Below are positions 1-52,784 of a stretch of DNA of 52,784 nt, one piece after another. The DNA is taken from the NCBI GenBank assembly GCA_030637655.1, contig DAOWGI010000094.1, positions 1-52,784 of the forward strand, in the 5' to 3' direction. Each line of letters begins with the position of its first letter. Within the stretch, counting starts at the first letter, position 1. The stretch is from a candidate division FCPU426 bacterium. Its GTDB lineage: Bacteria > Oederibacteriota > JAAXVQ01 > JAUVAV01. The notes beneath the pieces are model-generated. The model worked only from the letters and a program-made list of their open reading frames with translations. It ran no database searches and was not told the origin of the DNA. Both the position numbers and the translations under genes were made by a program.

Positions 1-107
1 GTTGCTGTTACTAGTTTGCGATGCAACTTTTTGTACTTGCGCATGGCCCACCTTGCAATTGCCATTTCCACTTGTCTTAGTATGGGTCTCATTGCCGAGC
101 GATAGTG
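1..107 (-). pseudogene. Fragment of group II intron reverse transcriptase/maturase (domain X), runs off the left edge
   Basis: Manual minus-strand translation gives HYRSAMRPILRQVEMAIARWAMRKYKKLHRKLVTA, resembling the maturase-domain 'Y.S.l..i...l.RWA.RKYK.L' pattern; the GWINYY motif that normally precedes it is absent. Confidence 0.6.
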
Positions 108-363
108 TGTTATGGGTGCCGGAGTTAACTTATTACCTGAATTTTGCACCAAAATCTGATTTTGCATTCCTTCTTTAACTCACCTGGCTTTTGTAATTGA
201 TATTCACAGTACCGCTGCAGCAGGCGCCGGATTAAAATCTTGACAAGTCATTAAAAATCACTAAACATAGTCTTAGGAAAAATGAATTATAATGATAGCA
301 AGGTTGTAGTCTGATCAAAATAAATTGTAAACCCCAAAATATAAAACACGGTGAATAAAAACA

Positions 364-951
364 ATGAATATTGACCAACTTGATGTAAATGAAAAATGGA
401 AAAGAAAATTCGAAATATTTGAGAAAGCAGGCGCCAATAAGGGTTACAGTAATATCAATTATAACGGTATAGAACCTAAGCAAAGAAATTTAATAATGTT
501 TAATTCTTTAGCATTTATATTTTCTCCTTTTTATTATTTTGTCAAAAAAATGCCGGAAAAAGCATTAGTGTTGTTAGGGATAGGTTTTCTGATGGTCATT
601 ATATTGGAGTTGTTTCGATTTTTTACAGCTTTAACCTTGCCTAACATTGTATACGCCATACCGCTATCTGCATTGTGCGGAATATTCGCTAATTATGATT
701 TTTATAGAAAAAAGGTCCATTGTGAAAAAATGTGGAAAAAGTTTTCTGTTTTTTCATCACTATGGGCGGCCATTTTATTTTGTGTAATAGCCTTTACTAT
801 TACAATCTCTGCTCTATATTTACTAGAGACCTCTCAGTCAACTAAAAATATTACAGTCATAAGTCACACTGATCTTGATGACAAAGCACTAGAGCAGCTT
901 ATGGCTGATCCTGAAATTAATAAATTTATTTTTGAAGATAATCAAAAATAG
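364..951 (+). CDS. DUF2628-family membrane protein
   Basis: 195 aa; FNSLAFIFSPFYYFVKKM and ANYDFYRK motifs typical of DUF2628; several TM segments; AT-rich. Confidence 0.7.
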   Translation: MNIDQLDVNEKWKRKFEIFEKAGANKGYSNINYNGIEPKQRNLIMFNSLAFIFSPFYYFVKKMPEKALVLLGIGFLMVIILELFRFFTALTLPNIVYAIPLSALCGIFANYDFYRKKVHCEKMWKKFSVFSSLWAAILFCVIAFTITISALYLLETSQSTKNITVISHTDLDDKALEQLMADPEINKFIFEDNQK

Positions 952-1130
952 TTTATAGAAATTTGTTACACTATCCTTACTGTGCTTTCGATTCTTCCCG
1001 CGCTGATCCGCGCGTTCTACTACCTAAATTACCTTTTCCCGCAATTGCCGGCAGCCACTACACCGGCCGCATTGTGCCAACTGCTGCCCACCGAAGTCAA
1101 AGTGGAAAACCTGAAAAATATTAGCAGTGC

Positions 1131-1175
1131 CCCTCACCCCGGCCCTCGCCCCGCACAAATGCAGGACGAGGGGAG
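1131..1175. repeat. Degenerate BoxC/REP-like palindrome (CCCTCACCCCGGCCCTCGCCCC...GACGAGGGG)
   Basis: Similar to the CCCTCACCC.../GGGAGAGGG...GGGTGAGGG element at 14832-14852 and 19986-20022. Confidence 0.45.
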
Positions 1176-1285
1176 CACAGCGGCGATTATTTTGATGCTT
1201 ACCCAACGCCTGTCTTTACAGCTTGGTGGAAAACGTTAAGGCCAACGGACTGAAACCGTATCACCATCTAAATTATCTCTTAATG

Positions 1286-1828
1286 CTATTCACACTTGGT
1301 TTTAAATCGAGTGATAAATTGCTGATACTTTTTTAGATGATTTTCTTTTAATGCCCAGGCACGCACATCCCGCCAAACAATCTTATGATTTCCAGCTACC
1401 AGGAGTGCTTGATTAAAAGCCTGATAATCATCCCAATAAAAATAAGCTGCCAGACGATCTTTTACACAATCGGTTGGCGTAAGTAGTTTGATTTTGCCCA
1501 ACGAAGTTCTCATCTCTCTAAAAACAGTTATTACTTTATCCCCTATGGTTACCGGCGGAGCAACAAATTCGATATAAAAAGGGCAATCCTTCCTTTCAAA
1601 ATGACGGCTGCTCTTGGGCTCGAATCCCAGAATATGCAGTGCGTCTCTGACCGCCGGCATAGGTGCATAAGTAATCATATCCATATCTTTAGAAACATAT
1701 TGATTCCGGCTGTAAATCGAGACACAAGCTCCGCCGACAAGAACGGCTTCAATACCGTGCGCTCGCAAGGTCTTTCCCACAATAGCCGCTAGTTGCTTTA
1801 GCGTTAATGTTTTCCAGGAAAAATTCAT
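1286..1828 (-). CDS. Nucleotidyltransferase-fold protein (putative toxin of a wHTH-NTase pair)
   Basis: LVGGACVSIYS...SKDMD matches the pol-beta NTase GG/DxD signature; 4-bp overlap with the upstream wHTH gene. Confidence 0.65.
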   Translation of the reverse strand: MNFSWKTLTLKQLAAIVGKTLRAHGIEAVLVGGACVSIYSRNQYVSKDMDMITYAPMPAVRDALHILGFEPKSSRHFERKDCPFYIEFVAPPVTIGDKVITVFREMRTSLGKIKLLTPTDCVKDRLAAYFYWDDYQAFNQALLVAGNHKIVWRDVRAWALKENHLKKYQQFITRFKTKCE

Positions 1829-2154
1829 AGCGGTTTGCCTGGGCGCCGGGGCCGTGTCCTGACTGTGAAATATTTTTCAAGTTGGTCCTCCGGCAGGTAG
1901 GAAAAAGCTTTTTCCAGCAGGCGTTGCATCTCGCGCAGTAAAGGATATCTGGGATTGAATTCATAGACCCGAGTCCGTCCAAATTTGCGGCTGACTACGA
2001 CATTGCCAATCTCCAGGCGTTTTAACTGCTGCTGCACGGCATTAATGGGCAAGCCGAACCGTTCAGACATCCCCTTGGGGTAACCCTGCTTGTGACGCCA
2101 GAGAAAAAACAGGACTTTTTCAATCGTTGCGTTGCCAAATAAAGCCTCAAACAT
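1825..2154 (-). CDS. Winged helix-turn-helix protein (ArsR-like, putative antitoxin/regulator)
   Basis: 109 aa; LFGNATIEKVL...AVQQQLKRLE..GRTRVYEFNP wHTH pattern; AGGAG RBS upstream. Confidence 0.7.
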   Translation of the reverse strand: MFEALFGNATIEKVLFFLWRHKQGYPKGMSERFGLPINAVQQQLKRLEIGNVVVSRKFGRTRVYEFNPRYPLLREMQRLLEKAFSYLPEDQLEKYFTVRTRPRRPGKPL

Positions 2155-2169
2155 GGCAAGTCTCCTATA

Positions 2170-2205
2170 ACCATATTTATTGGTAATATTACCATATATT
2201 ATGGT
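2170..2205. promoter_or_regulatory. Tandem inverted-repeat operator upstream of the wHTH-NTase operon
   Basis: ACCATATTTATTGGT (2170-2184) and ACCATATATTATGGT (2191-2205), 21 bp apart, just upstream of the RBS. Confidence 0.6.
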
Positions 2206-2289
2206 ATCTCGTCAATTCTGAAAATGGCAGGACGTTGATAAGGGGACGTAGTGGATCATCCCTGTAAGATTTTATATTATCGTATCTGC

Positions 2290-2315
2290 GTGTCCACTTT
2301 TTTGGAGGAAGATCA
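2290..2315 (+). mobile_element. Solo IS3-family terminal inverted repeat remnant
   Basis: GTGTCCACTTTTTTGGAGGAAGATCA matches the IS3-family end pattern (GTGTCC...GATCA); no transposase adjacent. Confidence 0.5.
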
Positions 2316-2336
2316 CAATGTCTCCGTTGACTACTA

Positions 2337-2660
2337 TTATTTCTGCTTAATTTCCAATACCGGCCAGGTTTCCACATCTATAGGACTAAAGCCATCAATC
2401 TTTCTTGCTTCTTCTTTTATTAGGGAATTATACTTTCCCCCTCCAAAAAAATAATAATAATATTTATCATCTTCCCCGTAAATCCACCAATCCCCTGATC
2501 CTGTATTCATCACAGTCGGTCGGAAATGGAAGATATTTGACTCATGAGGTATATAATTTTCTTTTTCTATTAACAATAACCAGCTGTTTATTCCAATATT
2601 CGTATTCATTGCGAGCAAAACCAATAGCATAACTGCTGTAATAGCAAGAAATGTTTTCAT
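2337..2660 (-). CDS. Hypothetical exported/membrane-anchored protein
   Basis: Probable start MKTFLAIT (ATG 2660, AGAAGG RBS); N-terminal hydrophobic segment; GSGDWWIYGED motif. Confidence 0.55.
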   Translation of the reverse strand: MKTFLAITAVMLLVLLAMNTNIGINSWLLLIEKENYIPHESNIFHFRPTVMNTGSGDWWIYGEDDKYYYYFFGGGKYNSLIKEEARKIDGFSPIDVETWPVLEIKQK

Positions 2661-2851
2661 CGCATACCTTCTTTTAAGCACGACTAAAACAAACACACCA
2701 ACTGTTGCAATGACTATGATCGGACATATTAACCGCCTATTATTTTCCGCGATGATAAAAAATTAATTCTCGAGCAAATTTTATGTATCAATGATTAAAA
2801 ATGCATGCTTTCTTCAGGGATAAAAATCCACAGGCATGAGCCGGTGAATTT

Positions 2852-4081
2852 TTATTTTGCCAGGTCCAGGCTGACCAGATCACCCTTATTGTTTTTCACA
2901 TATAAATTGGCATTGCACAATACCGGCGCTGTCCAGCAGGTGCTCCCGAGCACTTCCTCCTGGGAAGAAACCAGTGTGTATTTTTTCGGATCCGCTTTGA
3001 CTATATAGAGCGAGCCCTGCTCATTTAAAAAAACAAGATTGTCATTGGCCGCAATCATATTGCCAAAACCCAGCTCCTGGCTCCATTGTACCGAGCCATC
3101 CTTGAGATCCAGGCATTTGATACTGGCATCGGTTCCGGCATTGCCGTCAACCGCATAGAGATACCCGTCAATAACTATGGCTGTCGAAAAATGAGTACTC
3201 ACCTCTTTATGCTGCCACACTGCTTTGGGTCGGCCTGAGGAAAAATCAATCAGCGCGCAACCAATTCCATAGCCGGTGGAGATAAAAATCCGTTGTCCCA
3301 CAATCACCGGATCAGCAGCAATAATGTTATATCGGGTTTTCCACGGGAATGACCATTTCACTTTTCCGGTTGTGGCCGAAACAGCGAAGAGGTGCTTTTG
3401 CCCATATATGGCCAAAACCTTCTCTTCGCCAATATCAAAGCTGACCGGAGTCGTGTAGTTTCCTTGGCCGGGATTGCTTTTCCAGATCAACTTGCCGGTT
3501 TTTTTATTAAGCGCCAGGCCGGATTCACAGACATTCAGTATAGCCATATCCCCCTCGATCAGCACGGAAGTCGATAGGCGCCAGCGCAATACCTTAGCTC
3601 CGAATTCCTTTATAGCCTGCTTTTTCCAGATCATTTTACCGGTCTTGGCATCATTACAGAGAATATCGCCGTCCTGACTGAAACTATAAACATATCCAGC
3701 GTCCACCACCGGCGTGGATTTTGGTCCTTCGTATATACCCTTGGTGGCCTTAATGGAATATTTCCAAATTTCTTTGCCGGTCTTAACATCCAGGCAATAC
3801 AGGGTATTTTTCTTTTTCCGCTTGTTGTACCCCATGGTGTACACGTACTCTCCAAAGACCGCGACACTTGAATAACCAAGACCGACATTTTTCTTCCAAT
3901 TTATTTTCAAGGGTTTTTTCAAGGCTTGGGCATCCCAATTGGTTTCCTGGGAAATACCATTTTGGTCAGGACCCTTCCATTGGTTCCAATTGAATTCTCC
4001 GGCAAAAACAGAACCCGTTGAGATCGTGATGGCAAAGCTCATCAGTAACATCCAGAGAAAACGCATATATTTTTTTTGCAT
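2852..4081 (-). CDS. PQQ-like beta-propeller repeat protein (BamB-like), exported
   Basis: Signal peptide, W.QWKGP start, repeated CLDxKTGKxIW motifs. Confidence 0.85.
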   Translation of the reverse strand: MQKKYMRFLWMLLMSFAITISTGSVFAGEFNWNQWKGPDQNGISQETNWDAQALKKPLKINWKKNVGLGYSSVAVFGEYVYTMGYNKRKKKNTLYCLDVKTGKEIWKYSIKATKGIYEGPKSTPVVDAGYVYSFSQDGDILCNDAKTGKMIWKKQAIKEFGAKVLRWRLSTSVLIEGDMAILNVCESGLALNKKTGKLIWKSNPGQGNYTTPVSFDIGEEKVLAIYGQKHLFAVSATTGKVKWSFPWKTRYNIIAADPVIVGQRIFISTGYGIGCALIDFSSGRPKAVWQHKEVSTHFSTAIVIDGYLYAVDGNAGTDASIKCLDLKDGSVQWSQELGFGNMIAANDNLVFLNEQGSLYIVKADPKKYTLVSSQEEVLGSTCWTAPVLCNANLYVKNNKGDLVSLDLAK

Positions 4082-4209
4082 AGGTCATCTCCATTTATTA
4101 AGAATTTTCACGAATTAGTTTTTAGAATAAGCAAAATTTACATGATTGTCAAGCCGGTTCCCGGCTGAATTTGAATTGAACAGTGATAACGCTATTCAAC
4201 TTCTATTAT

Positions 4210-5274
4210 TTAACCATCCAATTCAAAACACCGTTGCTTACTCTCTTTTTTACAGTCAGCCTCACATTGATAACAAACCTCGTTTTTCAAATAGCCGCCT
4301 TCTGAATATTCCTGTATGTTTTCCAGAGTCGTTTCCGCGATATTGGAAAGCGCTTCACGGGTAAAAAAGGCCTGATGGGAAGTAATCAACACATTGGGAA
4401 ACGTAAGCAATCTCGCCAGGATGTCATCGCCAATCATGGAATTGGAAAAATCCTCAAAGAAATATTCACTTTCCTCTTCATACACATCCAGTCCGGCTGC
4501 CCCGATTTTCCCGCTTTTCAAGCCGCTGATCAGCGCCTCGGTTTTAATCAATTTTCCGCGACCGGTGTTGATAATCATCACTCGATCTTTCATTCCGGCA
4601 ATACTCTTTTCATTGATCATGTGCTGTGTCTCAGGTGTTAACGGACAATTCAGGGAGATGATGTCCGACTGCGCATAGATGGTTTCCAGATCCGTAAAGC
4701 GTATACCGCTCTGATCAGCATATTTCCGGTCCGGCATTTTATCATGCGCCAATACGTCCATCCCAAATCCTTTTAAAATCGAGATCAAGCAGCGCCCGAT
4801 TTTTCCGGTTCCAATCACTCCCGCAGTTTTTCCGTGCATACCGGAACCCAACAACCCGTCCAGGGAAAAATTGCCGTCCCGTGTACGGTTGTAGGCCTTA
4901 TGTAGTTTCCGGTCCAGGCAGAGCATTAACCCCACTGCGTGCTCCGCCACAGCATAGGGCGAATATCCCGGCACGCGAACCACATGGATGTTGCCGAACG
5001 CGGCCTTCAGATCCACATGGTTGTATCCGGCGCTGCGCAAGGCAATCAGTTTTACCCCTTGCTTTTTCAACGTCTGAATGACCGGTTGATCCACTTGATC
5101 ATTAACAAATACACAAACCACAGCATAGCCGGCAGCCAAACCGGCGGTATCCCGGTTCAAATGACCGGGAAAATATTTAATCTCAAACCGGTATTTTTCC
5201 CGGTTGTGCCGGTCAAAATATTCCCGGTCATACGGTTTAGCATCATAAAATAATACGCGTTCTGTTTTTTTCAT
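4210..5274 (-). CDS. ldhA: D-lactate dehydrogenase (D-2-hydroxyacid dehydrogenase)
   Basis: LRSAGYNHVD, GTGKIG, INTGRG, GLDVYEEE and ITSHQAFFT motifs; likely start MKKTERV at 5274; Cys-rich tail. Confidence 0.9.
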   Translation of the reverse strand: MKKTERVLFYDAKPYDREYFDRHNREKYRFEIKYFPGHLNRDTAGLAAGYAVVCVFVNDQVDQPVIQTLKKQGVKLIALRSAGYNHVDLKAAFGNIHVVRVPGYSPYAVAEHAVGLMLCLDRKLHKAYNRTRDGNFSLDGLLGSGMHGKTAGVIGTGKIGRCLISILKGFGMDVLAHDKMPDRKYADQSGIRFTDLETIYAQSDIISLNCPLTPETQHMINEKSIAGMKDRVMIINTGRGKLIKTEALISGLKSGKIGAAGLDVYEEESEYFFEDFSNSMIGDDILARLLTFPNVLITSHQAFFTREALSNIAETTLENIQEYSEGGYLKNEVCYQCEADCKKESKQRCFELDG

Positions 5275-5306
5275 CAGTTTTTTCCTTTCATAAACCGCGC
5301 CACCGT

Positions 5307-5447
5307 TCATTCACAACGTATACAGGATTTATTTTTTGCGCACCCTAAACAGGCTGATACGCACTGTGCCGGCTTCGGTTTCGAAAGCAGGCGCCAAAAC
5401 AAATAGGCGGCCGCGCATCCAACAACAAACACCACGATATATTCCAT
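5307..5447 (-). CDS. FeoB-associated Cys-rich membrane peptide (46 aa; absent from the ORF track)
   Basis: Manual translation MEYIVVFVVGCAAAYLFWRLLSKPKPAQCVSACLGCAKNKSCIRCE*; one TM helix plus Cys-rich tail; GGAG RBS; directly after feoB. Confidence 0.8.
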   Translation of the reverse strand: MEYIVVFVVGCAAAYLFWRLLSKPKPAQCVSACLGCAKNKSCIRCE

Positions 5448-5489
5448 TTCATCTTTCTCCCGGCTGAACCGTTGCCTCGCTCCTCTTCC

Positions 5490-7610
5490 CTAGAAGCCCA
5501 GCCCCAACCACGAACCCGTTTGATAGACCAGCAATGTCAAAACATAAGCGACCGCTGTCAGACCCCCAAATTGTGCCAAGGCCCATTTCCAGGACCCGCT
5601 TTCTTTGCGAGTTATGATAACTGTCGCAATACATGGCGTTGCAATAAGCATGAAAAGCATCATACAAAAGGCAACCAGCGGCGAATAATTCTTTTTTAAT
5701 TTTTGACGAAGTGTTGTTGATTCTTCATCTACCTCACCTAATGAAAAAACAATACCCATTTGTGCCACAAACACTTCTTTAGCCGCAAAGGAACCTAACA
5801 TTGCCGTCGAAATACGCCAATCAAATCCTAAAGGTTTGAAAATAGGCGCAATAACGCCGCCAATGCGGCCAATATAAGATCGTTTCAAAGCATCCGCTTC
5901 TGCTACACCGGTTGCCAAAGCCTTGTCCGGTCCGGTAACATCTGTCGCAACAACCGAAGACTGTACAACTTCAACAGGTGTTTCCTGTGATTTCGGAAAA
6001 ACCGCCAGCGCCCAAAGAATAACTGACACCGCCAAAATAACCGTCCCGGCTTTTTTTAAATAGAGCCATGATTTCTCCCACATATGCAGAAAAATACTGC
6101 GCATGGTTGGCAGCCGGTAAGGGGGCAGCTCCATTACAAAAGGAGCTGACTCTCCTTTAAAAACCGTAATACTCAACAATTTGGCTCCGGCCAGCGCAAT
6201 AATTATACCGATCAAGTATAACATCATCACGACACGCGCTGTCCACAGACCCGGAAAAAATACCGGTGCAATGAGCGCATAAATAGGTAACCTGGCACCA
6301 CAACTCATGAGTGGTAGTATCATCATGGTGATTAATCGATCACGTCTATTCTCCATGGTACGCGTGGCCATAATCGCCGGTACCGTACACCCAAAACCAA
6401 TAATCATGGGAATACAGCTTTTGCCGTGTAGCCCGATTTTATGCATTAATTTATCAACAATAAAAGCTGCCCGTGACATGTAGCCGGAGTCTTCCAATAA
6501 GGATATTCCCAGAAATAATAAAACAATATTGGGTAAAAAAACCAGCACGCCTCCTACCCCGCCAATAATACCGTCAATCAGAAGGGACTTCAAAAGACCA
6601 TCTGATCCTGTGGGCCACCAGCTGCTCACAACACTTCCCAACCATCCAAAAAAACCTTCTATCCATCCCATCGGCGCTTCACCTAAACTAAAGGTTAGCT
6701 GAAAAATAAGATACATGATTAATAGAAAAATAGGAAAACCAAGCACACGATTAGCCACAACAGCATCCACTTTATCAGAAAAATCATGACGAATTTCCGC
6801 GGAAGTCATAATGGCTTCCTGACACGCGCCTGAGATAAAACCATAACGCGCTTCGGCAATTAAGACATATGCCGGGTCATGAGTCAGCTTCTGCAAATGG
6901 CGAATTGCAAGATCCGCTGTCTGCAGAACTGACTTGGCGTTAATTTTATCCTGAATTTCCGTATCCGTTTCCAATAGTTTTACCGCAATCCAACGCGGAT
7001 CCATATCTTCCGGCACTGCTTTTTCCTTTTCCAGTATGGTTTGGATTTTCTCCACGGCCTTCTCAATGTCATGACTATAGCGAACCACCGGAGTATCACA
7101 CGCTTCCGTGCATTCCAGACGGCTGATGATCGCTGCTTTTAAAGCATCCATCCCCTGCCCCTTACTTCCTACCGTCGGAACAATGGTCACATTAAACAAA
7201 CGCTCCAGCTGCTTGAAATCATAATAAACTCCTTTTCGTTTGGCCACATCACTCATGTTCATGGCCAGTACTAAAGGCACCTTCATTTCCATCAGTTGAG
7301 TGGCCAAATACAAATTACGTTCCAGATTGGTCAAATCCAGCACATCCACCACCACATCCGGTTTTTCTTCCAAAAGAAATTGACGGGCTACTTTCTCATC
7401 CAGCGATTGGGCAGTCAAACTGTAAATCCCCGGCAGATCCACCACGCGAATTTCCCATTCCCGGTATTTAAACTTCCCCTCTTTTTTCTCTACTGTTACG
7501 CCCGGATAATTAGCTACTTTTTGATTGGCCCCGGTCAAAAAGTTAAACAAAGAGGTTTTGCCGGAATTCGGATTGCCGGCCAAAGCTATAGTTAATTGGT
7601 TTTTCATCAT
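5490..7610 (-). CDS. feoB: Ferrous iron transporter B
   Basis: GNPNSGKT G1, NYPGVTVE G2, DLPG G3, NMSD G4; gate motifs GFGCTVPA and PFVMELP. Confidence 0.97.
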   Translation of the reverse strand: MMKNQLTIALAGNPNSGKTSLFNFLTGANQKVANYPGVTVEKKEGKFKYREWEIRVVDLPGIYSLTAQSLDEKVARQFLLEEKPDVVVDVLDLTNLERNLYLATQLMEMKVPLVLAMNMSDVAKRKGVYYDFKQLERLFNVTIVPTVGSKGQGMDALKAAIISRLECTEACDTPVVRYSHDIEKAVEKIQTILEKEKAVPEDMDPRWIAVKLLETDTEIQDKINAKSVLQTADLAIRHLQKLTHDPAYVLIAEARYGFISGACQEAIMTSAEIRHDFSDKVDAVVANRVLGFPIFLLIMYLIFQLTFSLGEAPMGWIEGFFGWLGSVVSSWWPTGSDGLLKSLLIDGIIGGVGGVLVFLPNIVLLFLGISLLEDSGYMSRAAFIVDKLMHKIGLHGKSCIPMIIGFGCTVPAIMATRTMENRRDRLITMMILPLMSCGARLPIYALIAPVFFPGLWTARVVMMLYLIGIIIALAGAKLLSITVFKGESAPFVMELPPYRLPTMRSIFLHMWEKSWLYLKKAGTVILAVSVILWALAVFPKSQETPVEVVQSSVVATDVTGPDKALATGVAEADALKRSYIGRIGGVIAPIFKPLGFDWRISTAMLGSFAAKEVFVAQMGIVFSLGEVDEESTTLRQKLKKNYSPLVAFCMMLFMLIATPCIATVIITRKESGSWKWALAQFGGLTAVAYVLTLLVYQTGSWLGLGF

Positions 7611-7629
7611 ATGACACCTTTTTCTTTTT

Positions 7630-7688
7630 GTAGGGAACGGTCGCGACCGTTCCCTACATGCATTCCGGTTGGGGGACTGTTCCCTACA
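7630..7688. repeat. GTAG-type REP palindrome
   Basis: GTAGGGAACGGTCGCGACCGTTCCCTAC perfect palindrome; also at ~41730 and ~43792. Confidence 0.85.
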
Positions 7689-7698
7689 ACAACATTGT

Positions 7699-8457
7699 TC
7701 ATCTTAATATTTTCACCAGAATATTCTTGGTCTCTTCTTTTCTCAATGAGAGATGATATCCACGTATTTTAATATCCACCGGATCACCCAAGGGCGCCAT
7801 CCGTTCAACCATCAACACCGCGCCTGTGGTCACGCCCATTTCCAAAATACGTTTACGGAATGTTCCTTTGTGCTGTATTTTTACAACCTCCGCTTTCTCA
7901 CCCGGTTTTAATGAACTTAGCGCACACAGGGTTTCTTCCTTGGTTTTGACCGAAGGAAGTAAACGTATTTTCTCCTTGACCTCATTTAAGCATCCCTTAC
8001 AATCACGAGCAGCATGTTTCTCCCCGCAGTAGTTATGAAATTTCTCTACCCAGTCTTGTCCCGTGCGGGGACAAATATCAATAAACTCCATAAACTGAAT
8101 AAACTTATCGGTCATCTCCTTGGACAACACATGTTCCATTTTACACGCTGTGTCTTCCGCTTGTTTGGCATCCACATCCAATACCGTGATAAAAAACTCT
8201 TTCAAGGTTTCATGCCGCCGCACTACATCTTCAGCCGTTTTCTCTCCCAGCAACGTAAGTGTGACTTCTCCATAAGGAGCATAATTAATTAATTTTTGTT
8301 TAGCCAAAGCACGCAGCGCCACAGTAACCGACGATTTTTTAACCTGCAAATGATCAGCCACATCTTTCACTCTGGCTTTGTTCTCCTGATGGAGCAGATG
8401 ATAAATAGCTTCCAAATAGTCTTCCAGGCTTCCGGTTAATGCTTTGATTGTTGTCAT
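7699..8457 (-). CDS. DtxR/MntR-family metal-dependent repressor with C-terminal FeoA domain
   Basis: SLEDYLEAIY, RRHE, ACKMEH metal-site motifs; Cys-rich linker; C-terminal FeoA (RILEMG...APLGDP...LSLRKEE). Confidence 0.92.
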   Translation of the reverse strand: MTTIKALTGSLEDYLEAIYHLLHQENKARVKDVADHLQVKKSSVTVALRALAKQKLINYAPYGEVTLTLLGEKTAEDVVRRHETLKEFFITVLDVDAKQAEDTACKMEHVLSKEMTDKFIQFMEFIDICPRTGQDWVEKFHNYCGEKHAARDCKGCLNEVKEKIRLLPSVKTKEETLCALSSLKPGEKAEVVKIQHKGTFRKRILEMGVTTGAVLMVERMAPLGDPVDIKIRGYHLSLRKEETKNILVKILR

Positions 8458-8472
8458 ACAATCGCCTCTTTT

Positions 8473-8488
8473 GTTAGATATATCTAAC
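8473..8488. promoter_or_regulatory. DtxR-family operator
   Basis: Perfect 16-bp palindrome GTTAGATATATCTAAC with TTAG...CTAA core, 16 bp upstream of the dtxR-feoA start. Confidence 0.75.
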
Positions 8489-8647
8489 TTTAAGCGGTTT
8501 TCCTGAAAATGTCAATCCGATTCTTCAAAATAATTAAATTACATATTTGTGACATTTTTAGTATCTTTTACCTCCCCAAAAAGAGTATAGTAAGCACGGA
8601 AAGAAAGAGTTACTTACAAGGTCATTTTGTCAGGAAGGTGACAGCCA

Positions 8648-8841
8648 TGCGCACACAATGTGAAACCAAGCAACAGACCGATGGCATGATCGCGAAGGTG
8701 GATTTGGATTCCATATTAATTTCCAGTATGCCTGCTAATAAAAAAAATTCGCTGCTGGAACTGACTAAAGGCATTGTTCTCTTTATTCTGTTGTCTGCCG
8801 GATGTATCGGTATATTCTGCTTATTATTTATTTGGCGATAA
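8648..8841 (+). CDS. Small hypothetical membrane protein
   Basis: ATG near 8648 after AGGAAGGTG RBS; C-terminal TM helix. Confidence 0.45.
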
Positions 8842-8865
8842 TTTGAATAGTAATAGCAACTACTC

Positions 8866-8970
8866 GAAGACCCTATGATCTCTTTTACTTTTTCCAGCAG
8901 CTCATCCGGATCAAACGGTTTGAGGATATAATCATCCGTTCCATTCTCTTTAAGCCCCTTGACGATTTTC
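8866..8970 (-). pseudogene. C-terminal remnant of a response-regulator receiver domain
   Basis: Manual translation KIVKGLKENGTDDYILKPFDPDELLEKVKEIIGS, the receiver G.DDYI.KPF motif; no recognisable N-terminal half. Confidence 0.65.
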
Positions 8971-9137
8971 GCTCTAACTTCCGGTAGGTTCGCATGCCAA
9001 TCAGTATAGCTGACCCTTTTATTTGACAGAACGGTTTTTTATTAAATTATGGTTTGCCTTACGGTTCAATTTGCTTTTCAGCTTATAATCAGGTACAGTA
9101 TAACTCATTGCCATTGCGTAAGGAGCACTCTTTTCCC

Positions 9138-9593
9138 ATGCTTTTATATGTTGATGCGGACGCCTGCCCCAGGGTCATCAAAGAGATCATCTACCGGGCT
9201 GTGGCCAGAATAAATATTCAACTGATCATGGTTTCCAATCTGAATTTAAAGGTCTCTGACGCTCCTAACATACGCTGTATTGATGTGCCGGAAGGACCGG
9301 ATGTGGCAGATGATAAAATTGTGGAATTGGTTGAAAACGGTGATTTGGTGATCACAGCAGATATCCCGCTGGCAGACCGGGTGGTAGCCAAAGGAGCCTT
9401 TGCCTTGGATCCACGCGGTGATTTCCATACCCGCGAGACCATCAAGCAGCGCTTGGCTGTCCGCAATCTCATGGATCACTTACGCAGCAATGATATCATA
9501 ACCGGCGGCCCTGCTCCCTTCACTCTCAAAGACCGCCAAGCCTTTGCCAATCAATTGGACAAATTTCTGACTCGAATTGCTTTTACACAATAA
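9138..9593 (+). CDS. YaiI/YqxD family protein (UPF0178)
   Basis: YVDADACP, DVADDKIV, VITADIPLA and GGPAPF motifs; AGGAG RBS before ATG 9138. Confidence 0.9.
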   Translation: MLLYVDADACPRVIKEIIYRAVARINIQLIMVSNLNLKVSDAPNIRCIDVPEGPDVADDKIVELVENGDLVITADIPLADRVVAKGAFALDPRGDFHTRETIKQRLAVRNLMDHLRSNDIITGGPAPFTLKDRQAFANQLDKFLTRIAFTQ

Positions 9594-10174
9594 CCATTTT
9601 CATTGTTCTCAAAAATCATTATTTCAAAGCCGGCGCCGGCAATCATTTTTATTACTTCTTCATTCTCAGGAATACTGTGTTTATTAACTTCCGGTCCCAA
9701 CCGTTCATGAAATGAATTGATTTTTTCCCGGCTTTTCAAATGATTGATCCATAATTCGCCGCCTGATTTAAGAACTCTGGCAAACTCCGAAAATATTTTA
9801 ACCAAATCCGCAAAATGCGGAAACACATTGAAACATATGATTTTATCAAACCATTCCTCCGGTTTTGGAATAGCGCGCACCGTGCCCACTCTGAACTCAA
9901 TATTATTCGGCAATCGATGCAGCTTGGCTCGTCCAATCATTCCTTCCGAAAGATCCATACCCAGGATTTCACCTTGGGAACCAATCTGTTTGGCTGTGAC
10001 TTTTGTCAGCCGCCCGGACCCGCAACCCGGCTCCAATATTTTGTCATCGGCTTTTATTTGCCATCTGGACAGCAATTTTCCAACACCCTCTTTTTCTTCC
10101 GGCTCAAATTCAACCATTAAACTTCGTTCTACGCATTGATCAAAATACTTTTTCATTATTTTCTCTTCAAGCAT
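9551..10174 (-). CDS. Class I SAM-dependent methyltransferase
   Basis: ILEPGCGSG motif I; FDKIICFNVFPHF; last gene of the TonB/ABC operon. Confidence 0.88.
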   Translation of the reverse strand: MLEEKIMKKYFDQCVERSLMVEFEPEEKEGVGKLLSRWQIKADDKILEPGCGSGRLTKVTAKQIGSQGEILGMDLSEGMIGRAKLHRLPNNIEFRVGTVRAIPKPEEWFDKIICFNVFPHFADLVKIFSEFARVLKSGGELWINHLKSREKINSFHERLGPEVNKHSIPENEEVIKMIAGAGFEIMIFENNENGYCVKAIRVRNLSN

Positions 10175-10975
10175 AATTTCTCCCGGTAACTTGAAATTTC
10201 TTCACACTCATAACACCAAATACAATCACACTGGAAAACAGAACAATGCAGGCGCCTACCGGCCAATTCAGCATATAGGAAAAGACAAATCCGCCTACCG
10301 CACTTATCACACCGATAATGCCGCCGACAACCAAAGCGCTTTTATAACTGCGGGCAATCTTCAAAGCTGCAATAGCCGGATTACATATCAGACTGTATAA
10401 CAACAGTCCGCCCACAACCTGCAGATTAATGGTTATAACACTGGCTTCCACTAATAGTAATAATAGAAACAGGGTATCAGCCGGAATACGAACAACTGCC
10501 AGCTGACGGCTAAACAACAGGAGTTTCAATGATTTATTGAATACTATTATAAACAGTATCAGCAGCACAAATACCAGCAGCATCAGCCATAATTGATCGG
10601 CAGTAACAAATAATAAATTGCCCCACATAAAGCTCAATGCCGCTGTTTTCGGACCCGGACTTAAACCGATTCCCAAAAAGGCCAACCCCAGCATAAGTGA
10701 AAATATCGTCCCTAAGGCGGCATTGGGATCAAAATTATGATTGCGTGTGATTATTCCTAAAATAATTGCGCCTACTAAGGCTCCCAAAATCCGGTTAAAA
10801 CCGGATTAACGCCCAGCAGGTTACCGCCTACCGCACCGGCTAAAGCGGCATGGGCTGAGGCAATGGTAATAAACGGCATACGCATGCCAATCACATAAAC
10901 ACCAACCACGCCCGCCGAAGCGCCGCCTAAAACAGCTGCTATGATTACCGGCGAAAATGCTATTAAGACATCCAT
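10167..10975 (-). pseudogene. Metal ABC transporter permease (ZnuB/ABC-3 family) split by a single-base frameshift near 10787-10790
   Basis: ORF 10775-10975 (HAALAG motif) and ORF 10167-10787 (VGGLLLYSL, GACIV) are consecutive halves; adding one T to GGATTTTGGGAGCC restores GFLGAL. Confidence 0.8.
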
Positions 10976-11763
10976 GGTTTTACTCTTGTTCCCTGACTAA
11001 AGGCGTGGATTCTATTACCGCGAACAACCACCTCCATATGGCATCCGTATAATTCGCTCAGTATTTCAGGCCGGCATATTTCCTTCGGATTTCCGCTTAG
11101 TAACAGCTTTCCTTTTTTCAGCATTAAAAGTTTATTGCAGCAGGCCGGCAATTTATCTACCTCATGGGTCACCATAACTATGGTTTTGGATTCACTATGA
11201 AAGATTTCCTCTACGATCTGCGTCAAGCGTTCCTGCCAATCCAGATCCAGACCGGCTGTTGGTTCATCCAGTAATACCAGTGAAGATTTCTGCGCCAATA
11301 GCCTGGCCAACTGCACTTTTTGTTTTTCACCGCCGGACAGATCCCGATACAATCTTTTACTTAAATGACAAAGACCTAACTTTTCCATAGCCTGTTGCAC
11401 AATCTCATTATCCTGAATAGTGTCGGCAGAATCAAAAACAGACAATCCACCGCGTCCAAAATAAACGACTTCTTCAACCAACAAAGGCACATCCGGCTGA
11501 TAGTTGAGATCCTGAAAAAGCACGCCTATTTTTTTCCTTGCCATTCTAAACGCTTTATTCGAACCTGAGAATTCATGTCCCAGGATCTGTAACGAACCGC
11601 GAGTAATCGGTTCCAAACCAAGCAACAGATTAAGCAGGGTGCTTTTTCCCGCCCCATTCGGACCGATAATACCGACAAAATCTTTCTCTTTAACAGCAAA
11701 CGACAGCGGACCTAAAATTGTTTTTTTATCTCTAATTACCGCGACATCTTTTAACTGTATCAC
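10963..11763 (-). CDS. Metal ABC transporter ATP-binding protein (ZnuC-like)
   Basis: GPNGAGKS Walker A, LSGGEKQ signature, LLDEPT, VTH. Confidence 0.92.
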   Translation of the reverse strand: MIQLKDVAVIRDKKTILGPLSFAVKEKDFVGIIGPNGAGKSTLLNLLLGLEPITRGSLQILGHEFSGSNKAFRMARKKIGVLFQDLNYQPDVPLLVEEVVYFGRGGLSVFDSADTIQDNEIVQQAMEKLGLCHLSKRLYRDLSGGEKQKVQLARLLAQKSSLVLLDEPTAGLDLDWQERLTQIVEEIFHSESKTIVMVTHEVDKLPACCNKLLMLKKGKLLLSGNPKEICRPEILSELYGCHMEVVVRGNRIHAFSQGTRVKPWMS

Positions 11764-12584
11764 TTTTTTTTCCAGGCTTGGTTTATTTTCTCAATATTAC
11801 CTCTGACCAGTTTTTCATAGCCTTGGCCATAGCCTTGGGTGTCCGGAAAATTGCTTAATATCGCCACCGGCAGATTCATCCGTTTACTTAACGCTTTAGC
11901 AGACTCGGCTCCGCTCTGATAATTGCCGATAATCATTGCCGCTTTTGTCCGCATAAGTTTTTTCAGATCAAGCGGCGTCATTTCTTCCGCTCTTTTCAAT
12001 ACACCGACAACTTCCAGGCCCAAATAAACTGCAAATTGTTTCTGATGAAAGGCCGCAATAACAGGCTGATCTTTCCAAAGATAGCATTCTTCCATTATTT
12101 CTTTTTTTATTTTTTTGATTTTATTGAGGCTGGTCTGTTTATTATTAACCAGTTCCTGTTTTTTATCCGGATATTCCCGACATAACACATCGGTTATCTG
12201 ATCTATCAGCTTTTCATAATTATCCGGAATGACCAAACTTCCCGGAGTTTCAACGGTTATTAATTTTACCTTATCAGCGCCCAACTGTTTCAGTTTGTTT
12301 TCAAGTTCAGCCTGATAGCCATGGCGAATAACGGTGGCGGCCCGCCGCATTTTAAGCAGGATATCCGGTTTCAGATCAAAATGCCCCGGACAGGCTCCGG
12401 GCGGCAATATCATAACAATCTCGATATCACCACTGCTGTGATTAACGATTTCCGCGGCCGCGCATTTCAGCATTGATGTAGTAACAACTATATGCCGGTT
12501 ATTCCCTGCTTCAATTTTACTCCAGGTGGTTGTAAAAAATATGAGAACAATTAAGCATAATTTGGTTATTATAATTTTCTTCAT
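11760..12584 (-). CDS. Metal ABC transporter substrate-binding protein (ZnuA/TroA fold)
   Basis: Signal peptide, IVVTTS, ILPPGACPGHFD; operon context. Confidence 0.8.
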   Translation of the reverse strand: MKKIIITKLCLIVLIFFTTTWSKIEAGNNRHIVVTTSMLKCAAAEIVNHSSGDIEIVMILPPGACPGHFDLKPDILLKMRRAATVIRHGYQAELENKLKQLGADKVKLITVETPGSLVIPDNYEKLIDQITDVLCREYPDKKQELVNNKQTSLNKIKKIKKEIMEECYLWKDQPVIAAFHQKQFAVYLGLEVVGVLKRAEEMTPLDLKKLMRTKAAMIIGNYQSGAESAKALSKRMNLPVAILSNFPDTQGYGQGYEKLVRGNIEKINQAWKKK

Positions 12585-14560
12585 ATTTTAATATCTGTTC
12601 CGATCATGACAGTTGTGCCCGGCATGGGATAATCCGGTTTTAATTCATAGCTGGTATTCAACATATTTTCAACTGCTATAAAAATTTCTCCCTTTAATTT
12701 GGCAGCCATTATTTTGGCTAGGGGACAACTGACTCTCATATTGACCAAATTATATTTTTCCATTAATTGATTCGGCTGTGGGCTTCTGGGATTACCGGCA
12801 TAATAATCAGCCGTCATTTGCATAATTACTCCGAACTTTACCAAGCCGCTCAGATTATAATTTAGTCCCACAGTTACTGTCCATTCCGGCGCATACGGGC
12901 TGTCTTCCGGATCTGTTTGAGTCCAGGTGCCTCCCACAAAAACATCAAGTTTATCAATGGGAACAATCTGTACTTCAGCATTAATACCTTTTGCTGCATA
13001 CTCGCCGATATTTTCATATCTTGCGGGGGGTGGAGGAGGCAGCACCACGCTTAAAGCCGAGGTTACCTGATCATGAAAATAAGCAATATGATATCGAAGT
13101 GTTTTAGTAACCGCATGCGTCAGTCCTGCTTCAAAATGATTGATCTGTTCGGCGTCCAAATCCTGCCAGCTATTACCACCCGGGCCGCCGCCAAATAATA
13201 TGGCACTGTAAACACCCGGCAAATTATAGCCTTGCGAATAATTCGCATATAGTGTCAGGTTAATGGCAGCCATTACTCCTTTTAACCCCGCCTGGTAGCC
13301 AACCACATCTTCGAAATAGTCGCTAAAATTATATCTCGCGCCAATTGAAGGTGTCAGACTGATGGTTTCGCCAATAGTATAGGCCGCCATTAAATAGGGC
13401 GCTGTATTACGAAAGTACAAATTTGTTTCCAGTAAATTATTCAAATAATGTTCTTCTGCAAACCATCCTCCGTAAAAATCATAATCAACTCCAAGCATCA
13501 ATTCACTATGCTCGATTATTTCCAGCTCTTCCTGTAGTCTAATGCCATAATTGGCATATTTGGTTACACTGCTGAACGGTTCCTGCGCTGCATCATCCCA
13601 TTGTTTCCAATCCTGTAATCCCATATCCTGATAAATTTTCAGTTCCCCTTTTATCCAGCTATACTCGTGTGAGATCGTTGCTATTTCCATATTGCTTTTC
13701 GTATTAAATGTTTCTACCAACGGTTTGACACTCGTTCCTGCTGCGCCCGGATCTTCAACACTGCCCAACGTATGATGCACTTGAACAGATGCCTTCCAGT
13801 TACTTGTCAGTACGTATCCAAAACATGCATATAAACCGCTTACCTGACCACCGGCATTTTCCCGATGGCCTTTACTATCTTTCAGATGACCAACAAAATA
13901 GCCGTCAAAACCTTTTGAATTAAAGCCTGCTTCCAGGCGTTGAATCCAGGTTTGATGGGAACCGAACCCGGTAAAAGACCGGGCCTCAACCCCTTCTTCT
14001 TTTCGCCTTTTAGAAATCATATTGATTACCCCATTACTCATGTTTCCATATCTAACCGGCTGCGCGCTTTTATAGATTTTCAGATACGCCAAAGAATCCA
14101 GCGGCAGCATATCCAGCAGTGAATGCGCCCAGATGCCTGAAAATTTGGGAATACCGTCAACCAAAGTTGCTGTTGCCTGTCCCGGACGGGATTCGCCATG
14201 TCCTCTTATAAAAACAGCGCCCCCTTCACCGCCGCCAAAAGCGCCGATGATATTATGCCTGGACATAGTAATGCCCGGTACTTTATATAATGCAGTTGCC
14301 AAATCCTGGGCATTTAGCATATCAATCTGATCAGCCGTAACAATAGAAACCGCATCTCCAAAAACAGTAACTTCGGTTCTATCAATAATCGGCGAAGCTA
14401 CCACAATTAATTCCTCTAAATGAATAACCGGCATTTTCTCAAACACAGTCTCACTTTGGGTATAACCGGCTAGCGTATTTCCAGATATCTCAACATTTTC
14501 AGCCCAACCGCCGCCTGCCAACATAACAACCAACACCATTAAAAGCCAACCAACTTTCAT
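12581..14560 (-). CDS. TonB-dependent receptor
   Basis: LEELIVVAS TonB box, plug motifs (FIRG, LVDGIP, YG..GVIN), C-terminal VENMLN..Y...PG. Confidence 0.9.
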   Translation of the reverse strand: MKVGWLLMVLVVMLAGGGWAENVEISGNTLAGYTQSETVFEKMPVIHLEELIVVASPIIDRTEVTVFGDAVSIVTADQIDMLNAQDLATALYKVPGITMSRHNIIGAFGGGEGGAVFIRGHGESRPGQATATLVDGIPKFSGIWAHSLLDMLPLDSLAYLKIYKSAQPVRYGNMSNGVINMISKRRKEEGVEARSFTGFGSHQTWIQRLEAGFNSKGFDGYFVGHLKDSKGHRENAGGQVSGLYACFGYVLTSNWKASVQVHHTLGSVEDPGAAGTSVKPLVETFNTKSNMEIATISHEYSWIKGELKIYQDMGLQDWKQWDDAAQEPFSSVTKYANYGIRLQEELEIIEHSELMLGVDYDFYGGWFAEEHYLNNLLETNLYFRNTAPYLMAAYTIGETISLTPSIGARYNFSDYFEDVVGYQAGLKGVMAAINLTLYANYSQGYNLPGVYSAILFGGGPGGNSWQDLDAEQINHFEAGLTHAVTKTLRYHIAYFHDQVTSALSVVLPPPPPARYENIGEYAAKGINAEVQIVPIDKLDVFVGGTWTQTDPEDSPYAPEWTVTVGLNYNLSGLVKFGVIMQMTADYYAGNPRSPQPNQLMEKYNLVNMRVSCPLAKIMAAKLKGEIFIAVENMLNTSYELKPDYPMPGTTVMIGTDIKI

Positions 14561-14572
14561 TTCTCTCCCCTT

Positions 14573-14599
14573 TTGCTACGTTATTTATTTTCGTGTTAC
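14573..14599. promoter_or_regulatory. Candidate NikR operator (proximal, next to the RBS)
   Basis: TTGCTAC-N13-GTGTTAC, like the Geobacter-type NikR site as I recall it. Confidence 0.5.
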
Positions 14600-14688
14600 C
14601 AACAGTCCAAAAAAACGCTGCATCTTTTAATAATATTTTTTTCCATAGATACACCGAAACGGATTAATTTTGACACGCATTCGCCTTT

Positions 14689-14715
14689 GTGTTACGATTT
14701 TGAATAAAATAGCAC
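14689..14715. promoter_or_regulatory. Candidate NikR operator (distal)
   Basis: GTGTTA-N15-TAGCAC, one mismatch from the deltaproteobacterial NikR consensus GTGTTA-N15-TAACAC as I recall it. Confidence 0.65.
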
Positions 14716-14853
14716 ACATTATAAAAAACGTCAATTCTTTCGGAATTTTCAGCATCTCCAACCAAATACTCCCCGGCCTGCGCCTTCTGCTTAGTCTCTA
14801 TCCAAATAAATCATCCCCGCATATTCAGGTAACCCTCACCCTTTATCCCTCTA

Positions 14854-15018
14854 CCTAACCCGGACAAGCCGGAATCAAATTTAGCCGCCGATACACGCCG
14901 ATATACGCAAATTAAAAATCTTTTTTATCCATCAAGCCATAAATATCTGCGTTTAGCTGCGTTCATCAGCGGTTAATTTTCTTTCCATTTTGTAAAAAAT
15001 TTCATTTGTAAGATACTA
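14854..15018 (+). mobile_element. Non-autonomous repeat element (CCTAACCCGGACAAGCCGGAA...TAAGATACTA) with internal long hairpin
   Basis: Same ends as 34140-34307; internal GCCGCCGATACACGC...GCGTTCATCAGCGGT inverted repeat; abuts a truncated BoxC-like REP. Confidence 0.65.
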
Positions 15019-15080
15019 AAAGGTAGCGGAGAGGTGGTAACCCCGGGACTTCCGGCTCATGACATTTCACTAAAACAAAT

Positions 15081-16775
15081 TCAGTCTGTTTTTTTCAGGA
15101 ATTCGAAATTGCAAATACGAATATCAGGGTTTCCCTGCTCAGCACGAATAATTTCCCGATTGGCATTGACGGAAATCAATAAATGCTTGCCGCTTAAATT
15201 CAGATCCTCAATCCCAACACTCTGCAAGCGTTCCTTCATATTTTGGACGATGGACATATACTCTTCACGGAAAATCGCCCCGGTCCGATAGGCGTACAGC
15301 ATATTCACGCCTTCACAAAAATCATCCTCTTTTTCCGCCAATTTCTCATCCGGTCCGTTCCAATATCCCCAGATAGTCATATAATTATGTTTAGGCATTA
15401 GTACCGGAAGTCCGTCCGGACCTATAAGTCCGCTATGCTTTTCATAACGGCTTTTATCCAGCAAGCGCTCAGTAATGGCCGTCTTGTTGGCACTCATATA
15501 AATTGCCCGGGGATAGATGGTCGCGATTCCTTTTTGATTAAGCTCCACGGCCAGCGCGATTTCTTCAAACGGACTATTATATCCATATTCCAGGATCTTT
15601 CGCTCTTCCTTTAAAAAAGGGTCCATATCCGGCAACAAACCGACTTTAGAGACTTCCCATACAATATGAATATTATCCTTAGTCACAGTATAGTAACTCT
15701 CACTAAACATGGAAATCTTGGTTCTTTTCGTACCTTCCCAGCGTTCCGGTTGAAAATAATCAAACAAATGCGGATCCTTGCCCACGATCCATAAACGGCC
15801 TTTGGTGCTTTCCACCTGACCGCACACGTAATCCACACCTAATATATTCACATGCTGGAGATGGGGATGAAATTTTTTCGGAACTTCAATCGTGAAACGG
15901 TCTTTCTGCCTTCTGTGATAATCCAGGCGCCTGGATACCCGGCGTCTGTCTTGTAACTGCTGTGTTCGTTCCAGCAACTCATAATCAATCATCGCGATAC
16001 GTATTGCTCCGGATTTATCCTGGATAAATCCCTGGTGCTTATCCGGACGGACAATGATATGATTTGGTTTATTGTCTCTAACCAGATATCCGTTTTTTTC
16101 CAGTTTAACCGCAGCAGCATGAGTCAAGCTTCTGACGGCTTCATCATTCAGCGATTTCATTTTATACGCCTGGGCCACATCAATCCCTTCGACCCATTCG
16201 TAAATGACCATATATAAGCGATTAATATCCAGATCAATTTCCGTGTGCGCGTCAACAATGGATTTCATACGGTATTCATTTCTTCCGGTCTGCCAGAGTT
16301 TATACTGTTCGGAGGGCACATAAATGGCAAGAGGTTTTTGCAGAGTGATTTTTTCCGATGATTTCCGCAGAGTATCCCGCAATTCCTTAACCAGGGCAAA
16401 TTCTTCAAACGGACTATTGAATTTCGCGTCCTGGAGCACCTCGTACTCCGTGACACCCGGCACATCCTCCCCCATGCGGTTCCATTTAATCACCACATTG
16501 CGATTTCGTCCGTCAACCTTTTTGGTCCTGACCTTGTATACACAACCGGTACCGTCTAAGCGTTCGGAATTATTTTTAAACCAGGGACTGTCCGCCCGGA
16601 AATCCGCCGGATTCAGATCTCCCAATTGAGAAAGACCGTAAGAGGTAATAAAAAAGTCATCCTCATTTTGCAGTTTTAAATGCGCGTAATCCACATTAAA
16701 GATGGATACCACAGTATACTTTTCCCTCTCTCTTTTGGTGTGAAACCATTTTTTAATCCGGGCGTTTTTAATCAT
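15081..16775 (-). CDS. Hypothetical protein with two tandem protein-kinase-like domains
   Basis: Internal duplication (FNSPFEEFALVKEL / YNSPFEEIALAVEL); first repeat has VVIKW, RDNKPNHIIV and IDYE. Confidence 0.6.
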   Translation of the reverse strand: MIKNARIKKWFHTKREREKYTVVSIFNVDYAHLKLQNEDDFFITSYGLSQLGDLNPADFRADSPWFKNNSERLDGTGCVYKVRTKKVDGRNRNVVIKWNRMGEDVPGVTEYEVLQDAKFNSPFEEFALVKELRDTLRKSSEKITLQKPLAIYVPSEQYKLWQTGRNEYRMKSIVDAHTEIDLDINRLYMVIYEWVEGIDVAQAYKMKSLNDEAVRSLTHAAAVKLEKNGYLVRDNKPNHIIVRPDKHQGFIQDKSGAIRIAMIDYELLERTQQLQDRRRVSRRLDYHRRQKDRFTIEVPKKFHPHLQHVNILGVDYVCGQVESTKGRLWIVGKDPHLFDYFQPERWEGTKRTKISMFSESYYTVTKDNIHIVWEVSKVGLLPDMDPFLKEERKILEYGYNSPFEEIALAVELNQKGIATIYPRAIYMSANKTAITERLLDKSRYEKHSGLIGPDGLPVLMPKHNYMTIWGYWNGPDEKLAEKEDDFCEGVNMLYAYRTGAIFREEYMSIVQNMKERLQSVGIEDLNLSGKHLLISVNANREIIRAEQGNPDIRICNFEFLKKTD

Positions 16776-17114
16776 GTCATTCCTCGCTCATGGCATTTTT
16801 TCATCTCATATTTATTTTTTTTATCATTGCTGTCCAAATAAAACCAAACCCTATCCGCAGATTATATACCCCTTTGGGGCAGAGGCATATTTTAAAAAGC
16901 TTACCAGCATTTGTTTTTATATTTTATCGTGCCGGCGCGAACCTGAGTAAAAAACCGGTTCAGTAAATGTTCAGCAGCACGAAAGAGCCGAAGATTATAA
17001 AAGCAGGAGAAGAGATGTCAATTGATTATTTCACGGAATGTCAAGCAAAGTTCAAATAGCGGCAAGTTGGCACCAAAGCTTGGCGGCAGAAGCTAAAAAT
17101 ATCGAAGCTGTCTT

Positions 17115-17159
17115 CAAAAGTAAAACTCCCCGCGGCCGGCCGCGGGGAGTTTTACTTTT
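17115..17159. terminator. Long perfect hairpin, possibly a bidirectional terminator or palindromic element
   Basis: AAAAGTAAAACTCCCCGCGGCCGGCCGCGGGGAGTTTTACTTTT. Confidence 0.55.
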
Positions 17160-17261
17160 AGGCGGCCTTCAATTTAATTTCCAGGGTATATTTATGTCAT
17201 TTACGGCCTGCCTCAGCTCTTGCCATATTTCCTTGCAAAGCAATTACTTAGCAGCTACTAT

Positions 17262-17717
17262 TTAAAACAAATATAAATAAATTCCCGTAGTGATTACCCA
17301 TTCAAGTCCATTGCTTTCGGTATTCTGCGAGGACAAATTAATAACAGTAGGAGCGATATCCAAAGTTATGCCCAGTTCTTTGATAATCCGATATTCGCCG
17401 CCAATAAACGCTCCATATTCAATACCTGTGCCTTTGACATCCAAAGTGTCAAACCCAATGCCTCCAACCTCAATCCCGGTAAATACATTAATCTTTCCGG
17501 TCCGGAAAAAATTCCAATATCCCCGTCCCGCATAGATATATATCCCTTCACTGGCAGCATATTTTACTTCAGCCGAAATTTCCGGTATGAAATCTGATTT
17601 TACACTAATATAAGGATATCCTAATCCAACTCCCAGTTCCGCCCGGCTTGCTGTGGCGAGCCCACAAACAAGCATAACTATGATTAGCATCATTTTCACT
17701 AAAAAGTCTCTCATCAT
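17262..17717 (-). CDS. Small outer-membrane beta-barrel-like protein
   Basis: Signal peptide, alternating amphipathic strands, C-terminal YLYLF. Confidence 0.6.
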   Translation of the reverse strand: MMRDFLVKMMLIIVMLVCGLATASRAELGVGLGYPYISVKSDFIPEISAEVKYAASEGIYIYAGRGYWNFFRTGKINVFTGIEVGGIGFDTLDVKGTGIEYGAFIGGEYRIIKELGITLDIAPTVINLSSQNTESNGLEWVITTGIYLYLF

Positions 17718-17927
17718 TTATTTCCTCCTGACAATTTTATGGTTATGCTGAAACTCAAGCTTAGCGTTTAGATATTTAAAACCACTCATAAAATTCCAGC
17801 TCTCGCCTGCAAAAACGGAATTGCATCTTCAAAGTACGCCCTGACCCTCAAGTGCGGGGCATATGCCTGGGTGGCAGACACTAAAAAAAACATACAGCGA
17901 TCTCCTTGATTTTTAAAGTTTTTATGT

Positions 17928-19730
17928 TTAGTGGCTTTTTATCCACTTAGATATCGGTTCCCATACAAGAGATTTTGCATTGTTCGCCCAAAGCAGATCA
18001 GCGTGTCCGTAATCGACTGCCATGGCTTCCGGCGGATATAATTTAACTATTAATGTGCTTTTATCAGAACTTCCTAAAAGTGTAGTAGTATATATTCCAT
18101 GTTCTCCGAATCCACCAGCCGCTCCAACATAAAATACCGGTATCCTTATTTTGTGTAAATAATCGTCATAAGGCACTTCGACTGCATCAGACATCAAGGC
18201 CTCAATGTCAATTAATCCTCCAAGACTCTCATAACTCGGCACAGCAAAAGTAATGTCAAAAATATAGTCCAGATCCGCGAACTGCAATCCAGTGGGAATC
18301 ATTCCAGATGGATCGAATTCGCCGGCCATATAGTGATATAAGGGTACGTAGGGTGCAAGCGGCGCAAATGTGGCATGGGTTGCCGATAAACCAAATAAAG
18401 CAACTTGTTCATTAGTAAATCCGGGTATAATTGGAGAAGAATCATCAGGCGCCATTTTTGCTAATTGGCATACTGCCTTTAAGTTCTTGGCCTCCTCACT
18501 ATGATAGGTTTGCTGCTCATATAAGTATTTTAATGCTGTATACCGTTCGTAGGCAGCCTCTTTCAAGTCATCATTTTCCGGAGAAAATTTATATACCATA
18601 TCTATTGGAATTATCCCTTTCAAATTTCGTCTATACCTATGTTTCCGGGTCTCCGCATTAGCATAAGCGTAGGTAAGCGCTGCGCCTGAACTATGACCTG
18701 ACATAAAAATTCTGCCAAAACCGCTTCCGGTTAAAACCCGTAAAAACCTGGCGATTTTTACCGCTACCTCCAGATCCTGTAAATAAAGTCGGGTATTCCA
18801 TTCTTTCATAAATGAAAAACTATCCGTTTCATCCGGCACCAATGCCCATCTAAGGTCTATACCCCATACATCGATATTATTATTAGCCAAACAAACACCT
18901 ACTGATTGGTCTGCGTCTACTTTGTCGGATAACGTACTCATCAAAAACGCGGTGCGGAAATTAGATGAACTGCCGTGAATCATCATTACCGCCTTTCGGC
19001 TTCGTCTGGGAATCCATGGCCTCCATTCTTTCGTTACTCTATAGATTCCTATCTTATCAAATTCTCCAGCTCCCACTTTTAGTATTATGGCATATTCATA
19101 AATATCATTGACCAAATGTCTTCTTTTAACTGAAATTATTTTACGTATAATTTTAAACGGACTGCTAAAGCAGTTGCTTTTATAGGCAGAATCGGAAGTA
19201 CTAATATCCCGGTCCGACAAAGAGACTGCTTTTGCCATCAAACCTTCCTGCATATTAAGCATCTCTGAGGCATTATTACCGGAGTCAGAAGGTGTGATTA
19301 AAATCTCCTCCCCCGTACAAATATCTGTGGCTACATCAACATCAACACTTTTTTGCGCTGTTTTTCCTTTATTGTCAAATATAGTGCAAGTTACAGTATA
19401 GGTTCCCATAGACGCCGGCCCTGTCCAGATAACCTCCGAACCGCTCCCACTAATCGATCCACTGGTGGAACTCCAGGAATAGGTGAGTACATCCCCTTCG
19501 GGGTCTAAGGCGCTACAGGTTATAGTTGAGCTGCCGCTTGCTACCACTACCTCTGAATCTACTGTCAACGAATTTATTGAAGGTGATTCATTAGAAGTTT
19601 TTTCAATTTCTTTCTTTAATTCCTTGATTTGCTTTTTGGCTGCAGAAATAATTCCCAAATTGACGTCCGTATAGGCTTTCACAGGAATAAAAATGATACT
19701 TAGTGCAATGATAATAAAATATTTTTTCAT
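17928..19730 (-). CDS. Secreted Ig/PKD-like domain fused to an alpha/beta hydrolase
   Basis: Start MKKYFII; NESPSI...DPEGDVLTYSW Ig-like domain; IHGSS, GHSSG nucleophile elbow, GHADLL His. Confidence 0.75.
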   Translation of the reverse strand: MKKYFIIIALSIIFIPVKAYTDVNLGIISAAKKQIKELKKEIEKTSNESPSINSLTVDSEVVVASGSSTITCSALDPEGDVLTYSWSSTSGSISGSGSEVIWTGPASMGTYTVTCTIFDNKGKTAQKSVDVDVATDICTGEEILITPSDSGNNASEMLNMQEGLMAKAVSLSDRDISTSDSAYKSNCFSSPFKIIRKIISVKRRHLVNDIYEYAIILKVGAGEFDKIGIYRVTKEWRPWIPRRSRKAVMMIHGSSSNFRTAFLMSTLSDKVDADQSVGVCLANNNIDVWGIDLRWALVPDETDSFSFMKEWNTRLYLQDLEVAVKIARFLRVLTGSGFGRIFMSGHSSGAALTYAYANAETRKHRYRRNLKGIIPIDMVYKFSPENDDLKEAAYERYTALKYLYEQQTYHSEEAKNLKAVCQLAKMAPDDSSPIIPGFTNEQVALFGLSATHATFAPLAPYVPLYHYMAGEFDPSGMIPTGLQFADLDYIFDITFAVPSYESLGGLIDIEALMSDAVEVPYDDYLHKIRIPVFYVGAAGGFGEHGIYTTTLLGSSDKSTLIVKLYPPEAMAVDYGHADLLWANNAKSLVWEPISKWIKSH

Positions 19731-19952
19731 ATTCCCCCCCTTTTTTTTATATTCCAAAACTATAGCATATGGAATACATAATTTCAAATTTTGTAATAAT
19801 TTGTAATAAATAAGTGAAGTGCGGTTTTTTTTTACTAATTATTAGACACAGCCATATTCCGTAGGTATAATAAAAACTCACAGGCTAAATATGCAGCTTA
19901 ATATACTATCCGGCTCCACCCAGGATAATATGACTTTTTACCACATACCGGT

Positions 19953-20056
19953 AATGCCCCGTGGCTTGCCACGGGGATACCGCATACCCTCTCCCTTAGG
20001 GAGAGGGATAAAGGGTGAGGGTCACCTTAACATACCCTGCGGCTTGCCGCAGGGTA
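19953..20056. repeat. Cluster of palindromic repeats upstream of the RND gene
   Basis: CCCCGTGGCTTGCCACGGGG, CCCTCTCCCTTAGGGAGAGGG...GGGTGAGGGT and TACCCTGCGGCTTGCCGCAGGGTA. Confidence 0.7.
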
Positions 20057-20080
20057 ATTGACTTTTAACCGGAGGTTTTT

Positions 20081-23000
20081 ATGCAAAAGATATTAGCGTA
20101 TTTTACCGGCAATCCCCTTTTAGTAAATGTCATCATGATCGTCGTGGTGCTCATCGGCATTATTAGCGCCCTGAATATCCGGCGCGATGTTTTTCCTCCG
20201 ACGGACATTGACACCATGATCATTCAGGTACTTTATCCCGGAGCCAGTGCCGCGGATGTGGAACTCAACGCCGTGATTCCCCTGGAAAATGAAATTCGCC
20301 AAATATCAGGTATTCGGGAGTATGTTTCCCTGTCCATTGAAAACGGAGCTTCGATTTATGTGTATTTGGATTATGGTTTGGCGCATAAACAGGCGGTAAA
20401 GGATGAAATTTATCGTACTCTCACCAAAAGCAATATCCCGGATATCCCCGACGAGGTGGAAGATATTGTAATTATTGATATAAATCCCAAACGCATGGCA
20501 GTTATCACGCTTGGAATCACAGCCAAAGAGGACCAACAGGTCACCCCCGGGGAATTATTTGCCTTTACCGATCGCCTGGAAAATCAACTTTTAAAGCTTC
20601 GGGGCATCAATACTATCCGGAAGCACGGTTACTTGGACCGGGAAATTCTGGTTGATGTCAATATGCATAAAATGGGTGAATATTATATTTCGTTAAATGA
20701 TGTGGTTCAAAGTGTACAAACCAGAAACATAAGATCTACCGGCGGTACATTGCAATCCTTGCATAAAGATCAAACCATTGTTACTTTAGGTCAATTTAAA
20801 AATCCCTTGGATATTAAAAATGTCATTATCCGTTCCAACTTTGAAGGCAAGCGTGTTCGGATTAAAGACATAGCGGCCGTTCAAGATGGTTTCGAAAAAG
20901 AAAATATACGCATCCGGGTAAACAAAAAAAAGGCGGTGATTTTACAGATAGTCAAAAAAGAAAATGCCGATGTTGTGAAAACCGTTGAAAAAGTAAACGC
21001 GTTTATTCATAAAAACCGCGGGCATTTTCCGCCGCAGTTTGAAGTTGCCACGCTGGAAGACCGGTCGCTATCCATAGTATCCCTGGTCCGTGTTGTTTTC
21101 TCCAACGCGCTCATCGGCTTTGTGCTGATTGTAATTATTTTATATTTCTTTTTAGATTTAAGAACTTCTTTTTGGACTGCCATGGGGATTCCGTTTAGTT
21201 TGTTGGTTGTTCTGGCGTATATGAACGCCATGGGCATATCGGTAAATATAATGTCTTTGGGAGCGATCATTACGGTGTTGGGAATGATGGTCGATCATGG
21301 CATTGTAATCGGCGAAACCATTTACGAACAAAAACATTTAGGCCGCAATTCCATTCAATCCGCTGTAATCGGCGTGCAAAAAGTTTTGTCCCCCTTGCTG
21401 GCCACCATTTTAACCACCATAGTCTCATTTATCCCACTTTTGTACATTAAAGGCATGATGGGAAAATTCGTCTATATTTTTCCGATTTTAGTATCCGCCA
21501 CACTGATCATTTCATTTTTAGAGGCTGTTTTCATTTTACCTTGCCATTTGGCCGGCACACACCAAGTAGTTAAAAAGAACAAAAAAAATTGGTTTGTCCC
21601 TTTTGCGGAGAGCTATGAACATTTTTTAAGAAAAGCGCTGCCTTACCGTTACTTGATTGTTTTGGGATTCATCCTATTCTTCGGGTTGGCATTATTTATT
21701 TCTCAGGGTACTATCAAACGATTTGTTCTGCTGTGGGATAATTCCTCGGATGCCATCTATGTTAATTTGGAAGCGCCGGAAGGCACCAATCTGAAAGGAA
21801 CGGAAACTTTGACAACCCAAGTTGAAGATATCATTCAAAATCTAATTCCTCCCCGGGAACGCCTGTCCATCCAGACCAGCATTGGCCACCATACGGTCAA
21901 AACCATTAATTCCAAAGGCAACCATGAAAATTGGAGCCAGGTTTTGATCAACCTCGTACCCATGACCGAACGCACACGTACCTCGCAGGATATTATTCAA
22001 AATTTGCGCGCTGAATTGAATACAGCTAAATTGCCTAATTTTGCTAAAATTGTTTTCGCGGAACGTATTTTAGGTCCGCCCAAAGGCGAACCGGTTAATA
22101 TAAAAATCATCAGCAACCAAGCTGCCACGGCTAAAAAAGCACAACAAAATATCGAAACATTTCTAAGCCGTCTGGAGGGAATCAAAGATTTGGACAATGA
22201 CCAAAAAGGCGGAAAAGAAGAGCTTGAAATACAGCTCAATTACGAAAAACTGGCCCGGCTGGACCTTTCAGTCGCCACGGTAGCCCAAACCGTAAGAACC
22301 GCCTTCGAAGGCACGATCGCAACCTCCATTCAAACCCCGGACCATAAAATTAATTACCGTATTAAAGTGGCGGATACTTTTTTAAAGGATAAAAAATTTC
22401 TCAAAGCCTTATTGATTCCCAATACCCAGGGCAAATTAATCCCTTTAGGCGAAGTGGCTGAAATCATCACCACCAAGGGCAAAACCTTGATTAATCATTA
22501 TAACGGCAACCGGGTAATTACCATTACAGCGAATGTGGATGAAAAAATAACAACCTCATCTCTAATCGCAAAAAAACTCAAAAAACACTTCCGGAAAATC
22601 ACGCGCGCCTACCCTGACATCCAGCTTATGCTGGGCGGAGAAGCCAAAGAATCAAAAAAAACCATGAGCGGATTATTCGCCGCTTTTCTGATTGCCATCC
22701 TATTGATATACTTAATCCTCGTGGTTTTATTTAGTTCCCTCACCCAACCTCTTCTGGTTTTAATAGTTGTTCCCTTCGGATTGATGGGCGCCTTATTGGC
22801 GTTTACCTGCCATGGAATTCCCATGACTTTTATGGGTGTAATAGGTATGATCGGCCTTTCCGGCGTGGTCGTAAATGACAGCGTGATTATGGTTTCCTTT
22901 ATTAACCGGATCTTTAAAGAAACCGGCGTCCCCAACCTTGCGCAAGTTTATCAAGTTGTGGCTAAAGGCGCCCGCCAGAGGTTTCGCGCGATTATTTTGA

Positions 23001-23197
23001 CTACCCTGACCACCGTAGCGGCGTTGCTGCCCACGGTGTATGGAATCGGCGGCAGCGCCAAAACACTTGTTCCGGTAGTAATGGCCATGGCCTACGGCTT
23101 GCTGTTCGCCACTTTGCTTACTTTAGTGCTTATTCCCGCGTTGTACTTGATCAATCTTGATATACAGCGACTCTGGCAAAAACCTTCCCGGATTTAA
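20081..23197 (+). CDS. RND efflux transporter permease (AcrB/AcrD/AcrF family)
   Basis: 1038 aa; YPGASA.DVE, GMMVDHGIVIGE, GVVVNDS, RFRAIILTTLTT. Confidence 0.93.
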   Translation: MQKILAYFTGNPLLVNVIMIVVVLIGIISALNIRRDVFPPTDIDTMIIQVLYPGASAADVELNAVIPLENEIRQISGIREYVSLSIENGASIYVYLDYGLAHKQAVKDEIYRTLTKSNIPDIPDEVEDIVIIDINPKRMAVITLGITAKEDQQVTPGELFAFTDRLENQLLKLRGINTIRKHGYLDREILVDVNMHKMGEYYISLNDVVQSVQTRNIRSTGGTLQSLHKDQTIVTLGQFKNPLDIKNVIIRSNFEGKRVRIKDIAAVQDGFEKENIRIRVNKKKAVILQIVKKENADVVKTVEKVNAFIHKNRGHFPPQFEVATLEDRSLSIVSLVRVVFSNALIGFVLIVIILYFFLDLRTSFWTAMGIPFSLLVVLAYMNAMGISVNIMSLGAIITVLGMMVDHGIVIGETIYEQKHLGRNSIQSAVIGVQKVLSPLLATILTTIVSFIPLLYIKGMMGKFVYIFPILVSATLIISFLEAVFILPCHLAGTHQVVKKNKKNWFVPFAESYEHFLRKALPYRYLIVLGFILFFGLALFISQGTIKRFVLLWDNSSDAIYVNLEAPEGTNLKGTETLTTQVEDIIQNLIPPRERLSIQTSIGHHTVKTINSKGNHENWSQVLINLVPMTERTRTSQDIIQNLRAELNTAKLPNFAKIVFAERILGPPKGEPVNIKIISNQAATAKKAQQNIETFLSRLEGIKDLDNDQKGGKEELEIQLNYEKLARLDLSVATVAQTVRTAFEGTIATSIQTPDHKINYRIKVADTFLKDKKFLKALLIPNTQGKLIPLGEVAEIITTKGKTLINHYNGNRVITITANVDEKITTSSLIAKKLKKHFRKITRAYPDIQLMLGGEAKESKKTMSGLFAAFLIAILLIYLILVVLFSSLTQPLLVLIVVPFGLMGALLAFTCHGIPMTFMGVIGMIGLSGVVVNDSVIMVSFINRIFKETGVPNLAQVYQVVAKGARQRFRAIILTTLTTVAALLPTVYGIGGSAKTLVPVVMAMAYGLLFATLLTLVLIPALYLINLDIQRLWQKPSRI

Positions 23198-23210
23198 TAT
23201 TTAAGAATTC

Positions 23211-23422
23211 GTAACTACTCAAGTGGGTAAAAAAGTATTCAAATATTCACGCCTGGCAGGTCACTTTGGTCTTTTTTCAAGCATTGCAAAGCGGAAAACC
23301 AAGGTCTAAGCTGGTAAGGGGCAATAGGGGATATGCTTTTCTAAACCACATCTCCGCAGTTACCGCTGCCACACTTGAAAAAAGACCAAACCGCCCTGCT
23401 CCTGGCAGACCTGAGTAGTTAC
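23211..23422. mobile_element. 212-bp MITE with 11-bp terminal inverted repeats and an 8-bp target-site duplication
   Basis: GTAACTACTCA...TGAGTAGTTAC flanked on both sides by AAGAATTC; internal 17-bp inverted repeat TTTGGTCTTTTTTCAAG / CTTGAAAAAAGACCAAA. Confidence 0.85.
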
Positions 23423-23446
23423 AAGAATTCGGGAAATCCGGGACGT

Positions 23447-24358
23447 TCATAGCGTTTCCAGCAATAACAACAAACTGATAATCACTATAATAGCTGCGCC
23501 TGAAACAGCGAGCGAAGCATATGCCCAAATAAACATTTTGGATTGCTTGTCAAATACGCTCAATATGGTTTTGCGGGATATAATGGATAGCAAGGCTATA
23601 CCCGAAGTCGTGACCCCCATGCCCACGGCAATAAAAACCATGGCTATTAGTCCCTGGAACATAATTTTCATAATAATCGAAAAGGATAAAATAATTGCCG
23701 CGCCGGGGCAAGGAATCAGGCCGGCAACCAAAGAGGTTAAAATCAGACTTTTCAGATCCGGTGTGTTTGAAACTACGGGTGCTTCCAGCTGGCGCCATTT
23801 TTTTACTTCATAAAGGGCTCTGCCTGCCAAATAGCAGCCTACAATTATGAGTAAACCATAACTTAGAATTTTAAAAGTATTGTTCAATTGATCAAACCGC
23901 GCAATACCCGTCACTTTAAAAATAAAATACAATGTCATAACCACTGCCACCGCAGAAAAAACATGCATAAAAGTCAGCAAGTTCCCCATAAGAAAACCAT
24001 GAATGACTTTTCCCGGCCGGCTTAGAAAATATGACATGGCAATGGATTTGCCATGACCAGGACCTATGGCATGAAAAATCCCATATAGAAAGGAAAACAA
24101 TAAAAACAGCCAAAATGACTTCCCCCAGGGCTTACCGCGCATATCCCGGGCAAAAGCTGTTAATTTTAGCTTGAGTTGCTTTTGAAATTGATGGCTGAAA
24201 TTCAAAACCGGCTGAAATACCCGCAGTATAGTCGGCGGTTTTTTAAAAGCTGTTTCTTTTTTGCTCTCTGCCAAGAAAGGATTATTAGCCCAAGACAGGA
24301 CATTCATACTTAGCGCAAAGAATATAACTATGACAAAGGACTTAAATAATATCCGCAC
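23447..24358 (-). CDS. RcnA/NiCoT-type nickel/cobalt transporter
   Basis: FHAIGPGHGK and GLIPCPGA motifs; multiple TM segments. Confidence 0.85.
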   Translation of the reverse strand: MRILFKSFVIVIFFALSMNVLSWANNPFLAESKKETAFKKPPTILRVFQPVLNFSHQFQKQLKLKLTAFARDMRGKPWGKSFWLFLLFSFLYGIFHAIGPGHGKSIAMSYFLSRPGKVIHGFLMGNLLTFMHVFSAVAVVMTLYFIFKVTGIARFDQLNNTFKILSYGLLIIVGCYLAGRALYEVKKWRQLEAPVVSNTPDLKSLILTSLVAGLIPCPGAAIILSFSIIMKIMFQGLIAMVFIAVGMGVTTSGIALLSIISRKTILSVFDKQSKMFIWAYASLAVSGAAIIVIISLLLLLETL

Positions 24359-24360
24359 AA

Positions 24361-24951
24361 TTACTTGCTCCTGAATTTTAAAATCATTGTTTCCGGAAAT
24401 CCATCTTCTTCAAAACAAATAAATTCCTTCACTCTCTTTACTTGGGTGTGAATCTCGTAAAATCCGAATTCACCTTTTAGTTTGGGTTTACTATCCATAA
24501 GTTGAATGGCCGTATAATACGACTTATCAAATATGGACAGCTTAATGGTTTTAATCCGCTCCCCGGCCGCCACCGGACAGGGTACATAAAATTTATAGAC
24601 AATCTTTTCATTTTTTATTTCAGCCTGGAAGTCCTTTACATACTCAACCTTAAAAAACTTTCCGTCAAGGCGTACATGTGTGAAATATTCAAAACTTTCA
24701 AGATTTGAGAAAGCTTCCTTTTTGAGGATCGAGATTTCTTCAACCTCGAACTGTTGGTTCTTATTTTTGTCAAAATCCTCTATAATCATGGCGCTGAACA
24801 TCTCATCAAAGCACCACTGCTCTTCAATGCCCGCCAGGCCCTTTTCATCAAACACAATCGAGAGCTTGGCCTCTACAAATAAGTGCGGGTGAGCCGCCGT
24901 GATGACCGGCAGGCACAATATACATATAAGTCCAACTATTGTTTCCTTCAT
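24361..24951 (-). CDS. DUF1007 family periplasmic protein
   Basis: Signal peptide then HPHLFVE, WCFDEMFS, FDKSYY; usual partner of RcnA-like transporters. Confidence 0.85.
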   Translation of the reverse strand: MKETIVGLICILCLPVITAAHPHLFVEAKLSIVFDEKGLAGIEEQWCFDEMFSAMIIEDFDKNKNQQFEVEEISILKKEAFSNLESFEYFTHVRLDGKFFKVEYVKDFQAEIKNEKIVYKFYVPCPVAAGERIKTIKLSIFDKSYYTAIQLMDSKPKLKGEFGFYEIHTQVKRVKEFICFEEDGFPETMILKFRSK

Positions 24952-24967
24952 CGCCAAAGATATAAGC

Positions 24968-26638
24968 TCACTTAATTTTCTCATACGGCCACATAACCAC
25001 ACCGCCATCCATTACCCTGACTTTTTTAAAACCAGCTGCTTTAAGAACAAGCGCGGCTTCGTACCCGCGCAGAGATATCTTGCAAAAGGCAATAATTTCC
25101 TTATCCGGCGGCAATTCATTCAAACGAGTACGCAAGGCCCCTAAGGGAATCAAGGTTTCATTCGGCAGGCGGACTTCTGCATATTCTCCCGGGCTGCGCA
25201 CATCCAAAAACACAAAGTCCTTTTGTTGCTCCAGCATCGCATGAACTTCTTTGGCTGTCACACCTTCCATATACCCGTCAAGTTTATTTCTAGCCACATT
25301 CGCCGCTGTAATAATGTTATCCATAGCCGGCGAATAAGGCGGCGCGTAACATAAATCCATATTCGCCAGTTGATCAACCGTCATTTTATTAACTAAAGCC
25401 ATGGCCGCGATATCAATCCGTTTATCCACATCCCCCGGCCCAGTAGCTTGGGCGCCTAACAATTGACGGTTTTTCTTATCGACAACTAATTTCAACAACA
25501 AGGGTTTGGCATCGGACATAAAATGAGCCTTATCAGGAGCCGGTGCCATGACTACTTCCACAGCATACCCTTGTTTACCGGCCATGCTTTCCGTCAATCC
25601 TGTTCTACCGACTGTAAAATTAAATACTTTACAAACTGTACTGCCTAAAACTCCCGGAAATTTATCTTCATGACCACAAATGTTATTCGCCGCAACCCGC
25701 CCATGCTTATTAGCGGTAGATCCCATGGGCATATAGCAGCTTTTCCCGGTTACGCGATCCACGCATTCCACGCAATCACCGGCCGCGTAAATATCAGGAT
25801 CCGAGGTTTGCATCTTTTCGTTTACTTTAATTGCCTTTAATTCGCCGATTTCCAAACCGGCATCTTTAGCTAATTTAATTTGCGGACGAACACCAATTGA
25901 CATAATCACCAAATCCGCCTTAAGTGTTCCTTTATCAGTTATAACTTCTTTAACTTGTTGTTCACCTTTAAAACTTTTCACTTCCGTATTCGTCAATATT
26001 TTTACGCCGTGTGATTCCATGTGCTCTGCAACCAATTTTGCGATTTCCCAATCAAGCATACTGAAAATCTGCGGCATTTTTTCCACAATGGTTACCCGGC
26101 AGCCTTTATGCACCAGCGCTTCAGTTATCTCCACCCCAATCAACCCGCCACCCACGATGACCATATCCTTGGCATGTTCATCCGCCAACAATGTTTTGAT
26201 ACCTTCCGCGTCATGAACACCATGCAAAGCAAAGATGTTTTCCAAATCAACTCCGGGCAGCGGCGGCATAATAGGTTCAGCCCCGGTGGCCAGCACCAGC
26301 TTATCGTAATCCAGCCATTTTTCATGTTTATTTGCCAGTATTTTGATCAGCACACGTTTTTCTTTACGGTCAATTTTGACTGCCTCTGTTTCCGTCAGAA
26401 CATGAACATTTTTCACTTTCTGAAAAAATATCGAATCACGCACCACACCCACCGATGTGCACATCAATTCCTTTTGTTCTTTGACTTCACCGGACACGTA
26501 ATAGGGCAGACCGCAACCGGCATAGGATAAGTATTTGTCTTTCTCAATAATAGTTACCTCTGCGTCAGGAATAAGCCGGATAATTTTCGCCGCCGCTTTC
26601 GGTCCGGCAGCTACCCCGCCGATGATGATTACTTTCAT
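24968..26638 (-). CDS. CoA-disulfide reductase-like FAD/NAD(P)H oxidoreductase with C-terminal rhodanese domain
   Basis: GGVAAG, SYAGCGLPYY, GGGLIG, YAPPYS, LDVRSPGEY and AFCKISLRG. Confidence 0.92.
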   Translation of the reverse strand: MKVIIIGGVAAGPKAAAKIIRLIPDAEVTIIEKDKYLSYAGCGLPYYVSGEVKEQKELMCTSVGVVRDSIFFQKVKNVHVLTETEAVKIDRKEKRVLIKILANKHEKWLDYDKLVLATGAEPIMPPLPGVDLENIFALHGVHDAEGIKTLLADEHAKDMVIVGGGLIGVEITEALVHKGCRVTIVEKMPQIFSMLDWEIAKLVAEHMESHGVKILTNTEVKSFKGEQQVKEVITDKGTLKADLVIMSIGVRPQIKLAKDAGLEIGELKAIKVNEKMQTSDPDIYAAGDCVECVDRVTGKSCYMPMGSTANKHGRVAANNICGHEDKFPGVLGSTVCKVFNFTVGRTGLTESMAGKQGYAVEVVMAPAPDKAHFMSDAKPLLLKLVVDKKNRQLLGAQATGPGDVDKRIDIAAMALVNKMTVDQLANMDLCYAPPYSPAMDNIITAANVARNKLDGYMEGVTAKEVHAMLEQQKDFVFLDVRSPGEYAEVRLPNETLIPLGALRTRLNELPPDKEIIAFCKISLRGYEAALVLKAAGFKKVRVMDGGVVMWPYEKIK

Positions 26639-26678
26639 AGTAATTTTTCCTCCCAGTTTCGGTTTTATATAATTAATT

Positions 26679-27134
26679 TTACTTACTTATAGCCTGATGT
26701 ACTCTCAATATACATTTATTCTGAACAACTTTAATTCCAGCGGTTTTTGCTTTGGCCGCTGCTTTTTCATGGCAAATACCTTCCTGCATCCACACACATT
26801 TACATCCAACCTGAATTGCCTGGTCAACAATCTCCGGAACAGCTTCCGGTTTACGGAAAATATTAACGATATCAACTGCCTGCCCATAGTCTGCCAATGA
26901 TGGATAAGCCCTATGCCCGAACAATTCCGTAATACCCGGTCGAATGGGAATAATTTCATACCCTTGTTCTTTTAAATAAACCGCAATTTCATGCGAGGGT
27001 CTATTTGGCTTTAGTGACAGACCTACAATTGCTATGGTTTTTACGTTTTCCAATGCCACTTCCGCCTCCGGCGACGGAGTCGGAAGCGCACAAGTCATAC
27101 CTTCCATTTTCGCCTGCACCTCACTTTCGAGCAC
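26679..27134 (-). CDS. CoA-binding protein (YccU-like)
   Basis: TIAIVGLS.KP.RPS, VDIVNIFR, VWMQEG, QNKCI. Confidence 0.88.
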   Translation of the reverse strand: MLESEVQAKMEGMTCALPTPSPEAEVALENVKTIAIVGLSLKPNRPSHEIAVYLKEQGYEIIPIRPGITELFGHRAYPSLADYGQAVDIVNIFRKPEAVPEIVDQAIQVGCKCVWMQEGICHEKAAAKAKTAGIKVVQNKCILRVHQAISK

Positions 27135-27166
27135 TTATACCCTCCGTTTATTTAACCACCGTCCAT

Positions 27167-27511
27167 CTAATCCTTAAATACTTCATTCAATATATCGGTT
27201 ATCTGTTTCTCATTTTGAATACTGGTTGTAGCTTTGACAACTCCACCATTTTTAAAATAAACAGTAAAAGGCAGTCCCATAAAATATTTGCATTCCGGTA
27301 GATTTTTAATATAATCAGCGGCCGAAATATCAAAATCCATGCCTGCCATCTTAATTCGTGGATATTTTTTCTCCAATTTTTCCATAATAGCATAAACAGG
27401 AATACACATCGGCCCCAATCTTCCGCAACAAATCATAACCTTGGCATTAGTTTTCAGCAACTCATCAATTTCTTCACGACTTTTCAAATACTTAAGTTTG
27501 GCATCCAACAT
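27167..27511 (-). CDS. Atypical thioredoxin-fold protein
   Basis: CCGRLGPMCIPVY and GLPFTVYFKNG motifs; AGGAG RBS. Confidence 0.75.
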   Translation of the reverse strand: MLDAKLKYLKSREEIDELLKTNAKVMICCGRLGPMCIPVYAIMEKLEKKYPRIKMAGMDFDISAADYIKNLPECKYFMGLPFTVYFKNGGVVKATTSIQNEKQITDILNEVFKD

Positions 27512-27636
27512 TTGCTACTCCTTCTAGTATAGTGTATCCGTCAAGCAGAAATATCTCCAGCCAACATTGCCCTTTATATTCCCGACGAAATCAAAATTTA
27601 TAATTATCGTTTTAATTTGACGTATTATTATTTATT

Positions 27637-28479
27637 TCATAATCTAAATTCCATCATTGTACCTACCGGACAGGCAAAACACCTACCTAACAATTTTTTT
27701 TTAAACCTATAAACCGCTTCATATCCGGTACAATGTGCTAAACCTATTTTTTCAATTCCCATCTCATATAAAGCATTAATGGTAAATTGAATTCGTTCTT
27801 CGGTCGCATTAATCAAATGCATTCCGCCCATAACACAATATATGGGTTCATAGCCGGTAATTTTCCTAATATAATTCAAGGTGTTAACAACCCCTGCATG
27901 CGCACAACCCAATATCACAACCAAACCCAGCTCTGATTTAAAATACAAAGCTTGATCATCAGGTAATGTATCTTTTTTCAAACATTTATCATCTGTGAAA
28001 AAAGATCCGCCAACATCTTCCAAATTCGCTTCCCGTAGTATTTCCCCGGTCACCCATAAACCTGGATGAATTTCTACCGGTTGTTTTGTCCAGATAATAT
28101 CTCCGGCCAAATGACGCACTGCCGCTTCGTCCAAATCAGGCATGCCGATCTCACGCGCCAAACCGTCTTCAGAGCAGGAATATTTATTCTCAAAGCCATT
28201 CGGGTGAATATATACCTGCGGTCTTTTAGCAATTGTTAATATTTCTTTCAATCCGCCGGTATGATCGTAATGACCATGGCTCAGCACAATCGCTTTAGTC
28301 TTTTCCACATCAATGTCCAAATGTTTGGCATTATGCCGCAAGATATTCGTCTGCCCGGTATCAAAAAGCACCTTATAGGACTTATATTCAATCCCTACGG
28401 CCAATCCATGTTCTGCCAATAAATCTTTTTGCAAACTGCAATTTTCAACTAAAATTGTTATTTTGCAGTGACTATGCAA
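27637..28479 (-). CDS. MBL-fold metallo-hydrolase (MJ0448-like)
   Basis: EHGLA, FDTG, SHGHYDHTGG, GCAHAG, GGMH, HCTG. Confidence 0.9.
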   Translation of the reverse strand: MHSHCKITILVENCSLQKDLLAEHGLAVGIEYKSYKVLFDTGQTNILRHNAKHLDIDVEKTKAIVLSHGHYDHTGGLKEILTIAKRPQVYIHPNGFENKYSCSEDGLAREIGMPDLDEAAVRHLAGDIIWTKQPVEIHPGLWVTGEILREANLEDVGGSFFTDDKCLKKDTLPDDQALYFKSELGLVVILGCAHAGVVNTLNYIRKITGYEPIYCVMGGMHLINATEERIQFTINALYEMGIEKIGLAHCTGYEAVYRFKKKLLGRCFACPVGTMMEFRL

Positions 28480-28930
28480 TATTCTTCCCTTTTGGGATCA
28501 AGTCGGTCTTTTCAATAAATTTTCCAATTGCCTTAACTTTCACCTCTGCCTCCTGTAACAACTCTGCCTTTACTATAAATAATTTTGAAAAAGACCCGTC
28601 AATCCAGGCCCGAACAACCGCGTTCACACCAATCAAAACAGGTTTGCGGTATCGAATTTTGAGCTCCGCGGTTACCGCGGTCTTTTCATAGGAAAACAAA
28701 CAATTTGTCATAGCACTATCAAGCAAAGCTGAAATGACGCCGCCCTGCAATTGATTTTCATAACCAGCGTACTCTTTTCCGCAGGTAAATTGCGTACAGA
28801 CGCTCCCATCCTCACAGGCTTCAAACTTTAATTTAAACCCTTGCTGATTACCCGCTCCACATAATCTGCAGCAGTAATGCAACTGTTTCTGTATTATATC
28901 CAGAGTATGCTGCCTGATCCTAGTGGTCAC
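28472..28930 (-). CDS. PaaI-family hotdog thioesterase
   Basis: C..CG..N..G.KL.F, QGGVISALLDSAM, TAELKIRYRKP. Confidence 0.85.
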   Translation of the reverse strand: MTTRIRQHTLDIIQKQLHYCCRLCGAGNQQGFKLKFEACEDGSVCTQFTCGKEYAGYENQLQGGVISALLDSAMTNCLFSYEKTAVTAELKIRYRKPVLIGVNAVVRAWIDGSFSKLFIVKAELLQEAEVKVKAIGKFIEKTDLIPKGKNIA

Positions 28931-29258
28931 AAAAATTAGCTCCGGTTTTTAATTCATTTTTCAAATAAGCCGTTGCCAGCTCTTCCGGTGTTACGCTGCC
29001 GGCGCCCACTATAACTTCAATTTTATTTTCCCTGAACAGTTGTTGTGCCCTCTGTCCCATCCCACCGGCGATAATAATATTGGCACCCCGCTCTGCCAGC
29101 CAGCGAGGCAGTAATCCCGGTTCATGAGAAGGGGCCGTTACAATCTCCTTCTTTAAAATTGTTTTGTTTTCTACATCCACATCAATTAACGCGAAACTCT
29201 CGCAATGTCCGAAATGCATGGCTAATTTTCCCTCAGCCTGAGGTACGGCAATCCGCAT
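28920..29258 (-). CDS. NifB/NifX (MTH1175-like) Fe-Mo cluster-binding family protein
   Basis: MRIAVP, HFGHCE, HEPG, AGGMGQRA, C-terminal NFCDH. Confidence 0.9.
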   Translation of the reverse strand: MRIAVPQAEGKLAMHFGHCESFALIDVDVENKTILKKEIVTAPSHEPGLLPRWLAERGANIIIAGGMGQRAQQLFRENKIEVIVGAGSVTPEELATAYLKNELKTGANFCDH

Positions 29259-29264
29259 AATTCA

Positions 29265-30149
29265 TCACTCCTTTGTTATTGATTCCAATTCAACAATTGG
29301 TTTTATTACTTTCGCGAAAATATCCGCGGTATGTGTTTTTTCAAATTTCTTTATGAAAACAGCCCCCTCATCACACGCTTGACCTATTTCAGGATCCAAA
29401 GGAATTCTTCCTAAAAAAGGCACCTGCATGTCTGTTGCCATTTTTTCACCGCCGCCGGTTTTAAATATTTCCGAGACTTCACCGCATTTAGGGCATACAA
29501 AACCGCTCATATTCTCAACCACACCCAATACGGGTAATTTAATCTGACGACAAAAATTAACGGATTTACGCACCGCGTTCAGTGCCACCTCTTGGGGTGT
29601 GGTTACAATAAGCGCGCCATCCATTTTTTCGATGAGTTGACATACTGAAAGAGGTTCATCACCCGTACCGGGCGGTGCGTCGATAATCAGATAATCCAAT
29701 TCACCCCAAGCCACATCCCGCAAAAACTGTCTGATCATGCTCATCTTCATGGGTCCACGCCAAATAACCGGATCATCGGCTCGCGGCAGGAAAAACGCTA
29801 TGGACATGACTTTAATCGCGCCAATCTCAATGGGCAGTATTAAACTGCCTTCAGCTTGCATGGATATGTTTTTTAAATTTAGCATTTGGGGAACACTTGG
29901 TCCATGAATATCCACATCCAGAAGTCCTACCTGTTTACCCGCTAGTGCCAGCGAAAAAGCCAGGTTTACAGCTATTGTGCTTTTGCCCACACCACCCTTT
30001 CCGGAAAGAACAACAATTTTATGCTTAATCCGGCAGAGTCGCCCCTCAAGTTTTTGACGGTCAATAAATTCCTCTTGAGTCTCATTGGGTTTTGGTTGTT
30101 TGGCAGAACATGTTTCAGCATTGCATATTTCACAGTTTTTTTGCTCCAT
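29265..30149 (-). CDS. Mrp/NBP35 Fe-S cluster carrier ATPase
   Basis: SGKGGVGKS, DIHGPS, WRGP, DAPPGTGD, ENMSGFVCPKC. Confidence 0.95.
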   Translation of the reverse strand: MEQKNCEICNAETCSAKQPKPNETQEEFIDRQKLEGRLCRIKHKIVVLSGKGGVGKSTIAVNLAFSLALAGKQVGLLDVDIHGPSVPQMLNLKNISMQAEGSLILPIEIGAIKVMSIAFFLPRADDPVIWRGPMKMSMIRQFLRDVAWGELDYLIIDAPPGTGDEPLSVCQLIEKMDGALIVTTPQEVALNAVRKSVNFCRQIKLPVLGVVENMSGFVCPKCGEVSEIFKTGGGEKMATDMQVPFLGRIPLDPEIGQACDEGAVFIKKFEKTHTADIFAKVIKPIVELESITKE

Positions 30150-30182
30150 ATCCTTTATTTATTAATCCTTTCTTGATCTGAT

Positions 30183-30308
30183 TTACTTATCGCATACGGC
30201 TTTAAGCGTATTGGCCGCCAAGGTTGCGCTATGTTGATATGCTGCCGGCAAAGAGTCCGGATCATTGAAGTTCTTATTTCGCAAAGGATACAAACTTACC
30301 TCAGCTAA
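30183..30308 (-). pseudogene. Deletion scar: YkoF-like N-terminal fragment joined to an IscU/NifU-like C-terminal fragment
   Basis: Manual translation LAEVSLYPLRNKNFNDPDSLPAAYQHSATLAANTLKAVCDK*; no in-frame start codon. Confidence 0.5.
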
Positions 30309-30314
30309 GTATTG

Positions 30315-30998
30315 TCACAATTGTACCTCAGCCACAATCAAAGCATTATCCTGTCGGCCCCAAAGATATTCTTCCCGTTCTTGCCAAAACGTCGGTTTTC
30401 TATAGATCTTTCCTTCCTGCTGTTGACCGGATAAATGTATATTCACTTTTCCATATGGCAATAATAATTCACTAAACTCTTGCCCTGAAAACAATCGAGC
30501 TGAAATATACGGCTCTTCCTTTTGAAATATCCGTTGTTTGTTTAGCGAAGCTTCTTTATCAAGCGTACCTATGACGACCTTACCCTTTGGTTTTACGCAG
30601 CGGAACATCTCCGCTATTGCGGCTTTAACATCCGGAATAAATTCCAAAGCTGTCACGCCGGCAACAACCTCAAATAAATTATTCGCGTAAGGCAAATGGC
30701 AGACATCCGCGATTTCAAAACGACACCCAGGATAGTGATGCGATTGCGCAACTTCTATCATCTCCGGTGATATGTCTATCCCTTTTACCTCAAATCCCAA
30801 CGAAGAGAAAATACCACTCCAATGCCCGGTACCGCAGCCAATATCCAGAAGCCTCTCGCCCGGCGAAACCTGCGACAGGCACTTTAGCACCAATTCTTTT
30901 TGCTGCTGATCATGCATTTTTCCTTCGGCTGTTTCATACCATTTGTCATAGTCTTTTGCCATCTTACTAAAATCATACAATGTCCGGGTCAGCTCCAT
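30315..30998 (-). CDS. Class I SAM-dependent methyltransferase
   Basis: LLDIGCGTG, GIDISPEM, TALEFI. Confidence 0.9.
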   Translation of the reverse strand: MELTRTLYDFSKMAKDYDKWYETAEGKMHDQQQKELVLKCLSQVSPGERLLDIGCGTGHWSGIFSSLGFEVKGIDISPEMIEVAQSHHYPGCRFEIADVCHLPYANNLFEVVAGVTALEFIPDVKAAIAEMFRCVKPKGKVVIGTLDKEASLNKQRIFQKEEPYISARLFSGQEFSELLLPYGKVNIHLSGQQQEGKIYRKPTFWQEREEYLWGRQDNALIVAEVQL

Positions 30999-31000
30999 AC

Positions 31001-31915
31001 TTAGCGCTCATCGTCTTCGCGTTTGCAGCCCAAAATATCATTAACCTTAGTCCATACTTCAACTATATCCTTGGCTATTCCAGCTTGAGTATATTCCACT
31101 ACTGCCTGTTTTTTGATTTGTGCTTTAGTGACTAACTGATCATAACGAATTTTTCCGGCCATGGTTAGATTTTTTTGCTTGGCCATATCTTCTATCTTTT
31201 GGGAAAGCTCTTGATTTAAATCCCATTTATTGATACACACTAATGTTTTAATATTGAAGTGCTTGGTCAAATCCGCAACCCGCTCCAAATCGTGAAGTCC
31301 GCTTAAGGTCGGTTCTGTTACAACCAATACCAGGTCCGCTCCGGTTATGGAAGCAATCACCGGACAGCCAATTCCCGGTGAGCCATCAATCAGCACAATC
31401 GCGTGTTTTTGCTCCTGGGCTATTTTTTTCGCCTGGCTTCTTACTAAACTTACCAGTTTGCCGGAGTTTTCCTCGGCAATGCCCAATTTGGCATGAACCA
31501 TTGGTCCGGTCCGCGTATTGGAAACATACCATTCGCCATTAACCGCCCTTGAAAAATCTATGGCATTTTCAGGACAAAAATATTTACACACACCGCATCC
31601 TTCACAAGCGATAGGATCCACTTGACAAGTCTTCTCAACCATGTGGTTTTCCCGGCCGTCAAAGGATATGGCATTAAAGCGACAGACTTCCCGGCATTTG
31701 CCGCAAGCTGAACACTTTTCAGTTATTATTCGCGCCCGGCTGCCGCCGCTGAAATCTTCTTGTTCAATAATCTCCGGTTCCAAAACCAAATGCAAATCCG
31801 CCGCGTCCACATCGCAATCCGCCAATACTAACCTGCCGGCCAGCGCGGCAAACGAAGCTACCATGGAAGTTTTACCGGTCCCGCCTTTGCCGCTGATTAC
31901 CACTAGTTCTTTCAC
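31001..31915 (-). CDS. MinD-type P-loop ATPase with inserted 2x[4Fe-4S] ferredoxin (orp-cluster type)
   Basis: SGKGGTGKT, DCDVDAADL, two CxxCxxCxxxC, DGSPGIGCP. Confidence 0.92.
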   Translation of the reverse strand: MKELVVISGKGGTGKTSMVASFAALAGRLVLADCDVDAADLHLVLEPEIIEQEDFSGGSRARIITEKCSACGKCREVCRFNAISFDGRENHMVEKTCQVDPIACEGCGVCKYFCPENAIDFSRAVNGEWYVSNTRTGPMVHAKLGIAEENSGKLVSLVRSQAKKIAQEQKHAIVLIDGSPGIGCPVIASITGADLVLVVTEPTLSGLHDLERVADLTKHFNIKTLVCINKWDLNQELSQKIEDMAKQKNLTMAGKIRYDQLVTKAQIKKQAVVEYTQAGIAKDIVEVWTKVNDILGCKREDDER

Positions 31916-31943
31916 TTTTAAACCCCTTATGCTTACAACATTT

Positions 31944-32297
31944 TCAAAAAGTAATTACCCGTTCAGAATCTTTAACCCATTCAGCTAATTCCGCCATAGT
32001 AGCTTCATTAGCTCCTGAATAGTATGGTTTCCCCTTATGAATACCGCACCGCACATTACAGGTCCCGCAAACTTTCACGGCTATACCTTTAGCGATAAGT
32101 TCTTTGAGTATTTTAACCAAATCAAAATATCCTTCCGGCGGTTTACATTCATCCCTTGCCATATCAACCGAATCATTCATTAGAAAAATACGCACTTCCA
32201 GTCCAACGTTGAGCATCTTTTCCGCTAATCGCAAACCATTCCAAGCTACGTCCGTACCATCATATGGTTGATGATTAAATATAATCAGAGCATTCAT
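31944..32297 (-). CDS. DsrE/YchN-family sulfur-relay protein
   Basis: PYDGTD, IFLMNDSV, VCGTC..RCG. Confidence 0.85.
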   Translation of the reverse strand: MNALIIFNHQPYDGTDVAWNGLRLAEKMLNVGLEVRIFLMNDSVDMARDECKPPEGYFDLVKILKELIAKGIAVKVCGTCNVRCGIHKGKPYYSGANEATMAELAEWVKDSERVITF

Positions 32298-32315
32298 TTT
32301 ATTTCTCCACTACTG

Positions 32316-32657
32316 CTAAAAATAGTTGTTCTTCCACCAGTCATGATATTCCCTCTCTTTAATCCGGCAATCATTGTTCAGATCAGCAAACTCATTATTT
32401 GAATTCACCATATCCAATTCAGCTCCGCTTTGGCCGTCGATCAGAAACCGGTAGGCACAAGTAAGTAAAATAAATTTCCTATGCGCATTCTCGTTTCCTT
32501 GATTGCGGTCAGGATGAATTCTGAAAACTTTTTGTCGCCAAGCCCGTTTCACTTGTCCCTGGTTCCAGGCAGCGGATAGTTCTAGAATTCCCAGCGCTTT
32601 TTTCTCGCGTTCGAGTTGCAATCGCATGGCATCAATTTGTTTGTATTCATCCGACAT
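32316..32657 (-). CDS. Small J-domain (DnaJ) protein
   Basis: Likely start MSDEYK at 32657; ALGILEL...IHPDRN...KFILL..AY. Confidence 0.8.
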   Translation of the reverse strand: MSDEYKQIDAMRLQLEREKKALGILELSAAWNQGQVKRAWRQKVFRIHPDRNQGNENAHRKFILLTCAYRFLIDGQSGAELDMVNSNNEFADLNNDCRIKEREYHDWWKNNYF

Positions 32658-33504
32658 GCACACCTGCCTGCTGCAATATTTCTTGAAATAACAGCTTGAA
32701 AAGCTGCTGATATTCAGGCAACGCTTCACAGATCATTTCACCTTTGGAATAAACTTCGGCAATTTGACGATCATCCGGTATTTCCGCCAATACCGGGATA
32801 GCATTATTCCTACAATAGTCCAGAACTTTATCATCCCCACTATCCGCCCGGTTGATGACCACACCAAAAACCAAACCCAGCGCTTGCACCATTTCAATTG
32901 CCAGCTGCAAGTCATGCAACCCGAAGGGCGTGGGCTCTGTCACCAGCACTACATAATCCGCTCCCCGTATACTCTCAATAACCGGACAGGATGTGCCGGG
33001 AGGCGCGTCAATAATAACCGGAATATCTTCAGGAGCGGCCTGTCTAACCGCTTGAATCACCGGAGGACTCATGGCTTCACCGATATTCAATAACCCCTGG
33101 ATAAAATGTATTGATCCACTGCTTCCAATTTCCATTTTTCCAACTTCACGGGTTTTCTCAGTAATCGCCTTAGCCGGACAAACCAGCTTACACCCGCCGC
33201 AAGCATGACATAATTCAGGATAGGCAATAACTTTTCGTCCCACTAAAACAATCGCGCTGAATTGACATATCTCTCCGCACTGGCCGCAAAGTGTACACTT
33301 ATCTTCATCCACTACTGGAATGAGCCGAACAACCGGACGTTGTTCCTTAATTTCCGGTTTTAAAAAAATATGGGCATTCGGTTCTTCTACATCACAATCA
33401 AGATAGGCCACTTGCTCTTTATTTTCGGCTGCCATGTAAGTCAAATTGGTTGCTACTGTAGTTTTTCCGGTTCCTCCCTTGCCGCTGGCAATCGCTATTT
33501 TCAT
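32647..33504 (-). CDS. Second MinD-type P-loop ATPase with ferredoxin insert (orp-cluster type)
   Basis: ASGKGGTGKT, DCDVEEPN, two CxxCxxCxxxC, DAPPGTSCP, TEPTPFG. Confidence 0.92.
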   Translation of the reverse strand: MKIAIASGKGGTGKTTVATNLTYMAAENKEQVAYLDCDVEEPNAHIFLKPEIKEQRPVVRLIPVVDEDKCTLCGQCGEICQFSAIVLVGRKVIAYPELCHACGGCKLVCPAKAITEKTREVGKMEIGSSGSIHFIQGLLNIGEAMSPPVIQAVRQAAPEDIPVIIDAPPGTSCPVIESIRGADYVVLVTEPTPFGLHDLQLAIEMVQALGLVFGVVINRADSGDDKVLDYCRNNAIPVLAEIPDDRQIAEVYSKGEMICEALPEYQQLFKLLFQEILQQAGVHVG

Positions 33505-33884
33505 TCTCCCCTGTTTTCCAATTCCTCTATTCTTTTTTTCACATCTTCCAAGGCATTCCCGAAATACTCCGCCTGTCCTTTTAATGTCTCAACTTCCTGT
33601 TCCTTGGTAAGGTTTGGAACATAAGGATGATCAACATACGCTGCTCCATAAGCAGGCGGATTAGCTCTTTGCCAACCCGGTAAACCCGAGCTGCCAAACC
33701 AATTACACCCTCCGCGTCCGCCGCCACGACCGCCACCGCGACCGCCACCGCGACCCCAGCCCGAAAATCCTCCGCCATATCCTGGATTCATATATCCCGG
33801 CACCGTATTCCCGGCGCAAAAGCCTGCTCCCCGTCCTGTCATAGGACCCATTCCCATGGGACCTGTTCTGTCTCCTCTTGGCAT
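33501..33884 (-). CDS. DUF5320 Gly/Arg-rich protein
   Basis: MPRGDRTGPMGMGPMTGRGAGFC; RGG repeats; C-terminal coiled coil; AGGAGG RBS. Confidence 0.88.
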   Translation of the reverse strand: MPRGDRTGPMGMGPMTGRGAGFCAGNTVPGYMNPGYGGGFSGWGRGGGRGGGRGGGRGGCNWFGSSGLPGWQRANPPAYGAAYVDHPYVPNLTKEQEVETLKGQAEYFGNALEDVKKRIEELENRGE

Positions 33885-33909
33885 GATTATCACCCTCCTT
33901 TTTTTAATT

Positions 33910-34128
33910 TTATATACGTCCCTGTTGTCCTGCTCCGGTATTTCCTCTGTTCTTTCCTTGTCCTTGTCTTTTATTTGCCGCTTTTCTTTGCGCACCTCTT
34001 GCATTCATGCTGTTTACTTGACCCACACCTTGATTCACACCACTTTGATTCCCCGAACCGCAAGTTCCCATTCTTCTTCCTGTGCCTGACCCCTTACCTC
34101 CTGGGCCGGTACCATCACCTCTGGGCAT
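33910..34128 (-). CDS. Short DUF5320-like protein
   Basis: MPRGDGTGPGGKG.GTGR.MG.C; AGGAGG RBS. Confidence 0.7.
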   Translation of the reverse strand: MPRGDGTGPGGKGSGTGRRMGTCGSGNQSGVNQGVGQVNSMNARGAQRKAANKRQGQGKNRGNTGAGQQGRI

Positions 34129-34139
34129 TTTCACCACCT

Positions 34140-34307
34140 CCTAACCCGGACAAGCCGGAACTAAGATATTTGACAGGATTAACAAGATATACGGGATTTT
34201 AAATAAATTCTGTCAATCCTGTTATCCTGTCAAAAAAAATTCTTTGCGCTCTTTACGGCGAATGATTTTCAGCCATAAAAAGCACGAATTTGAGAACTAA
34301 GATACTA
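34140..34307 (+). mobile_element. Second copy of the CCTAACCCGGACAAGCCGGAA...TAAGATACTA element, with a different internal hairpin
   Basis: Ends shared with 14854-15018; internal TGACAGGATTAACAAGAT...AATCCTGTTATCCTGTCA. Confidence 0.65.
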
Positions 34308-34311
34308 TTAG

Positions 34312-35199
34312 TCATACTTGTGCCGTTACAGCTCTTTTCGTTGAGCCAAAAGCAGACCGGCTTAAAATCACATCACCTAATAGACAACCGGCATGCTCCG
34401 CTATAACTTGGCATTTTGCCTTAAGCAGAAAAAATATATCTTTCTCTTCATCACTCAGAGTTTCATAGTTACCCTGACCTTTGGCAATAATCAAATCCGC
34501 TTCGTGAAAACGTTTTTGAAATTCAGGGCTGCATTCCGCAAGAATAGTTCCCGGAGCATCCGACCCATTGTCAATCACTTTCACCAGTTTAGTAAGACCG
34601 ACGGCTTGCGCATCTGTTATTGTGACGTCATTGATAATAGGAAATCCCCTTACTGCCACAGTCACTTTTTCAATTGGCAGCTGTTCTATCAGCAACTTGT
34701 CAAAAACAATTTCACCGGCATTGTCAGCCAAGTAAAGTATTTTCCGAGCCTCTGAAATTGCTTGAAAAAATTCCTTTTCATTACCATTAAGCGGCGTGTT
34801 CAGCGCCTCCTCTATGGATTTATGAATATCACTCTCAGCAACCCGGCTGTTCACACCAAGATCAATCACATTTCCTGCAATTGCCAGTTGCACGGCCGCT
34901 TCCTTAGGATTTTTCGCTTCTTCCACATAGGATCTCATCCCAGGATAGAGTTTCAGGCCCAACCAATTGGAACTCTCTTTATGCTTTTTATAAGGATCCG
35001 CCTGGTTGGTCTTCTCCTTGATAATACGGTGAATCCGTTGACCCATTAGTGGCGGCGACATATTTAAATCCATACGACTCACCAAGCCAAGAATTTCCCT
35101 AAGCACCTCTTCCTGAATGACTTCATCAGAAGTCACCATACGCACCGCATCCAATGTCTGCCGTAAAAAACAGGGAATACAATCAAAACAAGTTCTCAT
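34312..35199 (-). CDS. Damage-control phosphatase, ARMT1/DUF89 family
   Basis: C.DCIPC, GNVID, DNAGEIVFD, INDVT, KGQGNYE, KAKC. Confidence 0.92.
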   Translation of the reverse strand: MRTCFDCIPCFLRQTLDAVRMVTSDEVIQEEVLREILGLVSRMDLNMSPPLMGQRIHRIIKEKTNQADPYKKHKESSNWLGLKLYPGMRSYVEEAKNPKEAAVQLAIAGNVIDLGVNSRVAESDIHKSIEEALNTPLNGNEKEFFQAISEARKILYLADNAGEIVFDKLLIEQLPIEKVTVAVRGFPIINDVTITDAQAVGLTKLVKVIDNGSDAPGTILAECSPEFQKRFHEADLIIAKGQGNYETLSDEEKDIFFLLKAKCQVIAEHAGCLLGDVILSRSAFGSTKRAVTAQV

Positions 35200-35204
35200 T
35201 TTAT

Positions 35205-35567
35205 CTATACCCAGTGCCCTTCTTGGTTGGCTTGACCGGCATTGCTCAGCTGCCCTGCCTGAAATTTATCAACCGCCTGTTTTACCGAACCTTTTTCGCA
35301 AAGATATATTTTAATATCAGCAGCTTTCAGCGCGGCATATGCCTTAGGACCCACATTGCCTGTAATCACCGCTTCCACGTTCAGATCCACAACATTTTTC
35401 GCAGCTTGTATCCCCGCTCCTTGCATGGCATTCAAATTTTGAGTGTTGTCATGAACTGTGAATTGCCCGGTATCGCTATCAATGACTAAAAAATATTTCG
35501 CTCTGCCAAAACGAGGATCCATCTCACTATCCAAACTCATTCCTTGTGAGGAAACAGCAATTTTCAT
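35205..35567 (-). CDS. NifB/NifX family protein (orange-protein-like)
   Basis: MKIAVSS, DPRFGRA, GAGIQAA, TGNVGPKA, C-terminal GHW. Confidence 0.9.
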   Translation of the reverse strand: MKIAVSSQGMSLDSEMDPRFGRAKYFLVIDSDTGQFTVHDNTQNLNAMQGAGIQAAKNVVDLNVEAVITGNVGPKAYAALKAADIKIYLCEKGSVKQAVDKFQAGQLSNAGQANQEGHWV

Positions 35568-35592
35568 ACGTTTAAACCTCCCCTTATATTCA

Positions 35593-35976
35593 TCATATCC
35601 GGTTTTGACCATGTTTCCCTTGAAACCGTCTGCGTCTTCCACAACAGCCAGGCATTAAAAACCGCTTTTCATCCAATTTTCCTGTTATAAATGCCTGAAG
35701 CACTTCTTCTACTTGTCCGCAAATCCTCGGAACAACCTGAATTCCTGAAGCAAGCAACATTTCTTCATATAACCGGGAAATTGCTCCGCAGATAAGCACT
35801 TCCACTTTCAATTCAATAATGCTGCCTGCTTTGCCAATAAGACTGGTTTCCGGTATAGTTGTCTCATAGCGGTTAAGCTCCTGATTACATTCGATATCGA
35901 TGATTAAAAACCGCCTGGAGACATCAAATACCGGCGCTAGTCTATTTTCCCATATTGAAATAGCTAGTTTCATCAT
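35593..35976 (-). CDS. NifB/NifX family protein
   Basis: RLAPVFD, LICGAIS, FLMPGC. Confidence 0.88.
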   Translation of the reverse strand: MMKLAISIWENRLAPVFDVSRRFLIIDIECNQELNRYETTIPETSLIGKAGSIIELKVEVLICGAISRLYEEMLLASGIQVVPRICGQVEEVLQAFITGKLDEKRFLMPGCCGRRRRFQGKHGQNRI

Positions 35977-35988
35977 ATTATTATTTAA

Positions 35989-36005
35989 AGCAAGAAAAAT
36001 GCCAA
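35989..36005 (-). promoter_or_regulatory. Sigma-54 (-24/-12) promoter of the orp-like operon
   Basis: Minus strand TTGGCATTTTTCTTGCT with exact GG-N10-GC spacing, just upstream of the first gene. Confidence 0.85.
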
Positions 36006-36076
36006 TTACGAGGTATTTAAAAAATATTTTAAAATAAGGGAATTATTGGAATGTGATAAAAGGATCGCTTGGTAGT

Positions 36077-36124
36077 ATTGCAATTTGCAATTCCAGCTTG
36101 CGCTTTTGCATTGCATATTGCAAT
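36077..36124. promoter_or_regulatory. Candidate upstream activator sites for the adjacent sigma-54 activator
   Basis: ATTGCAATTTGCAAT (36077-36091) and ATTGCATATTGCAAT (36110-36124), 33 bp apart, 70-120 bp upstream of -24 across an AT-rich tract. Confidence 0.65.
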
Positions 36125-36125
36125 A

Positions 36126-37502
36126 CTATTTTTTATTCCGGTTCCGGCCGTCTTCATCCATCACTTTGATTTTCAAAGACTTAATCTTGCGAAAAAGAGT
36201 GCTGGGATTGATGCCCAGATCTTTAGCCGCGGCCACACGATTACCATGATGTCGCCTAACAGCATCAGCAATATAGTACGCCTCCATAGCTTGTAAAGAT
36301 AAGCTCTTTTTACCTGGCCAGGTCCCAGGCTTTTCTTGCGCGCGGAGAACAGGCGGCAAATATCGGGGTTCAATTAATCCTCCGCGGCAAAGCACGTACG
36401 CATGCTCGATAATGTTCTCCAACTCACGAATATTGCCCGGATATTCATATTCCATTAATATGGCCATAGCCTCCTGGGATACACCCTGAATATCCTTATT
36501 CTTAAGACGATTAAATTTGGAAATAAAGTTATCTATTAAAAGAGGAATATCTTCTCTTCGCTCTTGTAAGTCCGGCAATTTAATCCGGAAGACATTTATC
36601 CTATAAAACAAATCATCCCTGAAAATACCTTGTTTAACCAATTGGCTAAGTTCTTTATTCGTGGCGGCAACCAGCCGAACATCCAGCTTGATTGGTTTAT
36701 TTGATCCCAAGGGTTCAAACACCTTCTCCTGGATAACACGCAGCAGCTTGGCCTGCATGGCTGGTGAAACATCACCGATTTCATCCAAAAATACTGTTCC
36801 GCCCTCAGCTATGGCAAACCGCCCGGACTTATCGCGACGCGCGTCCGTAAAAGCGCCTGCCTTATACCCAAACAATTCGGACTCCAGTAGGGAATCCGGC
36901 AAAGCTCCGCAATTAATCGGCACAAACGGTTTATCCCGGCGCGAGGAAAGATTATGAATAGCCCTGGCAAATATTTCCTTACCAGTGCCACTTGCTCCTT
37001 CTAAAAGGATGGTACTGTCACTCCGGGCTATTTCAGGTAATATCTCAAAAAGCTGCTGCATGCTCTGACTGCGGCCGACAATATCGGCAAATGTATATTT
37101 ATCCTGCAATTCTTTACGAAGCTGTTCAACAATACTCAGATCCCGAAAAGTTTCCACGCCTCCTATAAGATTATTCTGATTGTCTTTCAGTATAGCCGTG
37201 GAAATACTTATAGACAGACGTTGCCCGTTTGCATTAATAATATAAATGGTTTGATTGATTATCGGACGACCGGTCCGCATGGTTTTTTTTAAAGCGCAGG
37301 CATTTTCACAGATATTGGAACGAAATACATCACAGCATTTTCGTCCTATAGCTTCATCACGCTTTACACCGGTTATTTCTTCAGCCGCCCGGTTAAAAGA
37401 AGTTATTTCCCAATCCTTATTAACCGTAAAAACACCATCCGCGACGGAGTTTAAAATAACGTCAGTAGCTGACCGCGCTTCATTATTTAAATTATTTTTC
37501 AT
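36126..37502 (-). CDS. PAS-domain sigma-54-dependent Fis-family activator (OrpR-like)
   Basis: PAS with Cys cluster (CC....C...C), GASGTGKE, GAFTDA, FLDEIGD, YPGNIRELEN, HTH. Confidence 0.93.
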   Translation of the reverse strand: MKNNLNNEARSATDVILNSVADGVFTVNKDWEITSFNRAAEEITGVKRDEAIGRKCCDVFRSNICENACALKKTMRTGRPIINQTIYIINANGQRLSISISTAILKDNQNNLIGGVETFRDLSIVEQLRKELQDKYTFADIVGRSQSMQQLFEILPEIARSDSTILLEGASGTGKEIFARAIHNLSSRRDKPFVPINCGALPDSLLESELFGYKAGAFTDARRDKSGRFAIAEGGTVFLDEIGDVSPAMQAKLLRVIQEKVFEPLGSNKPIKLDVRLVAATNKELSQLVKQGIFRDDLFYRINVFRIKLPDLQERREDIPLLIDNFISKFNRLKNKDIQGVSQEAMAILMEYEYPGNIRELENIIEHAYVLCRGGLIEPRYLPPVLRAQEKPGTWPGKKSLSLQAMEAYYIADAVRRHHGNRVAAAKDLGINPSTLFRKIKSLKIKVMDEDGRNRNKK

Positions 37503-37522
37503 AATAACGCCCTATTTCTACG

Positions 37523-37661
37523 GGATGCTTCGCAGCCCCGACCTGAAAAATTATCGGAAAGTTAGGACGCTCCGCAGCCCTGACCGGATAAACTATATCA
37601 TGAAAGGGACGCTTCGCAGCCCTGACCTGAAAAATTATCGGAAAGTTAGGATGCTTCGCAG
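37523..37661. repeat. Tandem array with 42-bp period (21-bp hairpin repeat plus 21-bp spacer)
   Basis: GGAYGCTYCGCAGCCCYGACC at 37523, 37565 and 37607, partial at 37649; spacers 1 and 3 identical, spacer 2 different. Confidence 0.85.
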
Positions 37662-37857
37662 AAGGCGAATATCTCCTTCGAAAGACAATATCCAGCAGGA
37701 CAATAATACCACAGGCGTCAAGAGTGAGGATTTTTATCTCACTTAATATTTTTTGACATTTTTGTGACTTTCTTTTTACATTCTTGTGAAACATATAATC
37801 CCATAATATTTCAAAATAGATTTAGAAAGCCTAACTACAAACAGGAGGTACCCAACC

Positions 37858-38187
37858 ATGTTTACCGCATTTTTCAGAATCCCGGATCAGGAAAATGAGA
37901 TATTGCACGACATCGATGATGAAACGATATATGACGAAGATTTGTTTCGCGAAAGTATTAAAACCGATCCGCATCAGGCCAAACGGCTTTTTACCATGAT
38001 TATCAAAAAACAGCAACACAATCGCAGGATTTATTCCCTGGCCACGTATTACTTAGGTGAAGTCTACGAATCGCTGCATGAACCGGAAACAGCAACGCGC
38101 TATTTTCATCACATTGTTTTAAATTATCCGGATCAAAAAGATTTGGCTAAAAAAGCCGACGCTAAAATGAAGCAATGTTTAAAATAA
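37858..38187 (+). CDS. Small TPR-like protein
   Basis: ATYYLGEVYE...A..YF..IV..YP; AGGAGG RBS. Confidence 0.7.
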   Translation: MFTAFFRIPDQENEILHDIDDETIYDEDLFRESIKTDPHQAKRLFTMIIKKQQHNRRIYSLATYYLGEVYESLHEPETATRYFHHIVLNYPDQKDLAKKADAKMKQCLK

Positions 38188-38364
38188 AAATAGCGCTCAT
38201 TTTAAATGTTTTGCAGAGATTTTTATAACTCACAAAATACTTTCCGACCTGTTTTTATTATTTTTACTCAGATTTCCTTCCCAAACTTCAGTTCTCTTTT
38301 TACTCACCGATAATTTGAATGTTAGTTTCCACTTCCGCTCCAACTCGTTTTCAGGAGGCACGCT

Positions 38365-38985
38365 ATGCACCTCAATCACACCTTTAAAAGAAACCTAAAA
38401 GATGTCAGTCTTACCGCGCTCGATAAAACCCCGGACATTGTGTACTTCATTGATGATAATTATTGTCTGCAAGGCTACAATCCGGCCTGGCGTCACTTCG
38501 CGCGTAAAAATCATGGCGAGTCAGTGCTGGATAAATTTCCTTTGGGCACTTCTATTATGGCTGCCTTTGCCGATCAGGCCAGGGGCTTTTACTGGCAAGC
38601 CTATTGGCAGTCCTTACATCAGCATAAAAAATGGGAACAGGATTACGAATGCTCCTCTTCCGAGGATTACCGCGTGTATCATCAAACCGCCACACCCTTG
38701 AAAAACAATCAGGGACTCATGATCACCAATCGTCTGGTTAAAAAAGCGCCCATAAAATGCGAGCCGCACGAACCGGATAAATGCTATTTTAACGAGCACG
38801 GCAGCATTATCCAATGCTGCCATTGTCGTAAAGTCCGGAACCATTCTTCGGAAGAACAGAAATGGGATTGGGTCCCGATCCTGGTGGAAAAACCGCATCC
38901 GGATACGGACTACACTTTCTGTCCCAGGTGTTACACTATCTACTATCCGAAAAAAATAAAAACACCTGTGAAGCCTGTCCAATAA
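38365..38985 (+). CDS. PAS-like domain protein with C-terminal CxxC...CxxC metal-binding motif
   Basis: YNPAW..FA..N and YECSS; QCCHCRKVR...WDWVP...FCPRC. Confidence 0.7.
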   Translation: MHLNHTFKRNLKDVSLTALDKTPDIVYFIDDNYCLQGYNPAWRHFARKNHGESVLDKFPLGTSIMAAFADQARGFYWQAYWQSLHQHKKWEQDYECSSSEDYRVYHQTATPLKNNQGLMITNRLVKKAPIKCEPHEPDKCYFNEHGSIIQCCHCRKVRNHSSEEQKWDWVPILVEKPHPDTDYTFCPRCYTIYYPKKIKTPVKPVQ

Positions 38986-39020
38986 ATTTACAAGATCGTT
39001 GTAATATGTCAGGAAAGAAA

Positions 39021-39143
39021 ATTAGCCGCCGATGAACGCCGATAAATACGGATTAATTTTTTTTCATCTCTTAAGCTATAACTATCTGCGTTTATTTGCG
39101 TTCATCGGCGGTTAATTTTGGTTCCGGTTTATCCGTATTAGGT
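39021..39143 (-). repeat. Long hairpin repeat joined to a CCTAA..CGGA.AA.CCGGAAC end (third member of the element family)
   Basis: TTAGCCGCCGATGAACGC...GCGTTCATCGGCGGTTAA followed by GTTCCGGTTTATCCGTATTAGG. Confidence 0.65.
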
Positions 39144-39196
39144 TTTTCTCTCTTCACTGACCTGTTACAGATCGTTTTTATCCGCCAGTTAGTTAC

Positions 39197-39883
39197 TCAA
39201 CACCTCTGCTTGTGTTTGGGCAAGAGATAACTCAGGGTAATCATCCAGTCGGAATTAGTAAAATACAAACCCGGAAATCTGTGGCCAGGCCGAAAATCAT
39301 GATGAAGATGTTCATTTAAAACCAGGGCAAACTTCCCGGTTTCCCAGGGGGCTAATACAGAAAAGGCGGAAAAAGAAAAACGTTTTTTAATAATCGGATA
39401 CAGGAGTTTGAAGACACTTTCTTTGGCGCAAAAAACCAATTTTTCCATCTGCGGGCGTCGTTCCCCCATTTTGGAAAGCCAGTTCATTTCATCCGCATTG
39501 GCAATAACCGCCATGGCTTCCGGACTAATTCTACGGGCTTGCGCTTCAATATCCAGCCCCAATGAAATAAATTTCTTATGCGCAGCCACTGCCGCGCAAT
39601 ACGCACCGCGAGTATGCGTAATGCTACCGCACACGCCATACGGCCACAGAGGTTCATCCTCTTGACCCCGCAACACCGGCTGGGCAGGAAGCTCCAATGC
39701 GGCCATGGCCTGACGCGCGCACCAGCGCCCGGTAGCAAACTCCTGCTGCCGTTGCTCACAAGCTGTTGCGATTGTTTTTTTTTCTTCCGGAAATAAAATA
39801 CTCGTGGTTTGCAGATCCTGGGTCCCTACAAAGTGAATCTCTCTTTCACTCAGCAGTTGGGCTAGATAGGGGAAAAAACTCAT
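39197..39883 (-). CDS. 4'-phosphopantetheinyl transferase (EntD/Sfp type)
   Basis: R..EF..GR.CA, P.WP.G..GSITH, GLDIE, FCAKES.FK. Confidence 0.92.
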   Translation of the reverse strand: MSFFPYLAQLLSEREIHFVGTQDLQTTSILFPEEKKTIATACEQRQQEFATGRWCARQAMAALELPAQPVLRGQEDEPLWPYGVCGSITHTRGAYCAAVAAHKKFISLGLDIEAQARRISPEAMAVIANADEMNWLSKMGERRPQMEKLVFCAKESVFKLLYPIIKKRFSFSAFSVLAPWETGKFALVLNEHLHHDFRPGHRFPGLYFTNSDWMITLSYLLPKHKQRC

Positions 39884-39886
39884 GCC

Positions 39887-40414
39887 TCAGTCCAAAAAGC
39901 AGACTTCACTGATAGCCACACTACATACTTTCCCGGCACACAGCACTTGGCCCACTACGGTTCCGAAATAGGTTTCATGTTCCAGTTTCTTGGCAATCAC
40001 CTGAACTTCTTTATCAGGACCAATGGGTTCCAAAAAGTGGGCGCCTAATATTTTAGTGGCTCTAACTTGGATGGGAGTTGCATTCTCTTGCACCACACTA
40101 CTCCGGTGAGTAAGAAAATGATATAAGCAGAGACCCAGCTGTCCGATCATTTCCAGTTGCAGAGAACCGGGATACACCGGCAGATCAGGAAAATGTCCCT
40201 GAAAAACCGGGTCCTGCGCAGATACTATACGCGATCCGAGAATAATTCCCTGCTCCAGATCCAGTCCTATGAGCTGATCCAGCAGTAAAAAGGGGTCACG
40301 ATGGGGTATGAGCTTTTTAATGTGTGTTTGGGAATAAACCAGGGACTCCGGTAAGGTTTCCAGGGTGGCAATCGCTTTTTTCCGGAAACCTTTTAGGATT
40401 TTCTCATATTCCAT
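39887..40414 (-). CDS. FabZ-like 3-hydroxyacyl-ACP dehydratase
   Basis: IPHRDPFLLLD and FQGHFP..PVYPG..QLE. Confidence 0.88.
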   Translation of the reverse strand: MEYEKILKGFRKKAIATLETLPESLVYSQTHIKKLIPHRDPFLLLDQLIGLDLEQGIILGSRIVSAQDPVFQGHFPDLPVYPGSLQLEMIGQLGLCLYHFLTHRSSVVQENATPIQVRATKILGAHFLEPIGPDKEVQVIAKKLEHETYFGTVVGQVLCAGKVCSVAISEVCFLD

Positions 40415-40419
40415 ACCGG

Positions 40420-41673
40420 CTATTTCAGCCCTTTCACAATAACATCTTCAATGATATTGCAGGCCTTATCCATCTCTTCCTTGGTCAATTGCGAAGACAC
40501 GGAAATCCGGAATCGCCGGGAATGGGCCGGCACAGCCGGAAAATCAACCGGCTGTAAGAACAAACCCCGTTTCTGAATCTCTGTAGCCATCTGAAATAAC
40601 TTTTCACCGGAAGAACCGATGATAATCGGTATGACCTGTGATTCTGTTTTACCCAAATCCAATTTTAGGTCCAAGAGATTTTTCTTAAGATAGGCTGTAT
40701 TCTCCCAGAGTTTGTCTCGCAGGCTTGAATCGCGAGTAGCCACTTCCAGGGATTTAAGCAAAGCTCCTACCATAACCGGCGATGGCGCGCAGGAAAAATG
40801 AAAGGGTGAAGAATAACATTTCATATAGCGAATCAAGCGGGCATTGGAGCAGACAAAACCGCCGACCACACCAAAGGATTTGCTGAAGGTGCCAAAGGAA
40901 ACTCCCATTTTGTCTTCCAAACCAAAGTGCTCAGCCACACCTTTACCATTGGGACCGAACATCAGAGTGGAATGTGCCTCATCAATATAAATAGCGGCCT
41001 GGTACTGATGACATAGTTCCAGGACTTCCGGCAGTTTCACCAGATCCCCGTCCATGGAATACACGCCTTCCACAGCCACCAAAGTACGTTTGCCTTTGCT
41101 CTTTTCGAGCATCTGGGCCAAGGAATCCATATCATTGTGCTGAAAAAAAAGCATCTTAGCGCCGGACAAGGTTCCGCCATCCACCAGGCTTTTATGACAT
41201 TTTTCATCCAGAATGAAAAAATCGCCTTTGCGCAAAATTCCCTGAATAGCTCCCATATTACCGGCCAGACCATTGGAGAACAACAAACAATCTTCCTGTT
41301 CTTTGAACTCCGCCAGTTTTTTTGCCAGCTTGATATGCAAATCAAAGGTGCCGGACAAGAGCGGCGCTCCAGAAGCGCCGGTACCGTATTTATCCAATGC
41401 TTCGTGAGCTGCCTGGATTACCTCAGGATGCGATGACAAACCAAGATAATTGTAGGATGTAAGGTTGATCATCTTTCTCTTTTGCTGATCCAGATTACTT
41501 TTAATTTCCGTGGTTGTACGAGGCATACACAGCAATTGCTGTTCAAAAAAGCTGAAGCAATAATTAATTCTCGGATTTTGCAGCCAGGCTTCAAAATCTT
41601 CCGGCGGTGCCAATACATCCGGATTATCATTGTACTGAAAATCCGCCAAGCTATAGTTTAAAATTTCGTCCAT
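40420..41673 (-). CDS. PLP-dependent alpha-oxoamine synthase (serine palmitoyltransferase-like)
   Basis: SYNYLGL, GASGAPLLSGT, H.SLVDG, EGVYSMDGD, DEAHS, GTFSKSFG (PLP lysine). Confidence 0.88.
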   Translation of the reverse strand: MDEILNYSLADFQYNDNPDVLAPPEDFEAWLQNPRINYCFSFFEQQLLCMPRTTTEIKSNLDQQKRKMINLTSYNYLGLSSHPEVIQAAHEALDKYGTGASGAPLLSGTFDLHIKLAKKLAEFKEQEDCLLFSNGLAGNMGAIQGILRKGDFFILDEKCHKSLVDGGTLSGAKMLFFQHNDMDSLAQMLEKSKGKRTLVAVEGVYSMDGDLVKLPEVLELCHQYQAAIYIDEAHSTLMFGPNGKGVAEHFGLEDKMGVSFGTFSKSFGVVGGFVCSNARLIRYMKCYSSPFHFSCAPSPVMVGALLKSLEVATRDSSLRDKLWENTAYLKKNLLDLKLDLGKTESQVIPIIIGSSGEKLFQMATEIQKRGLFLQPVDFPAVPAHSRRFRISVSSQLTKEEMDKACNIIEDVIVKGLK

Positions 41674-41692
41674 ACCTTCACCTTATAATAAT

Positions 41693-41789
41693 AGTAGGGG
41701 CGGGTTTTCAACCGAAGGAAATCCCATTCGTAGGGAACGGTCGCGACCGTTCCCTACATGCATTCCGATCGGGGAAACCCACCCCTACA
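41693..41789. repeat. Nested REP: GTAGGGGCGGGTTT...AAACCCACCCCTAC interrupted by a module carrying the GTAGGGAACGGTCGCGACCGTTCCCTAC REP
   Basis: Direct reading; the inner module is the reverse complement of that in 43761-43855. Confidence 0.8.
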
Positions 41790-41810
41790 AGATAATCATT
41801 TGAATTCTTT

Positions 41811-42068
41811 TTATTGGTTTGCTTCAGCCGACATGTTGGCTAAAAATTTGTCCGCCAATTCATCAATAGTTTTAATGTCTGCCAACTCTGAGCGGGGAAT
41901 CTTGATTTTCAGCTCACGCATAGAGCAGGAAACCACCTCAATGATATCCAAACTGTTGGCGCCGTAATCTTTCATCGATTTTTGCGGATCAATGTCTGAA
42001 TCCTGTAAATCTTCGAGATTTTCCAGAATATATTTCTTAACTACTGCGTAAATTTGTTCCTTGTCCAT
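41811..42068 (-). CDS. Acyl carrier protein, AcpK-like (beta-branch donor type)
   Basis: GANSLD attachment site and LKIKIPRSEL motif shared with AcpK-type donor ACPs. Confidence 0.9.
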   Translation of the reverse strand: MDKEQIYAVVKKYILENLEDLQDSDIDPQKSMKDYGANSLDIIEVVSCSMRELKIKIPRSELADIKTIDELADKFLANMSAEANQ

Positions 42069-42106
42069 TCATTTCTCCTTTTTAATATACCTAAGGGTAA
42101 TGTTTT

Positions 42107-42910
42107 TTATGATTTTTGTTTAGAAAAATATCGCATCATAAGATTATCTCGAAAAGGCATGCCTTTGTCTACAGTAATTATTTGTCCATTCATGGCATCC
42201 AACAATCCGCTGCAAAGCGCCAATACCGCTTTTCCGCACTCAGTGGGAGTCAGCACCATCTCTTCAGGAATACCCTGCTCCTTGATAAAAGTAAAAAACT
42301 CCTCACCAAAGATCTTGGCAAAGGAATCGGTCTTCACGGTTCCAAAACGGATAACATTGACCCGGCTTCCCTCGGCAAACAGATGCACAGAAAGATATTT
42401 TGAGAAAAACTCCAGCAAGGCCTTGGACGCTGCCACAAAATCATAACCCGGATAAAAATGGTCCGGTCCATCACTGGAAATACCGATCACATAGCCGGGA
42501 TAACTGCCAAAAAGCGCTTTGATTTTACGGGTATACTCAATCATGGGCCAAGTGCTGTATTCCAGGGTTTTAAAGAGGGACTTTTTCTTGTACTCATCCA
42601 GAGTCATAGTCCGCTGGGCGAATCCCACATTGCTGATAAAAACATCCACCTTTTTCTCTTGTTTGGCAATAGCAGCCAACAACTGGTCTGTGTCTTCAGC
42701 TTGAGAGACATCTGCTTCCAGGAGCACGGGCTTTTCCGCGGAAAGCGCGGTAAACCGGGCATTTAACTGATCCATATCCGCTGAGCCCCACTTGTAGGTT
42801 AGATACAGACGCGCGCCGGCCTGGGCAAATTGCAGAGCTGTGGCTAAGCCGATTCCCTGGGTACCCCCGGTGATTAAAACCACCTTGTCTTTCATATCAA
42901 TCGGAAACAT
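42107..42910 (-). CDS. SDR enoyl-ACP reductase (FabL/FabI-like)
   Basis: TGGTQGIG Rossmann motif; YDFVAASK (Yx6K) enoyl-reductase signature. Confidence 0.8.
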   Translation of the reverse strand: MFPIDMKDKVVLITGGTQGIGLATALQFAQAGARLYLTYKWGSADMDQLNARFTALSAEKPVLLEADVSQAEDTDQLLAAIAKQEKKVDVFISNVGFAQRTMTLDEYKKKSLFKTLEYSTWPMIEYTRKIKALFGSYPGYVIGISSDGPDHFYPGYDFVAASKALLEFFSKYLSVHLFAEGSRVNVIRFGTVKTDSFAKIFGEEFFTFIKEQGIPEEMVLTPTECGKAVLALCSGLLDAMNGQIITVDKGMPFRDNLMMRYFSKQKS

Positions 42911-42926
42911 TATCTATCCTTTTCTG

Positions 42927-42987
42927 GTGGGCGCGGTAACCGCGCCCCTACTTCCCGCCAAACGGGCGCACTCAGTGCGCCCCTACA
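42927..42987. repeat. Pair of GTAG-type REP palindromes
   Basis: GGGCGCGGTAACCGCGCCCCTAC and GGGCGCACTCAGTGCGCCCCTAC. Confidence 0.75.
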
Positions 42988-42994
42988 ATATTTT

Positions 42995-43744
42995 CTATTT
43001 ACCGTAATGTTCCTCAATGGTTTTCCGGGTTTCCGGAAAGCCAAAGCTCAGACGATGCATAAAGTCCTCCTGCACCCGGGCCGTAATCAACTGTTGCTTC
43101 TTTTTCGCGCTTAAGGCATGCTTCAAAAGACTGATGGATTTTACACTTTTTTCACTAATTTGCAAGGCAATATTTTCAGCCTTGGCCGGCACCTCGGCTT
43201 TAGGCACAATATAATTGATCTGTATGCCCTTTTCAGCCAGTTCTTTGCCTTTGTAGCATTTTCCAGTATACATCATCTCATTGGCAATAAAAGGGCCGAC
43301 CAGGTTGGCCAACAACTCAGTACAGCCTATGCCCGGAGTAAATCCCATATTCATAAAAACCACACCGTAGCGGCTTTCCCTGGCAGCCACCACCATATCC
43401 GAACAGACTGCCATGATCAGGCCGCCACCCACAGCATGCCCTTCCATGGCTGCAATAATCGGAAAAGGAGTGTTCACTATTCTTTCCGAGATCAGGAGAT
43501 CTTTCACATGAATTTTGCCGTCGCATAAATCCATTAGGTTCTGCTTGTCAGCACCGCCTGAGAAAACATCCGGCAGCCCGGACAAAATACACACTTTAGG
43601 ATTATGCTCGTTTTCCAATTTATCCAACCCGGCAATAACCGCGTCTACAAAATCATCGGAAAAGGTATTCTTGTGTTCCTCATCCTGCATCCGCAAATGC
43701 GCGATGCCATTGTTCAGAACCTCAATTTTTACAATGTCTTTCAT
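42995..43744 (-). CDS. Enoyl-CoA hydratase-fold decarboxylase ECH2 (PksI-like)
   Basis: Start MKDIVK; MQDEEHKNTFS, AMEGHAVGGG, FM.MGFTPG.G, G..YKG.EL. Confidence 0.88.
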   Translation of the reverse strand: MKDIVKIEVLNNGIAHLRMQDEEHKNTFSDDFVDAVIAGLDKLENEHNPKVCILSGLPDVFSGGADKQNLMDLCDGKIHVKDLLISERIVNTPFPIIAAMEGHAVGGGLIMAVCSDMVVAARESRYGVVFMNMGFTPGIGCTELLANLVGPFIANEMMYTGKCYKGKELAEKGIQINYIVPKAEVPAKAENIALQISEKSVKSISLLKHALSAKKKQQLITARVQEDFMHRLSFGFPETRKTIEEHYGK

Positions 43745-43760
43745 ATTTTCTCCCTCAAAT

Positions 43761-43855
43761 TGTAGGGAACGGTCCCCCGACTGGAATGCATGTAGGGAAC
43801 GGTCGCGACCGTTCCCTACGAATGGGATTTCCTTCGGTCGCGACCGTTCCCTACA
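43761..43855. repeat. Nested REP (REP within REP), overlapping the ECH1 stop codon
   Basis: GTAGGGAACGGTC [CCCGACTGGAATGCAT-REP-GAATGGGATTTCCTTCGGTC] GCGACCGTTCCCTAC. Confidence 0.8.
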
Positions 43856-44657
43856 ACACCACCGGTTTTTCCGGTTTAAATTTTCCAAACCAGGAAGGCA
43901 CTTCTCCCTCGTTAAATGCGCGGATGGCCTTCATGACTTCCGGATTTTGAATCATGTTCAGTAATTTTTCTTTGGCCAACCGGCTGCCGGTCTCCATTTT
44001 TTCTCCGAACAGCACATTGGTAAAGCGCTTGGTTTCAGCCAAAGCCTGTGGCGAGGCCCGGAAAAATTTCTTAATCATTCCTTTAATCATCCTTTCCATG
44101 CTCTCGGCCGGAACCACTTCATCCACCAGGTTCAATTGTTTGGCTTCTTCAGCGTTCAACTGCTTGGCGGTGAGTACCAGGTATCTTAATTTTTGCGGAG
44201 GCAGACGCAGAGAATAAATAAACGGCATGACATTGGCGGGAATCAATCCCAAAATTACTTCAGTCATTTCAAAAGTCGATTGTTCTGTGGCCACGATCAC
44301 ATCACAAGCACCGGCCAAACCCACTCCACCGGCTTTGACCGCTCCCTGCACTACGGCAATGACCGGTTGCGGAGCAGTATAGATACTGGTTAACACCTCT
44401 ACATACAGATCCACTGTTTTTTTCGCTGTTGACTCATCTTGCTCCAATGTTTGCAGAGCTTGCAAGTCCATACCCAGGCAGAATGGATTACCTTGCGAAC
44501 GTAAGACAATGACACGTATCTGCTCATCACTAACAGCTGCTTGCAAGGCCTGCTGCAAAGCCGACAAACTTTCCATATTTAATACATTGCCGGATTGGAT
44601 ATGGGATAGTGTAATAACTGCAACTTGCGAGTCTGTGTAGTGTTCTACCAAAGCCAT
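43851..44657 (-). CDS. Enoyl-CoA hydratase ECH1 (PksH-like HMG-ACP dehydratase)
   Basis: FCLGMD, AGGVGL..ACD, E...GLIPA.V; directly downstream of the HMG synthase. Confidence 0.88.
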   Translation of the reverse strand: MALVEHYTDSQVAVITLSHIQSGNVLNMESLSALQQALQAAVSDEQIRVIVLRSQGNPFCLGMDLQALQTLEQDESTAKKTVDLYVEVLTSIYTAPQPVIAVVQGAVKAGGVGLAGACDVIVATEQSTFEMTEVILGLIPANVMPFIYSLRLPPQKLRYLVLTAKQLNAEEAKQLNLVDEVVPAESMERMIKGMIKKFFRASPQALAETKRFTNVLFGEKMETGSRLAKEKLLNMIQNPEVMKAIRAFNEGEVPSWFGKFKPEKPVVL

Positions 44658-44660
44658 GGC

Positions 44661-45890
44661 TCAACTCCACTCGTAAGTACGGTAAAAATCCTTCACTTCT
44701 TTTAATACCAAATAGTGTTTGCCGGCATAGTGTTGAGCATACCAATTGCCCAGCAGAGAAAAATCAGGTGTGATGTCCGCTTGCTCAATACTCAGTTCAC
44801 GGATATTCTCGATCTTTTCATACTCAGCAAAAGAGACCTCTTTTCTTTGATTCAAAGCCTCATCGATCTTTAAGTTTTCAATAATGGCCTTGGCTTCCGG
44901 ACAAACCAGCGCACTGTAAAACTCACCTATAGCACCGGAGCCATAGGAGAAAAATCCAATCCGGTCTCCAGCCTGTAAATCTTTGGCACTTTTTAGCAAG
45001 CCGCATAATCCGACAAAATTACTGGCTCCATAGGTACTTCCCACCCGCGCGGCATAGCGGAGCGAGGGTAACACTTTTTGCTCAAAACTTTCCTTGATTT
45101 CCGTTTTTTTTCGGGACCGGGTAATATTACACAATAGCCGATGCGCCTGAAATGCCATACCCGGAAAAGGCATATGATAAATATTGTATTTAAAATAGTT
45201 ATCAAAATCTACAGGTTGCTCCACAACTTCCTGATAATGATTGTACGCGCCTTCCAAAGCATCCATATAACTGTAAAGACTGACCTCATTGTTCCCGGAT
45301 TCGTGCTTGGCTGTGGGCCGGAAGGTATCGTAAATACTGGTGGTCCAAAAGCCTTTTTTCTCCAATTCATACTCAACAATTTTAGGATTTTCACTCACCA
45401 AGATAGCTGCTGCCACCCCACCCAGTACAAATTCATGATCTTTATTAAAATGTTTGCGGGAAAAGTCCGTAGCAATAACCAGCGCTTTTTTGCCGCGGTT
45501 CAGATCGGAAGCCAGCCAGTTGACGGCCGTATCCAGACCGGCCACTCCGCTATAACAGGCATGCTTGGTCTCATAATTACGGACATTAGGCGGCAATCCC
45601 AGTGCTTTGTGAATATTGGTACTGATGGGTTTTCCGAAGTCAACCGATCCTTCGGTACCCACAATCAGCATACCAATGTCTTGCTTGTCTTCATCGGTAA
45701 GTATGGCCTGGGCCGCATTAGCTCCCATGGTGACATTATCCTCGTACGGAGGATTCAAAGAACGCGTATTGATCAGATAATCACACACCACCTGATCCGG
45801 ATCTTTTCCGCGAGCTCGAGCCAGATCCGCCTGCTGCATGCACAACGAACAACCATAGATGTTTATTTTTTCAATACCGATTTTTTTCAT
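44661..45890 (-). CDS. HMG-ACP synthase (PksG-like)
   Basis: Start MKKIGIEK; TEGSVDFGK (Glu), KHACYSG (Cys), YHMPF (His), FSYGSG; the DFGK.IST..H pattern is of the PKS HCS clade. Confidence 0.92.
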   Translation of the reverse strand: MKKIGIEKINIYGCSLCMQQADLARARGKDPDQVVCDYLINTRSLNPPYEDNVTMGANAAQAILTDEDKQDIGMLIVGTEGSVDFGKPISTNIHKALGLPPNVRNYETKHACYSGVAGLDTAVNWLASDLNRGKKALVIATDFSRKHFNKDHEFVLGGVAAAILVSENPKIVEYELEKKGFWTTSIYDTFRPTAKHESGNNEVSLYSYMDALEGAYNHYQEVVEQPVDFDNYFKYNIYHMPFPGMAFQAHRLLCNITRSRKKTEIKESFEQKVLPSLRYAARVGSTYGASNFVGLCGLLKSAKDLQAGDRIGFFSYGSGAIGEFYSALVCPEAKAIIENLKIDEALNQRKEVSFAEYEKIENIRELSIEQADITPDFSLLGNWYAQHYAGKHYLVLKEVKDFYRTYEWS

Positions 45891-45912
45891 GGTTATTTCC
45901 TTCATATCCATC

Positions 45913-45940
45913 GTAGGGGCGAGGTTACCTCGCCCGCACA
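45913..45940. repeat. GTAG-type REP palindrome
   Basis: GTAGGGGCGAGGTTACCTCGCCCGCAC. Confidence 0.75.
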
Positions 45941-45948
45941 ATTATATT

Positions 45949-46689
45949 TTACGGTGCGTAGGTCAACCCGCCGCTCACCCGAATCACTTCGCCGTTAATA
46001 AAATTAGCTTCCTCGGAAATTAAAAAATTCGCCAAATTGGCAATATCTTCAGCTGAACCGACCTTTTTTATCGGACAATGCTGTAACCAAAATTTATGCA
46101 AACTGTCTACCAGATTGTCTTTAGTCATATCCGTAGGAACATATCCCACAGTCACCACATTGGCAGTTATCCCCTTGGCGCCGTACTCTTTGGCAAGGGT
46201 TTGTGTCATTCCAATCAGGCCTGCCTTACTGGCGGCATAATTCACTTGGCCGCTGCAGCCTGTCTGAGCCAAAGATGAGATGTTGATTATTTTTCCCTTG
46301 CGGTTGGAAATAAAATGCATAAGCAATGTTCGAATCACGTAAAATGGTCCGGTCAGATTGGTGGCAATCACCTCATCCCACTCTTCATTGCTCATTAAAA
46401 CAGCCGCATTATTTTTCACCACAGCCGCATTGTTGACCACAGCTTGAATTTCTTCAAACTCATCAATTATGGTCCCAATCACAGACTCGACCTGTTCTGT
46501 TTTTTTAACATCCAGTAGATATGCTTTGACTGTGCGTTCCGGACATGCTGCCGCAACTTGCGCTATGGTCTCTTGCGCCGCTTGTTCATTGTTCGCGTAG
46601 GTAAAAGCAACATTGTGACCGCCAGCTGCCAAACGCTGCACCATGGCACGACCTATACCTCGTGAACCGCCTGTAATCAGTACATTCAT
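45949..46689 (-). CDS. 3-oxoacyl-ACP reductase (FabG-like)
   Basis: TGGSRGIG, NNA, GQVNYAASK. Confidence 0.9.
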   Translation of the reverse strand: MNVLITGGSRGIGRAMVQRLAAGGHNVAFTYANNEQAAQETIAQVAAACPERTVKAYLLDVKKTEQVESVIGTIIDEFEEIQAVVNNAAVVKNNAAVLMSNEEWDEVIATNLTGPFYVIRTLLMHFISNRKGKIINISSLAQTGCSGQVNYAASKAGLIGMTQTLAKEYGAKGITANVVTVGYVPTDMTKDNLVDSLHKFWLQHCPIKKVGSAEDIANLANFLISEEANFINGEVIRVSGGLTYAP

Positions 46690-46692
46690 GGC

Positions 46693-47988
46693 TTACTCCT
46701 CGTATTTTTTATACAATGCACAGCAATTCAGACCACCAAAACCAAAGGAATTTTTCAACATATATTTAACCACATGATCCCGCGCTTGATTGGCACACAC
46801 GTCCAATGTTATCACAGGATCAATTTCAGCAATGTTTATGGTGGGATGTAATTTATTATTCTGCATTTGGATAATACCGCCAATGGTTTCTACAATCGGC
46901 GCTGACCAGCACACATGTCCCAGCATAGACTTGGGCGCGTTGATTTTCAAATGCTTAGGAGAGGCGCCAAACACTTCGATAATGGCCCGAATCTCTTCCA
47001 AATCACCCAGCTGTGTGCCGGTAGCGTGGCAGTTAATATAATCAATAGCCTCAGGTTGGAGCTGCGCTTCCTGGAGCAACGCCCGAATCAAATAAGCCTG
47101 ACTTTCCGAGGATGGCGCAGGCAGATGGTTGGCATTGGCATTGGCTTTCACACCGACCAATTCAGCGTAAATTTTAGCGCCGCGTTTCTTGGCGGTTTCC
47201 AAATCTTCCAGGATCATAGTACCTGTGCCGTGCGCTGGAATAAAACCACAGCGTTTGGTATCAAAGGGCCGCGAGGCAGCTTCCGGATTGTCCTGGTACT
47301 CGGGTTTAACCACCACAGAATCCAAAAATGCCATGGCATGAATATCCGCCGCCGTCATATTAAAAATAGCTCCACAGATCACCGAACGATCACAATCCCC
47401 GGAAAGAATATCACGCCTGCCATCACGCAAGGCAATATTACCGCTCGCGCAGGCAGCGCCCAGAGTAAAGGTCGGACCGCGTAATCCTAATATTTCCGAA
47501 ACTGTTGCCGCAATATTCGAATCCAGGGCTTCCACGCCAAACAGCGGTTCAATGTACAGCGGTTCTTCTTCAAATTGTTCTGTGTTTTTCGTGATGTATT
47601 GCGAATTAAAATTATGTCCGCCCACCAGAACACTGGTACGAAAAGGATCACCGGTTTTCCCAAACAGCTCCGCATCCGCATAGGCTTGCAGAGCGCACAA
47701 AAGATTCATCTTGTTGGAAAAGGTGGCATTTTTAAATATTTTTCTGGTTTTTTTAAATATTTCCGGAGGCAGCTTAGCGCTTAAGCGCTCCAAGGCCGCT
47801 TTACAATCATAATCCCCCAGATCACCGCCTATTTTACACTCTACTTGTGACATGTCCAGAGAGGTCCAGCGTTTGATCCCGGACTTGCCCTGGATCAAAT
47901 TGGCATAGTATTCCTCCAAGGTGTCTCCCAGTGGATTAATGGTGGCCATACCTGTAATCACAACGCGTTTATTTGCTTTCTGATTCAT
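46693..47988 (-). CDS. Ketosynthase, PksF-like context but with active-site Cys retained
   Basis: FTLGAACASG, NCHATGT, KSMLGH, NSFGFGG. Confidence 0.88.
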   Translation of the reverse strand: MNQKANKRVVITGMATINPLGDTLEEYYANLIQGKSGIKRWTSLDMSQVECKIGGDLGDYDCKAALERLSAKLPPEIFKKTRKIFKNATFSNKMNLLCALQAYADAELFGKTGDPFRTSVLVGGHNFNSQYITKNTEQFEEEPLYIEPLFGVEALDSNIAATVSEILGLRGPTFTLGAACASGNIALRDGRRDILSGDCDRSVICGAIFNMTAADIHAMAFLDSVVVKPEYQDNPEAASRPFDTKRCGFIPAHGTGTMILEDLETAKKRGAKIYAELVGVKANANANHLPAPSSESQAYLIRALLQEAQLQPEAIDYINCHATGTQLGDLEEIRAIIEVFGASPKHLKINAPKSMLGHVCWSAPIVETIGGIIQMQNNKLHPTINIAEIDPVITLDVCANQARDHVVKYMLKNSFGFGGLNCCALYKKYEE

Positions 47989-48005
47989 AAGTTATATTCG
48001 TATCC

Positions 48006-49274
48006 TTAGTTTTTATACTTCGCAATTACCAGCGAGGCGTTCTGACCGCCAAAACCAAAACTATTGGATAAAAATGTGTTCACTTCAGCTTCCATAGCTT
48101 TATTTCCGACAACCTTGATCAAAATCTCCGGATCTTTCTCAAATTGATTAATGGTCGGATGCACCACACTCTTTTCCAGAGCCAAAATACCGGCAATAGC
48201 TTCAGTCCCGCCGCCGGCGCCCACCAAATGGCCGATCATGGATTTAGTGCTATGCACTAAGAGTTTATCCACCTGACCCGCAAACACTCTACATATTGCC
48301 CGGCTCTCGGATAAATCACCCAAAGTAGTTGAGGTTCCATGCGCGTTAATCAGATCGATCTCATCTTTGTTCACTCCCGCACTTTCTAAAGCCAGTTCCA
48401 TGGCCGCGCAAGCGCCCCGGCCTTCCGGATGCGGCGCTACCATGTCATACGCGTCACACGAAAAACCCCAGCCTTTTAATTCCCCGTATATTTTCGCGCC
48501 ACGCTGTTTGGCATGTTCCAGCGCTTCCAAACAGAGAATGCCGGCTCCTTCACCGAGCACAAATCCATCCCGATCTTTATCAAAAGGACGGCTGGCTGTT
48601 TCCGGCGAATCATTTCGTTCGGACAAAGCCTGGATATTCCCAAACCCCCCAAATCCCATTATATTCACTACAGCTTCCGCGCCACCGGCCAACATGGCAT
48701 CAGCCATGCCCATTTTAATCATCATGGCAGCTACTCCAATGCTGTGATTACCGGTAGCACAGGCTGAGTTCAGGGAAAAATTAGGCCCTTGCAAATTTAA
48801 CTCTATGGCTGTATAGGCAGACGCGGTACTGGGTATACAACCAATCACATAAAAAGGAGAGATGGTCTCCATGCCGCGTTCCACCGTATGTTTTATATTC
48901 CTAAATTGGGTCTCAATACCCGCGTCACCGGTTCCAATCAAGACGCCATATCGTCGAGGCGCTTTTTCAACTTCCAAACCCGAATTTTTAAAGGCCTGAA
49001 CCGCGGCAATGTGCCCCAGAACCGTATACCGGTCCAGACGCTTTACCATCTTCTTTTTTGGAAAATACTCTGCTATGTCCGGCAAATCAACTTCTGCCCC
49101 GATTTTCACAGGATAGCCAGTTAAGTCCGTATGCTGCGCCAAGCGGACTCCGGATTTTCCTGCCCTAAGATTATCCCAAAATTCGTCCACCGTATTTCCG
49201 ATGGGATTTATAGTTCCCATTCCGGTAATCACCACGCGCGTTTCCAAAGGATTGTGTTTGATATTCAAATTCAA
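48006..49274 (-). CDS. fabF: Beta-ketoacyl-ACP synthase II (FabF-like)
   Basis: SACATG, SRPFDKDRDGFVLGEG, NAHGTST, KSMIGH, NSFGFGG. Confidence 0.9.
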   Translation of the reverse strand: MNLNIKHNPLETRVVITGMGTINPIGNTVDEFWDNLRAGKSGVRLAQHTDLTGYPVKIGAEVDLPDIAEYFPKKKMVKRLDRYTVLGHIAAVQAFKNSGLEVEKAPRRYGVLIGTGDAGIETQFRNIKHTVERGMETISPFYVIGCIPSTASAYTAIELNLQGPNFSLNSACATGNHSIGVAAMMIKMGMADAMLAGGAEAVVNIMGFGGFGNIQALSERNDSPETASRPFDKDRDGFVLGEGAGILCLEALEHAKQRGAKIYGELKGWGFSCDAYDMVAPHPEGRGACAAMELALESAGVNKDEIDLINAHGTSTTLGDLSESRAICRVFAGQVDKLLVHSTKSMIGHLVGAGGGTEAIAGILALEKSVVHPTINQFEKDPEILIKVVGNKAMEAEVNTFLSNSFGFGGQNASLVIAKYKN

Positions 49275-49380
49275 GAGTTCCTTTTCGAGATTTTATTTTT
49301 AAAGGCGTTAATTATATATGAAAATTAGATATCTTCAAGTTAAAGTATAAATTATTTTCATTGTTTTTCATGATAATTAT

Positions 49381-49619
49381 TATTATTGTCCAAATTAAAA
49401 ATCAGCAACCACGGATGAACACTGATTAACACGGATTTTAAAAGCTGTTTCAGCATATTTACTGTTTTGCGTTTTTTAGACCTTATCAGTGTTTATCCGC
49501 CGGTCCTGGGATTCCTATTATTTAATATAGAGAGCAGGATGTTCATCTGTGGTTATTTAGGTTTTTAAAGGGTTTAATTGATTGATTTTTTATATTTTCT
49601 ATTTATTTGGACAGCAATG
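49381..49619. mobile_element. IS4-family-derived MITE with internal hairpin repeat
   Basis: Ends TATTATTGTCCAAAT / ATTTGGACAGCAATG; flanking 9-bp GATAATTAT / GACAATTAT; a solo end CATTGCTGTCCAAAT also lies near 16825. Confidence 0.6.
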
Positions 49620-49763
49620 GACAATTATGTATTTTTTAAGTAATTTTCTATTTTAACTGAGAAAATTTCCTAATTTAACTTATATCAATTTAGCAGTTCA
49701 GACACAATTTCAATAAAAATCACTTGCTAATTTTTTATATTAAACATTATTATATTTATAGAC

Positions 49764-50723
49764 ATGATAAAATATTCCAACTATGAGGTTTTACCAATGA
49801 ACAAATTATCTTCACCCAGACTTATGCTCATCACCACTATGTTGGGATTCCTATTGGTCACTTTTTTTCTTTGGGCGGATGAACTTTTTGATCTTCCGGC
49901 CTTAGTCCTCGGCGCAAACAAAACACCCGTAAATATAGCCGAAAGCCTCTTCGAATCACTCATTGTTCTGATGATCGCTGCCTTGACCGGAATATTTATA
50001 TTGTTTTTAGAGAAAAAAATCACCAAATTGAATGAAGAAAAAGCAAAAATCCTTTCCATTATTTCCCATGATTTAAATAATGCTTTTGTCGGTCTGCTGG
50101 GAAACACCAATTTGCTGCATGCCAAAGCGACTCAATTTGAACCCGATAAAATCGGCGAAATATCACTGGACATCAACCATTCCGCAAAACAGGTATCCGT
50201 CCTGCTGGCGAATTTACTCCAGTGGTCTAAACTGAACACAGGAATAATTCAGGCACATCCGGAAAACGCGGGATTACTGCCCCTGATTTCTCAAAACATC
50301 AAGTTACTGCATACCCCTGCCGCACTAAAAAAAATAACCATCACGCATCATATCGAAAACAGCATCTATGTTCGCGCAGATAAACCTATGCTCAATTCCA
50401 TTATTCAAAACTTATTAAACAATGCGATCAAATTCACACCTTCACAGGGGCGTATTCAGATCGAAAGCGTAACCGACCAAAACACCATTCATTTATATAT
50501 TTCCGATACCGGCATCGGCATGTCTGAAAATGAAATAAAAAACATCTTTAGTCTCAAGCTGGGAAATACCCGGCGTGGTACTGCCGGAGAAAAAGGAACC
50601 GGGCTGGGGCTTAGTATTTGCAAACAATTTATCGAGGCAAATCACGGCAGTCTGTCCATCCAGAGCCAACCCGGCCGGGGAACAAAAATCCGCATTGCCT
50701 TGCCCAGTGGTTCCGCGGTATAA
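49764..50723 (+). CDS. Membrane sensor histidine kinase (orphan)
   Basis: Two TM helices; SHDL H-box, NLLNNAIKFT N-box, DTGIG, GTGLGL; start may be 49797. Confidence 0.92.
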   Translation: MIKYSNYEVLPMNKLSSPRLMLITTMLGFLLVTFFLWADELFDLPALVLGANKTPVNIAESLFESLIVLMIAALTGIFILFLEKKITKLNEEKAKILSIISHDLNNAFVGLLGNTNLLHAKATQFEPDKIGEISLDINHSAKQVSVLLANLLQWSKLNTGIIQAHPENAGLLPLISQNIKLLHTPAALKKITITHHIENSIYVRADKPMLNSIIQNLLNNAIKFTPSQGRIQIESVTDQNTIHLYISDTGIGMSENEIKNIFSLKLGNTRRGTAGEKGTGLGLSICKQFIEANHGSLSIQSQPGRGTKIRIALPSGSAV

Positions 50724-50736
50724 GCAGGCGGCAGAT

Positions 50737-50885
50737 ATAAGCTGTCCCGGATTCAACGGACACTTTAATTAGGTTACAGTCAGCATTTTTTCCAGCTTTT
50801 CAGATATAAGCTAGTTTGATTTTGTCGATTATAAAAGCTCTCGACATATTCAAATATTTCTTTTCTTGCCACTTCTGATCAGCGT
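50737..50885 (-). mobile_element. IS3-family remnant (3' end of transposase plus right inverted repeat)
   Basis: Minus strand encodes EVARKEIFEYVESFYNRQ (integrase-core C-terminus), followed by GTGTCCGTTGAATCCGGGACAGCTTA. Confidence 0.75.
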
Positions 50886-51064
50886 CGATTATATTTCACC
50901 ATGCGGGGTAAACAGCAGCTAACATGGGTGTAAACAAAATTGTTGCAAGTTTTTTTAAAAAATTATAAGTTTATTTAAGATGCAAGCTGTAAATGTTCCT
51001 TTTTCGTTTAAATGAATGGCCTGACTTCGCGGCCCGCGGTTTAAAAAAACAGGAGGAAAAACCG

Positions 51065-52285
51065 ATGCGGATATTACAGAAAATTTCATTACTTCTATTG
51101 GGGTGTTTAGCGATGACAGTTTTTACTGACAATGTGTTTGCTGAAGTTGGAGACGATTCTGACCTGAACACGGTTGTGGAGGGGAATTCCGCATTCGCGC
51201 TTGATCTTTATTCCAAATTGGGAAAGAAGCAAGGCAATCTTTTCTTCTCGCCCTACTCGATCTCAACGGCACTGGGCATGGTCTATGGGGGAGCCCGGGG
51301 AAATACCGAAAAACAAATGGCCGAGGTGCTCCATTTTACTTTAGCTCAAAAACAGTTTCATCCCGCATTTGCTCGGCTCGAAGCCCGATTAAATGCTGAC
51401 CAAAAGAGTGAAGACATTGACTTAAATATTGCGAATGCGCTGTGGATTCAGAAAGACTATAGTATACTCAAAAACTTTCTCGATTTGCTTAAGACGAACT
51501 ACCAAGCCGGACCAAGACCGGTAGACTTCATACGCGCTCCTGAAGACGCGCGCAAGAAGATTAATGCCTGGGTGGAGGAGGCAACCAAAGCCAAGATCAA
51601 GGACCTGATAAAAGCGGGGGTTCTTGGTCCCATGATTCGGCTGGTCTTGGTCAACGCGATTTATTTCAAAGGAAATTGGAGCAGTCGGTTTGAAAAGAGA
51701 CTCACGCAAGCTGCTCCCTTTCGTATGGAATCCGGAAAGACGGTAAGCGTGCCAATGATGACCAAGACCTTCCGGTTCGCATATGGTGAGAGTGATAATC
51801 TGCAGCTCCTGGAATTGGCTTATGGGAAAGGCGATTTTTCCATGATCGTGTTACTCCCCAAGAGGGATGAGGGACTGGACGAACTGGAAAAAAAAATGAG
51901 TGTAAAAAACTTAAAAATCTGGCTGAACACTCTCAAAGAAAGGGAGGTTGCGGTATTTTTGCCAAGATTTAAGCTGACCTCTGAATTCGGTCTGGATAAA
52001 ACGCTGGCTGCGATGGGCATGCCTACTGCTTTTCGGGAGGCCGATTTTTCCGGCATAGATGGTACCAAAAAGTTGGAGATTTCTGCTATCCTGCACAAAG
52101 CCTTTATCGATGTGAATGAAGAAGGAACAGAGGCGGCCGCCGCCACATCCGTAATGGTGGGAATCACGTCGGTCCGGCCCTCACCTCCGGTTTTCCGCGC
52201 CGATCATCCCTTTATATTCTTGATTCGCGAGAATCGTTCGGGAAGCATTCTATTCCTGGGAAGAATTGTTAATCCAAAAACATAG
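51065..52285 (+). CDS. Secreted serpin (serine protease inhibitor)
   Basis: Start MRILQK after AGGAGG; NLFFSPYSI, NAIYFKG.W, hinge EEGTEAAAAT, FRADHPF.FLI. Confidence 0.95.
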   Translation: MRILQKISLLLLGCLAMTVFTDNVFAEVGDDSDLNTVVEGNSAFALDLYSKLGKKQGNLFFSPYSISTALGMVYGGARGNTEKQMAEVLHFTLAQKQFHPAFARLEARLNADQKSEDIDLNIANALWIQKDYSILKNFLDLLKTNYQAGPRPVDFIRAPEDARKKINAWVEEATKAKIKDLIKAGVLGPMIRLVLVNAIYFKGNWSSRFEKRLTQAAPFRMESGKTVSVPMMTKTFRFAYGESDNLQLLELAYGKGDFSMIVLLPKRDEGLDELEKKMSVKNLKIWLNTLKEREVAVFLPRFKLTSEFGLDKTLAAMGMPTAFREADFSGIDGTKKLEISAILHKAFIDVNEEGTEAAAATSVMVGITSVRPSPPVFRADHPFIFLIRENRSGSILFLGRIVNPKT

Positions 52286-52295
52286 GGCCGGGTCT

Positions 52296-52715
52296 TTATA
52301 CAAATCGATCAAACAACCGCGATGCACCAAGAGTTGGGAGGCGTAAAAGGAATCGTTGACGAGGTGTTAGCGCTTGCCACGGTCGGCGTAGATGATGGTA
52401 TTTTGAATTTGGTCGCCAGTGAGTCTCTGCAAGCTCAATCTTGCCTCCGAGCTCTGACAGTACTCGATCAAGATTTTCCCATAGGTAAGGATGGGCGGGG
52501 ATGTAGCCGCACAGCGTGATAGCAGAAGCTATGCGCTCGATATCAAAGAGTGATTCTCTGAGAAATGGGATATCGATCCGCTCATCCGACTCGGTTCCAG
52601 AGGCGCTGCAGCTGACCCTTAGGCCAGTTGCATGCGTTAGGCTATTGGCTATGGCCTGGGTAGCGGGTAGTTGGGAAGCATCTGCAAAGCGCCACTTACC
52701 CAGTACAAGACCCAT
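52296..52715 (-). CDS. Hypothetical protein
   Basis: 139-aa ORF starting 2 bp after the stop of an upstream ORF that enters from the right edge. Confidence 0.5.
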   Translation of the reverse strand: MGLVLGKWRFADASQLPATQAIANSLTHATGLRVSCSASGTESDERIDIPFLRESLFDIERIASAITLCGYIPAHPYLWENLDRVLSELGGKIELAETHWRPNSKYHHLRRPWQALTPRQRFLLRLPTLGASRLFDRFV

Positions 52716-52784
52716 GACTAGCTACCACCGTTTTGAGCACTGGGTACGAAATCAGGCGCTGTGCTTCCGATTGCACCCGCCATA

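Follow-up and report, generated by a model that had tools for sequence, protein, structure and literature searches.

A conserved operon of type II fatty-acid synthase genes, a polyketide-type beta-branching cassette and an alpha-oxoamine synthase: a candidate route to a methyl-branched sphingoid-type lipid

What could a methyl-branching cassette of the polyketide synthase (PKS) type be doing among fatty-acid synthase genes, in one operon with an alpha-oxoamine synthase (AOS)? The question is raised by eleven close-packed genes on the minus strand of DNA from an uncultured cold-seep bacterium, at positions 39197 to 49274 of the 52,784-nucleotide stretch that was analyzed (the window).

Gene content and conservation of the operon

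The genes of the operon are separated by gaps of 3 to 137 nt (Table 1). An initial annotation, made from the sequence alone, had described eleven co-oriented genes and named their families, and both descriptions are borne out by the ORF positions and by the Pfam and NCBIfam matches. Its statement that the window contains no modular PKS or NRPS also holds, the largest ORF in the window being a 1,038-aa AcrB-type pump. The listed ORFs of the HMG synthase and ECH2 have N-termini that read through REP-like palindromes; the true starts likely lie at 45890 and 43744, respectively, matching the homologue alignment, and with the ECH2 start so moved an apparent 38-nt overlap is gone. The 64-nt element in the ACP-AOS spacer pairs with one of several further REP-like copies (43775-43855, 42929-42986 and 45913-45939), and 62 copies of a 28-mer REP-like core were counted genome-wide, allowing up to 4 substitutions. 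A histidine-kinase-like gene adjoins the operon, and a sigma-54 activator lies nearby. No listed RNA run contained the locus.

Table 1. Features of the operon, with positions in the window
Feature	Position	Strand	Basis
FabF-type beta-ketoacyl-ACP synthase II (elongating KS)	48006..49274	-	TIGR03150, Pfam KS N- and C-terminal domains
KS2, second ketosynthase	46693..47988	-	Nearest PksF-type model PRK07103, Cys retained
FabG-like 3-oxoacyl-ACP reductase (SDR)	45949..46689	-	TIGR01830, adh_short_C2
HMG-ACP synthase (HCS), PKS beta-branching type	44661..45890 (ORF listed to 45941)	-	CurD/PksG
ECH1, crotonase-fold dehydratase	43851..44657	-	ECH_1; role from cassette position
ECH2, PksI/CurF-type decarboxylase	42995..43744 (ORF listed to 43888)	-	PRK07110
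Yx6K SDR, proposed enoyl-ACP reductase (tentative)	42107..42910	-	FabL best model
Dedicated AcpK-like acyl carrier protein	41811..42068	-	PP-binding, PRK07117
Alpha-oxoamine synthase (AOS, PLP), proposed chain release	40420..41673	-	Own clade, nearest SPT
FabZ-like 3-hydroxyacyl-ACP dehydratase, N-terminal extension	39887..40414	-	FabA domain, FabZ models
Sfp-type 4'-phosphopantetheinyl transferase (PPTase)	39197..39883	-	4PPT_N, ACPS
REP-like palindromic element, ACP-AOS spacer	41711..41774	.	Arms 97% complementary to 43775-43838

All eleven genes recur in identical order, amid unrelated flanks, in each of the 6 relatives fetched for comparison, in one of which a contig end cuts the PPTase gene. 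A nine-gene core, in which the ACP and AOS genes adjoin, was found at 40 of 80 loci of other genomes, mostly Spirochaetota metagenome-assembled genomes (MAGs). An HMG synthase with an identity of 54% or more occurs at 64 of these 80 loci, 46 of which include the AOS. In a Polyangia MAG these genes are all present too, but differently ordered. An arrangement kept in this way is far from a chance adjacency. The AOS is 62 to 84% identical across submitter labels of several phyla, which fits the constraint that a lipid function would impose. At 18 other loci FabD is encoded within the cluster. A tandem-GNAT gene, unlinked in the host, adjoins the cluster at 19 other loci, and its family, with or without the cluster, is represented in 38 of 61 relatives. 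Conserved synteny, which the initial annotation had proposed to check, was confirmed, and literature searches found no published description of the gene combination, which that annotation had not recognized as a characterized cluster.

The branching cassette and its relation to modular PKSs

HCS cassettes are described as combining a stand-alone ACP with a KS, an HMG synthase, ECH1 and ECH2 (PMC7501309). All five component types of the bacillaene (PksF/G/H/I and AcpK), curacin (CurB-F), thiomarinol and mupirocin cassettes are present in the operon, including an ACP-type HMG synthase with its catalytic triad, an ECH1/ECH2 pair and a free-standing donor ACP. The Glu, Cys and His that had been read as intact in the HCS lie in the motifs GTEGS, HACYSG and YHMPF. 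Of 62 homologues, 35 carry the most frequent Glu motif, 41 the most frequent Cys motif and 32 the most frequent His motif, and the listed variants still have the three residues. The best solved relatives of the HCS are CurD (270 bits) and PksG (234 bits), whereas HMG-CoA synthases reach at most 208 bits, the score of the 420-aa enzyme 5hwo, which we take to be MvaS of M. xanthus; against the bacterial HMG-CoA synthase model the HCS scores 277.8, below the cut-off of 360.35. Its identity to PKS-linked HCSs is 34 to 50%.

The other components resemble their PKS counterparts to different degrees. ECH2 exceeds the cut-off of the PksI-type model PRK07110 (260 bits against 215), and its best PDB matches are the ECH2 domain of CurF (140 bits) and PksI (138 bits). 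ECH1 (ECH_1, 153 bits) matches generic crotonases in the PDB, where isohexenylglutaconyl-CoA hydratase scores 96 bits and PksH, at rank 12, 84 bits; its similarity is generic rather than specifically PksH-like, and its putative role is assigned from its position in the cassette. For the 85-aa ACP (PP-binding, 38 bits), the best NCBIfam model is PRK07117 (65.4 bits, below the cut-off of 79), and over 81 aligned positions, nearly the full length, the protein is 33% identical to the ACP encoded next to the HCS for bacillaene in B. velezensis. Two other marks of such cassettes were not found in the operon: a noncondensing KS with Ser for Cys, a trait defined from one cassette checked, and acceptor ACP domains within a modular PKS. 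That one canonical KS, from the thiomarinol cassette, has Ser at the catalytic position where KS2 keeps Cys.

Modular PKSs were also sought beyond the window. In the host assembly (91.6% complete), none was found among 7 KS matches, which lie in frames of 403 to 432 aa, nor was one found in five relatives that carry the cluster (two with assemblies at 100% completeness), where 32 KS matches lie in frames no larger than 811 aa. Of five additional genomes with the cluster, all of other lineages, four likewise have no KS frame above 811 aa; the remaining one, an Aminicenantes MAG, has KS-bearing frames of 1,529 and 2,982 aa, on contigs other than that of the cluster. The host encodes only four carrier proteins, namely, AcpP, an Aas-like fusion, the ACP of a KS/CLF cluster and the operon ACP, and no acceptor ACP domain of a PKS is among them. 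HCS homologues that do stand beside PKS genes are at most 50% identical to the operon HCS and are not accompanied by an AOS. The initial annotation had considered a PKS elsewhere in the genome, and none was detected in the host or in nine of the ten other cluster-bearing genomes. Its idea that the cassette acts on a dissociated type II synthase is supported in part: in these genomes, with their KS frames of at most 811 aa, the cassette appears to work without a modular PKS.

The type II set and the alpha-oxoamine synthase

The operon encodes a complete type II elongation set as separate proteins (KS, KR, DH, ER and ACP). FabF exceeds the equivalog cut-off of TIGR03150 (506.4 bits against 493.75) and is present with 34 of the 40 full-core loci, which together point to real elongation; of 38 homologues from related loci, all 38 keep the Cys and first His, and 37 keep the second His, the other one having a gap there. 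The best NCBIfam model for KS2 is PRK07103 (333.7 bits, below the cut-off of 445), and Cys-His-His is kept in 53 of 53 homologues. Because the catalytic Cys, a detail missing from the initial annotation, is retained, KS2 probably does catalyze condensation and is not a decarboxylase alone. Neither the cluster nor the recurrent ORF families of related loci yielded a FabH-like gene, so that KS2 would most simply be the primer, and it is proposed here as the priming and first-condensation KS.

The remaining enzymes are more loosely assigned. The FabG-like SDR scores 246.8 bits against TIGR01830 (cut-off 297.75) and 193.6 bits against adh_short_C2. The second SDR carries YDFVAASK, a Yx6K motif kept in 39 of 39 homologues; its best NCBIfam model is FabL (108 bits, far below 328), and FabI and FabG in the PDB are not separated by score (70.0 and 70.5), so that it is only tentatively an enoyl-ACP reductase. 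The FabZ-like dehydratase has a FabA domain (55 bits), and matches FabZ models below their cut-offs (70.5 and 67.6 bits); across 33 homologues, the variants listed retain the HFP...PG...E motif. We infer the DH and ER roles of these two divergent, below-cut-off proteins. The PPTase matches 4PPT_N (87.9 bits) and ACPS (54.7 bits).

The AOS falls below every NCBIfam AOS cut-off. Against three NCBIfam serine palmitoyltransferase (SPT) models, of the CFB, beta-proteobacterial and alpha-proteobacterial types, it scores 336, 281 and 244 with cut-offs of 640, 500 and 670, whereas two control sequences, one from Prevotella (659.7) and one from record L103 (599.9), do clear an SPT cut-off; against the bioF and CqsA-type models it scores 331.6 (cut-off 426.45) and 186.8 (cut-off 428). 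Its best solved relative is the SPT of S. multivorum, with 280.8 bits compared with 233.6 for a BioF/Kbl-type enzyme and only 109.6 for CqsA. In a small tree with eight reference rows, two of them SPT, the AOSs of the cluster form a clade (100/100) that is sister to the two SPT references (81/76, on a long stem of 1.82) and is clearly separate from Kbl (100/99) and from BioF+ALAS. The AOS is therefore placed, weakly, nearest to the SPTs. The host has its own bioB, bioF-like (421 bits) and bioD genes together on a separate contig (C38), and this BioF-like protein groups with a BioF reference, apart from the cluster AOS. The possibility that the AOS is a plain BioF or Kbl, raised at the outset, is answered in the negative by the tree and the bio genes. 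Homologues of the AOS are frequently labeled BioF by automatic annotation. The earlier description of the putative product as sphingoid-like depends on the weak (81/76) proximity to SPT.

By hand mapping onto residues named in the SPT literature, the AOS keeps the PLP and catalytic residues His138, Ser185, Asp210, His213, Thr241, Ser243 and Lys244, whereas the water network around the amino-acid substrate of the S. multivorum SPT is altered at four positions (Asn52 to Tyr, Ala79 to Ser, Ser81 to Ala and Met271 to His). In Caulobacter, an ACP gene is adjacent to that of the serine palmitoyltransferase, and the operon likewise has a PLP-dependent AOS beside an ACP gene, as in bacterial sphingolipid initiation. 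Conversely, several pocket residues of the AOS differ, and neither a ketosphinganine reductase nor a ceramide synthase gene, the other two enzymes of the sphingolipid pathway (PMC11087976), was found within the operon. The acyl chain would, moreover, come from a private synthase and branching cassette, not from the fatty-acid pool as in the SPT route. A further parallel, likened by description, is PfSgaAB of Pseudomonas fluorescens MYb115, in which an iterative type I PKS and an AOS with SPT activity yield sphinganines (PMC12134224). The two systems would share the logic of a dedicated chain-building synthase and an AOS outside the canonical SPT route, but the synthase there is described as a type I megasynthase, whereas that of the operon is fully dissociated type II with an HCS cassette.

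Proposed pathway and alternatives

We give an even chance to a self-contained type II line that makes a methyl-branched acyl-ACP, most simply from an isovaleryl starter, which the AOS releases as a 2-amino-3-keto sphingoid-type lipid. The chemistry of every step is inferred from the enzyme families, as are the place of the branch, the length of the chain, the choice of amino acid and the membrane-lipid nature of the product. The Sfp-type PPTase would activate the dedicated AcpK-like ACP, and FabD, in the host a housekeeping copy, would load malonyl units. KS2 would decarboxylate malonyl-ACP to acetyl-ACP and make acetoacetyl-ACP, and the CurD/PksG-type HMG synthase would add acetyl-ACP onto the beta-keto group. 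Dehydration by ECH1 and decarboxylation by the PksI/CurF-type ECH2 would then give 3-methylcrotonyl-ACP, which the Yx6K SDR may reduce to isovaleryl-ACP. This iso-starter would be elongated by FabF, FabG, the FabZ-like dehydratase and the SDR, and the SPT-like AOS would release the chain through a decarboxylative Claisen condensation in which the amino acid partner is, as the leading guess, serine. The predicted product is an iso-methyl-branched 2-amino-3-ketoalkane, a long-chain base of the 3-ketosphinganine type.

It is also conceivable, if unlikely, that the HCS of such a line comes into play a single time, when the beta-ketoacyl-ACP is already longer, in mid-chain or in the last cycle. A 3-methylacyl-ACP would result, from which the AOS would make a long-chain base with its methyl near the head group, for example a 4-methyl one, and not at the iso end. 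The gene content fits equally well, and two condensing KSs could split the work before and after the branch. However, KS2 is most simply the primer when FabH is missing, the nearest solved HCS is CurD, whose natural acceptor is acetoacetyl-ACP, and we know of no bacterial long-chain base with a methyl pattern proximal to the head group. Late branching would accord with PKS cassettes, which usually branch long intermediates (PMC7501309).

A short branched alpha-aminoketone instead of a membrane lipid, made for example from isovaleryl- or 5-methylhexanoyl-ACP and serving as a diffusible signal like CAI-1 or LAI-1, or as a pyrazine by dimerizing, is decidedly unlikely. AOS enzymes of the CqsA/LqsA type, which likewise join an acyl thioester to an amino acid but have no synthase or branching cassette linked to them, do produce signals, regulatory genes stand beside or near the operon, and lipid-tailoring genes are missing from it. 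Nevertheless, the operon AOS is far from CqsA on both PDB and model scores, and the regulatory neighbors are not kept across the 6 relatives. An equivalog-level FabF with FabG, DH and ER would also be excessive for one or two cycles.

Iterative or alternating branching, with one KS for a reductive loop and one for an HCS loop and a multimethyl, isoprenoid-like chain released by the AOS, is improbable. Two Cys-His-His KSs are conserved together, and full reductive and HCS loops share one ACP, but nothing points to programmed alternation, the operon encodes just one HCS with one pair of ECH enzymes, and literature searches gave no precedent; sequence alone does not separate such branching from the iso-starter. 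An accessory role for a trans-AT or other modular PKS elsewhere, as in bacillaene and mupirocin, is largely refuted and highly improbable: it would suit an HCS and an ECH2 of PKS type, a PKS could be absent from an incomplete host assembly and the Aminicenantes MAG has its large KS frames, yet the KS frames of the host and of nine of ten other genomes, and the distant, AOS-free homologues beside PKS genes, argue against it. Least probable of all, and again largely refuted, is a new pimeloyl-ACP/8-amino-7-oxononanoate route for biotin with the AOS as BioF, which the bioF-model score and the BioF labels of homologues would favor, but against which stand the separate bio gene set of the host and ECH2, whose decarboxylation would strip the second carboxylate.

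The iso-starter proposed for the operon has a chemical counterpart in myxobacteria, whose alternative isovaleryl-CoA route (MvaS, LiuC, AibA/B and AibC) is CoA bound and feeds iso-branched lipids. The proposed chemistry is the same, from acetoacetyl through HMG, 3-methylglutaconyl and 3-methylcrotonyl to isovaleryl, but the myxobacterial decarboxylase belongs to another family, whereas the operon has an HCS and an ECH2 of the ACP-dependent kind known from PKSs. In contrast to PKS HCS cassettes, the one described here is embedded among type II fatty-acid synthase genes and an AOS gene, in a host without a modular PKS or acceptor ACP domains in the assembly searched. The operon unites a private fatty-acid synthase, a PKS-type methyl-branching set and what would be a sphingolipid-type release enzyme.

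Composition and conservation of the eleven-gene operon

The eleven ORFs of the operon are separated by intergenic gaps of 3 to 137 nt. Pfam and NCBIfam profile searches bear out the gene list of the initial annotation, which had also noted intact Glu, Cys, and His residues in the HMG synthase (HCS); all three are in place. The Yx6K motif of the SDR is present in 39 of 39 homologues, and scores against PDB entries do not distinguish FabI from FabG; the motif and the low FabL score hint, tentatively, that the SDR may be an enoyl reductase (ER).

Features of the operon, its surroundings, and loci elsewhere (genes of the operon in transcription order)
Feature	Record	Coordinates	Strand	Observation
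Operon	window	39197-49274	minus	eleven ORFs
FabF, 1st			minus	TIGR03150, 506 bits > cut-off of 493.75
Second ketosynthase (KS2), 2nd			minus	best model PRK07103 (PksF-type "polyketide beta-ketoacyl:ACP synthase"), 334 bits < 445
FabG-like reductase, 3rd			minus	Pfam/NCBIfam
HMG synthase, 4th		likely start 45890	minus	Glu, Cys, His present
ECH1 crotonase, 5th			minus	Pfam/NCBIfam; resembles crotonases only generically
ECH2 crotonase, 6th		likely start 43744	minus	exceeds cut-off of PksI-type model PRK07110
SDR, 7th			minus	YDFVAASK (Yx6K); best model FabL, 108 bits vs. cut-off of 328
ACP, 8th			minus	85 aa; best model PRK07117
Alpha-oxoamine synthase (AOS), 9th			minus	Pfam/NCBIfam
FabZ-like dehydratase (DH), 10th			minus	Pfam/NCBIfam
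Sfp-type PPTase, 11th			minus	Pfam/NCBIfam
REP-like palindromes	window	41711-41774, 42929-42986, 43775-43855, 45913-45939		GTAGGG...CCCTAC hairpins in operon spacers
Upstream spacer	window	49275-49763		no sigma-54 match
Sigma-70 match	window	49338-49311		10 of 12 positions
Histidine-kinase-like ATPase	window	49764-50723		beside serpin gene
Serpin	window	50993-52285		full length; Pfam Serpin, 421 bits
Putative metallocluster or redox block	window	28920-36000, 36126-37502		co-oriented; adjoins PAS/sigma-54 activator
KS + CLF-like pairs (L099, L100)	host contig C108	16664-19453, 30576-34531		two separate pairs
Tandem-GNAT gene (L097)	host contig C106	338-1459		unlinked to cluster
Tandem-GNAT gene	L028	6687-7811		adjoins cluster
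Reduced variant	L080	9643-13033		Spirochaetia MAG
SPT-type AOS (L103)	NZ_OL790696.1	755423-757236		unannotated in table

The REP-like palindromes have a 28-mer core with 62 copies across the assembly (up to 4 substitutions). The listed N termini of HMG synthase and ECH2 read through these palindromes and are false extensions; the likely starts agree with the homologues. The hairpins might have a role in mRNA stability or attenuation. A sigma-54 promoter upstream of the operon was rejected, with no match in the spacer and a count in the window below expectation (26 versus 28.5). The sigma-70 match is a match to the consensus only.

Among 60 related genomes, strong matches to the HMG synthase (75 to 79% identity) were found in 7; three further, weak matches resemble other thiolase-fold enzymes. 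The synteny check proposed in the initial annotation showed all eleven genes in unchanged order in each of the six relatives fetched, one PPTase being truncated by a contig end. None of 10 flanking proteins of the window was matched beside the cluster in these relatives, and the eleven genes thus behave as one portable unit. A distribution scan, with each species represented by a single genome, yielded 80 loci; in 64 of these, the HMG synthase shows 54% identity or more, and 46 of the 64 also encode the AOS. Among the other 18, the contig ends less than 3.3 kb past the HMG synthase in 15, that is, before the position of the AOS; in L077, the AOS is split into two pieces, and only L043 and L080 truly lack it. 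By submitter label, the 46 AOS-bearing loci belong to Spirochaetota at some rank (36), Aminicenantes (4), Chlamydiae (1), Chloroflexota (1), and unclassified bacteria (4). At least 46 loci of several phylum labels keep the unit at high identity, and the catalytic motifs of its enzymes are kept throughout the related loci.

A nine-gene core (KS2-FabG-HMGS-ECH1-ECH2-ER-ACP-AOS-DH) is complete in 40 loci. The periphery varies: 29 of these have a divergent FabF at the tail and 5 a co-oriented one, a PPTase homologous to that of the window is present in 9, and FabD is added in 18 loci other than that of the window. In a Polyangia MAG (L079), the gene set is the same but its order differs. The reduced variant in L080 consists of a small ORF, HMG synthase (58% identity), ECH1, ECH2, and another small ORF, with no KS, FabG, ER, or AOS. 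It adjoins huge GLUG/cadherin surface proteins, one of which, a 2,309-aa neighbor, was considered as a PKS and rejected.

The window is one contig (C64) of a 3.28-Mb assembly of 120 contigs that is 91.6% complete; one closely related locus carries the submitter label Candidatus Firestonebacteria. Near-identical DNA (at least a sixth of the sampled words) occurs in cold-seep metagenomes of three studies, possibly including the source; no RNA dataset was listed for the locus. The neighboring genes, including those for a sigma-54 activator, Nitro_FeMo-Co, ParA-ferredoxin, and DUF5320 proteins, DsrE, and a TonB receptor, suggest that the host is an anaerobe. The putative anaerobe-type metallocluster or redox gene set encodes small Nitro_FeMo-Co-domain proteins, ParA/CbiA-ferredoxin fusions, DUF5320, DsrE, a DnaJ-domain protein, an ARMT1-like phosphatase, and a methyltransferase. 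The bacterial serpin and histidine-kinase-like ATPase genes lie immediately upstream of the operon, and neither is conserved beside the cluster in the relatives.

A polyketide-type cassette and its genomic setting

The HMG synthase is closest to CurD (270 bits) and then to PksG (234 bits), with HMG-CoA synthases scoring at most 208, and ECH2 is closest to CurF and PksI; the cassette is therefore of PKS type in its ancestry. According to PMC7501309, an HCS cassette consists of five proteins (KS, HCS, dehydratase, decarboxylase, and stand-alone ACP), and cassettes for beta-branching serve modular PKSs as accessories. The operon has all five protein types of that definition; unlike those accessories, its cassette is fixed within a free-standing type II synthase that ends in an SPT-like enzyme.

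The initial annotation had raised the possibility of a trans-AT PKS elsewhere in the genome that the cassette serves; no large KS frames were found in the host or in nine of ten other cluster-bearing genomes. All 7 ketosynthase hits in the host lie in open frames of 403 to 432 aa, and its carrier proteins are only four: AcpP, an AMP-ligase-ACP-PlsC fusion, an ACP on contig C108, and the cluster ACP. Five cluster-bearing relatives, two of which are rated 100% complete in 7 to 8 contigs, yielded 32 KS hits in frames of at most 811 aa. Five further cluster-bearing genomes came from other lineages, and four of them have no KS frame longer than 539 aa. The fifth, an Aminicenantes MAG (G063, the genome of locus L028), is the only one of the ten with such large frames, of 1,529 and 2,982 aa on contigs C75 and C45, which may belong to a PKS or PUFA synthase. 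HMG synthase homologues that do lie beside PKS ORFs of 900 to 2,600 aa, in cyanobacteria and actinobacteria, are at most 50% identical and have no AOS. Judged by these frames, the PKS-type cassette appears to work in a PKS-free setting.

Two separate KS and CLF-like pairs were observed on host contig C108, one with an ACP and a PEP-utilising enzyme and the other with a PlsC-type acyltransferase and an SDR; by their gene content, these loci are a further predicted stand-alone, non-modular acyl-chain system in the host.

The KS of the thiomarinol plasmid cassette, located between ACP and HCS, carries Ser where KS2 retains Cys; the Cys-His-His residues are present in 53 of 53 KS2 homologues. Neither the cluster nor the recurrent ORF families of related loci include a FabH-like gene. 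From the retained residues and the missing FabH, we infer that KS2 would supply acetyl-ACP and perform the first condensation, and that FabF would elongate.

Affinities of the alpha-oxoamine synthase

The AOS passes none of the seven curated NCBIfam cut-offs scored: BioF/Kbl subfamily (345 bits; cut-off, 535), SPT of the CFB type (336; 640), bioF (332; 426), Kbl (322; 460), SPT of the beta-proteobacterial (281; 500) and alpha-proteobacterial (244; 670) types, and CqsA type (187; 428). Among solved structures, its best-scoring relative is the SPT of Sphingobacterium multivorum (280.8 bits), ahead of a BioF/Kbl-type enzyme (233.6), Kbl (214), and CqsA (109.6). A tree was built with references from annotated records validated by NCBIfam: two SPTs, from Prevotella (659.7 > 640) and of the beta type (599.9 > 500), together with single ALAS and BioF sequences, two Kbl sequences, and the BioF-like protein of the host. 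In this tree, which has few references and several long branches, the twelve AOSs of the cluster group as a single clade (100/100) with a long stem (1.82); its sister position to the two SPTs is weakly supported (81/76). The clade lies outside Kbl (100/99) and the BioF plus ALAS group, so that the AOS is not the plain BioF or Kbl that the initial annotation had allowed for.

Residues were mapped by hand through the alignment with S. multivorum SPT onto those named in PMC10196870. Among these, the PLP and catalytic residues His138, Ser185, Asp210, Ala212, His213, Thr241, Ser243, Lys244, and Ser273 are kept, and four residues of the water network surrounding the amino-acid substrate are changed (Asn52 to Tyr, Ala79 to Ser, Ser81 to Ala, and Met271 to His). 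Taken together, the scores, tree, and residues indicate that the AOS is SPT-like, yet in a clade of its own. A biotin/pimelate route was rejected, since contig C38 of the host carries a bioB, bioF-like (421 bits), and bioD set separate from the operon. The family of the AOS is large: of 8,000 scored candidates, 7,506 matched it at an E value of 1e-30 or better, a count that spans the wider AOS superfamily; among the homologue clusters listed, the best 120 all have an identity of at least 71% and only automatic names. As a separate observation, an AOS above the beta-proteobacterial SPT cut-off (599.9 versus 500) is encoded in L103, a 4.8-Mb record deposited as an Escherichia coli "plasmid," where it is unexpected.

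Bacterial sphingolipid synthesis also involves a ceramide synthase and a reductase (PMC11087976), neither of which is encoded in the operon. A 375-aa protein adjoins the cluster, in varying position, in 19 of the 80 loci. Its predicted fold is that of a tandem GNAT N-acyltransferase (pLDDT 81), with a glucosamine N-acetyltransferase as the best match and only unnamed GNAT clusters among the Atlas matches; by this model, it is a possible N-acylating partner in a ceramide-synthase-like role. Because the gene is unlinked in the host and the family is widespread in the phylum (38 of 61 relatives, with or without the cluster), the protein was kept only as a lead and rejected as the ceramide synthase candidate.

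Proposed pathway and significance

We give about an even chance to a stand-alone type II line that makes an iso-branched acyl-ACP, released by the AOS as a sphingoid-type lipid. The PPTase would activate the dedicated ACP, and FabD would make malonyl-ACP; KS2 would yield acetyl-ACP and acetoacetyl-ACP, the latter being converted by HCS, ECH1, and ECH2 via HMG-ACP and 3-methylglutaconyl-ACP to 3-methylcrotonyl-ACP. The Yx6K SDR would turn this into isovaleryl-ACP, FabF, FabG, DH, and ER would elongate it, and the AOS would join the iso-acyl-ACP to an amino acid, probably serine, giving an iso-branched 3-ketosphinganine-type base. The myxobacterial HMG route leads to isovaleryl-CoA, and the proposed pathway would be its ACP-bound counterpart. 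The overall logic is also like that of PfSgaAB, in which an iterative type I PKS and an AOS make sphinganines (PMC12134224).

The same genes would equally allow a single branch to be placed late or mid-chain, which we consider unlikely. They are just as compatible with a short aminoketone signal, a reading rendered more doubtful still by the complete elongation set, the FabF score above its equivalog cut-off, and the distance of the AOS from CqsA. Repeated branching, for which these genes would likewise suffice, is very improbable: the two condensing KSs would alternate between a reductive loop (FabG, DH, and ER) and an HCS loop (HMG synthase, ECH1, ECH2, and ER), building from acetate alone a multi-methyl, isoprenoid-like saturated chain that the AOS would release as a phytanyl-like sphingoid base, and, if true, isoprenoid lipids would have a mimic built by polyketide logic, one that is widespread among uncultured anaerobic Spirochaetota and other bacteria of sediments.

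The initial annotation did not recognize the combination as a characterized cluster, and full-text searches of open-access papers and preprints found no account of an HCS cassette combined with a type II FAS and an AOS. The terms "Spirochaet," "Aminicenantes," and "polyketide" do not occur in a paper on Black Sea sphingolipids (PMC11334938). The enzyme families are all known; relative to the open-access literature, what appears to be undescribed is their combination, the PKS independence, the Cys-retaining KS, and the wide conservation in uncultured anaerobes. The operon is a compact, PKS-free beta-branching system of use to enzymology and engineering. If it does make an iso-branched sphingoid-type base, long-chain bases with an iso branch would have an ACP-bound route that does not depend on leucine, and a large group of uncultured anaerobes would join the producers of sphingolipid-like lipids. 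The operon would then also serve geochemists as a genetic marker of a branched amino-lipid in seeps, peat, and sediments.
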